Positions 1 through 64,000 of a stretch of DNA of 64,000 nt are shown here, one piece after another. This stretch comes from Mobula hypostoma. Its lineage: Eukaryota. A program made the position numbers and the translations under genes. Within the stretch, counting starts at the first letter, position 1, and every line of letters starts with the position of its first letter. The notes under the pieces were generated by a model that was not told where the DNA came from, did not search any database, and saw nothing but the letters and a program-made list of their open reading frames with translations. The stretch is taken from assembly GCF_963921235.1 (NCBI RefSeq), contig NC_086108.1, positions 35,838,001 through 35,902,000 of the forward strand. The letters are read 5' to 3'.

Positions 1-239
1 AAACACATCTGACTGTATGTTGGATCTGGCCTGTCAGGAGGGGATAACTAAAGTCAGATGAAATCAGTGAGATTAAAAGGGAGGGGGTTTAACTGTGTGG
101 GAGAGTCAAAAAGCAGCAAGTGGTGGCAAATGGTTGTTTTTCAAACTGAGCCGAACTGCCTCACATGGGGTCAACCAACACTTTTTACTATACACTATGT
201 TAATGAACAGCACTTGGCATAACTTCAATGTTTGTGGGT

Positions 240-500
240 GAATCCAAAAGGAAGTAAAGTGTAACGTATTACAGGAGAATGAAGGCCGGCTGCTGAGAGA
301 GACAGCATCATGACAGGTGAACTTTAGCGTGGAGCAGAGGAGGGTGATTCGCTTCAACAGAGCAATATAAATAGAGAGTAGTCTGGAAAGAGATGCAAGA
401 ACAGAAGAACCGAGGGGCGTCTGCGCAAAATCTTTGAAGGTGGGGGGACAAATTATGAAAGCTATTAAAGGAAATGAGAAGAAAAGGCATCTGACCATAC
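240..500 (+). mobile_element. Very decayed CR1 LINE RT fragment
   Basis: atgacaggtgaactttagcgtggag...gtgattcgcttc resembles the WQMKFNVEKCEVIHF block seen intact in the younger CR1 copies of this window. Confidence 0.35.
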
Positions 501-646
501 ATCCCTACAAGGGACTGTGAGGACTGCTGAGAAGATCATCAGGGTTCTCTTCCAACCACCAGGAGCATTACCTACACAGAGCCCTTAGCATTGTCAGTGA
601 CTCCACCCCCACCCCCACCATCTGTACCATAATCTCTTTAGCCACT

Positions 647-1812
647 GCAACACACATCAAAGTTGCTGGTGAACGCAGCAGGCCAGGCAGCATCTCTAGG
701 AAGAGGTACAGTCGACGTTTCGGGCCGAGACCCTTCGTCAGGACTAACTGAAGGAAGAATGAGTAAGAGATTTGAAAGTGGGAGGGGGAGGGGGAGATCC
801 AAAATGATAGGAGAAGACAGGAGGGAGAGGGATGGAGCCAAGAGCTGGACAGGTGATTGACAAAAGGGATATGAGAGGATCATGGGACAGGAGGCCCAGG
901 GAGAAGGAAAAGGGAGGGGGGGAAGGAAACTCAGAGAATGGGCAAGGGGTATAGTGAGAGGGACAGAGGGAGAAAAAGGAGAGAGAGAGAAAGAATGTGT
1001 GTATAAAAATAAATAACGGATGGGGTACGAGGGGGAGGTGGGGCATTAGCGGAAGTTTGAGAAGTCAATGTTCATGTCACCAGGTTGGAGGCTACCCAGA
1101 CAGATTTAAAGTGTTGTTCCTTCAACCTGAGTGTGGCTTCATCTTTATAGTAGAGGAGGCCGTGGATAGACATACCAGAATGGGAATGGGATGTGGAATT
1201 AAAATGTGTGGCCACTGGGAGATGCTGCTTTCTCTGGCGGACAGAGCGTAGGTGTTCAGCAAAACGATCTCCCAGTCTGCGTCGGGTCTTGCCAATATAT
1301 AGAAGGCCACATCGGGAGCACCGGACGCAGTATATCACCCCAGCCGACTCACAGGTAAAGTGTCGCCTCACCTGGAAGGATTGTTTGGGGCCCTGAATGG
1401 TGTTAAGGGAGGAAGTGTAAGGGCATGTGTAGCACTTGTTCCGCTTACAAGGATAAGTGCCAGGAGGGAGATCCGTGGGGAGGGATGGGGGGGAATGAAT
1501 GGACAAGGGAGTCGCGTAGGGACCGATCCCTGCGGAAAGCAGAGGGGCGGGAGGGAAAGATGTGCTTAGTGGTGGGATCCCGTTGGAGGTGGCGGAAGTT
1601 ACGGAGAATAATATGTTGGACCTGGAGGCTGATGGGGTGGTAGGTGAGGACCAGGGGAACCCTATTCCTAGTGGGGTGACGGGAGGATGGAGTGAGAGCA
1701 GATGTGCGTGAAATGGGGGAGATGCGTTTGAGAGCAGAGTTGATGGTGGAGGAAGGGAAGCCCCTTTCTTTAAAAAAGGAGGACATCTCCCTCGTCCTGG
1801 AATGAAAAGCCC
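647..1812 (-). mobile_element. Penelope-like retroelement, 5'-truncated: RT C-terminal region, GIY-YIG endonuclease and 3' pLTR
   Basis: ORFs 1445-1840 (-) (FFKERGFPSSTINSAL..RVPLVLTYHP) and 1072-1815 (-) (CKRNKCYTC...FTCESAGVIYCVRCSRCGLLYIGKTRRRLGDRFAEH), joined by a frameshift; the terminal repeat at 647-760 recurs across the window. Confidence 0.93.
709..750 (-). ncRNA. Minimal type I hammerhead ribozyme in PLE pLTR, intact core
   Basis: Reverse complement cagttagtc-ctgacga-a-gggtctcggccc-gaaa-cgtc-gactg: CUGANGA and GAAA boxes, stem II GGGU/GCCC, palindromic stem III ACGU, GUC cleavage triplet, stem I AGUC/GACU. Confidence 0.8.
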
Positions 1813-2486
1813 CATACCAGCTAATGTAGCATTGTGACAAAAACTATTAGGATGTGAAACAGCTTCTTACCCAGGCAATGAGACTACTGGACTCCAACCC
1901 AGGTCTCATCACTTATGAAGTGTCAATAGTGTTATACTGTTTACTTTTTAACCTGTGCTGTAAATGCACCTTATGCTAAATGCCAGTTTTCTAGAATCGA
2001 TTTTATTTGTGGTGGAATTACTCTGGGCTGTTTGTGAGTTATGTGTACTGTGGTTGTGTCCCTCAGTCTGGGGGAACATTGTTTCATTGGCAGGATACAT
2101 GCATACTGTTGAATGACAACAAACCTGGACTCGAACGTAAAAACGGAAGGGGATTACAATGTCACCAGCTACCCCAGCACGCGCCAGTGAGCATGAATCC
2201 ACAGTTTCCATTGCAAACATAAGATCAGTCTTCTGGAGAGGGAATCTGTGGAAAGTAACTGGACCAAGCAGTGTCCCTGGCTGTATCTCAGATCCAGCAC
2301 TGATCATCTGGCGTGAGTATTTGCAGATATTTTTAATTTTCCCTGGTACAATCTGAAGTTTCCACCTGCGTTAAGGAGACCACTATCATCCCAGTACCTT
2401 AGAAAAACATGAACATCATTCTTACCCTTAGCCATTAGGCTCTATGAGTCAACCAGTAGCTGGGGAAGTGATGATCCCCTCCTGTT

Positions 2487-2593
2487 TCCTTCAGTTAGTC
2501 CTGACGAAGGGTCTCAGCCTGAAACGTCGACTGTACCTCTTCCTAGAGATGCTGTCTGGCCTGCTGCATTCACCAGCAACTTTTATGTGTGTT
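2487..2593 (+). mobile_element. Solo PLE pLTR insertion (107 bp) with 13-bp TSD
   Basis: Matches the reverse complement of 650-755; flanked by identical atcccctcctgtt at 2474-2486 and 2594-2606. Confidence 0.88.
2492..2533 (+). ncRNA. Minimal type I hammerhead ribozyme, intact core
   Basis: cagttagtc-ctgacga-agggtctcagcct-gaaa-cgtc-gactg; stem II can pair as AGG/CCU. Confidence 0.72.
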
Positions 2594-3202
2594 ATCCCCT
2601 CCTGTTGGACTGTTTGTGGTAACTTATTTTTTATTCTTTCCACTTCTCTTCTAATATTTATATCTGTATACTTGTAATGCTATTGTGACACTGTAATTTC
2701 CTTTGGGATCAATAAAGTATCTACCTACCTTAATAACTGCTTCCTATTAGCTCTGGCATCCACCATCTTGAAGTGCTTTGAGAGACTGGTCATGAAATGC
2801 ATTAACTGACAACCTCGCCCCACTGCATTTGGCCATAATAAACAAATTTACCATTAAAAAAGCTCAAGAACTCCTTGATTTGATATTGACATTGGTTTAA
2901 TTATTGTCACATGCACCAAAATGCAACAAAAAAAGTGTTTGCATGTCATCCAGACAGAACAGTACAAGCATAAGCATATTAAGATAGTTAAATGGAAAGC
3001 AGAACATAGTGTTTCAGAGAAAGTGCAGTGCAGGAAGGCAAGCAAAGTACTGGGGAACAGAGACAGGCTATACAGTATAACACCAGTCAGCCTTTAGCTG
3101 AAATGTTGTGCTTAAATCTGAGTGGCAATTTGTAGCAAGAAAGAATGGCCTTTGAAGAAGTGTAGAGGAGATCTGTTCCAGTGATAGTGGAGTCTAAAAG
3201 AG

Positions 3203-4460
3203 GGACAACTCAATGGCTCAGCTGATAGAGCTGCTGTCCCCCAGCTCTGGCAACGAGTGTTCAATCATGACATCAGGTGCACTCCATGTGGAGTTTGCAC
3301 GATCCCTCTGTGATGGTGTGGGTTTCTCCCCATAGACTCCAGTTCCTTTTCACATCATAAATTTGAACAGGCTTGTGAGTTAACTGGTCACTGTAAATCA
3401 CATTGGCAAATCACCACCATTTTCAGGGTGCTTCCAGTCAAGACAGTACTGAGCCGCGATGTCTCTCGAGGTCATCACTTATACTTACTTGTTCTATAGG
3501 TTTGTAGGGATGGTTATTGGGGCACCACAGGGAGCTAGGGGACAGGTTAGGGATTAGGGACAGCAATCAGGGAGAGTTGGAGGATAGCGGAAGTGAACGA
3601 TGAGTCAGGCAGGGGTCAGATCCAGATTGGAATGTTTTGTAATTGAAGGCCAGTGATACACATGGATGCATGTTGAGTTGGCAGGTGCTGAAGATGAAGA
3701 TCAGTGATCCCTGTGGTCAATGTTCGAGGTCAGAGAACCTCATGGATGAGGGCTAGTCACCCTCTCCCCATGTTGGTGAGGCCTAAGATTGGAGGTACAT
3801 GTGGCAGGAGGCATGTAGGCCAGTGCCTCCTTGGTCAGCGAGTCCTGGGGTTGGAGGCCAAAAGTTCAAATTCCTGTGATTGTTTTGTCCTGGGCTGGAT
3901 ACCAAAGGTCAAAGCCCAGTGGTTGAAGACTGAAGTCAGCAAGTCCAGAAGTTGGAGGCCTGATGGTCAAAGCCCCTGATTCAGTGTGTCCAGAAGTTGG
4001 AGGGCCGATGTCTACGAGTGCTCAAGTCCAAGCCAAGGACTGGAGGTTGGAGGCCCGGAGGCAGCCTATCCTGGGGTTAAAGGCCTGTCTGTATGTGAGA
4101 GAATGGGTGGGTGGGAGAGAGGAAAGGAGCTTTTATTGCTGCTGTTGTGTTGTTGTTGCTTGTGTTGGTCTGCTGAACATTGTGGGCATTCTATGTTGGT
4201 GCCAGAAAGTGTGGCAACACTTGTGGGCTGCCCCCAGCACATCCTCTGGCTGCGTTGGTAGTTAGTGTCAATGATGCATTTCACTCTGTTTCAATGGACA
4301 TGCAATAAAAGAAATAAATCTGGATCAGAATCTCAAGCGGTGAAATAATAGTGGAGAATTGATGGGAGAATAAAATGAGTTGAGTATAGGATTGGTGTAA
4401 GTGGGTGCTCACTGGTCAGCATGGACAAAAGAGGCTGTTCCATTCCCCATGTCTGTGATG
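3203..4460 (+). mobile_element. tRNA-derived V-SINE (HE1-like), split by an insertion at about 3400-4332
   Basis: A box tggctcagctgatagag, B box gtgttcaatcat, V-domain-like tgtggagtttgcacg...gggtttctccc...ctccagttcc; 3' half resumes near 4335 (ggattggtgtaagtgggtgctcactggtcagcatggac). Confidence 0.6.
3400..4332 (+). mobile_element. Non-coding retroposon with Rex1-like 3' end
   Basis: Interrupts the V-SINE; ends in gcaataaaagaaataaatctggatcagaatc; internal short repeats of (tt)ggaggcc; no protein-like ORF. Confidence 0.4.
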
Positions 4461-4629
4461 GTGTATACAGGGAGAAGGGAAAGTGGAAACCTGTCTTTGG
4501 AGCACAGCAGATAACAAGGTACATTTGATAGGGTTGTTGAAAATTATGGAAAGTTTAGTTGAAGAGAAATTGTTTCAGTGGAAATAATCATTAACCAGAG
4601 GAACAGGGTGACAGGGTGGAGAGAAGTCT

Positions 4630-4941
4630 CTACCAAAGGAAGTGTAAGGGTCTCCTTCCCTCCACTAGCCTGCAGTTCACCCTTGGGCAAGGTGTAGCAC
4701 CTCTTAGCCCCTGATCATGGAGCAGGTGCTGGATGGTCGTATGAACAGCTGATGCATATATCTCAAGTCCTGCGGCCACTGACACCAGGCAGACAATCAC
4801 TGGAGAGTATTGGTAATGGCTGGGATCACCAGTCTTGTAAAGACACTGCCCGGAAGAAGACAATGGCAAAACTTTGCCAAGACAATCATGGTCATCGAAA
4901 GGCCATGACCACCTATGTCATGCGGCCGGCACCTAACGAAC
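4630..4941 (+). mobile_element. RTE-related short non-autonomous element
   Basis: gaagaagacaatggcaaaac...gccaagacaatcatgg...ccatgaccacctatgtcatgcggccggcacctaacgaac resembles an RTE/BovA-type 3' end. Confidence 0.5.
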
Positions 4942-5127
4942 AAACCAGAGAAATAAGCATAGGAACTAAAAGGGACAAAAATACAGTATGTGGCAAGATC
5001 TAGATTGTCTGCAATAGAATGGTAGAAGCAGAAGGATAACCCACAGCAGAATAATATGCAGGTCTATGGAGAAGAACAGTGAAGTGGAACAAACTGGGCT
5101 GCACTTTCAAAAGTATCAGATAAATTA

Positions 5128-5773
5128 ATATGATTATGATTGTGATTATGAGGACACGCAGTCCCCTTTTATTGTCATTTAGTAATGCATGCATTAAGAA
5201 ATGATAAAAATGTTTTTCCAGAATGATATCACGAAAACACATAACAAACTGACTTAAAAACTTGCAAAAACCACATAATTATAACAGTGCAAAGCAATAC
5301 CGTAATTTGATAAGAACAGACCATGGCACAGTAAAAGTCACAAAGTCTCTCGAAAGTCCCATCATCTCACGCAGACGGTAAACCTCCAGCGTCGCTAACT
5401 TGCCAATGCAGCATCCCGGAAGCATCCAACCACAGTCCGACTCTGAGTCCGTCTGAAAAACTCCAAGCCTCCGACCACCTATTTGACACCGAGCACCGAG
5501 CACCATCTCTGCCGAGCGTTTCGAGACCCTGGCCCCGGCAACAGGCGATACGCAAAGCTGAGGATTTGGGGCCTTCGTCTCCGGAGATTCTCGATCGCAC
5601 AGTAACAGCGGCAGCCAAGCAGGCATTTCAGAAGTTACTCCAGATGTTCCTCTGCATTTTCACGACTGTCCCCATCAAATCCGGACTGTGCACAGCACTC
5701 CTAGTTACACACATCGATATTCATTGGGAACGGCCGTGCGCGCTGCGTCGCACTGCCATCTTCTCCTCCCTCT
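5128..5773 (-). mobile_element. Non-autonomous retroposon family A, copy 1
   Basis: Collinear with 53498-54190 (+) and 57990-58648 (-); begins ggagaagatggca, ends gacaataaaag...gtcctcataatc with a short repeat tail. Confidence 0.8.
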
Positions 5774-5794
5774 TTCAGGTGGAAGATAAAATGG

Positions 5795-6606
5795 TTCAAA
5801 GGTTGAAAGATCCAATTTAATGTCAGAGAAATGTATACAATATACATCCTGAATTGCTTTTTCTTTGCAAACATCCACGGCAACAGAGAAGTGCCCCAAA
5901 GAATGAATGACAGTTAAACATAAGAACCCCAAAGTCCCCTCTCCCAGCTCCCCTCCCTCCCACACGTAAGAGGCAGTTAGGAACAATTCCCCCCCCCCAC
6001 CGGCAAAACAGAAGCAAACATTGGCACTGCCACCAAGCACTCAAGCATGAGCAAAGCAATTGTAAAGACACAGATCTGCAAAGACTACCTGTTCCACCCA
6101 GCATTCGACATACCACAGGTTCTCTCTCTCCTTAGTAAGGGAGACGGAGATGTCTCCATTTTCCCAGCGAGTGGGGAGACATAATAAACAACTCAATGAT
6201 TTACAATGTTAGAAGTCTGTTACATCGCTTTTTTCGAACTCTGTGCCTGAAGATCGCAAAAATCCCGGGTCTCCAGGCACACAGCAGACATCCCGACTCC
6301 CCTGACGACACATGGGTCTCCTGCCGTGACACTGACCCTCGATCATCCCGTCTCCAGAGCCCCAGGATCTTAGGCTTCCAAAACCGAGCCAGACTCTCAG
6401 GCCGAACCCTTGGCCGAACAACAGCCAATCCTGAAACCCCGAGATCAGGTCCCGCAAAGAACCGAAGCCTGTGTGTAACTCCAAGTCAGGGTCTTCAAAA
6501 GAACCCTGAAAGGGAACAATAAAGATATTATAGATAGGAATAGAGCTGTTTCCGAAGATGCAAGCAATGGAATCGCCGTTTAGCGCATCTTTACTTCGCT
6601 CCACCT
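5795..6606 (-). mobile_element. Non-autonomous retroposon family B, CpG-rich 5' half and Rex1-like 3' end
   Basis: Minus strand begins ggtggagcgaagtaaagatgcgctaaacggcg and ends ctgacattaaattggatctttcaacctttgaac; same architecture as family A but different sequence. Confidence 0.55.
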
Positions 6607-7039
6607 CCCAGAAGTACTGGGATTTGTATAAATTTTGAGAGGTGAGATGAGGCAAATGAAGGATGTCAAATGAACTCTGCATGGAAATGTGGACCATGTT
6701 CTCATATGATGCAGCCATACAGTCCAGTCATCAGGTTTGGGATGATCAATACAATCCAGAATCAAATCACTCCGTGCACTTACCCTCTGCATTGTCTAAA
6801 TATTTTAATTTTAGCAATGATTTTGTGAATCAGATAGCAACCGTGATGACTCACAGAACGCCAGACAGGGGACACTCAGTCACACCTACCTGTTGCGTAA
6901 TTCCCTATCAGGTAATGGAAAAAAGGATAGGCTTGAGGATGACACAAGAATTGGAATCGGGGAATATGTTTAAAAGTTTTTTCTCAGTCTGCTGTGGTTA
7001 TCATATCCTGGGTGGAGATCGGTAGCCAGAGGTGTTCTA

Positions 7040-8085
7040 CAGAGACCTGTTCGGGAACCTCTGCTGTTTGTGATTTTTATTAATGACTTGCATGAGAAAG
7101 TAGAGGGGTGGGTTTTTAAGTTTTCAGATAACAGAAAGGTTGGTGATGCTGTGAATAGTGTAGCAGGTTGTCATAGGTCACAATGGGACTTGGGTAGGAT
7201 GCAGAGCTGGAAAGATGAGAGTCTCATCCAGAAAAATGTGAAGTGATACACTTCAGAAGGTCAAACTTGAAGGCAGAGTTAATGGCAGGATTTTCAGCAG
7301 TGTGGAGGAACAGAGGGAACTTGGGGTGCATATTCTTTGTAACCTCAACACTGCCATGCAAGTTGGCAGGATGATTAAGAAGGCATATGGTGTACTGACC
7401 TTCATTAGTCAGGGGACTGAGATCAAGAGCCGTGAGGTAACATTGCAGCTCTATAAATCTGGTTAAACCACATGGAGTATTGTGTCTAGTTCTGGTTGCC
7501 ACATTATACAAAGGATATGGAAGCTTTAGAGAGGATGCAGAGGATATTTACCAGGAATAGGGTCTCGGCCTGAAACGTCGACTGCGCCTCTTCCTATAGA
7601 TGCTGCCTGGCCTGCTGCGTTCACCAGCAACTTTGATGTGTGTTGCTTGAATTTCCAGCATCTGCAGAATTCCTGTTGTTTATATTTACCAGGATAATGC
7701 CTAGATGTCTTATGAAGTTAGGATGGGTGAGCTAAGGCTTTTCTCTTTAGAGGTATATAAGATGATAAGAGGTAGAGATAAAGGGGACAGCCAGAGACTT
7801 TTCCCTGGGGCAGAAATGGCTAATACAAGAAGGTGTAATTTTAAGATGATTGGAGAAAAAGTAAGGAGGGAGGTTGTCAAAGATAGTTTTTTTTTAAAGG
7901 TGGGAGCTTGGAATGCCCTGCCAGGGCTGGTGCTAGAGACATTAGGGATATTTAAGAAACTCTTCGATAGGCAGATGGATGATAGAAAAATGGAGGGCTC
8001 TGTAGGAGGGAAGGTTAGATTGATCTTGGAGTAGGTTAAAAGATCAACACAATTTGAGAGATGAAGGGCCTGTACTGTGTTGGAC
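7040..8085 (+). mobile_element. Decayed CR1 LINE, RT 3' half and 3' UTR
   Basis: tttattaatgacttgcat (FINDL), aagttttcagataacagaaaggttggt (KFADD.K.G, decayed), ORF 7705-8034 (SYEVRMGELRLFSLE...GAWNALP). Confidence 0.85.
7557..7681 (+). mobile_element. Solo PLE pLTR plus tail, truncated inside the hammerhead, 13-bp TSD
   Basis: gggtctcggcctgaaacgtcgactg...cagaattcctgttgttt flanked by atatttaccagga at 7544-7556 and 7682-7694. Confidence 0.88.
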
Positions 8086-8564
8086 TACCCATGTGCCAAA
8101 GCAGTCCAATAGAATCTGCGCCTGCTGTGCAGAGAAACAGCAAAAACATCAAAGGTTCATTGTGCAATGAGTCGAATTCAACATAAATCCATAGAATCAT
8201 ACTGCATGGATATGCAGCCTAACATGTGCAAATCAAACAAGATGCCATCTCTGCGAACTAATCCCATTTGCCCGATTTCGCTCATACCCCTTTACACCCG
8301 TCCTATCCATGTACCTGTCCAAACAACTTTTAAGCATTGCAATTTACTGTTCTCTACAACTTTCTGTGGAAGCTTATTTCATATACCCACCACTCTCAGT
8401 GTGAAAACCTTGCCCCTCGGATTTGCCAAACTTAGACCGAGTTAATTTTGTCCTGGTTGCATAAACGCATTCATAGACTGTATTTAGCCTGACATATGTT
8501 GCTAAATTGGGACTCGCTGATTAAATCAGCTTTAGCATTTTTTACCATAACATTTTTTACATAG

Positions 8565-8599
8565 GCCAGCAATTACAAGGGACGCTTTGTCATCGACAA
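8565..8599 (+). CDS. Candidate 35-nt internal micro-exon of an unidentified host gene (frame 0: ASNYKGRFVID+AA)
   Basis: T-rich acceptor cattttttaccataacattttttacatAG, donor AA|GTGAGT, no stop in any frame, two CpGs, in a repeat-free island. Confidence 0.45.
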
Positions 8600-9010
8600 G
8601 TGAGTCTCTCTTGTTTCCTGCTGCCTCTCCCTGCAAGAAATGGAAATTGAAACATTCATGTTTAAACAGAAACCTGAAATTAATTCATGAGATCAGCTTA
8701 GTTGAAAGTGTTTGATGACAAATAAATCTTCAGGATTCTACCGTTCAGAGTCATAGATTCTTAGAGCACTAAGCACAGAAATAAGCCCTTTGACCCATCT
8801 ATTTCGTGCCTAGTCCCATTGACCTGCACCTGGACCATAGCCCTTCATAATATCCTCCCATCCATGTACCTGTTCAAAGTTCTCTTAAATGTTGAAATTG
8901 AACCGGCTTCCACCATTCCTGTTAGTAGTTTGTTCCACACCTCATCACCCTATAAGTGAAAAGATTGCCCCTATCTTCACCTTAAATATTTCACCTTTCA
9001 CCCTTAACCC

Positions 9011-12000
9011 ATAAGACCCTAAAACATGGGAGCAGGATTAGGCCATTTGGCCCATCGAGTCTGCTGCACCATTCAACCATGATGGCTGATCCTTTCTTCC
9101 CCTCCTTAGACCCACTCCTGCCTTCTCCCTGTAACCTTTGATGCCATGTCCAATCAAGAGATTGTCAAGCTTTTCCTTAAATACACCCAACAACCTGGCC
9201 TCCACAGCTGCTTGTGGCAACAAATTCTCCAAATTCAACACCGCTTGGCTAAAGAAATTTCTCCGCATCTCTATTTTAAATGGATGCCCCACTAACCTGA
9301 GGCTGTGCCCTTTTGTCCTAGACTCCCCCACTATGGGAAAGGTGCTTCATGTTTTCCACATCTACTCTGTCTAGGCCTTTCAACATTCAAAAGGTTTCAA
9401 TAAGATCCCCCCCTCATCTTTCTAAATTCCAGTGAGTACAGACCCAGAACCATCAAACATTCCTCGTATGATAACTCTCTCATTCCTGGAATCATCCTTG
9501 TGAAACTCCTCTGGACCCTCTCCAATGCCAGCACATCTTTTCTTAGATGAGGAGCCCAAAGTGCTTACAATATGCATGGTGAAGCTGACTAGTGCCTTAT
9601 AAAGCCTGATCATCACATCCCTGCTCTTGTATTCTGGACCTCTTGAAATGAATGCTAACATTGCATTTGCCTTTCTCACCACCAACTCAACCTGTATATT
9701 AACCTTTAGGTTGTTCTCCCAAGTCCCATTGCATCTCAGATTTTGCATTTTCTCCCCACTTAGAAAAGAGTCTACACACTTATTTCTACTACCAAAGTGC
9801 ATGACATGCATTTTCCAACATTGTATTTCATTTGCCACTTTCTTGCCCAATCTCCTAATCTAAGTCCTTCTGCAGTCTACCTGTTTCCTCAATACTACCT
9901 GTCCCTCCACCCATCTTTGAACCATTTACAAACTTGGCAACAAAGCCATCTATTCCATCATCTAAATCATTAATGTGCAGCATAAAAAGAAGTGGTCCCA
10001 ACACCAACCCTTGTGGAACATCACTAGTCACTGGCCGCCAACCAGAAAAAAGATCCTTTTATTCCTACTTGCTGCCTCCTACCAATCAACCGACACTCTG
10101 ACCATGCTAGAGGAACTCAGCAGGCCGAGCAGCAAAGGTCTCGGCCTAAAACGTTTACTGTTCATTTCCACAGATGCTGTCCGACCTGCTGAGTTCCTCC
10201 AGCGTGTTGTGCGTGTTGCTTTGACCCCAGCATCTGCAGAGAATTTTGTGTTTACTCTAGCCATGCTAGTAACTCTCCTGTAATACCATGGGCTTTTAAC
10301 TTGGTAAGCAGTCTCATGTGTGGCACTTTGTCGAGAGCACACAAATCCAAACAGACAACATCCCCTGCATTCCCTTTATCTATCATACTTGTAATCTCCT
10401 CAAAGAATTCCAACAGGTTTGTCGTGCAAGCTTTTCCCTTAAGGAAACCATACTGATTTTGTCCTACCTTCTCCTGTGTCATCAAGTACTCTATAACCTC
10501 AACCTTAACAATTGGTTCCAACATCTTCCCAACTACTGAGGTCAGGCTAATTGGTCTAGAATTTCCTTTCTGCTGCCTTCCTCCTTTCTTAAAGACTGGA
10601 GTGACATTTGCAATTTTCCAGTCTTCTGGCACCATGCCAGAGTCCACTGATTTTTGAAGGTTCATTGCTCATGCCTCCACAATCTCCCGCTACCTCTTTC
10701 AGAACCCTAGGGTGCAGTTCATCTGGTCCGGGTGACTTATGTACCCTTACATCTTTCAGCTTTTGAGCACCTTCTCCCTTGTAATAGTAACTGCTCTCAC
10801 TTCTCTTCCCTTACACCCTTCAACGTCTGGCACACTGCTAGTCTTCCATAGTGAAGACTGGTGCAAAATACTCATCTCTCTTTTATTTTTTACATACTTG
10901 AAAAGTTTTTACTATTCACTTTGATATTGTTTGCCAGCTGGCTTTCATATTTTATCTTTTCCATCCTAATGATTATTTCAGTTACTTTCTGTAGGTTTTA
11001 AAGGCTTTCCTCCCACTGTTTTTTGCTTTGTTGTATGCACTCTCTTTTGCTTTTACATTTGCCTTGACTTCCTTTGTCTGCCACAGTTGTACAATTTTGC
11101 CATTTCAGTATTTCTTTGTTTTTGGAATACATCTATCCTGCACCTTCCTCATTTTTGTCAGAAACCCAAGCCGTTGCTGCTCTGCTGTCATCCCTGCCAG
11201 AATCTCCTTCCCATTTACTTTGGCCAACTCCTCTCTCATACCACTGTAATTTCCTTTACTCCACTGAAATACTGCTACATCAGACTTTGCTTTCTCCCTA
11301 TCAAATTTCAAGTTGAATTCTATCATATTGTGATCACTGGCCTCCTAAGGGTCCTTTTACCTTAAGCTCCCTAATCACCTCTAGTTCATTACGTACCATC
11401 CAATCCAGTATAGCTAATCCCCTAGTAGGCTCAACGATAAACCACTCTAAAAGGTCATCTCATAGGTATTCACCAAACTCACTCTCTTCAGATCCATTAC
11501 CAACTTGATTTTCCCAATTTCCCGCATGTTGAAATTTCCCATGAATTACATAACATTGTCCTCCTGACACGCCTTTTCTATTTCCCATTGTAATCTGTGG
11601 TCCACATCCCAGCTACTGTTTGGAGGCCTGTATATAACTGCCATCAGGGTCCTTTTACCCTTGCAGTTTCTTAACTCAGCCCACAAGGATTCAATATCTT
11701 CCAATCTTATGTCACATCTTTCTACTGATTTGATGCCATTCTTTACCAGTAGAACCACACCACCCCCTCTGCCTACCTTCCTATTCCTCCAATAAAATGT
11801 GTAACCTTGGACATTCAGCTCCCAACTACAACCATCCTTCAGCCAGGATTCAGTGATGGCCACAACATCATACCTGGTAATCTGTAATCATGCAGCAAGA
11901 TCATCCACCTTATTTCTTATACTCCATGCACTGAGATATAACACTTTGAGTACTGTATTTGCTACCCTTGTTGATTCTGCATCCCTAGCGCATTGGTACT

Positions 12001-12708
12001 CACCCTGCTGGCTGCAATTTTTGTCCTATCATCTGCCTGCCCTTCCTGACAGTCTGAATGCATGCTATATTGGATTTTTTTTTACCATTCATCCTATCCT
12101 GAGTCCCTTCACTCCAGTTCCCTGATCTTCTTGCCAAATTAGTTTTAACCCTCTCCACCAGCTCTAACAAGCCTGCCTGCGAGAATATTGGTTCCCCTCA
12201 GGTTCAAGTGCAAACCGTTACTTTTCAACAGGTCATTCCTCCCCCGGAACAGATCCCAGTGATCCAAGAACCTGAAGCCCTGTCCCCTGCACCAGCTTCT
12301 CAGCCATGCATTTACCTGCTAAATCATCCTGTTTCTACCCTCACTGGCGTGTGACACAGGCAGCAACCCAGAAGTTACTACCCTGGGAGGTCCTGCTTCT
12401 CAGCTTTCTGCCTAGCTCTATAAAATCTCTTTTCAGGACCTCTTTGCTTTTTGTTCCTATGTCATTGGTGCCAATATGTACCAAGACATCTGGCTGCTCT
12501 CCCTCCCTCTCCAAGGTGCTGTGGACGCGATCCAAGACACTCCTGACCCTGGCACCTGGGGAGCAACATACCATTCAAGTGTCCCATTCACATCCACAGA
12601 ATCTCCTATCTGTTCCCTTGACGAATGAGTCCCCTATCACTACTGCTCCCCTCTTGTCCGCCTTTCTCTCTGCACCACGGACCCATGCTCAGTGCCAGTA
12701 ACCAGGTC
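9011..12708 (-). mobile_element. Long defective CR1 LINE: ORF1 SGNH esterase C-terminus, AP endonuclease, RT, 3' UTR
   Basis: ORFs 12341-12574 (CSPGARVRSV..DVLVHIGTNDIG), 11546-11863 (MAITESWL..GRGGGV..VIYRPPNS), 10252-10665 (PEDWKIANVTPVFKKG..RPISLTSVVGKMLE), 9422-9850, 9038-9331. Confidence 0.95.
10111..10253 (+). mobile_element. Short partly palindromic PLE pLTR insertion with degenerate hammerhead
   Basis: aggaactcagcaggccgagcagc is inverted against gctgtccgacctgctgagttcct; flanks actctgaccatgctag (10095-10110) and actctagccatgctag (10254-10269). Confidence 0.8.
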
Positions 12709-13151
12709 CCCATGACCTCTAGTTCTAGTCTCACCCAACTATGTGGAAAAAAACTTGCTTTCATTTACTCTATCTATACCCTCATAACTTTGTATATCTC
12801 TATCAAATCTCCCCTCATACTCCTATAGTCTAGGGAATGATGTCCAAGCCTATTCAACCTTCCCCTATAATTCAGGTCCTCAAGTCCTGGCAACATCCTT
12901 GTAAATTTTCTCTGCACCCTTTCAATTTTATTTAAAGCTTTCCTGTAGGTATGTGTTCAGAACTGCATTGAATACTCCAATTAGTAATATTTCATAGTTC
13001 ATGTAAATGATTTGGATGTGAACGTACATGGTGTTATTAGCAAGTTTGCTGATGATATTAAATGAGGGGTTCTTATTGATTGTGAAGCAAATTACAATGA
13101 ATTGCAAGGAGATCTTGATCAGTTAGAGTTGGGCTGAGGATTTCGCTATTT

Positions 13152-13568
13152 CTCTTTCAATATTTTTATTAGTTTCTGCATAGAAGAATACAGAGTACAA
13201 GAAGGTACATATTATAAGTCAAAAAAAAATAAAATAGCATCAAATACATTGTATTAAAAATACAATTACAATCACAAAACCCTGTAGTCATAAAAATTAA
13301 ATTAAATCGTAATATTGAAATATAATAATTTTGTTATACAGAAAAAAAATCCAAACCCCCTGCCAAAGTCAGAGCTGTTAGGAAAAGCACGAAAAAAGGG
13401 GGAAAAACCCTTATCATATAATAAAATATATTACTAACCACCATCTGTACTTTTACAACAAATCAAAGGTTTTGAAAATAACTCAAAAATGGTCCCCACA
13501 ATGTATAAAAGTCTTGGCTGGATTCAAAAACTGAACAACGGATCTTCTCTAAATTTAAGCATGACATA
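13152..13568 (-). mobile_element. Fish-type L1 LINE 3' end with 15-bp TSD
   Basis: Minus frame MSCLNLEKIRCSVFESSQDFYTLWGPFLSYFQNL* (stop at 13463-13465) matches the L1 ORF2 C-terminal LEKIR...F...W.PF motif; T-rich 3' UTR with aataaa; TSD aggatttcRctattt at 13137-13151 and 13569-13583. Confidence 0.8.
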
Positions 13569-13673
13569 AGGATTTCACTATTTAACAGAAATTTGGATAG
13601 GCACGTTAATGGGAGGAGTGTGGAGCGCTATGATCCAGGTGCAGGTCGACGGGAGGAGCAGTAGAGTAGTATT

Positions 13674-14036
13674 GCTACTAGGACTTGATGTTTCAATCCC
13701 TATGGTAAGTCGGCACTCTCGATGTTGGCAGTGGGTTTGGAGTGGTGACAAGGAGGGAGGGTAGGTACATCATTGGGGTCATCAGGTGGGCACCCTCCAT
13801 CTTTGACATTTCGTTGATAAGCCCACAACGTCTCCAGAGGGCTCAACGGTGCTACCTGGCATCCCAGATACACCCCCCCCCCGCCTCAGTTCCATACCCT
13901 CCTGTCTTCATCTTGCAGCCCAGTTGCTGTCTTTCCTTTTAATCCAAATCCAATTGCTGCTTTCTTCTGCTGCGTTTGACAAGGACTTGATTGCTTGTTG
14001 GAGGGAGTGACCCCTCACCCCCATCTTCTTCAGCAG
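13674..14036 (-). mobile_element. HERO-like (R2 group, restriction-like endonuclease) non-LTR retrotransposon 3' fragment
   Basis: Minus frame 14036-13908 reads LLKKMGVRGHSLQQAIKSLSNAAEESSNWIWIKRKDSNWAAR*, the AAE..S.W.W.KR C-terminus of HERO ORFs. Confidence 0.72.
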
Positions 14037-14149
14037 AATAATATTGTGGCAAAGACTAGATGGGTCCAAAGAGCTGTTTCTGTGCTATGGTGTTCCATGA
14101 CTCCATGATATGTTCCAACACAGAGACCCCATTAGTGACAGGTTACCAC

Positions 14150-15010
14150 TTGACCTTCAACCATTACTTTCTGCTTCCAGTCATTGAGCAAATACTGAAT
14201 TCATGCCACGAGCTCCCCCTGAATCCTATGTGACCTACCCTTCCAGATCAGCCTGCCATAAGGTACCCATGCAACCTAACCTTCCAGATCAGCCTTCCAT
14301 GATGGACCTTGTCAAAGGCCTTGGTAAAGTCAATGCAGAAAACATCTACCCTCCTATCTTAGTTACCATCTCTAAAAAACTCCAAATTATTCATCAGACA
14401 TGATCTCCCATGCACAAAATCATGCTGATAATTTCTGATGATCCAAATGATGCTGCAGTAACTTCCCGACAATAAACGTCAGGTTCACCGGCCTGTATTT
14501 CCCTAGCCTGTCCTTGCTACAGTTCCTAAATGATGGAACAACCCCCAGTTCTCTGCAACTTCACCAATGACAAGAGCAAATATCTCTCGAAGGGCCTCCA
14601 GAATGTCTTCCCTAGCTTCCCAGGAGGTCCAAGGCTGTACTTGGACAGGCATTGGAGTTCTTCAAGACTGCTAATTCTTCTTATGATCCAAGGCTTCACT
14701 ACTTATTGCCCTGATTTCTTTGACTTCTAAAATATTCTTCTTTGTAAACCACAAAGAGAAATAAACATTAAAAATCTCTGCCATCTCACACAGCTCCACA
14801 AGCAGGTAGCTCTGATGGTCTTTTAGAGGACCTAGTCTCTCAGTTAACATCCTTTTACTGCAGTATAACTGAAGATCCTTTTGGGATTATCGTTGACACT
14901 GCCTGCCAAATCCATTTCATACCCTCTTTAAACCTGGTCTTAAACTTTTTATATTCATGAAGGTTTAAACTAGAGTAAGCTATTCGTGTCATCTATCCCT
15001 GAATAACCAG
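14150..15010 (-). mobile_element. Decayed CR1 RT fragment
   Basis: ggaccttgtcaaaggccttggtaaagtcaat (reverse of D F.KAFDKV); caggttcaccggcctgtattt (YRPVNL). Confidence 0.65.
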
Positions 15011-15570
15011 TGCATTCAATTGGAAAACAATAACATCACATATGGACAAAAGGCTTTAACCCAGTGACTAACTCACTTGCAGGGATAAGCAATTTGTCAA
15101 AATCCACATCCTTCCTGATGGACTCACCAAGCAAAAACAAGATAGGGGAGAGAGCAAAATCTTACTTAACTCCAAATCTGACTGGAAAGTTTACTGTTTT
15201 CCACTCATTTAGCCAGTGCAACAGTAGCCCTATACTGGAGTCATCTACAGCTGGGAATGTATCGCCAAATCTGACCATTATTTATATGTGTGATATTCTG
15301 CTAAAAACATCACTGCTATTATCCATGTGTCAATCAGTTTACCTAGCAATCTCAGACGAACCTTTGGAGTAAACCATATTGCTAGTAATTGGTTTATAAT
15401 TGTCACAATGTGATGGAGAGCACCAGGTAAACGCATTCCTTACACACGTGCATTTACATACTCACACAAACATTACCTTGTCATTCTACCGTCATAGAGC
15501 TGAGTGCATGCACTTCAGTATCCTCCCCAGTATATTCTCATCATGAGTTCTAAACTGAGCTGATGCGCCT

Positions 15571-15664
15571 GTCCTGACGAAGGGTCTCGGCCCGAAACCT
15601 CAACTGTACCTCCTCCTATAGATGCTGCCTGGCCTGTTGCGTCCACCAGCATTTTGTGTGTGTT
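15571..15664 (+). mobile_element. Solo PLE pLTR insertion starting at the hammerhead, stem III mutated
   Basis: gtcctgacgaagggtctcggcccgaaacctcaactg...tgtgtgtt flanked by gctgatgcgcct (15559-15570) and gctgatgtgctt (15665-15676). Confidence 0.85.
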
Positions 15665-15925
15665 GCTGATGTGCTTCTGTTGGCTTTATAGTGCCTATCT
15701 CACCGTACACGGCAGTATATTTCATCTCTTTAGTAATGGGGATGTGTAAATGTGAATATATTGCTTGTATACTGCTTGTAAGGCAGATATTCCTGTTTGT
15801 TTTGTAATATGATTGTAACTACATTGTGAGGTGCTTCATGTTCTAATTCATATAATCTTAAGGTAACTGTGGGTAATTAAAGATGGTTTGTCTTGGTGTC
15901 TATTAAATTGGGTTGATCACTCTCA

Positions 15926-16209
15926 GGAGGGACAGGGAGAGGGAGGGAGAGGGGGGAGAGGGAGGGGAGGGAAGGGGAGGGAGGGGGAGGGAGAGGGCGG
16001 AGAGAGGGCAGGAAGGAGAGGGGGAGAGAGAGTGGGAAGGAATGGGGGAATAGAGGGCAGGGGGAAAAGAGGGCAGGGGAGAGAGGGCAGGAGGGAGTGG
16101 GGGGAGAGACGGCAGGAGGGAGTGGGGGAGAGAGGGCAGGGGGAGAGGGCAGGGGGAGAGGGAGGGGGAGAGGAGGGAGGGAGAGGGGGGAGGTAGAGGT
16201 GGGAGGGGA
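15926..16209. repeat. GA-rich low-complexity polypurine tract
   Basis: About 280 bp almost entirely G/A, with repeated ggagagagggcagggg units. Confidence 0.9.
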
Positions 16210-16419
16210 CTACCAGGAGTTCACCCTGGACAAAAGCAGCACGGAACTACTACTGCGCTTTCTGGTAGTCACCTTTTGTACATATTGCCAGTTTTCTTTA
16301 CACTATTTCTGCTCATTTTTGTAAGTTTTTTTTGACGCAGCTCCATGACTCCAGCCATTTTTCCTTTGGTCATAACCCATATATCTAATATATATGTACT
16401 GTACTAAGATAAAATTTTA

Positions 16420-19400
16420 AAACTTAGTTTTGCATTGCATCCACGCAGATCATTTCAAAACCTAAGTACTTCAAGGTAGTACAGAGGAAAAGCAATAGCA
16501 GAATCCAGAATAGAGGGTTGCAGTTATAGTTACAGAGAGAGCGCAGTGCTGGTCGGCAATACGGTGTAAAGGTCTGATGAGGTAGATTGAGGTAGATGAG
16601 GAGTTCATCTTTATTGTACAAGAGGTCTGCTCAAGACTGCCATAGCAGCAGGATAGACACTGTCCTTGAGCACGGTCGTGTATGTTGTGTCTCCTGCTGA
16701 ATGAAAGCTTTTGACCATTCTACATGAAGGAAGAGAGAATGGAAGGACGGTGGGGGGGTTCTGATTATGTTGACTGCTTTCTGAACACAGCAGGAAGTGT
16801 AGACAGAGTGGTTTTTGTGATGGACTGACGTGTGTCCATGGCCCTACATTTCTTGCAGCTTTGGGCAGAGCAGTCGTTCTACCAATCCATAAGGCATCCA
16901 GGTAGGATGCTTTCCGTGGTACATCTACGGTAAATGAGGATTGCTATGTTCTCTGTATTTCTGAGACATGGCTCACTCAAGACATGCTGGATATGTTGGC
17001 AACATCTGAAGGGTTCTAGATCTGCTGGATGGATCACTGTAGAACATTTAGGGAGTACAAAACATGGGAATTGTCTTTCACACTGAACTCTTCATAGTAC
17101 TCGGGCGCATTGCAGTCTTGTCATATTCTTGTTCTCATAACCTGGAACATCTGATGATTAAGTGCCATCCATTCTACTTACGGAGGGAGTTCTCCTCCAT
17201 GATCCTTACTGTAGTTTACATACCACCAAAGGCAGATGTCAAGCAAGCACTCATTACGACTGCCACCACTAGCAAACAAGAAACAGCCTACCCCAACGCC
17301 TTTCACATAATTGCTCGAGTCTTCCTTCAGGCTTGCTTGAAGAAATTTCTGCCCAATAATCATCAACATATCACCTGCAGCACCAGGGGTCCCAAAACAC
17401 TTGGCCACTGTTACTATGATCAAGAATACCTACCATTCCATCCCTAGACCACATTTCAGGAAATCTGATCATCAGGCTGTCTTCCTCCTTCTGGCATGCA
17501 GGCAGAGGCTAAAGGGCAAGGCAACAGAGGTAAGAACACTAGAGAGGTGGTTGCAGGAGGCAGAGGAGAAGCTACGGTGGACTGGGCCGTGTTCAAGGAT
17601 ACATCAGAAGATTTGGATGAATACACCACAGTTGTTACGGGATTTATAAAGGTACTTATGGACGTATGTGCCCCCACAAAATTCATTCAGTTCAGAGTCT
17701 TCCCCAACCAGAAGCCCTAAGTGAACTAAGAGATCCATAACCTGCTGAGGGCCAGGTCAGTGGAATTCAGGTTTGGCAATCAAGGAAAGTACAAGAGGTC
17801 CACGTATGACCTCCAGAAAGCCATCTGACATGTGAGGAGGCAACTCTGGACCAAGCTTGAATCACGGAAGGATGCTTGACAGCTGTGACAGGGATTGAAT
17901 GCTATCACCTCCTACACAGTAAATCCAAGCGACATATGTGATACGTTTCGCTTCCAGAAGAGCTCAATGTCTTTTATGCTCACTTTGACCAATAGAACAT
18001 GGAGGCACCTTCACAAACTCCCACAGCCCCTGACAACTCTGTGATTTCATTCTCTGAGGCTGACATGAGAGTAACCTGCAGACGCAACCTGCGGAAAGCA
18101 TCCGGCCCAGACAGTGTACTTGGCTGAGAACTGAAGACTTGTGCTAATCAACTGGCTGGAGTGGTTACTGACACACTTACTCTCTTACTTTGACAGTCTG
18201 AGCTATCCATCTGCTTCGAGCAGGCGTCACTCATATCGGAGTCTAAGAAGAACGTGGTAACCTGCCTCAACAACTATCATCAGTAGTATTTACATACACT
18301 GTGATGAAGTGTTTTGAGAGGATGGTGATGAAACATATCAACTCCTGCCTGAGGAGTGACTTGGATCTGCTCCAATTTGACTAGCGTCACACAGGTCAAC
18401 AGCAGATGCCATTTCATTGGTTCTTCACTCAGACATGGAATAACTGAACAATGAAGATGAATACATCAGAATGCTCTTCATTTACTACAGCTCTGCATTC
18501 GACACCATCATCCCTCAACTGATTCCTCACTTGCAGACGTCAGCTAGTTCTGTTTGATTCAACAATCACCATCAGCGCAGTTACATCATAAGACCGTGTG
18601 CTTTGCTCCCTACTACACTCACATGAATGTGCTCTAAGTACAGCTCCAATGCCATATTTAACTTTGCCGATGACACCATTGTTGTTGGCTGAATGAAAGA
18701 TGGTGGTGAATCAGCATATAGGAGGGAGATTGAAAATCTGGCCAAGTGGTGCCACAACAACAACCTCTCAATCAGCGTCAGCAAAACCTAAGAGCTGATT
18801 ATTGACCATAGGAGGTGGGCAGTGGAGGTCATTGAGCCAGTCCTCATCAGGGAATTAGAGCTGAAGAAGGTCAGTAAAGTTAAATTCTTTGGCATTACCA
18901 TTTCAGAGGATCTGTCCTGGGTCCTGGGCATAAGTGCCATTAAAAGGAAGTTTGCAAAGATTTGGCATATCATCTAAAACTTTGACAAACTTCTGTTTTG
19001 AACAGCCGTGAGTAGCTGCATCATGGCCTAGTATGGAAGCACTAATGCCTTTGAACAAAAAAACCTACAAAAGGTAGTGGACACAACATCTTCAGGGAGC
19101 GCTGTCACAGGAAAACAGCATCCATCATCAAGGCTATTCTCTCTTCTCACTGCTGTAGTTAGGAAGGAGGTACAGAAGCTTTAGACCACACACCACCAGA
19201 TTCATGAGCAGTTAATACCTTTCAACCATCAAGCTCCTAAACCATTGTAAATAACTTCACTCACTCCAAAACTGAGGTCCCAACTGGTTCTACACCCTAT
19301 GGACTCGCTTTCAAGGGCCCTGCAACTCCTGTGTTCAATATTAATTATTACTTATTTATCTGTTATTATTATTTTGTTTTTCTTTCTGTATTTGCATAAT

Positions 19401-19700
19401 GGTCATTTGTCTGTCTTTGTTAATGTGTATTTTTTATTGATTCTACTCTGTTTCTTTATATTTATTGTGAATGCCTGCAAGAAATGAATCTCAGGGTATA
19501 TGGTGACAAGTATAGTATATACTCCGATAATAAACTTAATTTGAACTTTGAACATCTATGAATATTGGTGAGAGTCAATTAGGACATGCAAAATTTCCTT
19601 AGCCATCTGAGAAAGTAGAGATGTTGTTGTGCTTTCATGGTTGTGGTATCTAAGTGGCTGGACCTGCTGCTGTTTATACCTAGGAACTTGAAGTTCTCAA
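16420..19700 (-). mobile_element. Older Rex1-type LINE fragment hosting the plus-strand Rex1 (pieces about 16420-16930 and 19555-19700)
   Basis: ggtaggatgctttccgtggtacatcta resumes as atctatgaatattggtgagagtc...ctgagaaagtagagatgttgttgtgctttc (reverse KAQQHLYFLR). Confidence 0.6.
16935..19553 (+). mobile_element. Defective Rex1/Babar LINE: AP endonuclease, RT, 3' UTR
   Basis: tctgagacatggctc (ETWL), LEHLMIKCHPFYLRREFSSMILTVVYIPP, agaatgctcttcatttactacagctctgcattcgacacc (RMLFI.YSSAF.T), tttgccgatgacacc (FADDT), tail aataaacttaatttgaactttgaac. Confidence 0.9.
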
Positions 19701-20919
19701 CTGATGCTGTTAGCCCTGAGTCACATTTAAACCAGAAGGCAAATACAAAGCATAATTCAAGGGATAAACATCAGCCAATGTGATGAAGATGAAGAAGATA
19801 TGAAGATGGATTCAAGATAAAGGTTAGCAGGTTAGTGATTTAATTGACTCTGGTGCAGGTAATTCCAGGATCTGTGATTGTGGTGAGAATGAAGTGGCTA
19901 GGGTAGGATTAGTGTGAAAATTGGTGTTGGATGTTTGGTGCAGGGTCAACGGACCTAAGGGTTTGATTCTGTGTACTATCTCTTCATGATTCCATGACCT
20001 TAAAAGGATTTATTGGGGTGAAGAGGAAGTGAAGGAGGAAAGGGTCAAAATGCATGATCTATGAAAAGCAGAAAGCAGAATTGATGAGAAGACATAAGGC
20101 TGGAGGATTAACATTTCCAGTCAAAAGATGAGGCTCTGCTCCTTGAACTTAGATTGATCTTTATTTTAATAGATGGGGAGAATGGGAATAAAACAGAAGA
20201 TGAAAAGAAATACTGAGTGAGAGCTCAGTGACACATTAAAAGTGGTTACCTAGGAAGTCTCTGGCCTTCCCTGTGCAGAGTATAGTGAACGCAGTTATAT
20301 TACTGCATACTGAAAATGCATGGAATATTGGCAAACCAGAGGGTTCCTAAAATATCCTGATAGTTTGACCTTCATCATTAGGAATACCACTAATACTTTC
20401 ATTCTGGTTCCATTATAGATTCTGTTGTCACATTTATTAAACTAATTAACTTAATTAAATGTTTCCAACTTCAATGGTAGAATTAGAGCTCATATCCTCA
20501 GTTCCTCAATCCAGATTACTGGATTATCAATCCAGCAATGAAAGCAATATGCTATGATACCTCAATGATATGCAATGTACTCAGCATAACCGGAGTATTG
20601 TTAGTCATTTATGCTCTTTAGAGCCAATGCAAGATGTGAAATCATACAAGGAGGTGTTGAACGTAGTGAATCCAGAGCTGTATGATTCATGAGTAACAAA
20701 GATAGAATGGCTAAAGGAATGCCAAAGAACACAGGCAGAGAAAGAAGGTTAACAGAACAGGGAAATGGCATGCAGCTACTAACACACGATTTTCTCGATG
20801 TGCCCCATCCCATATCATTGTTTTCCTGACTTCCTTTCACAACGGTGGTAAGTACTTGCTATACCTAGTTGCAGGAATGTTCAGTATTCCTTCAAAGAAG
20901 CCATTCTTCACAGTGAGTT

Positions 20920-21124
20920 CACAGACATGAGGGAATCTGGAGATACTGGAAATCCTGGCAACACATACAAAATGCTGAAGGATCTCAGCAGGCCAGGCAG
21001 CATCTATGGAAAAAAAAATACAGTCGACGCTGCTGAAGGGTTTCGGCCCGAAACATCGGCTGTACTTATTTTCCATAGATGCTGCCTGGCCTGCTGAGTT
21101 CCTCCAGTATTTTGTGTGTGTTGC
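20920..21124. mobile_element. Palindromic PLE mini-element of two inverted pLTR arms
   Basis: gcaacacatacaaaatgctg...gcagcatctatggaaaa is inverted against ttttccatagatgctgc...tgtgtgtgttgc; centre holds a degenerate hammerhead ctgctgaagggtttcggcccgaaacatc; cagtgag occurs on both flanks. Confidence 0.85.
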
Positions 21125-21587
21125 TTCAGTGAGCTATAGTTTTGAGGTTTGAGAGCCTACTCAACAGTGACTATCAGAACCAAATCCTACCCTTGTCTGA
21201 ACCTCATTCACACACCAACCTACAGATACTTTTACTTATTTTTCAGTCAGGAGTAGAAAGCTTGGGTCATTTTCCCTCTTTCCTCTCACTGAAGATGATA
21301 GACAAGAAATATTCCTGTTCCCAGCAACTCAAATCAACAACTCTTGGTATCAAGTCAGCTATCCATTTGTGGTTGGTGGGCGCTCTGTGGTTCCTGTCTA
21401 AATGTGTGCTCCTGAACCAGTGTCCATTAGGTCTAACTTTCCTGTCATTTCAAAAGACATTTGGATAGGTACATGGATATGAGGAGTTTAGAAGGTTATG
21501 GGCTAATACACAAGCAAACAGGACTAGTTTGGTGGGTACACACAGTCAACATGGATACATTAGGCTGACGGACCTGTTTCTATGCAG

Positions 21588-21882
21588 ATTTATTTATTTA
21601 TTTATTGCAATCCAGCATGGAATAGGCCTTTTGAGCCCTTCAAGCCACATCACCCAGCAATCTCCCAATTTAATCTGTGCCTAATCATGGGACAATTTAC
21701 AATGACCAATTAACCTACTAACCGGTACATCTTTGGACTGTGGGAGGAAACTGGAGCACCTGGAGGAAACCCATGCGGTCATAGGGAGAACATACAAACT
21801 CCTTACAAGCAGCAGCGGGAAATGAACCCAGGTTGCTGGTACTGTAAAACGTTGTGCTAACCACTACACTATGGTGCCTCCC
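21588..21882 (-). mobile_element. tRNA-derived V-SINE
   Basis: Minus strand gggaggcaccatagtgtagtggttagcac (A box), ctgggttcatttccc (B box), gggtttcctccaggtgctccagtttcctcccacagtccaaag (V domain), (AAAT)n tail. Confidence 0.85.
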
Positions 21883-22290
21883 CATTCATTGACTCTTTAA
21901 CTCTATTATCTCAGTTTAGCAGGTCTTTCCTTTTCCAATCCATTAGCTGCTTAATTATTTTCTTAACTTATTATCAAGTCCACAATTTTCACCCTTTCAG
22001 AATTGAACTGCATATCATAATCATTCTCTTCACCTTCCCTCTCTTTCTTTTGCCAGTTATAGTATATCCACATCCATTGTTACTTAACCAACAGAAACAG
22101 CTATTGTCCACTTATTCTGCTAATGCAATAGAAGGAACTGTTACCTTGTTATAATTACCTATGAAATTTAAGAATTATTGATTTAATTTTTGGTTGGCTG
22201 GGCCTTCAGTGATAATTTGTTCACCCAGTAGCATTTATCAACTGAATGCCAGTCAGGGTGCAGTGCAAGAAACAGTATCGGTAGTTCCTA

Positions 22291-22494
22291 GCAACACACA
22301 CAAACAGCTGCAGGAACTCAAGCAGGCCAGGCAGCATCTCTGGAAAAGAGTACAGTCGACATTTCGAGCCAAGACCCTTCTGAAAGGGTGACTGTACTCT
22401 TTTCCATAGATGCTGCCTGGCCTGCTGAATTCCTCCAGCAGTTTGTGTGTGTTGCTGGGATTTCCATCATCTGCTGATCTTCTCTTGTTTAGTG
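22291..22494. mobile_element. Palindromic PLE mini-element with 11-bp TSD
   Basis: Arms gcaacacacacaaac...gaaaagagtacagtc and gactgtactcttttcc...gtttgtgtgtgttgc; TSD ggtagttccta at 22280-22290 and 22495-22505. Confidence 0.88.
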
Positions 22495-22934
22495 GGTAGT
22501 TCCTAATATCATTTGTTAATAACCTTCATTATTCCAATGTACAAGTGTAATCTTAATACCACTTTAAAAAATCTAATAGTTACATCTGTGACTGTGATGG
22601 CAAAAGAATCCACCTGCCTGTACTTTGAAAAAACTCCCATTGACTCAATACTTTTAAGAAATCCTGCTTAACATCAATTTCTCTTTGATTATTTATGTGA
22701 TCAAAAACAGGCAGTAGCATTTCATCAGTACACCATCAATTAAAAGAAAAGTGGTATGCATTTCCATAATGGAAAATACTCAAAATACTTAACCAACACA
22801 CTCCCAAAGTTAACTTAACTATACCTCACCCACCCTCCTTTTTGTACAGTCCCCATTCTGTTTTCCAATTTTATTCAGTTTGTCCAGCTTTATCACACCT
22901 GTCCTAATGATAGTACTTTTCATAACTAACCAGA

Positions 22935-23960
22935 AGACCACGGTCTGTGCAGATTGGTAATAACAGCTCCACCTCATTGACAATCCATTACTAGAAAGAG
23001 GTCATCCACCAGGATCAGCCCTAGATCAAGACTGGCGCACCTCAGGGATGTGTGCTTAGCCCACTGCTACTCTACTCTCTCTATACCCATGACTGTGTGG
23101 CTAAGCATGGCTCAAATACCATCTATAAATTTCCTGGTGATACAACCATTGTTGGCAAAGTCTCAGATGATGACGAGAGGGCGTACAGTAGCGAGATATA
23201 TCATGTAGTTGAGTGATGTCGTAGCAACAACCTTGCACTCAACATTAGTAAGACTAAAGAGCTGATTGTGAACTTCAGAAAGGGTAGGACAAGGGAAAAC
23301 AAACTAATCCTCATAGAGGCGTCAGAAGTGGAGAGAGTGAGCAATTTCAAGTTGTTGTGTGTTATTATCTCTGAGGACCTCATTCGGTCTCAGCATATTG
23401 AGGCAGACATAAAGAAGGCAAGACTGTAGCTATATTTCATTAGGAATTTGAGGAGATTTGGTTTGTCACCTAAAACGCTCAAAAACTTCTACAGATGTAC
23501 TGTGGAGAGCATTCTGACTGGCTGCACCACCATCTGGTATGGGGTTGAGGGACTACTGCACAGGATTGAAGTAAGCTGCAGAAAGTTGTAAAATTAGTTA
23601 GCTCCATTGTATCCATAGTATCCAAGACATCCTCAAAACGCTGCATCCATCGTTAAGGAGCCCCACCAGCGAGGACGTGTCCTCTTCTCATTGTTACCAT
23701 CAGGAAGGAGGTACAAAAGCCTGAAGGCACACATTCAGTGATTCAGGAACAAATTCTCCTCCTCTGCCATGTAATTTCTAAATGGAGATTGAACCCATGA
23801 ACACTACTTCACAATTTTTTTCTTTCTGTTTTTGCATTACTGATTTTAATATAATTATTTAAAATGCATACAGTATACATTGTACTGCTGCTGCAAAGTT
23901 AACAAATTTCACGCCATATGCCAATGATAGTAAACCTGATTCTGATTCTGATTGATTCTG
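22935..23960 (+). mobile_element. Rex1/Babar LINE RT 3' fragment
   Basis: actggcgcacctcagggatgtgtgcttagcccactg (TGAPQGCVLSPL), ctcaacattagtaagactaaagagctgattgtg (LNISKTKELIV), tail aaacctgattctgattctg. Confidence 0.88.
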
Positions 23961-24099
23961 AATTGAATTCGCTTTTCATTAAATGGAGTTTCTGGTTAAC
24001 CATAAGCAACAGAACTTATAACTGTGTCTTTTCCATTTTCTCACTTTTTGCACTCATCCCCTGTCCTCCACCCACATCCTTCACATTTTTCTGATCATC

Positions 24100-24720
24100 C
24101 TCCGTAACTTCTTCCACCTTCGATTCCATTATCTCCCTCATCAATATTTCATCTCCTCTTTCCAAAGAACTCCTCTTTTCCTGGCATCTTGTGGGAAATG
24201 CAAAACCTACTCTCTGCCTCTTCCCTTGCCACCATACCAAGACCTAAATGTTTCTTCGAGGAGAAGCAGCAGTTCACTTGAACTTCTGCCCATTTGATGT
24301 AATATGTTTGGTAGTCACAATGTAGTTCCTCCACAATTGTGAATCCAAATGAAGATAGGGGACTGTTTTACACAACTCCTCTTCGGTCCTTCGGAGTGAA
24401 TCTGAATTCCAGTTGCCATTCACTCTGATTCTTTGTCCTATTCCTACTCCAATTTCATTATCTGTTCCAATGGAGTCCACCTTAAGCTTGTATCTTCCAG
24501 CCAAGCGCATTCAGCCTTCATATTCACCACTGAATTCAACAGTTTTGGACAACCAGCCTTTAAAGTATGAGTCAGAACCAGCCAGTTATGATGAAAGATC
24601 AACCCAACTGAAGCAAGCTGAGTGTTTCTCTCTCCACCCATACCGCCTGTTCCACTGGTTATTTCCAACATTCTGTTGTATATCAGAATTCAGATCATTG
24701 ATAACTGCAGCACTGTATTT
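24100..24720 (+). mobile_element. Old Penelope-like fragment: GIY-YIG region and pLTR
   Basis: gagaagcagcagttcacttgaacttct (..Q.FT.TS), ccagttgccattcactctgattc (PVA.H..S), pLTR-like gtttctctctccacc...ccaacattctgttgt. Confidence 0.55.
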
Positions 24721-25064
24721 CACAGTTTCCAGCATTTTTCCCATTCTCTTTCTTTATTTATCTCCCTCTGTCTACCCCTCCTCCAGACATCCTCATTATG
24801 TTAATAAGCCTTGAACACTCTAACTCAGCTCCACCACCACCACTGGTGGCATTAATTTTGTCTTGGTTAAGGAAGCAACATTTGTGAGGAGACTTCTTTA
24901 CTAAATGACACCTTGGACTATTAACCTCATTGAAGCCACATACCTGAATATTTTGCATTTGAGACTTTTTGACCTGCATCCCTCAACTTTATTTCTATGT
25001 CCTTAATTCGTGACCTCAACAATTTTATCAGACACAAATCTATGGATCTTAACCTTAAAACCTA

Positions 25065-25963
25065 AGCTACGTCCACACTAGACCGGATAATTTTGAAAAT
25101 GCCGGTTTCGAGTAAAAACAACAGGCGTCCACACTGGGCGTTTTTCAAAATATCTCAGTCCACACTAAAATGGATATTTGGGCGAATCTCCTCCTGCTGG
25201 ACACGCGCAGACACACCTACAGAAAACAAGCGAAGAGGAAACGATATAATATTTACATTTCCAACGCTGCGTTGTGCTATTTCCATTGGTCAAAGACTAG
25301 AGTACCTACAACAACAGCGAAAGAAAGTTTTCAAAAATGTTTGAGGAATGCAAAGAAAATCTCCGCTGGAAAAAGCAGACTGGACTTCTTCGTTTAGACA
25401 GACAATGAAATCGAGCTGTTTCCACGAGTTACAAATGACTACAAAGTCAGCAAAGCAGTGGAGAACGTTGGAGGGAGATGTTTAACTCCAAAAAAGCTAT
25501 TAACGTAGAGAATAAAGTAAACTACATATGCATGAAGCTATCCTCGACCCAAGATCAACAAGAGAGTGGAATCTTCTGTTGCCAGACCTGCACAGTATTT
25601 CTGACATTAATATTTTTAAAGATAGGCTCAATCAAATCAATTTAGGGGATCTAGTCAAAAAAGCTCACTTTACAATTTAACTCTCACACCGTTCACACCG
25701 ACTGCGCGTTATAACAGCCGTCTGGCAGTGCTTGCGCAGTACCAAGCAGAAGCAGAAAAAGCTTTGTTGTTGTGGTGTTGTCATGACAGAGTTTTTAAAT
25801 ATCTCCGTTTACCCCATTCACACTACAACACGCAACAATCGTTTTCAAATTTACACACTCCGGAGAGTGTTTTAGAAAATCAGTGTTTCAGTGTGGAGGG
25901 AGGGTCAAAATGAAGAGGAAAAGCTTTGTTTTCAAAATTATCCGGCATAGTGTGGATGTAGCC
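25065..25963 (+). mobile_element. PIF/Harbinger non-autonomous DNA transposon (899 bp)
   Basis: TIRs agctacgtccacactagaccggataattttgaaaa and ttttcaaaattatccggcatagtgtggatgtagcc; 3-bp TSD CTA at 25062-25064 and 25964-25966; internal DFFV*TDNEIELFPRVTNDYKVSKAVENV (Myb/SANT-like remnant). Confidence 0.88.
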
Positions 25964-27324
25964 CTAGTGTTCATACCTTTGAGGGGCTAAAACTCCATAA
26001 TTTCACATCAGAAATGCTGATGGATGTTAAATATGCCTGCCCATTTTTTGATGAACGCATTTAAACCTAAGGTTAATGACTGGACTTCATTAGCTAATGT
26101 ATTACGTTTCTTCATTGTCTTGGCAACACAACATTGCCCTGGCAACACAACGTTGCCCCTGGCAGCCTGTACTGCTAAAGCAGAACAGAACAGGTTTAAA
26201 TGTTAAGAATACTCACACCCTGAGTTTCCTTTTGACATTTTCCACCAGCCTCTCAAGCAGTGCATTCCAAATCATAACAATTTGTGAAGTCAGACCAACA
26301 GTGAGACTGCTTTTAACTCAAAGTAAACTAGAATTAAGAGTCAGGCTGCAGAACCAAAAAGACAGATTTATAACTGTGACTCGTAATTATTGACCAAGTT
26401 TCATGACCTAGAGTGCAGCAAAGAACCAATGGGTGCTTTAGTTGAACTTTTAAAAGAAGCTGGACAGTGTGCAGGAAGAGTTATGAATCAGGACACAGCA
26501 GACTAACTTTATGCGAAAAATGACCTCGAAAGTAGCTGGAGGAATCAGGCCCTATGATGACGTATTAATTTAAATACAACTGTCCACTAAGTCACTATGA
26601 TCAGGCTGTAAATAAGATGTGCATATCAACATTGGAAGTAGAAATCAAGGTCTTACCATGTGGATTGGTTCTAAAGGCCTTCAGGTGTTTCTCCGAAGAT
26701 CAAGGCCATTCACCAACCTTTCACGTTCACACCCAAGCGCCCAGGTAGGATAGTAGTTTGTTATCAAACTCAATGAGGACATTTACTGAGTCTAAACTGA
26801 GAAGTGTTAAGTTCAGCCATTTTTTGGACACAACAAACAAACTGGATTAAGATACTACAGCAAAAAGGCATCAATCAATTATCCCTGGAATAATTTTTAT
26901 ATTGTTAATGGTATTTGTTTAAGAACAAACTTCAGCAACTTGCAAGGTAACTGTGGATGGATTTAATCTCTGTTCTAATGGAAGTCGACTATTTTCCATG
27001 ATGGCAAAGTGGTTGGTGCTTAAAACGAAATACAGCAGTGATTACAAGTAGGAAGTCTTGTTGGAATCAGAAGCAGTTTTATCGGGCAGTGCTTGGAGTT
27101 AAAGGGAAAGGTGGATTATTATTTTATGTTATTTGTAGAACACTAAAGTATTAAGGGAACATTGTGACCTTTGACCAGCTTTATCTCATTTGAAAAGATT
27201 CAGGTCAAACTGAAGGATGATACTGTTAGAGGGAAGGAAATGTTTTGACCTTCCTCCAGAGATTATGGCATGCATTGTAGGATGTGAAGAGGGTTAAGGT
27301 TGAATCAGAACTCGGGAGGGACAC

Positions 27325-27460
27325 ATCACGCTGCAGATGTTGGAAACCGGAGGAAAGAAAATACTATTTGTTGGAGGAAACCAGCAGGTCAAGAAGCATC
27401 TGTAGTGAGAGAGAAATTGTTGACGTTTCTGATCTAGACCCCTCATTGGATAAGAAACGA
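27325..27460 (-). mobile_element. Old PLE pLTR with degenerate hammerhead
   Basis: ctgcagatgttggaaac...ggaggaaaccagcaggtcaagaagcatctgtag...gttgacgtttctgatctagacccctcatt. Confidence 0.6.
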
Positions 27461-28049
27461 CATTTGAAGGGGTGTTAGGGGTGGAATCTGATTCTTGAAG
27501 AGGAGCTGAGGAGTGGGAGGGAACTCCAATGGCAGAGAGAAGTCAGAGGTAGTTAACAATGGTGTAGATGCTAGAATAAAAACGGAGGACAGAGGCACAA
27601 TAGGCAAAGAACAAACAGGTGCAGAAAAGTGATATAATATCGAATGAAGAGTTGTCATATCATGAACAGGAAGGAGAAAACTGGAAAAAGGCGGCACCAC
27701 GTGAAAATGAGAGCAGTTAGTTCGCAACACAGTGAAGACAACTACAGGAAGAAGATGATAGGAAACAGAAAGCAAATAAGGCTGTAAGGATTGCAGAGAT
27801 TGAAAGGGACTTTCTAGCTGTGGTGACAACAGTATAGGACCCTGGCAGTGTGCTCATCTTTCAGCCTGAGGAGCAAAGATTAATCAGCTCTAGCAGGAGC
27901 TACAGAGTCAAAGAGGTCTGATCTCTGGAGAAATTGCATTGTACAAGTGGTGGAGGAAGTTGTGAAAGGGTGAAAGTACAGGCTGAGGAGTAATTTGCAT
28001 GTATAGACAAAGCAGTGGCCGAGGCAGCCCCAGCACTGGTAAATTATGA

Positions 28050-28850
28050 AACTGCTAATCCACCCAGAGTTGTTTCACTAACAAAAGACTTCCATGATTT
28101 ATAAATGGATTCCAATTAAATTTGAAAGGCAATGACACAATGAAGGTCCAGGCTAATCCTTGGGAACACAAGGAAAATGGCTGAAGGTTAAGAAACCTGT
28201 CTACACGGGCAAAGTTGGAGTGAGCTGCAGGAAGATGGAGAATGGATGGTGAGGATTAGTCACTAGAGGCGGTAGTACAAACTGAAGTGTCCAGGCTCAT
28301 AGCTCAGACCACGATTGCAAATTTAAATAAATGATCTGGATTCAGAAAGTTGTAAACCTGGTGGGAGCTCTAACTTAACAGAGCATATTAGATAAAATAT
28401 GTAAGTTGGTAGAAAGATGGGCAAGAAATTGTTGTAACAAAATGTGTAAAAATGTCATACATGGATAGAGAAAACGGATGCACCCATTCTTTTTGGGCGA
28501 AGTTCAAAAAGCTGGAAAAAAACTTGAAACACACCCAAGACCCTTTGTAAATTCAAGCTAAACTTGCCCAGCCAATGTACATCAGCACTCAAAATTTCTA
28601 TATTGGATTTAGCATTCAGTTCTAGTCCTCTAGAGGCAAAGCATACCAGGCAATTTGGTTAATCCCTCAATTAGGAGGATGAGCTGTCGTAATGATAGTA
28701 AAAAATTCGGTATTTTTGACCAATTAAAGAGGCACATAAGAACCAAAAAAGAACATTTATAAGCCTGTAGAAAAAGTAACTAAGGATATTATTTCAAAAT
28801 TTGGTTATGGGTTAGTACCATGGAATATTAGTTCAAACTTCTAAATTGAT
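28050..28850 (+). mobile_element. Ancient CR1 RT remnant
   Basis: ataaatgatctggattc...aaacctggtggg (INDLD..K.GG), aaatgtgtaaaaatgtcatacatgga, gcattcagttctagtc. Confidence 0.45.
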
Positions 28851-31360
28851 TTATTGTATGTTTAATTTTATTCATGTAATTTCTGTTCAGTAAGTGAATC
28901 AAAGTAGCAGGGTAGTGAAGTAGCGAATTGTTTTAAAAAGTAACTGCACTTTAACATGGAGGATCAGGCAGGCTTGAAAAATGACTACTGATGGGAAGGC
29001 TATTAATCCTCTTTCAGATGGGATGCAAAGTTGGACTGAGTAGGCAACTTCATCCATTATTCTACCGGGATTGTTAAGCTATGCATTTCCGTAGCCTGGT
29101 TTATTTCACAGCGGAATAGGAATTGTACAGTTCGTACGTCAGAACAATGCCCTTTTTTCAATTTGGAGTCATTGTTCCAGATATGACTTGCATTGTGTTG
29201 CAGCTAATTCTTTCAAAATTCTGGACCTGAAAATCTTGGCAGTGAGCCCAAATTCTTAGAGGAGGTGCAACCTTTGGCTCCCTACAGGCAATTAAGTTCA
29301 GGATATCAAAGAGCCTGCTCAGTCAGAAAAGTATGTCAAATAGCACCTATGGATATCTGCAATTAACAGTGCAGAAAATAGCCTGAAAAATGAAGAAATT
29401 AAATTGGTCCGCAAAGAGTTACTAAGTCAAAAGAATTGCCTAGCAACAAAACAGTTTACTATTGTTAGAAATAAACTTGTCAAGGAGAACCTGCATTTCA
29501 TTCCAGGGAGATTTTAAAGTTTCTAGATGAAGCTTGGAATATGCAGAGAAGCATATTGAGACGTCACTGCTGAAAATTAAAGCATGTTCCTTTAACTTGA
29601 AGAGGAAGCCTTATTTTCTGGGAGAAAACTCAGCTTCAAACTATCTGTTCTATTTTCTTTGGCCGTTTATAAATCTGAAGCTACTTCTTGCGACGACAAT
29701 GTGACTGCAATAGGCCATAAATTTATCAAGCATTTCATGTTTCAGCCCCGCAATGGAAAATCAGTTCGAGACTGTTTAGTGAGTCAATGCTTTCATATAC
29801 CCATCGTCAGTCACACCACTCTGAGGCATCACTGAAATCTTAAAATATTGCAGTTTGTGAGGTCACGAACAGTACTTCCTGATTTCTTTTGCTGGTTAAA
29901 TCATGAAGCATGAACGCTGATGGCCAACTTCCTTCTTCTCACTCTCAGCTCCCCCTCTGTATCACCACGCACACATCACCTGCTGCTGTGAAGCCTTCAC
30001 AAGCTGTAGTTCACGCAGGGCAGCCTGCGTGGTCAGCTTCCCCGAATTCAGGTCACATTGGAATCATCAGAGCCGTTACCCCATCCTCCCAATGAGTGAA
30101 ATCTGGAATTTGTTAACTGAAGGAGATGGGCACATGACTTTCGATGGGAATTGGAGAAAAACATAAAGAGGAAACATCTACAGAGCTACAGGCAATGAGA
30201 ATCAGAATAAAGTTTAATATCACCAGCAAATGTCACGAAATTTGTTTTTTGCTGCAGCAGTATATTGCAATACATAATATGAAAAACTGTGAAATACACT
30301 AACTGTATAGTTATATTCAATGAGTAGTGCAGAAAGTAGTGAGGTAGTGTTCTATGTCTATTCAGAAATTTGAGCAGAGGAGTGGAGGTAAAGAGACAGC
30401 GTGGGTAAGGAAGGTTGAGTTGCTTCCTTCGGTTCTGCATAAACTTCACTTCAGAAGCTGGAAATCCACAAGCAAATGAAGAACAAAACATATTCATGGC
30501 TCATTCCTGCCAAGTCACCAAAATTAAATCTCGCCCAGTGCAATCACTACCCAGGGATATGTTCCTCTTCCTCTCATAAACTCACAAGTTAATATAATAA
30601 AAAGCCCTGGTTTCTACAAGGTGAAATAACATTTGAAGTAAACAGATTCACACCTTCACATTAACTTGTGAATGTTTTAACAGCCTATAATGGGATACCA
30701 TGGCACTTGCATATCTACATAAAGTCTGTGACACATGTCAGTACAGGTGAGGGCACATCCTCAACTCCCTCTCATTGCCAATGTCTGATTGGTTGTGGGA
30801 GGACAATGCAGTCCTTAGCTTGGTTCACTGTCAGCCTGGCTGCAGTCCAAAGTCCATCATATCACGTGTAAAGTTTACTCCCTACTGCTGTTTGTACCAA
30901 GCAATGGCACGGTAACTGAAAAATTGCCCATGTGCGATTAGCCTTAAGCGTAAAGTACAAAAATAAATCACTGTGGATCCAGACAATCTGAAATCAAAGC
31001 AGAAAATGCTGGAAATACTCCACAGCATCTGTGGATAGAGAAATCTTCCTAGAGATTCGGATTTTTGGAACATTGTGATTTGTTTTGGTTCTGAGAATAA
31101 TGTACTGTTGCATGATTTTTTTGATGTTGTTCTCTGGGAGGGGAATGAGGTAGAGGAGCAGGAACATAGAACATAGAACATAGAATAGTACAGCACAGTA
31201 CAGGCCTTTCAGCCCACTTTGTTGTGCCAACCCTCAAACCCTGCCTCCCATATAATGCCCCCCCCAAGAAGGAAAGGGACAACTGACAAAAAAAAATGGA
31301 AGGCAGAGAGACAAATGGGGCTAGATTTCCAAAACAAAAGCTGAAACATAATAATGTTAT

Positions 31361-31732
31361 TGTAACGGTACGCACCCGACCGCACCAGCCTCCGGGTTTA
31401 GACACTCCGATTCTCAGGAATATGGCTATCTGGTGCAGTTCCTTTAAAGGTTCAGGCCTGCTCCACTAAATGGTGGCCATTTTGGCATGAAGATTTGGAT
31501 ATTTAAAGAGCACCTGAACTTGGGTACGGTACTCAATTGTCAGCCCAACTTTGGGGTTCAGTCTGCGATTGCATTTAGGATTTCTGTCTCATTTGGATTC
31601 TCATCTAGTCTCATCAGGTTCTTGTCTAGCATCTAGTCAAGAACACTACTCTCATTTCAGTCTCGAAATCATGTCTCAATTCTAGTCTCTGCACTTGGGT
31701 TCTTACCATCCTCGCCTTGGCCTCTCGTCACA
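31361..31732. mobile_element. Solo LTR (372 bp) with 5-bp TSD
   Basis: TG...CA termini (tgtaacg / cgtcaca), perfect GTTAT duplication at 31356-31360 and 31733-31737, internal tatttaaa. Confidence 0.8.
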
Positions 31733-31872
31733 GTTATTAAGAAATGCCTGAAAGCAGTGCACCTTGATGTGTGGGGCAATCAAAATTGGGTAGATGAATG
31801 AGCAATGCCAATAAATATAAAATGTTATGATACCACACGGGTGACAGAGATGTGACTGCAGTGTGTCAAAGA

Positions 31873-32149
31873 ATGGGAACTGACCGTCAAGGAGTATGCA
31901 TCACTTAGGAAGGACAGGTAGGAATGGAAAGAACTTTGGCTATTTTTGCTTCTAAAAGAGGAAACCAGTGGGGTCAGAAGTGGAAAGAGTGAGCAATTTC
32001 AAGTTCCTGAGTTTCAATATCCTAACCTGGTCCCCACATATCAATGCAGCTGTAAAGAAGACAAGACAACATCTATATTTTAATAGGAGTTAGAGGAGAT
32101 TTGGTTTGTCACCTAAAACACTCAAAAACTTCCACAGATATACCATGGA
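31873..32149 (+). repeat. Local direct duplication, copy 1 (copy 2 at 34875-35150)
   Basis: Near-identical sequence from atgggaaYtgacc to taccatgga, including a CR1/Rex1 junction. Confidence 0.9.
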
Positions 32150-32700
32150 GAGCATTCTGACTGGCTGTATCACTGTCTGGTATGGGGCAGTCGGGGTGGA
32201 GGGGGAGCTACTGCACAGGATCGAAAGAAGCTACAGACAGTTGTAAGATTAGTCAGATCCATAATGGGTACTAGCTTCCATAGTATCCAAGATATCTTCT
32301 GGGAGCAGTGCCTCAGAAAGACAACGTCCATTATTAAGGGCCCCCCCCTGCCCCCGCACCGCACTCCATCACCCAGGGCATGCCCTTTTCTCATTGTTAC
32401 GATCAGAAAGGTGGTACAGAAGCCTGAAGGCACACACTCAGTGATTCAGGAACAGCTTCTTCCCCTCTGCCATCCGATTTCCAAATGCACATTGAACCTG
32501 TGAACACGACCTCATTTTTTTATTACTTCTGCTTCTGCACTCTTTTTAATTTAACTATTTAATATACATATATATAATTACTGTAATCTGTTTGTTTATT
32601 TATTTATTTATTTCTCTGTTTACCATGTGTTGCATTGTACTGCTGCCACTAGCAAATTTTACAACATATGCTGGTGATATTAAACCTGATTCAGATTATG
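31965..32700 (+). mobile_element. Rex1/Babar LINE 3' fragment
   Basis: Collinear with 23320-23950: gtcagaagtggaaagagtgagcaatttcaagttc...gagagcattctgactggctg...aaacctgattcagatt. Confidence 0.85.
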
Positions 32701-32894
32701 ATAGTGAGGAATGACATTGTTTCAAATTCTGATTATATGGAATCTGGATGGGTACAATTAAAAACATTAACTGACAGAAAACTTCAATGGGGGTTAATTA
32801 CAGCCTCCCAAACACTGATGATAATGTAGAGGATGCAATCAAACAGTATATTACAGAAGCATGCAATAAAGGTACACTTAAAACCAAGGGTGTC

Positions 32895-34210
32895 ATTAAT
32901 AGGCAGAACTCAGCATGGTTTCCTTAAAGGAAAATCCTGCTTGACAAACCTATTTAAATTTTTTGAGGAAATTACAAGTAGGCTAGACAAGGGAGATGCA
33001 GTGGACGTTGTATATTTGGATTTTCAGAAGGCCTTTGACAAGGTGCCACACATGAGGCTACTTAACAAGATAAGAGCCCATGGAATTATGGGAAAGACAT
33101 ACATGGATAGAGCGTTGGCTGATTGGCAGGAAACAGAGAGTGGGAATAAAGGGATCCTATTCTGGCTGGCTGCCGGTTACTAGTGGTGTTCCACAGGGGT
33201 CCGTGTTGCGGCCACTTCTTTTTACGTTGTACATCAACAATTTGGATTATGGAATAGCTGGCTTTGTGGCTAAGTTTGCTGATGATACGAAGATAGGTGG
33301 AGGGGCCGGTAGTGCTGAGGAAACAGAGAGTCTGCAGAGAGACTTGGATAGATTGGAAGAATGGGCAAAGAAGTGGCAAATGAAATACAATGTTGGAAAG
33401 TGTATGGTTATGCACTTTGGCAGAAGAAATAAACAGGCAGACTATTATTTAAATGGGGAGAGAATTCAAAGTTCTGAGATGCAACAGGACTTGGGAGTCC
33501 TCGTACAGGATATCCTTAAGGTTAACCTCCAGGTTGAGTCGGTAGTGAAGAAGGCGAATGCAATGTTGGCATTCATTTCTAGAGGAATAGCGTATAGGAG
33601 CAGGGATGTGATGTTGAGGCTCTATAAGGCACTGGTAAGGCCTCACTTGGAGTACCGTGGGCAGTTTTCGTCTCCTTATTTAAGAAAGCATGTGCTGACG
33701 TTGGAGAGGGTACAGAGAAGATTCACTAGAATGATTCCGGGAATGAGAGGGTTAACATATGAGGAACGTTTGTCCGCTCTTGGACTGTATTCCTTGGAGT
33801 TTAGAAGAATGAGGGGGGACCTTATAGAAACGTTTCGAATGTTGAAAGGCATGGACAGAGTGGATGTGGCAAAGTTGTTTCCCATGATGGGGGAGTTTAG
33901 AACGAGAGGGCATGACTTATAGATTGAAGGGCGCCCATTCAGAACGGAGATGCAAAGGAATTTTTTTAGCCAGAGGGTGGTGAATCTATGGAATTTGTTG
34001 TCATGGGCGGCAGTGGAGGCCAAGTCATTTGGTGTATTTAAGGCAGAGATTGATAGGTATCTGAGTAGCCAGGGCATCAAAGGTTATGGTTAGAAGACGG
34101 GAGAGTGGGACTAAATGGGAGAATGGATCAGCTCATGATAAAATGGCGGAGCAGACTCGATGGGCCAAATGGCCGACTTCTGCTCCTTTGTCTTATGGTC
34201 TTATGGTCTA
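32895..34210 (+). mobile_element. Young 5'-truncated CR1 LINE, RT domain to 3' tail
   Basis: ORFs 32833-33183 (QHGFLKGKSCLTNL..YLDFQKAFDKVPH) and 33080-33922 (SGVPQGSVL..KFADDTKIGG); tail cttatggtcttatggtct. Confidence 0.95.
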
Positions 34211-34392
34211 ATCTACACTTAGATGTTCAATCCAGACTCTGGAGGATTGTTCCTGTGCATGATGTTTTAACGGTTAATATATTGAGAAACTATCCAGACA
34301 GCAGGTTAATTTGGACTGGGTGCAGTGCAATAAGAAATGAATAAATAAACAAATGGTTTCTTCGAGAATAATGCCCACCTACTCAACTATGT

Positions 34393-34783
34393 AGATGGAA
34401 CTCGCCAGCCTGGGAAAGCAGTCCATCTAAGAGAGGGAAAACTCTGATTTCAAACCTCCGCTGCTTTGCAGCCATACCCATTCATGGGAGAGGCTTTGGG
34501 AGTAAACCCTGAGGACAAATCCGGAGCTGCAGTCCCGAAGGCAGTCCGACGTTGCTTTCAACCTCGTCCTGGCAACTCCTGTGACGACACTAATGCCAAG
34601 CTGTATCAGCCCTTGCCCTTCCCTTGGACGACATCAGTGTCCTGGAGAGGGGAGACTTGCTGCATGGGCAACTGCCGGACTTCCATACAACCTTGCCCAG
34701 GCCTGCGCCCTGGAGAGGACACTCCAGCATAGACTTTCCAGATGCAGATCCATGGTCTCACGAGACTAACGGATGCCACCACC
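34393..34783 (+). mobile_element. RTE-derived non-autonomous element with 12-bp TSD
   Basis: RTE 5' UTR-like gggaaagcagtccatctaagagagggaaaactctgatttcaaacc; TSD actcaactatgt at 34381-34392 and 34784-34795. Confidence 0.75.
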
Positions 34784-34874
34784 ACTCAACTATGTGATAG
34801 GTACTGTGAGTAAGCTCAGAGCAGCCATCTATATAGTCCATAGTCATCTATATCATATGCACATGGGAACACAC

Positions 34875-35150
34875 ATGGGAATTGACCCTCAAGGGGTATG
34901 CATCACTTAGGAAGGACAGGTAGGAATGGAAAGAACTTTGGCTATTTTTGCTTCTAAAAGAGGAAACCAGTGGGGTCAGAAGTGGAAAGAGTGAGCAATT
35001 TCAAGTTCCTGGGTGTCAATATCCTAACCTGGTCCCCACATATCGATGCAGCTATAAAGAAGGCAAGACAACAGCTATATTTCACTAGAGTTTGAGGAGA
35101 TTTGGTTTGTCACCTAAAACACTCAAAAACTTCTACAGATGTACCATGGA
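34875..35150 (+). repeat. Local direct duplication, copy 2
   Basis: Matches 31873-32149. Confidence 0.9.
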
Positions 35151-36257
35151 AAAATACCCTGGGTATTAATGTCATTAATGACCCTATCAAACGATGTAAA
35201 AAATCTTTCCTGATACAGAGTTACAGAGAGAGACCAAAAAGAATGGAGAAAACTAAATACCTCTCAAACTAACAGCTAGATTTTCCAGGTGATGAATTAT
35301 GATATAGACAAATATATCCATGGTTCTTCTTTACTAAAAGCAATTTTTGTTAATCTACCCCAGATTGGGTTAACCTAAAAATAAACTCAGTTTAAAAATT
35401 TGAATCCATGTAGATCTACGCTCAAGTTATTGCTAAATGTATGCTCTTGGAGGAAGATTAAACATTGAGTTCGAGCTTTGTACCAGTGGCCTCTTTCCAC
35501 CAACACCTCTCCCAATCCATCTCCAGCACTTCCATCAATCCCACCACTTTTATTTGGTGTCAGCACAGGTTTGATAAAACCAACATGCCACTGGGAATGG
35601 AAACTAATTTTGCACCCACAGTCCCAGTTGACATTTCTCAGCAAGTTCCTTGGGGCATTAAAAGATGGATTTATATTTATGCTTTTCTCACTGTTTGCAG
35701 AACATCTCATCCTCTTTTCCAGCTAATGAAGAACAACTGAAATATAATGCAGACAATATGACAGCCAATTTATTCACAGCAAACTCTAACAAAGAGTAGG
35801 GTGATAATAATTGCTTTTTGTTTTAGTAATCTCAATCAATGGTTAAAGGCAGGAGACATTTCTCTTGTTTCTTCAAAATAGCACCTTAGGAACTTTTGGA
35901 TTCACTTGAAGAAGTAGGCATAGAACATAGAACACAGAATATAGAACATAGAACACAGGACATAGAACAGAAAATATTGAACACAGAACAGTGCAGCCCA
36001 GGGACAGGCCCTACAGACTACCATGTCTGTACTGAACATGATATCAAATTAAACCACTTTTCTTCTACCTGTGCATGATCCATATCCTTTCATTTCCTGT
36101 ACATTCATGTATCTTTCTAAAAGCCACTTAAAGGCCGCATTGTATGTGCTTCCACCACTGTCCCTGACTGCTCATTCCAGGCGCGCTACCACTATCAGTG
36201 CAAAAAACTTGCCCCATACTTTTTCTCCAAACATCCCCTCCCCCATCTTAAATATAT

Positions 36258-36950
36258 AAACACAAGATGCGGGAAATCTGAAGGGCCACCCACAAAGTGC
36301 TGGAGGAACCCAGCAGGTCAGGCAGCATCTGTGGAGAAGAGTAAACTTGCCCACTCATTCCTCCCCATTGATCTCTCTGATGGCACTTACCCCTGCAAGC
36401 AGGACAGGTGCTAGACCTGCCCCTACACCTCTTCCCTCAACACCACTCAGGGCCCCAAATAATCCTTCCAGGTGAGCCGACACTTCGCCTGCGAGTCTGT
36501 CAGGTCATCTACTGTATCTGGTGCTCCCAGTGTGGCCTCCTGTATATTGATGACCCCCGATGTAAAGTGTGGTACCGTTTCATCAAACACCTTCACTCTC
36601 TCCAACACAAAAGGTGGGATTTCACAGCGGAAACCCATTTTAATCCAACTTCCCGTTGTCATTCCAACATGTCAGTCCGTTGCCTCCTCCCCTGCCGTGA
36701 TGAGGCCACACTCGTGTTGGAGGAGCAACACTTCATTTTCTGTTTGGGTAGCCTCCAATCTGATGGCATGAACGTCAGTTTCTCTCCCCTTCCTTCCCTT
36801 TCTCCCATTGCCACTGTCCTCTCCTCTCTAAATAATTCTTCTTCAACCCTTTACCTCTTCTGCCTACCAACTCCCAGCTTCTTCCATGATCCCCCTAACA
36901 CACTCACTCACCTTCCCCATCACCTGGCTTCACCTATCAGATGCCACCTG
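36258..36950 (+). mobile_element. Penelope-like fragment: GIY-YIG region preceded by an inverted pLTR piece
   Basis: ORF 36408-37004 contains VIYCIWCSQCGLLYI..HFNPTS..EEQHFIFCLGSLQSDGMN; 36258-36345 is a minus-strand pLTR arm with tail. Confidence 0.85.
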
Positions 36951-38366
36951 CCAACAAGAGGTTGGACAAACTTGGATTGTTTTCTCTGGTGTGCAGGAGG
37001 CTGAGAGGAGGCATGTCCAGGAAAGTTTCCTTAGTGAATATATAGAGGGCTCAACTCAGGAGGGTCCAATATTAGACTTTCTCTGAGGGAACAAGGTAGG
37101 GCTGGTAACTCAAGTGGCAGTTAGGGTGCACTTTGGCTCTAGTGACCACAATTCTATTAATTTTAAAATAGTGATGGCAGAGGATAGGACATGTCCTTTG
37201 GTTAAGGTCCTAAAGTAGAACAGGCTAATTTTGTGGGAATTAAGCAGATTCTTGTGGAGATCAAATGGGTGACCCTATTGAAAGGAAAAGAACAAATGGC
37301 AAGTGGCAGGCTTTTAAGAATTTGATATCAAGATTCCAGTGTCAGAATGTTTCTGTTAGGGAGGGGCAAGTTTAGGGAGCCCTCACTGACGAGAGATATT
37401 GAGGCTTTGGTCAAGGAAAGTAAAGAAGTGTGCCTTGCATTTAGAAAATCAAGGATTTGTGATTCCCTTGATGACTATAAACAGATTGAAAATAAATTTT
37501 AAGAATAAACCAGAAGAACAAAGAGAGGGTATGAAATGGATCTTATAAGTAAGGCTAGGGAAAATCCCAAAAGGTTCACAACTATATTAAGAGTAAAGGG
37601 GTGGCTAGGGAAAGAATAGGGCACCAAGGTTGTGTAAAGAAGGAGATTGGAGAGATTTTTAACAGGCACTCTTCCTCAGTGCTTACTGAGGAGAAGCTCA
37701 TGGTTGTTCAAAAGATAAGGGGAACAAATGGAGATGTTGGAGAATATTCATTTTACAAGGAAGGAGGTGTTTGCAGCCATACAGTCCATTAAGGCTGATA
37801 AATCCCCAAGGTGTTTGCATCCTTGGACTTTGTGGAAGACTAGAGAAGAGATTATGGAGACACTTCCTGAGATATTCACTTCATTATCAACCACTAGTGA
37901 AGTTCCTGAGGACTGGGAGGGAGCTAATTGTGTTCTGTTATTTAAGGGTAGAAAGGAAAAGCTAGAGAAATGCAAGCCAGTCAGTGGCTGTGAAGTTACT
38001 GGATGAAATTCTGAATGACAGGATCTATCAGGCATTTGGAAAGGAAGAGTCAGCATGACTTTCTCTGTGGTAATTCAAGCCTGACAAATATTTTAGAGCT
38101 TTTGAAAAGATATCCAAAAGGTAGGGCAGTACACTTCCGCTAATTGGACTTTATCAAGGTCTTTGACATGGTAGGCTGTTCTGGAAGGTACAGTAAGTTC
38201 ACATGGAATTCAAGGAAGGCTGTCTAAAATTGGCTTAGAGGTAGGAAACGGAGGGTAATGTTGAAATTTACTCCTGGAATGAAGGCCAGTGACTAGTGAT
38301 GCACTGCAGGGGTTGGTTCAGGAACCCTTGTAATTTGCTATTTATATAAATGATTTAGAAATGAAT

Positions 38367-41300
38367 ATAGACAATAGACAATAGGTGCAGGAGTAGGCCA
38401 TCCAGCCCTTTGAGCCAGCACCACCATTCACTGTGATCATGGCTGATCATCCACAATCAGTACCCTTTTCCTGCCTTCTCCCCATATCCCTTCACTCCAC
38501 TATATTTAAGAGCTCTATATAACTCTTTCTTGAACGAATCCAGAGAATTAGCCTCCATTGCCTTCTGAGGCAGAACATTCCACAGAACCACAACCCTCTG
38601 TGTGAAAAAGTTTTTCCTCAACTCCGTTCTAAATTGTCTACCCCTTATTCTTAAACTGAGGCATCTTGTTCTGGACTCCCCCAACATCGGGAACATGTTT
38701 CCTGCCTCTAGCGTGTCCAATCCCTTAATAATCTTATATATTTCAATCAGATCCCCTCTCATCCTTCTAAATTCCAGTGTATACAACCCCAGTCACTCCA
38801 ATCTTTCAACATATGACAGTCCCGCCATCCCGGGAATTAACCTTGTGAATTTACGCTGTACTCCCTCAATAGCTAGAATGTCCTTCCTCAAATTTGGAGA
38901 CCAAAACTGTACACAATACTCCATGGCCCTGTACAACTGCAGAAGGACCTCTTTGCTCCTATACTCAACTCCCCTTGTTATGAAGGCCAACATGCCATCA
39001 GCTTTCTTCACTGCCTGCTGTACCTGTATGCTTATTTTCAGTGACTAATGAACAAGGACACCTAGATCTTGTTGCACTTCCCCTTTTCCTAACTTGACAC
39101 CATTCAGATAGTAATCTGCCTTCCTGTTCTTGCCACCAAAGCGGATAACCTCACATTTATCCACATTAAACTGCATCTGCCATGCATCTGCCCACTCACC
39201 CAACCTGTCCAAGTCACCCTGCATTCTCATAACATCCTCCTCACATTTCACACTGCCACCCAGCTTTGTGTCATCTGCAAATTTTCTAATGTTACTTTTA
39301 ATCCCTTCATCTAAATCATTGATGTATATTGTAAACAGCTGCGGTCCCAGCACCGAGCCTTGCGGTACCCCACTAGTCACTGCTTGCCATTCTGAAAAGG
39401 ACCCATTAATCCCTACTCTTCATTTCTTGTCTGCCAACCAATTTTCTATCCATGTCAGTACCCTACCCTCAGTACCATTTGCTCTAATTTTGCACACTAA
39501 CCTCCTATGTGGGACCTTATCAAAGGCTTTCTGGAAGTCCAGGTACACTACATCCACTGGCTTTCCCACGTCCATTTTCATAGTTACATTCTCAAGAAAT
39601 TCCAGAAGATTAGTCAAGCATGATTTCCCCTTCTTAAATCCATACTGACTCGGACCTATCCTGCGACTGCTAGCCAAATATGCGCTATTGTATCTCTTAT
39701 AATTGATTCCAGCATCTTCCCCGCCACTGATGTCAGACTAACTGGTCTATAATGGCCTGCTTTCTCTCTCCCTCCTTTCTTAAAAAGTGGGATAACATTA
39801 GCTACCCTCCAATCCGCAGGAACTGATCCTCCTGAATCTATAGAACATTGGAAAATGATTACCAATGCATCCACGATTTCTAGAGCCACCTCCTTAAGTA
39901 CCCTGGGATGCAGACCATCAGGCCCTGGAGATTTATCAGCCTTCAGTCCCTTCAGTTTACCCAACACCATTTTCCGCCTGATGCGAATATCCTTCAGTTC
40001 CTCTGTTACCCTAGGTCCTCTGGCCACTATTACATCTGGGAGATTGTTTGTGTCTTCCCTAGTGAAGACAGATACAAAGTACCTGTTCAGCTCGTCTGCC
40101 ATTTCCTTGTTCCCCATGTTTACCATTTATATTGACGATTTGGAAGAGGGGACTGAGTGTAGCGTAGCAAAATTTACTGATGACACCAAACTGAGTGGAA
40201 AAGCAAATTGTGCAGAGGATGTGGACAGTCTGCAAAGGGATATAGATAGGTTAAGTGGGTGGGCCAAGGTCTGGCAGATGGAATACAATGTTGTTAAATG
40301 CGAGATCATCCACTTTGGAAGGAATAATAGAAGAGCAGATTATTATTTAAATGGTGAAAGATTGCAGCATGCTGTTGTGCAGAGGGACTTGGGAGTGCTT
40401 GTTCATGAATTGCAAAAAGTTGGCTTGCAGGTACAAACAGGTTATTAAAAAGGCAAACGGAATATTGGCCTTCCTTGCTAGAAGGATTGAATTCAAGAGC
40501 AGGGAGGTCGTGCTGCAACTATACAGGGTACTGGTGAGGCCGCACCTGGAGTACCGTGTGCACTTCTGGTCTCCGTACTTGAGGAAGAATGTACTGGCTT
40601 GGAGGCAGTGAAGAGGAGGTTCACCAGGTTGATTCCAGGGATGAAGGGGTTAACCTGTGAGGAGAGATGGAGTCGCCTGGGACTATACTCTCTGGAATTC
40701 AGAAGAATGAGAGGGGATCTTATAGAAACATACAAAATTTTGAAAGGGATAGATAAGATAGAAATAGGAAAGTTGTTTCCATTGGTAGGTGAGACTAGAA
40801 CTAGGGGACATTGCCTCAAGATTCAAGGGAGAAGATTTAGGATAGAGATGAGGAGAAACTGTTTTTCCCGGAGAGTGGTGAATCTGTGGAATTCTCTGTG
40901 CAGGGAAGCAGTTGAGGCTTCTTCACCAAATATATTTAAGATACAGTTAGATAGGTTTTTACATAGTAAGGGAATTAAGGGTTATGGGGAAAAGGCAGGT
41001 AGATGGAGCTGAGTTTACGGACAGATCAGCCATGATCATATTCAGTGGCGGGGCAGGCTCGATGGGCCAGATGGCCTACTCCTGCTCCTGTTTCTTATAT
41101 TCTTATGAAGGATGTCCATATAGAACTGAGTTGCAGAGAAATTACTTTAGTCAGAGGGTGGTAAATCTGTGGAATTTGTTGCCATGAGCGGCTGTGGAGG
41201 CCAAGTCATTGGGTGTATTTAAGGCAGAGATAGATAGGTTCTTGATTAGCCAGGGCATCAAAGGGTATGGGGTGAAAGCAGGGGAGTGGGGATGACTGGA

Positions 41301-41577
41301 AGAATTGGATCAGCCCATGATTGAATGGCGGAGCAGACTCGATGGGCCGAATGGCCTACCTGCTCCTATATCTTATGAATCTTATAATAATTTCACCCGT
41401 TTCTGTCTTCAAGGGCCCAACTTCGGTCTTAACTAATTTTTTCCTCTTCACGTACCTAAAGAAGCTTTTACTATCCTCCTTTATACTCTTGGCTAGCTTA
41501 CCTCATCTTTCCCCCTGTATTGCCTTTTTAGTTATCTTCTGTTGCTCCTTAAAAGTCTCCCAATCCTCTGGCTTCCC
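38367..41577 (-). mobile_element. Young CR1 LINE, interrupted at 40117/41385
   Basis: ORFs 39656-40126, 39420-39677, 39045-39380 (KFADDTKLGG), 38793-39011, 38457-38786; (ATAGACA)n tail; atttccttgttccccat resumes as aataatttcacccgtttc near 41386. Confidence 0.92.
40118..41384 (+). mobile_element. Two tandem CR1 3' fragments (40118-41107 and 41108-41384)
   Basis: FTIYIDDLEEG..KFTDDTKLSG; ORF 40599-41012; tails cttatattcttatg and cttatgaatcttat. Confidence 0.9.
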
Positions 41578-42689
41578 ACAAGGCTTGATCAGTAAGTTTG
41601 CAGTTGACACAAAATTAGTTCAAGTTTAACATTATTATTCAACCATACATGAATACCCATGAACACAGCCAAATGAAACAGCATTATTCCTGGGCCAAAG
41701 TGCATAACACGGCACCAATAGTCATACACACATAGCACACATAGGATAGAGAGTAAACATATGGTCACACAAAAAAAAATATCGAGCCCAGTCCCTGAGT
41801 GACAAGTCCTGTAAATAGATGGTGTGTGGGTTTTATCGGCAAGAACAAGCACTTCTCTGCAGACCACAGAGAAATGTATGCATGCACGTAACCCAAATTA
41901 TCTTCCACCAAGTTAACGCTGGAGAACAGCACCAATAGGGAGGGCAGTCCCCAGCCCAGCAAGGATGCCGTGCTACACCGTCTCCAGCATCTCCTCTCCT
42001 GGACTCTTAGGAAGTGTTGTGGATAGTGAAGAAGTTTATAATAGGTTACAGGGAAATCTTGATCAATTAGAGAAGTGGGACAAGGAGTGACCAATGGATT
42101 TCCATGCAGGCAAGTGTGAGGTGGTACATTTTGGAAAGTCAAACCAGCAAATATAGAGTTAATTGGAAGTGGCATAATGGGTAGAGAAGGTGGTGAAAAA
42201 GGTATCTGGCATTCTAGCCATCATCAGTCAGGGCAGTGAGCATCAAATTCGAGAATTATGCTGCAATTTGTATAAGCTGATGGTGAGGCTGCACATGGTG
42301 TAGTGTGTACAGTTATAAGAAGGACATAGTTAAAATGGAAAAAGTTCAGAGAAGATTTATGAGGATGTTAATAGGACCAGAGGGTCTGAGTTATAGGGAG
42401 AGGTGGGCCAGGTGGGTCTTTATTCCTCAGAGCATAGGAGAACAAAGGGCAACCACACAGAAATGTTAAGGCAGATGGCAAGAGTCTATTGTCCAGGGTA
42501 GGAGAGTCCAAAGCTAAGACTCATGTTAGCTCTTAGCTTTGGACACATAACCGTATATGTTTAGGGGCAAGAGGGGGAATGATTTAAAAAGGATTGAGGG
42601 ATAAATGCCTTGTTTCACATTTGCACACATGTAAGAGGGAAAATGTTAGAAACTATCGAATATTAAAGCAAGACACTTCGAAAATAAAG

Positions 42690-43625
42690 ACATAAATGTT
42701 AATCAAATACAATGTGGTTTTGTAAAAGGGGAAATAACGTTTGCCCACTTGATTATAGTTCTTTGAAGAGGTAATATATCCTGCGGATAAAGCCAAACAG
42801 GAAAATGCATTGTGCTTAGAATACCAGAAGGCACATGATAACGTGCTGCACATTGATATGGATTGAACTTTAGCCTGGTTATGGGATGCAGAAGCAGTTT
42901 TAAAAGGGTCCTATTATCCCAAAGAGAAGTGAGTCATGGGGATTAATGCCGAACCTTTTTAGAATTTACATAAATAACTTAGATGAAAGCATAAAAGCTA
43001 CAGTTGCTGAGTTGGCTGATGACACAAAGGGAGGTACGAAGTAAGTTGTGCAGATGACATAAAAGAATACAAATGGATAGACTGACATTAAATGGATACA
43101 GATGTGGGAAATGGAATATGATATGGAAAAATGTCAATCATCCATTTAGCAAGAAAACTAAAAATAGCATATTATCTAAATGATGAGAGGCTGCAAAGCG
43201 GTATCAAAAGTGCTTGAAGAACTCAGCAAGTCAGGCTATGCACTTTGGAGTGATATGGACAGTTGATGTTTCAGTTTGAGACCCTTTTATCTGGGCTGAA
43301 GATGAAGGGGGAGATAGCCAAAATAAAGGGAGGAGACTGCAGAGCTCTAAGATGCAGATGGATCTGGATATCCTCGTGCATGAATCACAAAAGACAGGTA
43401 TTCAGGTACAAGTAATTAGACAAGCTAACAGAATGCTCTTGTTTATTACTAAAGGAATAGAAAACAAACGTAAGGTGATTATGCTTCAGTGACCCCACAT
43501 ATTCGTGAAACTGTATCATGTACAGTATTGGCTTAGTTACTTAAGGAATGATATTCATACATTGGATACAGTTCAGAGAAGTTTATGAGACTAATACCTG
43601 GAAATGGAAGGATGTCTTATGAGGA
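42690..43625 (+). mobile_element. Decayed CR1 RT fragment containing an old PLE pLTR piece (about 43200-43330, minus strand)
   Basis: ttagaataccagaaggcacatgataac (LD.QKA.D), ttggctgatgacacaaag (ADDTK), actcagcaagtcaggc...gttgatgtttcagtttgagaccctt. Confidence 0.7.
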
Positions 43626-43651
43626 AATAATACAATAAAACACAGTATATG

Positions 43652-44130
43652 GAGTCATAGAGTCATAGAACAGAAAATTGCACAGAAACAGGCCCTTTGG
43701 CCCATCTAATCCATGCCGAACTATTATTCTGAAGAGTTCCATCAACCTGCTCCCGGACCATAGCCCTCCAAACCTTTCCCATCCATGTTCCTATCCAAAC
43801 TTATCTTAAATGTTGAAATCAAACGCACATCCACCACTTCTGCTGCAGCTCGTTCCCCCACTCTCACCTCCCTCTGAGTGAAAAAGTTCCTCCTCATGTG
43901 GCCCTTAAACATTTCACCTTTCACCCTTAACCCATAACTCTAGTTCACACCCAACCTCAGTAGAAAAAGCCTGCTTGCATTTTCCCCAATCTATACCCCT
44001 CATAACTTTGTATATCTCAATCAAATTCCCCTCAATCTCCTCTGCTCCAGGGAATAAAGACATAAGCTATTTAACCTTTCCCTATGACTCATGTTCTCAT
44101 GTCCCAACAACATCCTTGTAAATTTTCTCT
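43652..44130 (-). mobile_element. CR1 3' end
   Basis: gagtcatagagtcatag tail; ORF 43742-43924 (RRNFFTQREVRV..FKISLDRNM..EGYG). Confidence 0.85.
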
Positions 44131-45469
44131 GCTTGTACTGGATTATACTGCATATTTCCATATTTTATGAACATGACATATTTTTGGAAAAGAAATTGGG
44201 CAGCTCTCTCAGAGAGATTGGAAAGCCACAATGGATCCAGGGACAATGATGTCCTTGGAGATTCATTAAGTGCATGGTGGCTTCAGCATAACTATTAGAG
44301 GTTGATTCAGGAATGAACATTGGCCAAGGTTGTGGTCTTCCACATCTGCACCTGGGCACCGGCTGTGCTGGAGTAGGTCAGCAATTCTGACTTCTTGTGG
44401 GGATAGAACTGAGTACGGACATCCTTGCAAATGAAGTGAGACGTGCCAATGATATGCACATTAGGGACCTACTTAGAACAAAGGAGAAATGTGTGGAAAC
44501 CTAAAAATAGTTTAATCATAACTGTGCTAAAATAGAACTGGTGAAGGAATGTAGGAAGATCACAAGTCACCGATTGTGGACTGCGAGGGGAGGGCCACAG
44601 GTCAGACAGACCACAAGGATCAGAGTAACAGCATCTAAATTTGCACACAAGGTTTTAGCGATGTCATCTGAAAGGTAAACAGTGGCCAACCGCCAAATGA
44701 AAACTCATTTTGCTTGTTTAAAGGGTGTCCTGGTACATTCTCTTTTTCCAATAACTTTAGTTCGTTATCTTCTCTTGCTGATGGTAGTCTTGATTGTGCA
44801 GCATTAAACTTCTGTACTTTGTCTCCAGAATGAGATTTTAACAATCAAACCACTATGCAGGGGTACAAATGACACATTTGAAAATCCTGTCCATCCAGTC
44901 TAATTAGAATTGCATTAACCACACCCAGAGCTGTTACGCCTTTTGACAGAGAGTACATGATCAATTATAACTACAAACCAGTGCTACAGGTATTTATCTC
45001 TATTGTTAGGTATATAGTTATTTTAGTACTGTACCAAAATAGATTCTATTTGAGGTGTGGTTGATGAAGTAGAACATTCTTTTCATAGTATTCTGCACAC
45101 TAAAGTATCAAGCTGCTGATTTAATGTATTTCATCATTGCATAATTAAGTTCAAGCATGATGGAATCGCTGAGTGATAAGATAGCAAAAGTGATTCTCAT
45201 TGCAAGCAAGAACATACTGTGAAGGTGGAGAAAATCATCATTTTTTAAGTGTGAATATTCAGGTATCACATGGTATCTATTTTGCAACTAGATACCTGAT
45301 GACGCAGAGTTGTGCTTCTCACCATCTTTACACAGTTTTCAGAGGATGGGCACCTAGCAGAGTAATGTAAAACATTCTGCAGAACGTTGTGTAATTCGGA
45401 AATGCTGGCTTAATATCAGTGGTGCAGCCACCTCTGATCGCTGTTAACAAGTTGACGTCTAAAGCACAG

Positions 45470-45853
45470 CTGGCCCTTCAAGAGGATCATGACCTTGTCG
45501 GAAAAGAGGATGCTATCCAAGTTGCATGCCATCTTGGACAATGTCTCCCATCCACTACACAATGTACTGGTTGGGCACAGGAATACATTCAGCCAGAGAC
45601 TCATTCCACCGAGATGCAACACAGAGCGTCATAGGAGGTCATTCCTGCCTGTGGCCATCAAACTTTACAACTCCTCCCTTGGAGGGTCAGACACCCTGAG
45701 CCAATAGGCTGTTCCTGGACTTATTTCCTGGCATAATTTACATATTACTATTTAACTATTTATGGTGTTATTACTGTTTACTTATTTATGGTGCAACTGT
45801 AACGAAAACCAATTTCTCCCGGGATCAATAAAGTATGACTATGACTACTACTA
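45470..45853 (+). mobile_element. Rex1/Babar LINE 3' end
   Basis: ORF 45489-45707 (KLHAILDNVSHPLH..PRCNTERHRRSFLPVAIKLYN); gggatcaataaagtatgactatgact tail. Confidence 0.85.
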
Positions 45854-45864
45854 CAATCTGGAGG

Positions 45865-46251
45865 CTTGTTTGCCGTAATGACCTGGAGAGCTATGCTGGC
45901 TGGAGTCGGGTCCTTATGCTTTTGCTCTTGGTAGGGTCACCCATCCCAAACAGGTCAAAGGGTAAAGGCCAGGCTTAGAGTGTTCCACTGGATGTCCACG
46001 TTTGGGGGTTCAGCTCAGGGCTAACAACCTTGATTGGTAAAACAAAATTGTTAAAGGAACAGTAATGAAGAATCTTTCTACACCTGAGTGCGACAGCATT
46101 CCTGAGTCTCCATGTGGGACTTGCATGAGTGACAGTAGTAAAAACCAAAAGGAAGCTTTTGACGTGACGAAGGAAGGCCTGTACACCACCAGAGATGGAG
46201 AACCTTCATTGCTGCCCTAAACACCAGCGACATAATGGGCAGTAAGTAAGT
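45865..46251 (+). mobile_element. RTE (Rex3/Expander-like) bipartite non-autonomous element
   Basis: 5' UTR-like ggtagggtcacccatcccaaacaggtc...gggctaacaacc fused to a 3' end agatggagaaccttcattgctgcccta...gtaagtaagt. Confidence 0.65.
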
Positions 46252-47253
46252 TCCGATATATTGATAAATAAGTCAAATAGAAGTTGAATCAGAATTATAG
46301 AGCATGGAAGCAGGCCTTTCAGCCCAACTTGTCTGTCCTGACCTTCCTGAACTAGTGCCATTTGACTGCATTTACCTTTCCTAGCCATGAAACGGTCCAA
46401 ATGTTTTTCAAACACTTTACTTGTACCTACCTCTAGTCACCACCCTCTGTGTTACAATCCTGTCTCTCAAGTCCCCTTTTAAACTTTCCACTCTCACCAT
46501 AATCCTATACTTTTTAGATTTAGACTCCACTAGGCTGGACCATCCACCTTACTTATGCTCCTTGTGATTTTATAAACCTCTGTAAGATCACCACTCAACC
46601 TCCGAGCTCCAGGGAAAACAATCCAGACTCTTCATTTAACTCAAGCCTTCCAGTTCCAGGCAAAATCCTTGTGAGTCTTTTCTGCATTGTCTTTTGTTTA
46701 ATCACATCCTTCCTACAGAATGGCAATCAGAACTGCACACAATATTCCAAGTGTGATTTCACAAATGTCTTGTACAGCTGTAATAATGATATCCCAACTC
46801 TTCTACTCAGTGCCCCATCCAATGAAAGCAAGTGTGCCAAATCCCTTCTTCACCACTTTATCATTTTGTGTCAATACCTTCAGAAAACTAGGTCTCTCTA
46901 TTCTATAACACTCTCCAGAGTCTTGTCATTATCCCTTCCCTGGGTTAAGTTCCAAAAAAACGCATCTCCTCGCACTTGTCTGAGTTAAATTACATCTGCT
47001 GTTCCTTGGTCCACTTTCCCAATTGACATTAGACTCTGTTGTAGCCTTAGACAATTTCTTCACTGCCTACCGCACCACCAATTTTGGCATCATATGCAAA
47101 CTTACTAATCATACTGTTTACATTTTCATCCAGATCATTAATATTAATGACAAACAGGGGACCCAGAACTCAACCCTGTGGTACACCATTCCAATCTAAA
47201 AATAATCCTCCTCTCTCACACTCTCACTCTTACCACCAAGCCAATTTTGTATC

Positions 47254-47852
47254 GAAACAACAGGAATTCTGCAGATGCTGGAAATTCAAGCAACACACAT
47301 CAAAGTTGCTGGTGAACGCAGCAGGCCAAGCAGCATCTATAGGAAGAGGCGCAGTCGACGTTTCAGGCCGAGACCCTTCGTCAGGACTAACTGAAGGAAG
47401 AGTGAGTAAGGGATTTGAAAGCTGGAGGGAGAGGGGGAGATGCAAAATGATAGGAGAAGACAGGAGGGGGAGGGATAGAGCCGAGAGCTGGACAGGTGAT
47501 AGGCAAAAGGGGATACGAGAGGATCATGGGACAGGAGGTCCGGGAAGAAAGACGGGGGGGGGGTGACCCAGAGGATGGGCAAGAGGTATATTCAGAGGGA
47601 CAGAGGGAGAAAAAGGAGAGTGAGAGAAAGAATGTGTGCATAAAAATGAGTAACAGATGGGGTACGAGGGGGAGGTGGGGCCTAGCGGAAGTTAGAGAAG
47701 TCAATGTTCATGCCATCAGGTTGGAGGCTACCCAGACGGAATATAAGGTGTTGTTCCTCCAACCTGAGTGTGGCTTGAACGTCGACTGCGCCTCTTCCTA
47801 TAGATGCTGCTTGGCCTGCTGCGTTCACCAGCAACTTTGATGTGTGTTGCTT
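47254..47852 (-). mobile_element. Short Penelope insertion: tailed pLTR, 3' UTR and endonuclease tip, then an inverted pLTR arm; 12-bp TSD
   Basis: 47290-47777 is collinear with 647-1139; 47779-47852 is the reverse complement of 47288-47362; TSD caattttgtatc at 47242-47253 and 47853-47864. Confidence 0.93.
47352..47393 (-). ncRNA. Minimal type I hammerhead ribozyme, intact core
   Basis: Reverse complement cagttagtc-ctgacga-agggtctcggcct-gaaa-cgtc-gactg. Confidence 0.75.
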
Positions 47853-49247
47853 CAATTTTGTATCCAGTTGGCTCGCTCACCCTGGATCTCATGTGATCTT
47901 ATCTTCCTGACTATTATACTATGCAGGACCTTGTCAAAGGCCATGGAACAATACCTACCATCCTTCCCTCATTATTCCTGCAGGTCACTTTTTCAAAAAG
48001 TTAACTTGAATTTGAGAGGCACAATTTTCCGTCTTTCCAAAAGCATTTAGACCTTGTTTCTCGGAATCCCTTCCAGTAACTTTCCATCACTGATGTAATG
48101 TTCACCAATCTGTAGTTTCTTTAATTGACTGCAGTTCTTAAATAAAGGCACAACACTGACCATTCTTCAGTCTTCCTGTATCTCTCTCATGGCTAAGAAA
48201 GATACCCATGACAAGTTTACTACTGCAATAATGAGAGTGAAACTACTAATTGCTTGATCATTCCTTTTGTTATTCTAAAACAACAGTGCCATAAACAACA
48301 ATTAGGTCAGACTTCAAGTAAACATGGAAAACTGAATGAGGAACCACCTTTGTAGAAATGGATTATTGTCACCCTCAGTTCCTCCACTTCTTTCTTAAGA
48401 ACATTGACTCAGATCAGGTCAACTGCCATGGAGTTTTCCTGTGCTCCAATATCTCATTTTAGATTGTAGAGCTGTGCTCCCTACTTTACTATAGTCAGTG
48501 CAGTCCATCCTGGCTTCATTGTTAATCCTGAACCAAGAAATCCTTGGCTAATTGTGGCAGTCTTTCCACCAATTATTTTTCTTGCCAAGTGGTCCCTTCA
48601 GATGAAAGATAATCTTTTCCCATTTATGAGCTCAGTGAAGTCCATCGATGCTCATATGGGAACTGCACACTCTTCCACAGATTGGGGAGCAAGTGCCTGT
48701 GAGGAGGGGTTAGGTCGCTTGTGAACTAATGTGTTTCTCCTTTCATTCACATGGGGAATCTGTGCACTCCATGACACAAGGTTCTCAGTTCCACCCTGAA
48801 TATTCCTGCTCCTACCTCAGGAAGTCACAAGCCAGAGATTCCACGGAGTCGGTAGGGAAATTGTACTCTTGCTCAGTACCAGTCAGCATTATGATTTGCT
48901 TGGTTGCATACCCTTTGGTTAGAAATATCACAAACCGCCATCACAAAGCAAATATACTCTAGAGGTGCATTTCTCAACAGCTGAGATTGAGGGAAGTCCT
49001 CCATGTTCCTGATAGCAATCCCACAGTCGATGTGTTTAAAACCTACCAAATTCAGGATAGGCAAGTTAAAGCAAGAATCCAGAAACACCCCGACCAGAGT
49101 TCCTGAGTGAAGTTTCAAACTAAGTAATAGAAACTCAATTTGGGAGATTGAATTTCAATGTTACAGTATAAACTGTGACCTGATTGGTGGCTTAGTAGTG
49201 GATCCCAATATGACCAATTGGCCTGACATTTAATCTAGTGTGATACA

Positions 49248-49730
49248 TCACGAGGATGATTCCTGGAATGCAGGGGCTAACATATGAGGACCGTTTGTCG
49301 GCTCTTGGACTGTATTCATTAGAGTATAGAAGAATGAGAGGGGATCCCATAGAAACGTTTCGAATGTTGAAAGGATTGGACAGAGTAGATGTAGAAAGGC
49401 TGTTTCTCTTGGTGGGTGAGTCCAGGACAAGAGGCTACAGTCTTAGAATTAGAGGGTACCCAGTTAAAACAGAGATGAGGAGAAATTTTTTTAGCCAGAG
49501 GGTCGTGGATTTGTGGAATTCGTTGCCACATTCAGCTGCGGAGGCCCAATCATTGAGAATGTTTAAGGAGGAGATTGATAGGTATCTAACTAGTCAGGGT
49601 ATCAAGGGATATGGGGAAAAAGCTGGAAATTGAAACTAGATGGGAGAATAGTTTAGCTCATGGAGGAGTGGCGGAGCAGACTCGATGGGCCGAATGGCCT
49701 ACTTCTGCTCCTTTGTCTTGTGATCTTATG
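49248..49730 (+). mobile_element. CR1 3' end
   Basis: ORF 49256-49633 (MIPGMQGLTYEDRLSALGLYSLE..RRNFFSQRVVDLWNSLP); tail cttgtgatcttatg. Confidence 0.92.
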
Positions 49731-51819
49731 ATTAACTAAACCAAGAATAACTATCTTAAGCAGTGTGAGCAACCATTTCCCTGGACATCTTCATTCTATA
49801 AGTTTAATTGTCAATGAGACAATAATATGATTGAAATATGAGAATCAAATATAGGTCAGAGTCTACAGAGGATTCCAGCAAACCAAAGCCTAAGTGGACT
49901 CTGAGTAGGTTCAAAGAGAAAGTGAACCACAAGAGGATGTGAAATTAAATTTTTGTTGGAACTGTCACAAAATGTTGCAACAGAGTGAGAAAGAGACATG
50001 AATATCTTCTTGCCTAGACTTTGGAGGCAAATTCTACAGAATTCACACATTACTCATAAAAGACATGATGACACATTTGATCACATGAGCAATTATTTCT
50101 CTGTTGGTTAACAATTATCAGGAAATAAGCCCCGCATTTACAAGTGTGATTCACCTTCCATGTCTGAAGCTTGGCTGACATCAGGTACATAATCTAGTGC
50201 TATTATCTGTGAACAGTAACCACTTAGGCTTTTACTGACTAAAGCCAGCCATTAGACTGAGAACAAACCCTGGAGTTCTTTGTTTCCACTCACAATAAAA
50301 CAAAGAAAAATCCTTGTAGAAAATTGACGAGTTGAAGATGAAGAGGAATCAATGAAATGTCAATGTTTTTAATCCACCCTTGTCCAGAGGCGTCACTGAC
50401 AATGATGGCGACACTTAGTGTTTAACGCTGGCATCAATGTTACCTGCACTGTCTTGGGGGCTTGAGAGAGTGGGAAGTATCCAGACACAACAGGAGAACA
50501 TGGAGACACAATAAACTGCAGGCATTGCAATCTAGAGCAACAAACAAGATTCTGGAGGAAGAAGCAAGATGTAGTCTGACCCTTTGATTTCCTCCAGCAC
50601 CTTGCTTTCTGTCCCAGTTTCAGCATCTGCAATCTCTCTCATCTCCATTTGGCGACTTCACTATGATGTCTTGCCAAAGTATTCTCATTTTGAAGAAGTT
50701 TTCCTTCTCTTAGATGCTGTCTGATCCACCGAGTTCTTCCAGTATCTTGTTTATTGACACCCGAAACCACCTTGCACTCTCTTCACTCTCCCACTCTCAT
50801 CACCCAATGCTGTTGGCCTTTTATTCTTTTGCTCTGGGTATTCTATAAGGTTTGGGGCCAGCACAGCAATAATGCAAGCTATGTCATCTGGAAACATGTA
50901 GACAAGATGTATTCAGGGTGAAAACCATTCTAATGCTTTTTCACCTGGGTTTTTCACCAACTTTTGCAGGTGAAAATTGTGCACACCCACCACACAAAGA
51001 CTCTAATTTCAGGACACAAGTATCTTTTCCTGAGAAAGCAGACATAGACTCAATAGACCGGGTAATTAGAGCTGCAGTTTGATGGGAAATGTGCCCTTTA
51101 TTTGCCAAGTTTACTAGCAATATCATTGGACATCCTTGGAACTAAAGAGGGAGGCACAAGTACAGCATGGGATATAATCATGTATATTTTTAGTTCTGGT
51201 AGTTCAAGAAGAATTCCTTCCCCTCTGGGTCTTAAAATAATCTTACAACATGTTTACCAATTCAGAACATACATTCCAGAATTATAGAAGATCTGACGCA
51301 AGCACGAGGGCTCAGTAGGTTTCTTCTAAACCCAACAAATGGAACTGGAACAAAGATGGAGGATGCTAGTCCCTGTAGATTTCCTTGCTTTGCTGAGCTC
51401 TAATTCTCTCGGCTGTCTACAAAAAACCTCATGCTTAGAACCATAAACCTTAGAAAATGCTTGTGAAATGGCAGAGCAGCAGTTTAGTTGTTGGATTCAT
51501 AATCCAGAGGCATGGATTGATGATCTTGAGTCCTGTGTTCAAATCCGACCACCACAATACAAGTTAAATTTGGTTATTAGTTTAGAAGAACAGGTACTAC
51601 AAATAATTGATCTAATACCCTGCAGAGGATGAAATCTTCCCTTCTTAGCTGACCTGACCAAAATGTAAAAAAGACTGGATGCTCGTTGAAATTCTTGTCC
51701 ACTCTTTAGGAGTCAGCTGGGACAGCAATAAATCTTTCCAGAGACAAACTGATCCCCAAATAATGGATAAGTGAAAAACACCAGAACCTTAATTGCATTG
51801 ACCAAGAACCAAGTCTTCA

Positions 51820-52177
51820 CTAAAGAAATGAGAGGCATTGATATTGTGGATAGTCAGAGACTTTTTCCCAGGGCTGAAGTGGCTAGCACGAGAGGGCACA
51901 GTTTTAGGGTTGCTTGAAAGTAGGTACAGAGGAGATGTCAGGGGTACATTTTTTACACAGAAAGTGGTGAGTGCATGGAATGGGCTGCTGGCGATGGTGG
52001 TGGAGGCGGATATGATAGGGTCTTTTAACAGTCTCCTGGATAAGTACATTGAGCTTAGAAAAATAGAGGGCTATGGGTAACCCTAGGTAATTTCTAAGGT
52101 AAGGACATGTTAAGCACAGCTTTATGGGCTGAAGGGCCTGTATTGTGCTGTAGGTTTTCTATGTTTCTGTGTTTCTA
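51820..52177 (+). mobile_element. CR1 3' end
   Basis: ORF 51838-52080 (GDVRGTFFTQKVVSAWNGL..EGYG); tail ttctatgtttctgtgtttcta. Confidence 0.85.
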
Positions 52178-52181
52178 AATA

Positions 52182-52697
52182 CATTCAGTGGCGACTTATA
52201 GATACGCCTGCTTGTTAATGCAAATAGCTAATCAGCCAATCATGTGGCAGCTAGTCAATGCATAAAAGCATGCAGGCATGGTCAAGAGGTCCAGTTGATG
52301 TTCAAACTTCAGAATGGGGGAGAAATATAATCTAAGTGACTTTGACCATGGTTATTTGTGCCAGATGGGGTCATTTGTGTATCTCAGAAACTGCTGATCT
52401 CCTGGGATTTTTGCGCACAACAGTCTGTAGAGCTTACAGAACATGGTGGACTAATGAAGAAACATCCAGTGACAGTTCTGTGAGTGAAGATGCATTGTTA
52501 CTGAGGGAGATCAGAGGAGAATGACCAGACTGGTCCATACTGACAGGAAGGGCACAGTGTCTCAAATAACCACACATTACAGCATCTCTGAATGCGCAAC
52601 ACATTGAAGCACATTGAAACACATTGAAGTGGATGGGCTATAGCAGCAGAAGAGCGCAAACAGTACCTCCTATACCTAACAAAGTGGCCACTGGGTG
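52182..52697 (+). mobile_element. Tc1-like internally deleted DNA transposon
   Basis: ta|cattcagtggcgac and gtggccactgggtg termini; paired-like HTH remnant ISETADLLGFLRTTVCRAYRTW (ORF 52336-52524). Confidence 0.8.
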
Positions 52698-53394
52698 TGT
52701 ACTAACAACAACAAAAAAATCAACTGCTTTCTGAAAAATTACGATTGATGAAACAAAGTGCAGAGTAGAGTTTTTGGAGAATTACCCCTTGAACTTGCAG
52801 TCTCATTTAAGTGCTTCGGAGCGTGGGGAATGAGGGGCGGGGGTGCTGAGTAGAGACTGTTCTTGTCAGAGGTTGGAGTTGAGAAGCATCAGCAAGAAAA
52901 GTAAAAGGACTACATAGCATTTGGCCTTATCTTTCCTCAGCTGCCCAGCTCACACAAACGTGAGTGCATGCAGCAAATGATTTATGATTCACCCTGAGTT
53001 TTGCTGCATTACATTGGCAGCCTATCCCAACATTACAATGGCAAATTGTGCAAGAGCCCAGTGGCAGTTTGTGTAAAAGGGTTAAATAAAATGATAAAAT
53101 ACAGTATACTGGAGTCAATTGATGAGCTTCCAACAGTGCACACGAACCTTTATTGGCACTTTGAAGTTATTGCATAAATATTCCTTCCTAATGATAATAT
53201 TTTTCTTTAATCTCAAATTATTTAGATATATATAGCTTCAAAATTCAACGTCACACAAGGTATATTGAGACATCATTAATAAACAAAGTGCGCAGATTTC
53301 CACAGGTTAGAGCATGAATCAAAAGACTGGTTAGATTTAACCAAATAACTGCCCTTTCAGCTCATTCTTAAATATATTTTCAGCAGCAGGACAC

Positions 53395-54710
53395 TAGAAA
53401 TATTAAGAATAAAACAGAAAATGCTGGATCAGGCCACATTGGGAAGCTCAGGTTGAACACAGGTGTTCTGTAAAGTCATCTCTCCAATGTGTGTTTGAGA
53501 GAGGGAGGGAGGAGAAGATGGCGACGCGACGCATCTCACAGCGGCCACTCCGGTGTTGATGTCTGTTATTTGTCAAGTAGGGTGCTGTACACAATCCTGA
53601 TTTGATGGAGAGGGACGTGAGAGCACGGAGGAACATCTGGTGAAACTTCTGAAATGCCTGCTTCGCTGCTGCTGCTACTGTGTGGTCCAGAATCTCCGGT
53701 GGGGAAGGCCCCGAGTCCTCGGCTTTGCTTGTTGCTCGGCGGCTGGGGAAGGGTCAAAGCGCTCAGCAGAGGATGGTGCTCGAAGAGGCTGTGTCAGAGG
53801 GGCTGATCGGAGGCTCGCAGTTTTCGGACGGACCCAGAGTCCTCTGCGGCCGGGTGCTTCCAATGGTGCTGCATCAGCAAGTTGGCGGCGCTTGGAGGCT
53901 CATGGCGGGGAGAGTTCCTTCCCGTCTGCCACCTGCGTGAGATGATGAGTCTATCAGGACTTTGAGACTTTTTTTTTACCGTGCCCATGGTCTGCTCTTT
54001 ATCAAATTATGGTATTGCTTTGCACTGTTGTAACTATATGTTATAATTATGTGGTTTTGTAAGTTTTAGTTTTGGTTTGTCCTGTGTTTTCTTGTGATAT
54101 TATTCTGGAGGAACGTTGTATCATTTTTTAATACATGCATTTCTAAATGACAATAAACGAGGACTGAGTGTCCTCATAATCTAATCTAATTCTCCAATGT
54201 AGAGGAGACCAAACTGTGAACCAGCTGCGTTTATCCTTGGAAGTTGGGAAGGAAAGAGGTGAAAAGATAGGTGTAACATTGTCAGTGGGAGCGAGGAGAA
54301 GTGCCATGAAGGGCTTTGTTGGTGACCCAAAGAATGGATCAGGGAGTCATGAATGGAATAGTTCCTGCAAAATGTTGAAAGGGGAAGAGAGGGGAAGATG
54401 GAAACACTACCCCTGTCCTGTCCTGGAGGACAGAGAGTGAGAAGAGAGGCACAGGAAATGGATGAGGTGTAATCAAGAGCATTATTAACAATGGTAGGAG
54501 GAAGATGCTTGGTTCAGAAAGAATGAGGTCAGTTCAGAAACTCCTGATCTCGTCAGTGGACCAAATACAATAAAGATGGAGGAACTAGAAGGTTGGAATA
54601 GAATCCTTGCAGGAGACAGGGTGGGATGAACCGTGGCCAAGATAGCTGTGACAGTCACTAGAGTTGTAATGTATTGAATGTTAATGTCTACCTCCTGAGA
54701 TAGAGACACC
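53395..54710 (-). mobile_element. Old Penelope-like fragment split by family A copy 2
   Basis: aggtgttctgtaaagtcatctc resumes as tctccaatgtagaggagacc (reverse GLLYIGE); collinear with 1250-1810. Confidence 0.55.
53498..54190 (+). mobile_element. Non-autonomous retroposon family A, copy 2
   Basis: ggagaagatggcgacgcg 5' end, CpG-rich body, gacaataaacgaggactgagtgtcctcat(aatct)n 3' end. Confidence 0.82.
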
Positions 54711-56069
54711 AAGTGAAGAAAACCTTTGATGAAGGCTAAGAATCACAGTGAGCTAGCACATGGTGCAGTCTAGGAAAATCATGCAATAATACAATGGAGG
54801 CCACTATGCCTGCACTTTGAAAGAGCTCTTCATCAGTAGTGAACATTGTAGATCAGCAACAGTTTGCCAGATGAAGCAATTATGCTTCCACAATTTACCA
54901 TTGTAACGATGGAACTGGCATTTTGATGCAAATTTCAATACAGTGAATTGTGAATCAAGTGCCACCTTTTGTCTGGGACAGGTGAACGGAGCTGCTGGGG
55001 CTTATTGAACAATCCATGGTCTCTCAGTACTTATCTCTGAAAAGAATTAATTAATTAACTGCATTCTGATTGCACTGAAGTCAAACTGAAGTTGAGACTT
55101 ATCCGCAGAATGAATTTAGGAAGGATATCATCCACCACATAGAACAGTTCTAACCTCAGGGCTGATGTAAATTACCAAAACTTTGAGAATGTACTCTGCT
55201 TCTTCAGGAACAAAAAAAATAAGGATCCTTTCACATCACAAATGACTGTCACATTCCATTGCAACATTTTGTGACAGTTCCCAGAAGAGTACTGTTTCAC
55301 ATCCTCTAATTTGAGGTTCAGTCTCTCAAATTTCCAGCACATTTTGGGTTTGATCTGCCTGAAGGTCACTGTGGCTTCAAAACAGACAATAAACTAAAAC
55401 CAGGCTTACAGTCCGTGATTGCTGAATCACAGATGCAACAGTTGGACTTACAAACTGAAGAATTCCAAAAGCAAAATTGCTTTAACTGTCTGAAAACCAG
55501 GTCTCTCAGAAATCAGTTAACATATTAAGCCAAATTAACTGTCTGGCATTTGACTTTAGTCTGCCTTACTCACAGCAATATCATTTGGTCTTGCCTTCTA
55601 AGTCCTATTCCCCTCCATTTTTTAATGTTTATAGCCACAACAGAATAACTGAGCAATCTGGACATAGTTTTCTCATGGTCATAAAGTAAAACAAGATTGG
55701 CACAGTGGGATATAGGACCTCCTTCTAACTCTTTATATCTTCGTGATTAAAAGTTGACTCATATTTCCTTCTGTATGGCAGTAGCCAAAAGTCCATCCAC
55801 CATACACTTTGTAAAGTATCTATACAGTAGTTCCACACTCTTGTTCTTTTCGAGTAACCCTTCAAAGTTTTCAGTGGACTAATAATTATGCAAGAGAATC
55901 TTAAAAATGGCTTGAATCTGTGTCTGATATCTTCTGGGCAGTATGTTTCAGAACACTTTTGCAAATGAACATATCCTCCCAGCGAATGATTTTAAGAGCC
56001 TTTACAGTAAAATCAAGGTAGACATTGGAAGTGTCCAATAGAGTTGCCACTTTATTTTCCAGTATTATA

Positions 56070-56693
56070 CGAGGGGTGATTGATACGTTCGTGGCCTAAG
56101 GTAGAAGGAGTGAATTTTAGGAAACCTAGCACAGTTATTTTTCAACATAGTCCCCTCCTACATGTATACACTTAGTCCAGCAGTCGTGGAGCATACGGAT
56201 CCCTTCTTTGTAGAAGTGGTCCACAGCAGGGGTGATTGATAAGTTTGTGGCCTAAGGTAGAAGAAGATGAGTTATTAACTTCAAACTTTCTGCATTATCA
56301 CTCAAAGAGTTGAACTGCACGTGCATGTAACAACGGCATCTTGGACCTCCAGGTGGTCCACAACAGGGGTGATTGATAAGTTTGTGGCCTAAGGTAGAAG
56401 GAGATGAGTTATACAGCTCTCATTACATGCACGTTGCAGTTCAAATCTTTGAGTGAAAACGCAGAAAGTTTGAAGTTTCTGCTCATCTCATTTTACTGTA
56501 GGCCACGAACTTATCAATCACCCCTGCTGTGGACCACTTTCTGGAGGTCCAAGACGCCAACTTCTACAAAGAAAGGATCCGTATGCTCCACCACCGCTGG
56601 ACTAAGTGTGTAAATGTAGGAAAAATAAATGTGCTAAGTTTTCTAAAATTGACTCCTTCTACCTTAGGCCACAAACTTATCAATCACCCCTCA
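56070..56693. mobile_element. Mariner-derived MITE built from two inverted 3' ends
   Basis: TA|cgaggggtgattgata...tatcaatcacccctca|TA; transposase C-terminus on both strands (FYKEGIRMLHDCWTKCIHVGGDYVEK* on minus, QDANFYKERIRMLHHRWTKCVNVG on plus). Confidence 0.9.
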
Positions 56694-56848
56694 TAGTAAG
56701 CAGTGAGAACTTTCACAGAATGACAGTCAAGTACTTTGCAATAGCAATAACATTTGGCTGAAACCTATCTGACTGTAAGAATGGAGACCGTGCAGATCAA
56801 TTTCCTAAATTAAGTAATTATTTTGTAAGGAAATATTATTTTGTCTTG

Positions 56849-57442
56849 TGTAACCCTTGGGTCTTGTAAGTCTAGGGACGACAATCTCTGGCACCAACAA
56901 ATGAGACTGAGGTGCAAAACCTCCTGTTTGTGTGGATGCTGTGTGATTTGTCACCCTGTTACAAATCAGTACCACGAAATAACAGACAGTACACCATATG
57001 CAATTAAATGATTTAGCTTTATAATTCTTAATTTGACTAAGGGTTAGAAAAATAAAACAAAAAGAAAAGGGCCCATTTTAACGAAACGATCTAACGTGCA
57101 CAAGTTGGAGCTCACGGCCTCCCTTCCACTAGTCCTCCATCGATTTCCCCGGGCTTTGTCGACTCCCGGTCGCAGTCCAAGTCCACTCCTTTCTGGTGTC
57201 TACGACCTCTCCATTCTGGCATCTTCTCTCTTCATCTTCTACCAAACAAAAGATCCAGATCACCGCAGTCTCAGGCACACAACAAGAAAAACCACTCCCT
57301 TCATTGGATAGCGCACATTCCAAAGCCCCTGTTATCTTTAGCCATAACCCAGACACTGCTGCTACAGAAAAACCATTACATAAGCAGTGTTTCTACAGAA
57401 AGACCATTACATTAGCAGTGAAACCTTTCCCAGGGTGTTACA
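56849..57442. mobile_element. Probable solo LTR (594 bp)
   Basis: tgtaacccttggg and cccagggtgttaca inverted termini; flanks cttg/ctag (4 bp, one mismatch). Confidence 0.55.
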
Positions 57443-57531
57443 CTAGCATTTAGAAGACTGGGATATAATCTTCCTGGAATATGAGATTCTGAGGGGCTTG
57501 ACAAAGTAGATAATATATTTCCCCTGCTACT

Positions 57532-57750
57532 AAACATAAGAGATTCTGCAGATGCTGAAAATCCAGAACAATCCACACAAAATGCTGGAGGAACTCAGCA
57601 GGTCAGGCAGCATCATTAGAAATGAATAAACTGTCAATGTTTTGGGCTGAGACCCTTCACCAGGACTGGAAAAGAAGGGGGAAGAAGCCAGAATAAGGTG
57701 GTGGGGGAAGGGGAAGGTAGAAAGTGATTGGTGAAGCCAGGTGGTTTGGG
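57532..57750 (-). mobile_element. PLE pLTR plus tail with degenerate hammerhead
   Basis: gattctgcagatgctgaaaatcc...gctggaggaactcagcaggtcaggcagcatc...ctgtcaatgttttgggctgagacccttcaccaggactg. Confidence 0.8.
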
Positions 57751-57989
57751 GAGTTGAGTCTAAACTAAGTAGACATAGTCTCAGGATAAAGCATTTGATT
57801 ACTTAGCTGGAGTTGAGAAAGAAATTCTTGGAAATGCAGGCAAGTGGAATTTTGGTCAAGATCATATTAAAGAGGAGTCTACTGCTCTTATTTGTTATGC
57901 ACTAACAATGGACTAAAGGAAGATTTCCTCTGAACACTGTGATTAGGTGAAATCTTTCTGTTGAAGGGGTAAAAAAACTTTTTTTTATA

Positions 57990-58648
57990 TATAGATTATG
58001 AGGACACGCAGTCCTCTTTTATTGTCATTTAGTAATGCATGCATTAAGAAATGATACAATGTTCCTCCGGTGTGATAACACAGAAACACAAGACAGACCA
58101 AGACTGAAAAACTAAAAAAAACCACATAATTATAACATATAGTTACAACAGTGCAAGCAATACCGTAACTTGATGAAGAACAGGCCATGGGCATGGTAAA
58201 AAAAGTTCAAAGTCTCTCGAAAGTCCCATCATCTCATGCAGATGGGAGAAGGAAGAAAACTCTCCTTACTATGAGCTTCCAGCGCCGCAAACTTGCCAAT
58301 GCAGCATCCTGGAAGCACCCGACCACAGTCCGACTCTGAGTCCGTCCAAAAACTTCGAGCCTCCGAGCAGCGAGCACCATCTCTGCTGAGTGCTTCGACC
58401 CCAGCCCCGGCCACCAGCAACAGGAAAAGCCAAGGATTTGGGGCCTTTGATCCGGAGATTCTCCATTGCACAGTAGCAACAGAGGCAAAATGGGCATTTC
58501 AGAAGTTTCTCCAGATGTTCCTCCATGCTTCTCACGTCTGTCTCCATCAAATCAGAATTGTGCACAGCCCCTATTTAACAAATACAATATCATTTCACCG
58601 AAGAGGCCGCGGGCGCTGTGTCGCGCCGCCAACTTCTGCTCCCTCCCA
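57990..58648 (-). mobile_element. Non-autonomous retroposon family A, copy 3
   Basis: agattatgaggacacgcagtcctcttttattgtcatttag...cgccgccaacttctgctccctcc, collinear with copies 1 and 2. Confidence 0.82.
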
Positions 58649-59274
58649 CTTAGTTGAAGATAATTCTAAACTATTCCTTTTCTATCTCTGATTGTTTTTT
58701 ACTGTAATGTATACTGTGCAGTATATTAAGAAGCAATGAATGCCCTGAGGAGAGTTAGTAGTTACAAAGCAGTTTATTTAACTTGAATGAATCACATATC
58801 ATTATTCCATTTAACTGGCTTCAAACAACAGTATGTTTCCTAAAATAATCTTAACTTCTTTCACTGAACAGTTACACTATTGGCAAATATTTTGATGGTG
58901 CTGAAATTGGGAACAAAGGATAAAGGGGTTACTTAAGCCTATTCATTTTTCACTGGTTTTATCCTTTCCTCAAAGAAATACTTCATCTTGGCGTACACAG
59001 GCACACTGTCCTTGGTCCAGTGTGACTACCTCCAGCTAATCTGATTTGAGTTATCTCAAACCAAATAGATTATTTTTGGTGGGATCAAAATAAAATGCAT
59101 GAAGGTTCTGAGTCTAGGAGCTGGATCCTGCACCTCCTTTGAGGTTTGTAAGTCTGTATTTGATACTTTATGTTCAGATAATAACAGCTCCTGCATCTTA
59201 TCCATTTGATTTTTACAATATCTTCTCACTGCATTCTATTATTTTATCTGAATGTAGGATGTCACAATCGTCCT

Positions 59275-62200
59275 AGAACACAAGAAATAGGAGCAGGAGT
59301 AGGCTATCCGGCCCGACTGCCTGCTCCGTCATTCGATAAATTCATGGCTGATCTGGCCATGGACTCATCTCCACCTACCTGCCTTTTCCCCATGACCCTT
59401 AGTTCCCCTACTATGCAAAATTCTATCCAACCTTGTCCTAAATACATTTACTGAGGTAGTTTCCACTGCTTCATTGGGCAGAGAATTCCACAGATTCACC
59501 ACTCTCTGGGAAAAGCAGTTCCTCCTCATCTCCATTCCAAATCTACTTCCCCGAATCTTGAGGCTGTGTCCCCTCGTTCTGGTCTCACCTACCAGAGGAT
59601 CATTTTTTCAATCTTTCTAAACAAAACCAGCCTCTGAAACACAACACTACTGAGTCCCCTAATCCGAAATTAAACAGAATTGAGGATCTTTCACTTTACA
59701 AGAGCAGATTAAGAAATTGAAATTCTATTGCCTCATTTTCATGCATTTTTTACTTGAGGTTATGACCCCAGTTCTAGTCTCACCCACCTGTGGAAACAAC
59801 TTTTCTACCTCTGTCTTATCTATCCCTTTCATAATTTTATATGTTTCTATAAGATCTCCTCTCATCCTTCTGAATTCCAGCGAGTACAGTCCCGGACGAC
59901 TCAATCTCTCCTCACAGTCTAACCCCCTCATCTCTGGAATCAACCTGGTGAACCTCTTCTGCACTGCCTCCAAGGCCAGTATATCCTTCCTCAAGTAGGA
60001 GGCAAGAACTGCATGCAGTACTCCAGGTGTGGCCTCATTAGTACCCTGTACAGTTGTAGCATAACCTCACTGCTCTTAAATTCAATCCCTCTAGCAATGG
60101 CCAACATTCCATTTGTCTTCTTGATAGCCTGCTGCACCTGTAAACCAACCTTTTGTGATTCATGCACAAGCACTCCCAAGTCCCTCTGCACAGCAACATG
60201 CTACAATTTTCTACCATTTAAATAATAATCTGCTCTTCCATTTTTCCTTCCAAAGTTGCATTTACCAACATTGTACTCCATCTGCCAGACCATTGCCCAC
60301 TCGTTTAACCGATCTATATCTCTCTGCAGACTCTCTGTATCCTCTGCACAATTTTCTTTTCCACTTGATTTAGTGTCATCAGCAAACTTAGATACACTAC
60401 ACTCGATCCCCTCTTCCAGAATGCTAATGTATATTGTGAACAGTTGTGGGCACAGCACTGACCCCTGCAGCACACTGCCCACCACTGATTGCCAACCAGA
60501 GAAACACCCATATATCCCAACTTCCTGCTTCCTATTGGCTAACCAATCCTCTATTAATGCTAATACATCACCACCAACTCTGTGCATCCTTATCTTATGG
60601 TTGTCTTTTATGTGGCATCTTATCGAACGCCTTCTGGAAATCCAAGTTAATAACATCCGTCTGTTCCCCTCTATCCATTGTGCTTATTATATCCTCAAAG
60701 AACTCTAGTAAGTTTGTCAAACAGGACCTGCCTATGGTGAATCCATGCTGCGTCTGCCTGATGAGTCCATTTCTTTCCAGATGCCTCGCAATTTCTTCCT
60801 TAATGATAGCTTCAAGCATCTTCCCAACTACAGACATTAAACTGATTCACCTATAGTTACCTCCCTTTGGCCTGCATCCTTTTTTGAACAGTGGCGTGAC
60901 ATTCACCTTCTTCTAATCCACCGGAACCTGTCCAGAGTCGAGAGTATTTTGGCAAATTATCACCAAAGCCTCAACTATAACTTTGCCATTTCTTTCTGTA
61001 CCCTGGGGTGCATTCCATCAGGACCAAGGGACTTGTCCATCTTTACACCCACAAGTTTGCTCAGCACTGCCTCTTTAGTGGTAGTTATTGTATTGAGTAC
61101 TCACCTCCCATCAGATCCATAACATCTTTCTTTGATGTGTTAGATGTGTCCTCCACCATGAAGACCAACACAAAATAGTCATTCAAGGCCTCAGATATTT
61201 CCTCATTACCCAATATCAATTCACCCTTCTCGTCCTCCAAGGGACCTATGCTCACTTTGGCCAAACTTTTCTGCTTTACATAATTATAAAAACCTTTATT
61301 ATCTGTTTGTATATTTTGTGCTAGTTTATTTTCATAATCTATCTTCCCTTTCTTTATTGCCCGCTTAGTGGTTCTTTGTTGCTTTTTAAAGTTTTCCCAG
61401 TCTTCCAGTTTCCCACTACTTTTGTTGACTTTGTACACATGAGCTTTTAGTTTGATGCCTTCCTTGATTTCCTTAGTTATCAATGGCTGGCTCTCCCCAC
61501 CCTTACTGACCTTGCTTTTAACTGGAATATACTTCTGCTGAGCATTGCGAAGATTCTCTCTGAAAATCTTCCACTGTTCCTCAACCATCCTACCATATAG
61601 CCTGTGTTCCCAGTCTACCCTAACCAACTCCTTATTTGTCTCATTGTAGTCTCCCTCATTTAGGCATAACTCACTGGATTTAGATCAAACTATTGCACTC
61701 TCCATTTGATTGAGAAACTCAGTCATACTGTGATCACTCTTACCAAGAGGATCTCTAACTACAAGATTGCTAATTTTACCTATCTCATTGCACAGGACCA
61801 GATTCAAGTTAGCATGTTCCCTTGTAGGTTCAGTAGCATGCTGTTTGAGAAAGCTATCACCTATGCATTCTGTGAAGTCCTCCTCAAGACTGCCTCGACC
61901 AACTTGATTCACCCAATCTACGTGCAAGTTAAAGTCCCCCTCGATAATTGCTGTTCCATTCTTACATGACTCAGATAGTTCTCAGTTTATTGCCTGTGCC
62001 ACTGTAATGTCATTATTTGGTGGCCTTTAGACAGCTCCCACCAGTGATTCTTTTTTCCCTTTACTATTCCTAATCTCTACCCAGATGTATTCAACATTCT
62101 GCTCCTTAGATCTTATATCACCTCTCACTATCGCCCTGATCTCATCCTTAATTAAGAGCACTATCCCACCTCCCTTACTTTCCTGCCTATCCTTACGTAT

Positions 62201-62800
62201 TACCTGATATCCTTGGATACTTAATTTCCAATCCTTTCCACCCTGCAACCATGTCTCTGTAATGGCCACGAAATCATACCTTTTATACTGATTTGTTCCA
62301 CAAGTTCACCTACCTTGTTACGAATACTACGAGCATTCAGATAAAGTGCCCTTTTTCTTTTACCTTATCGGTACTTCTCCAATCTGTTGACCTCACCCTC
62401 CCCCCCCGATATTTAGTATAAAGCACTATTCACAATGCTAGTTCTGCAATTCGCAGGATCAAGGCCCCATCTCGGTTCAGGTGGAGCCTGTCCCAGTGGA
62501 ACAGCTCCCTCGTTCCCCAGTACAGCTGCCAATTTCCCATGAATTGAAACCCACTTCTCCCACACCAATTCTTCAGCCACACATTTAATACTCTAATCTT
62601 TTTAACTCTATGCCAATTTGCATGTGGCTCAGATAGTAATCCAGATATTACCACTTCTTTTGTTTTGCTTTTTAATTTAATCCCCAGCTGCTCAAATTCT
62701 CTCAGCAGAACCTCTTTCCTCATTCTACTTGTGACATTGATACCCACATGGACCACAACAACTGGATCTTTCCCCTCCCATTGCAAATTCCTCTCCAGGT
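59275..62800 (-). mobile_element. Long defective CR1 LINE (ORF1 SGNH, endonuclease, RT) plus a separate 3' end at 59275-59596
   Basis: ORFs 62430-62786 (PVVVVHVGIN..VVISGLL..DRLHLN), 62027-62269 (MAITETWLQ), 61685-61927 (LGKSDH), 60595-60837 (LDFQKAFDK), 60201-60656 (SKFADDTK), 59725-59994. Confidence 0.93.
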
Positions 62801-63034
62801 CAGATATTTTTTTCTTCTAGAACCTAAAGACAGATGGCAGAATTTTTAATTTATGTCTAAGATGGTTAGGGATGATGCCAGAAACCACTTCACTAATAGT
62901 TATGAAAGTCTGGAAGATTATCTGCCAAAATCTGCTGAGAAAAGGTAAAAACTGAGATTGACAACTGTCTGTTCAGCAAAGGCTCAATGTTGATGCAATT
63001 ATAAAGAGAAGGTAGAGTTAAAATACAGATCATC

Positions 63035-63263
63035 TGAAGCACCTTCAATTACTCCAAAAGACTGAGGTTTGGTAAAATACTGAAAGGCTTTTATTCGCTG
63101 TACAATACGACCTCCACAGTGAGTGTCTGCCCCCGGACTGAGGGGGAGGGGCAAGGCGAACACCTTTATACAGGACTCTGTGGGAGGAGCCACAGGGTCA
63201 GTCAGCAGAGGGGTGTGTCCAGACAGGTAACCGAGTTACAACATATATACATGGTTTACCACA
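63035..63263 (-). repeat. 3' LTR of the Gypsy element
   Basis: Starts TGTGGTAAACC just after the polypurine tract AAAAAAGGAGGGG; contains TATAAA (about 63165) and AATAAA (about 63090); the CA end at 63035 is inferred. Confidence 0.7.
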
Positions 63264-64000
63264 TTCACCCCTCCTTTTTTTAAAAAGAGTCCCGCGGGGT
63301 GAAGTGACTGACAATATTTACGAGAAGTATATTTACAGGTTAAGTCTATCAGGCGGTCGAGTCCGTCGCTGTGATCTACGTAGCACCGGCGGTGATTGCA
63401 CCGGCGATGGCGGTTGTGCTGGCTCCGGCCTGACTTCAGGTGCCAGCACGTTAGGCATCGGTAATCCCTCGTGCGTGTGCGTCGCGCCCGGTATGGGAGT
63501 GTCGTGTGGTGTCTGTATAGGGTTTGGGGTGCACGGTGTCTCGTAGGTACATACATTGGTGGGTACGGGGTCAATAGTCACCACGGAGTGTTCAGGGTAG
63601 GGGCCCGGAGCTCCTGCGGGCGCCAGGTCGCGGATGGAGACCGCGTCCTCGCACCCATCAGGTAAAACCACGTAGGCATACTGGGGGTTCGCATGAAGTA
63701 AGTGAATCCTCTTGACCATCGGGGAGTATTTATTGCTCCTCGCATGTTTCCGAAGCAGCACTGGCCCCGGGGACGTCAGCCAAGTTGGTAGGGTGAACCT
63801 TTTGCCGGCAAGATAGTGCCTCCAGTGCCTTATAGCTTCCACTGTGGCCTGGGCCTCTTTCTCTACCGCAGAGTGCCGAATTTCAGGGCCTTGAAGGGTA
63901 TGGGAGAAGAACGCCACTGGTCTTCCTGCCTGGTTGAGGGTAGCAGCCAGCGCAAAGTCGGAGGCGTCACTCCCTACTTGGAAGGGAATGGCCTCATCCA
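63035..64000 (-). mobile_element. Ty3/Gypsy LTR retrotransposon 3' part with integrase core deleted; runs off the window
   Basis: Minus frame DEAIPFQVGSDASDFALAATLNQAGRPVAFFS..HSAVEKEAQA.VEAIRHWRHYLAGKRFTL (RNase H) joined to PTWLTSPGPVLLRKH..HANPQYAYV..LRRSQRRTRPPDRL; PPT and LTR follow. Confidence 0.9.

Follow-up and report, generated by a model that had tools for sequence, protein, structure and literature searches.

Minimal type I hammerhead motifs at the 3' ends of a GIY-YIG Penelope-like family in the genome of the ray Mobula hypostoma

The window analysed here is a 64,000-nucleotide stretch of the Mobula hypostoma genome (assembly GCF_963921235.1, contig NC_086108.1, positions 35,838,001 to 35,902,000, forward strand), and all coordinates are those of the window. 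A strict descriptor finds three complete 36-nt minimal type I hammerhead cores in it, at 710-745 (-), 2497-2532 (+) and 47353-47388 (-), with a match in 0 of 500 dinucleotide shuffles of the same sequence; a relaxed descriptor returns the same three cores and adds none. These are the sites that a first-pass annotation had called intact, its interval 709-750 taking in some flank around the exact core at 710-745 (-). Its assignment of stems and core also reads correctly on the minus strand at this site, with a helix I of AGUC/GACU (5 bp with a U.G pair), CUGACGA, an extra A9.1, a helix II of GGGU/GCCC closed by a 4-nt loop, GAAA, a palindromic helix III (A15.1-C-G-U16.1) and C17, so that the predicted cut follows GUC. 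The features are as follows.

647..1810 (-): Penelope-like copy A, 5'-truncated, with the end of the RT thumb/linker and a frameshifted GIY-YIG, RT core missing (tblastn to P0001, 77-93%); its 3' part holds a pyrimidine-rich 3' region, the hammerhead and a short, tail-less 3' end (from sequence)
710..745 (-): complete core with G10.1-C11.1 (descriptor); predicted cut 714/713
746..765 (-): pyrimidine run and CAG/UAG directly 5' of helix I, putative splice-acceptor-like site (from sequence)
2474..2606 (+): 107-nt insertion (2487-2593) between 13-bp target-site duplications (TSDs), with a complete core at 2497-2532 and G10.1.U11.1; predicted cut 2528/2529
7544..7694 (+): short insertion with a 13-bp TSD and a tail, starting at A9.1, CUGA box missing
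10095..10269 (no single strand): head-to-head pair of a small inverted piece and a tailed copy starting near A9; core mutated; 16-bp TSD with 2 mismatches
15571..15666 (+): short copy that begins at helix I position 2, with helices III and I disrupted by G16.2>C and G1.1>A, respectively
20925..21124 (no single strand): head-to-head pair; the tailed minus copy starts 4 nt before the cut, the plus copy at C3; core mutated
22280..22505 (no single strand): head-to-head pair with an 11-bp TSD and a palindromic junction; plus-copy homology from or just before G1.1 (the cut)
27327..27448 (-): old tailed copy with a heavily decayed core
36258..36950 (no single strand): inverted tailed 3' piece without a core (36258-36348, -), joined to an old (+) GIY-YIG fragment that has lost its own 3' end
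43192..43330 (-): old copy in which 15 of the 36 core positions have decayed
47242..47864 (no single strand): 12-bp TSD unit of a tailed 5'-truncated minus copy (47255-47776) and an inverted tail-less partner (47778-47850) that begins 6 nt ahead of the cut
47353..47388 (-): complete core with G10.1.U11.1 (descriptor); predicted cut 47357/47356
54331..54743 (-): old PLE RT/thumb fragments, no hammerhead seen (tblastn, 48-57%)
57530..57744 (-): older-subfamily tailed copy; core full-length, with A6, G12, G16.2 and C17 mutated

All three complete cores carry A9.1 unpaired between A9 and position 10.1 and a palindromic CG at 15.2-16.2 without a loop III; the 10.1-11.1 pair is G-C in the 710 copy only and G.U in the other two. 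The copies that hold them agree at 99-102 of 107 nt, and we therefore regard the three cores as copies of one repeat rather than independent events. Fifteen copies can be aligned, of which three, on both strands, keep a complete core. The eight further sites earlier listed as truncated or mutated all exist, and nhmmer and blastn add partial copies at 47778, 21029 (-), 22382 (+) and 36341 (-), with weak remnants found by nhmmer near 30969, 50567 and 50709. At 22370-22400, a short palindromic junction is followed by plus-copy homology that runs from about G1.1, where the 5'-OH end is predicted; this is one copy in 15 and may be chance. The Rfam search that had been proposed as a check, run on the window with cmscan, gives ten matches down to E 5 and no hammerhead family, and its miRNA and plastid matches are the head-to-head hairpins at 22330 and 10111. 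CUGACGA occurs eight times in the window; of five of these occurrences, that at 15574 belongs to a family copy and those at 6302, 29804, 37386 and 54550 are not hammerheads.

The cores match the published consensus for minimal hammerheads (min-HHRs) of metazoan Penelope-like elements (PLEs; Cervera and de la Pena 2014, PMC4209133), that is CUGANGAH with its extra base, G10.1, GAAAN, a short helix I, a palindromic CG for helix III, and UH, with the cut after GUC. That survey describes thousands of motifs in fish, coelacanth and Xenopus, mostly single and dispersed on truncated PLEs with some opposite-strand pairs, as in our window. The 4-bp helix II with its tetraloop lies at the short end of the published range. 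We considered G10.1.U11.1 as a new variant and ruled this out, since the same pair is present in the Latimeria 1, cichlid and Xenopus 1 rows of that alignment. No cartilaginous fish is found among the chordate alignment rows examined (PMC4209133).

By their sequence, the hammerhead sites are evidently the 3' ends of one GIY-YIG Penelope-like family, fragments of which make up about 7% of the window. A C-X4-C-X2-C motif precedes GIY-YIG in the open reading frame (ORF) at 1072-1866, and the GIY-YIG of copy A itself scores just below the Pfam cut-off (E 2e-4, 22.1 bits against 22.6). A search of longer proteins gives 15 matches among 247 candidates, the best at 91% to a M. hypostoma protein and others at 73-86% to five Hypanus sabinus proteins; a more distant homologue, P0010, has RVT_1 and GIY-YIG in one ORF, while the window copies are truncated, with an RT-side fragment at 54549-54743. 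In copy A and in one further copy (H) the hammerhead lies ~300 nt downstream of the end of the GIY-YIG ORF. The window holds only truncated copies, with no full-length element and no tandem copies with two direct pLTRs. The family is most likely Neptune-type, judged from one linker motif (CX4CxxC) and not from an RT tree. Together, the GIY-YIG domain and linker, the protein matches and the fit to the published consensus (PMC4209133) bear out the initial identification of a PLE terminal-repeat hammerhead of the minimal, dimer type.

Sequence of this PLE endonuclease also occurs in NCBI gene models of rays and sharks that are named as host genes (P0003, P0004, P0008 and P0011; mucin-2, divergent protein kinase domain 1C, receptor-transporting protein 3-like and chitinase domain-containing 1), reflecting either exonisation or an annotation artefact. 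A 24-nt pLTR pattern has no match in metagenome and viral contigs. Across 29 metagenome loci with related RTs (85 kb) we find one relaxed min-HHR, at L013:1615 (-), on the strand opposite to the PLE RT ORF, an uninformative result; this motif, on a metagenome contig, has a 7-bp helix II and an AU palindrome.

The copies have the anatomy of PLE insertions, for which a tail, an inverted partner and a TSD are the described signature (PMC8557442, PMC3846280). Direct flanking repeats of 11-16 bp, scoring 10-13 against a maximum of 9 in 2000 random draws, bound five of the ten units tested; for the other five, among them copy A, flanking repeats do not rise above chance. Five head-to-head pairs are present (10111/10134, 21029/21030, 22380/22382, 36341/36350 and 47776/47778), and every one of the 15 copies is solitary or head-to-head, with no head-to-tail unit. 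Copies finish at either of two 3' ends ~35 nt apart; three of the pairs (21029, 22380 and 47776) carry the ~35-nt extension on one arm only. Contigs of public runs have loose ends at both positions, among the rows listed 126, 75 and 451 in X1, X2 and X19 at the long 3' end (47255), and 26 and 21 at 47289 and 47291 for the short one. PAc, a Poseidon PLE of Anolis carolinensis (Frangieh et al. 2024, PMC11167929), likewise has its hammerhead upstream of two 3' ends and a 30-40 nt tail, which that study explains by two internal RT start sites. The window element differs from PAc in its Neptune-type CX4CxxC linker and in that its young copies lack an AUG at the start of helix II, where the PAc ORF begins. 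With Neptune PLEs (PMC8557442) it shares a C-terminal GIY-YIG, a CX2-5CxxC linker, the tail, an inverted 5'-truncated partner and a hammerhead near the 3' end; unlike them it shows no microsatellite target bias at the five TSD-flanked sites of the window.

Of the 15 copies, 13 hold sequence on both sides of the scissile bond, with 22382 starting at about the cut and 36341 downstream of it; the templates of the 13 were therefore uncut or religated, and the cut did not set their 5' ends. Contigs of the public runs show no accumulation of molecule ends, though contigs are not a kind of data in which such ends would be visible. PAc copies are likewise made from uncut RNA, and the insertion records in the window agree in this respect with that one in vitro study (PMC11167929).

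We then consider the core across subfamilies, using contigs of four public runs (X1, X2, X19 and X20) aligned to 47240-47480 at 80% likeness (5,939-24,402 pieces per run). Among the best 24 of 882 rows, loose contig ends fall at the core edge 47352 in all four runs (115, 60, 468 and 349 in X1, X2, X19 and X20) and at the opposite edge 47388 in three (87, 456 and 310 in X1, X19 and X20), from which it follows that the 36-nt core is common to other subfamilies, whose sequences diverge on either side of it. Of 37 variant places listed (40 of 48 rows), 11 lie in the core and 26 in 205 nt of flanks, a modest per-site contrast; depth sums are not copy numbers. Nine of the 11 core variants listed fall on CpG positions, N7 and 11.1 among them, and the remaining two are in the loop and at 1.4; no subfamily-level change is seen among these rows at C3, U4, G5, A6, A9, A13, A14, A15.1 or U16.1. 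U11.1 accounts for about 80, 71, 39 and 24% of depth in X1, X2, X19 and X20, well above the 2-18% of CpG decay elsewhere, and is thus a subfamily trait. At 47353 in X20, 68% of depth carries U1.4>A, which shortens helix I unless its partner has changed too. Conservation of the core as a block between variable flanks suggests selection in master elements. On conservation or covariation, which the first-pass annotation had named as a check, the results point two ways: the core is shared across subfamilies relative to its flanks, while covariation among the 15 window copies does not exceed that of shuffles, which reach the observed values in 60-175 of 500 cases.

Predicted folds offer little prospect of cleavage by the dispersed copies. 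The isolated 44-nt monomer favours an inactive rod (-13.5 kcal/mol), in which G5-G8 pair with the cleavage strand, over the open hammerhead (-8.7 kcal/mol), and within 30 nt of natural flanks neither helix I nor helix II is populated beyond 7%. Counting against cleavage as a dimer, the best cofold (-35.3 kcal/mol) is predicted to be much more stable than a designed double hammerhead (-16.3 kcal/mol). The nearest intact cores on the same strand are 46.6 kb apart, leaving no same-strand tandem pair to form a dimer. Published assays describe similar behaviour: single min-HHRs lack monomer activity in vitro and dimers have low activity (PMC4209133, with PMC6765202 in agreement on this and on the dispersed single motifs), eight of nine Xenopus dimers did not cleave (10.64898/2026.07.22.740005), and the PAc hammerhead cleaved only with protein, RNA-seq ends at the cut not being found (PMC11167929). 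The dispersed copies are solitary and decaying, most likely inert passengers, and any action of the ribozyme would take place in a tandem master transcript, through dimer formation or assisted by protein. The first-pass picture of a locus seeded with self-cleaving RNAs is not supported by these results, given 12 of 15 copies without an intact core, no tandem pair, helices so sparsely populated in context, and insertion 5' ends that the cut did not set.

Outside self-repeats the window has 264 ORFs of at least 55 aa, of which 258 were scanned and six low-complexity ones left out. No host coding exon is detected among the 258, in a scan that would miss short exons or a long intron. Eight ORFs match Pfam, one of them weakly and below the cut-off, and the other seven have domains that we take, from their names, to be typical of transposons. 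RT, APE endonuclease and GDSL esterase matches at 8748-12600, 32901-34206, 38369-41388 and 59275-62816 mark many LINE fragments, presumably CR1/L2-like; an RT-RNase H domain of an LTR-retrotransposon-like element lies at the window edge (63336-63998, -; Pfam E 7e-17); two copies of another ~630-nt repeat occur at 5144-5772 and 57992-58650; and 3200-3400 appears by eye to be tRNA-derived SINE-like sequence resembling, we assume, elasmobranch SINEs. A pyrimidine run ending in CAG adjoins helix I in young and old subfamilies alike (746-765, 47389-47405 and 57666-57685, all on the minus strand). As a splice acceptor the signal is weak, because the whole upstream region is rich in pyrimidines (82% over the 300 nt upstream of the 710 core); its resemblance to the intron end at helix I of D. 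virilis Penelope, whose pLTR intron has been described (PMC2377424), is a lead only.

We judge it very probable that what recurs here is a minimal type I hammerhead belonging to the pLTR of a single abundant GIY-YIG Penelope-like family of the ray genome, most likely Neptune-type, copied from uncut template and inert where dispersed. Weighing against this reading are covariation no better than in shuffles, the unfavourable fold of the double hammerhead and the one copy (22382) that starts at about the cut. The idea, put forward at the outset, that intact copies cut host or read-through transcripts at the locus and so affect gene expression, draws on the three complete cores kept on both strands, and it accords poorly with the lack of a host exon among the scanned ORFs, of a same-strand tandem pair and of populated helices in context, as well as with the inactivity of single min-HHRs in vitro (PMC4209133) and of most Xenopus dimers (10.64898/2026.07.22.740005); we give it hardly any credence and find no sign of host function. 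Slightly less improbable, and still doubtful in the extreme, is that the short units, instead of being random 5' truncations, form a non-autonomous family resembling retrozymes, whose mobilisation starts from RNA cut by the hammerhead and possibly circular. Animal retrozymes do derive from pLTRs, and the vertebrate non-LTR retrozymes, with a type I hammerhead, are reported in the one chondrichthyan genome of that study (10.64898/2026.07.22.740005); religated RNA would span the cut too, and 10 of the 15 copies have a 5' end inside the core or within 10 nt of it, one of them at about the cut. Yet these ends are scattered from position -9 to 33 rather than fixed, four copies extend into the 3' region of the PLE and two of these reach its ORF, and non-LTR retrozymes are defined as tandem repeats, each unit with a complete hammerhead, which our solitary or head-to-head copies are not.

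An alternative of a different kind, to which we assign a low but appreciable probability, is that master elements retain the core chiefly as a signal of structure or for protein binding, or through overlap with an intron acceptor, cleavage being incidental. PAc catalytic mutants inserted normally in vitro (PMC11167929), Naiads proliferate without hammerheads (PMC8557442), and the acceptor-like site adjoins helix I, the place where the intron of D. virilis ends (PMC4209133). Against this, the positions free of subfamily-level change among the rows listed are ones that catalysis needs, and the PAc hammerhead does cleave when protein is added (PMC11167929).

Under the preferred reading of a pLTR hammerhead copied from uncut RNA, the element protein would bind its own RNA and initiate reverse transcription from either of two sites that lie ~70 and ~105 nt 3' of the cut (by extension from PMC11167929 and PMC4209133), and copying of uncut RNA would carry the hammerhead along in almost every short insertion. 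Cleavage by the hammerhead in a tandem master element would be slow, relying either on a dimer joined through the ACGU palindrome or on assistance by protein, and would be a side or late processing step.

The position of the copy ends raises one further point. In strand-switch joints of the public runs, all nine of the joints listed have one arm at 47371-47401; joints that link the cut region with the tail by a skip of 66-71 nt were left out, the letters between being unknown and the depths 5-25. It is conceivable, though on balance unlikely, that PLE cDNA synthesis is prone to halting or reversing at the hammerhead. Lying ~70-105 nt from the start sites, a core that is folded or bound by protein might then block the RT or set off synthesis of the inverted second copy, which we hold only tentatively; a splice acceptor at helix I might likewise provide a further switch. 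Such stalling would explain both the 10 of 15 copies that end in or beside the core and the nine joints. One window cannot separate this clustering from ordinary short truncation combined with detection bias, and it stands as an open lead.

The feature is real, correctly identified and of a known kind, and only its ray lineage seems undescribed. The early assessment that the class is known holds, as the class is already published (PMC4209133), and its suggestion that density and activity in this lineage may be undescribed is consistent with our finding no description of this ray family in literature searches on Penelope hammerheads in cartilaginous fish and sharks, with the proviso that the supplements of 10.64898/2026.07.22.740005 may name it. 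These results add a batoid family to that class, and their practical value is a large natural dataset on the open question of what PLE hammerheads are for. At 36 nt with a 4-bp helix II, the core is a very compact candidate for assays of dimer or protein-assisted cleavage. If the hammerhead does stall cDNA synthesis, the very high copy number in rays would make it possible to map, from genomes alone, how PLEs synthesise their second strand and what role the ribozyme plays.
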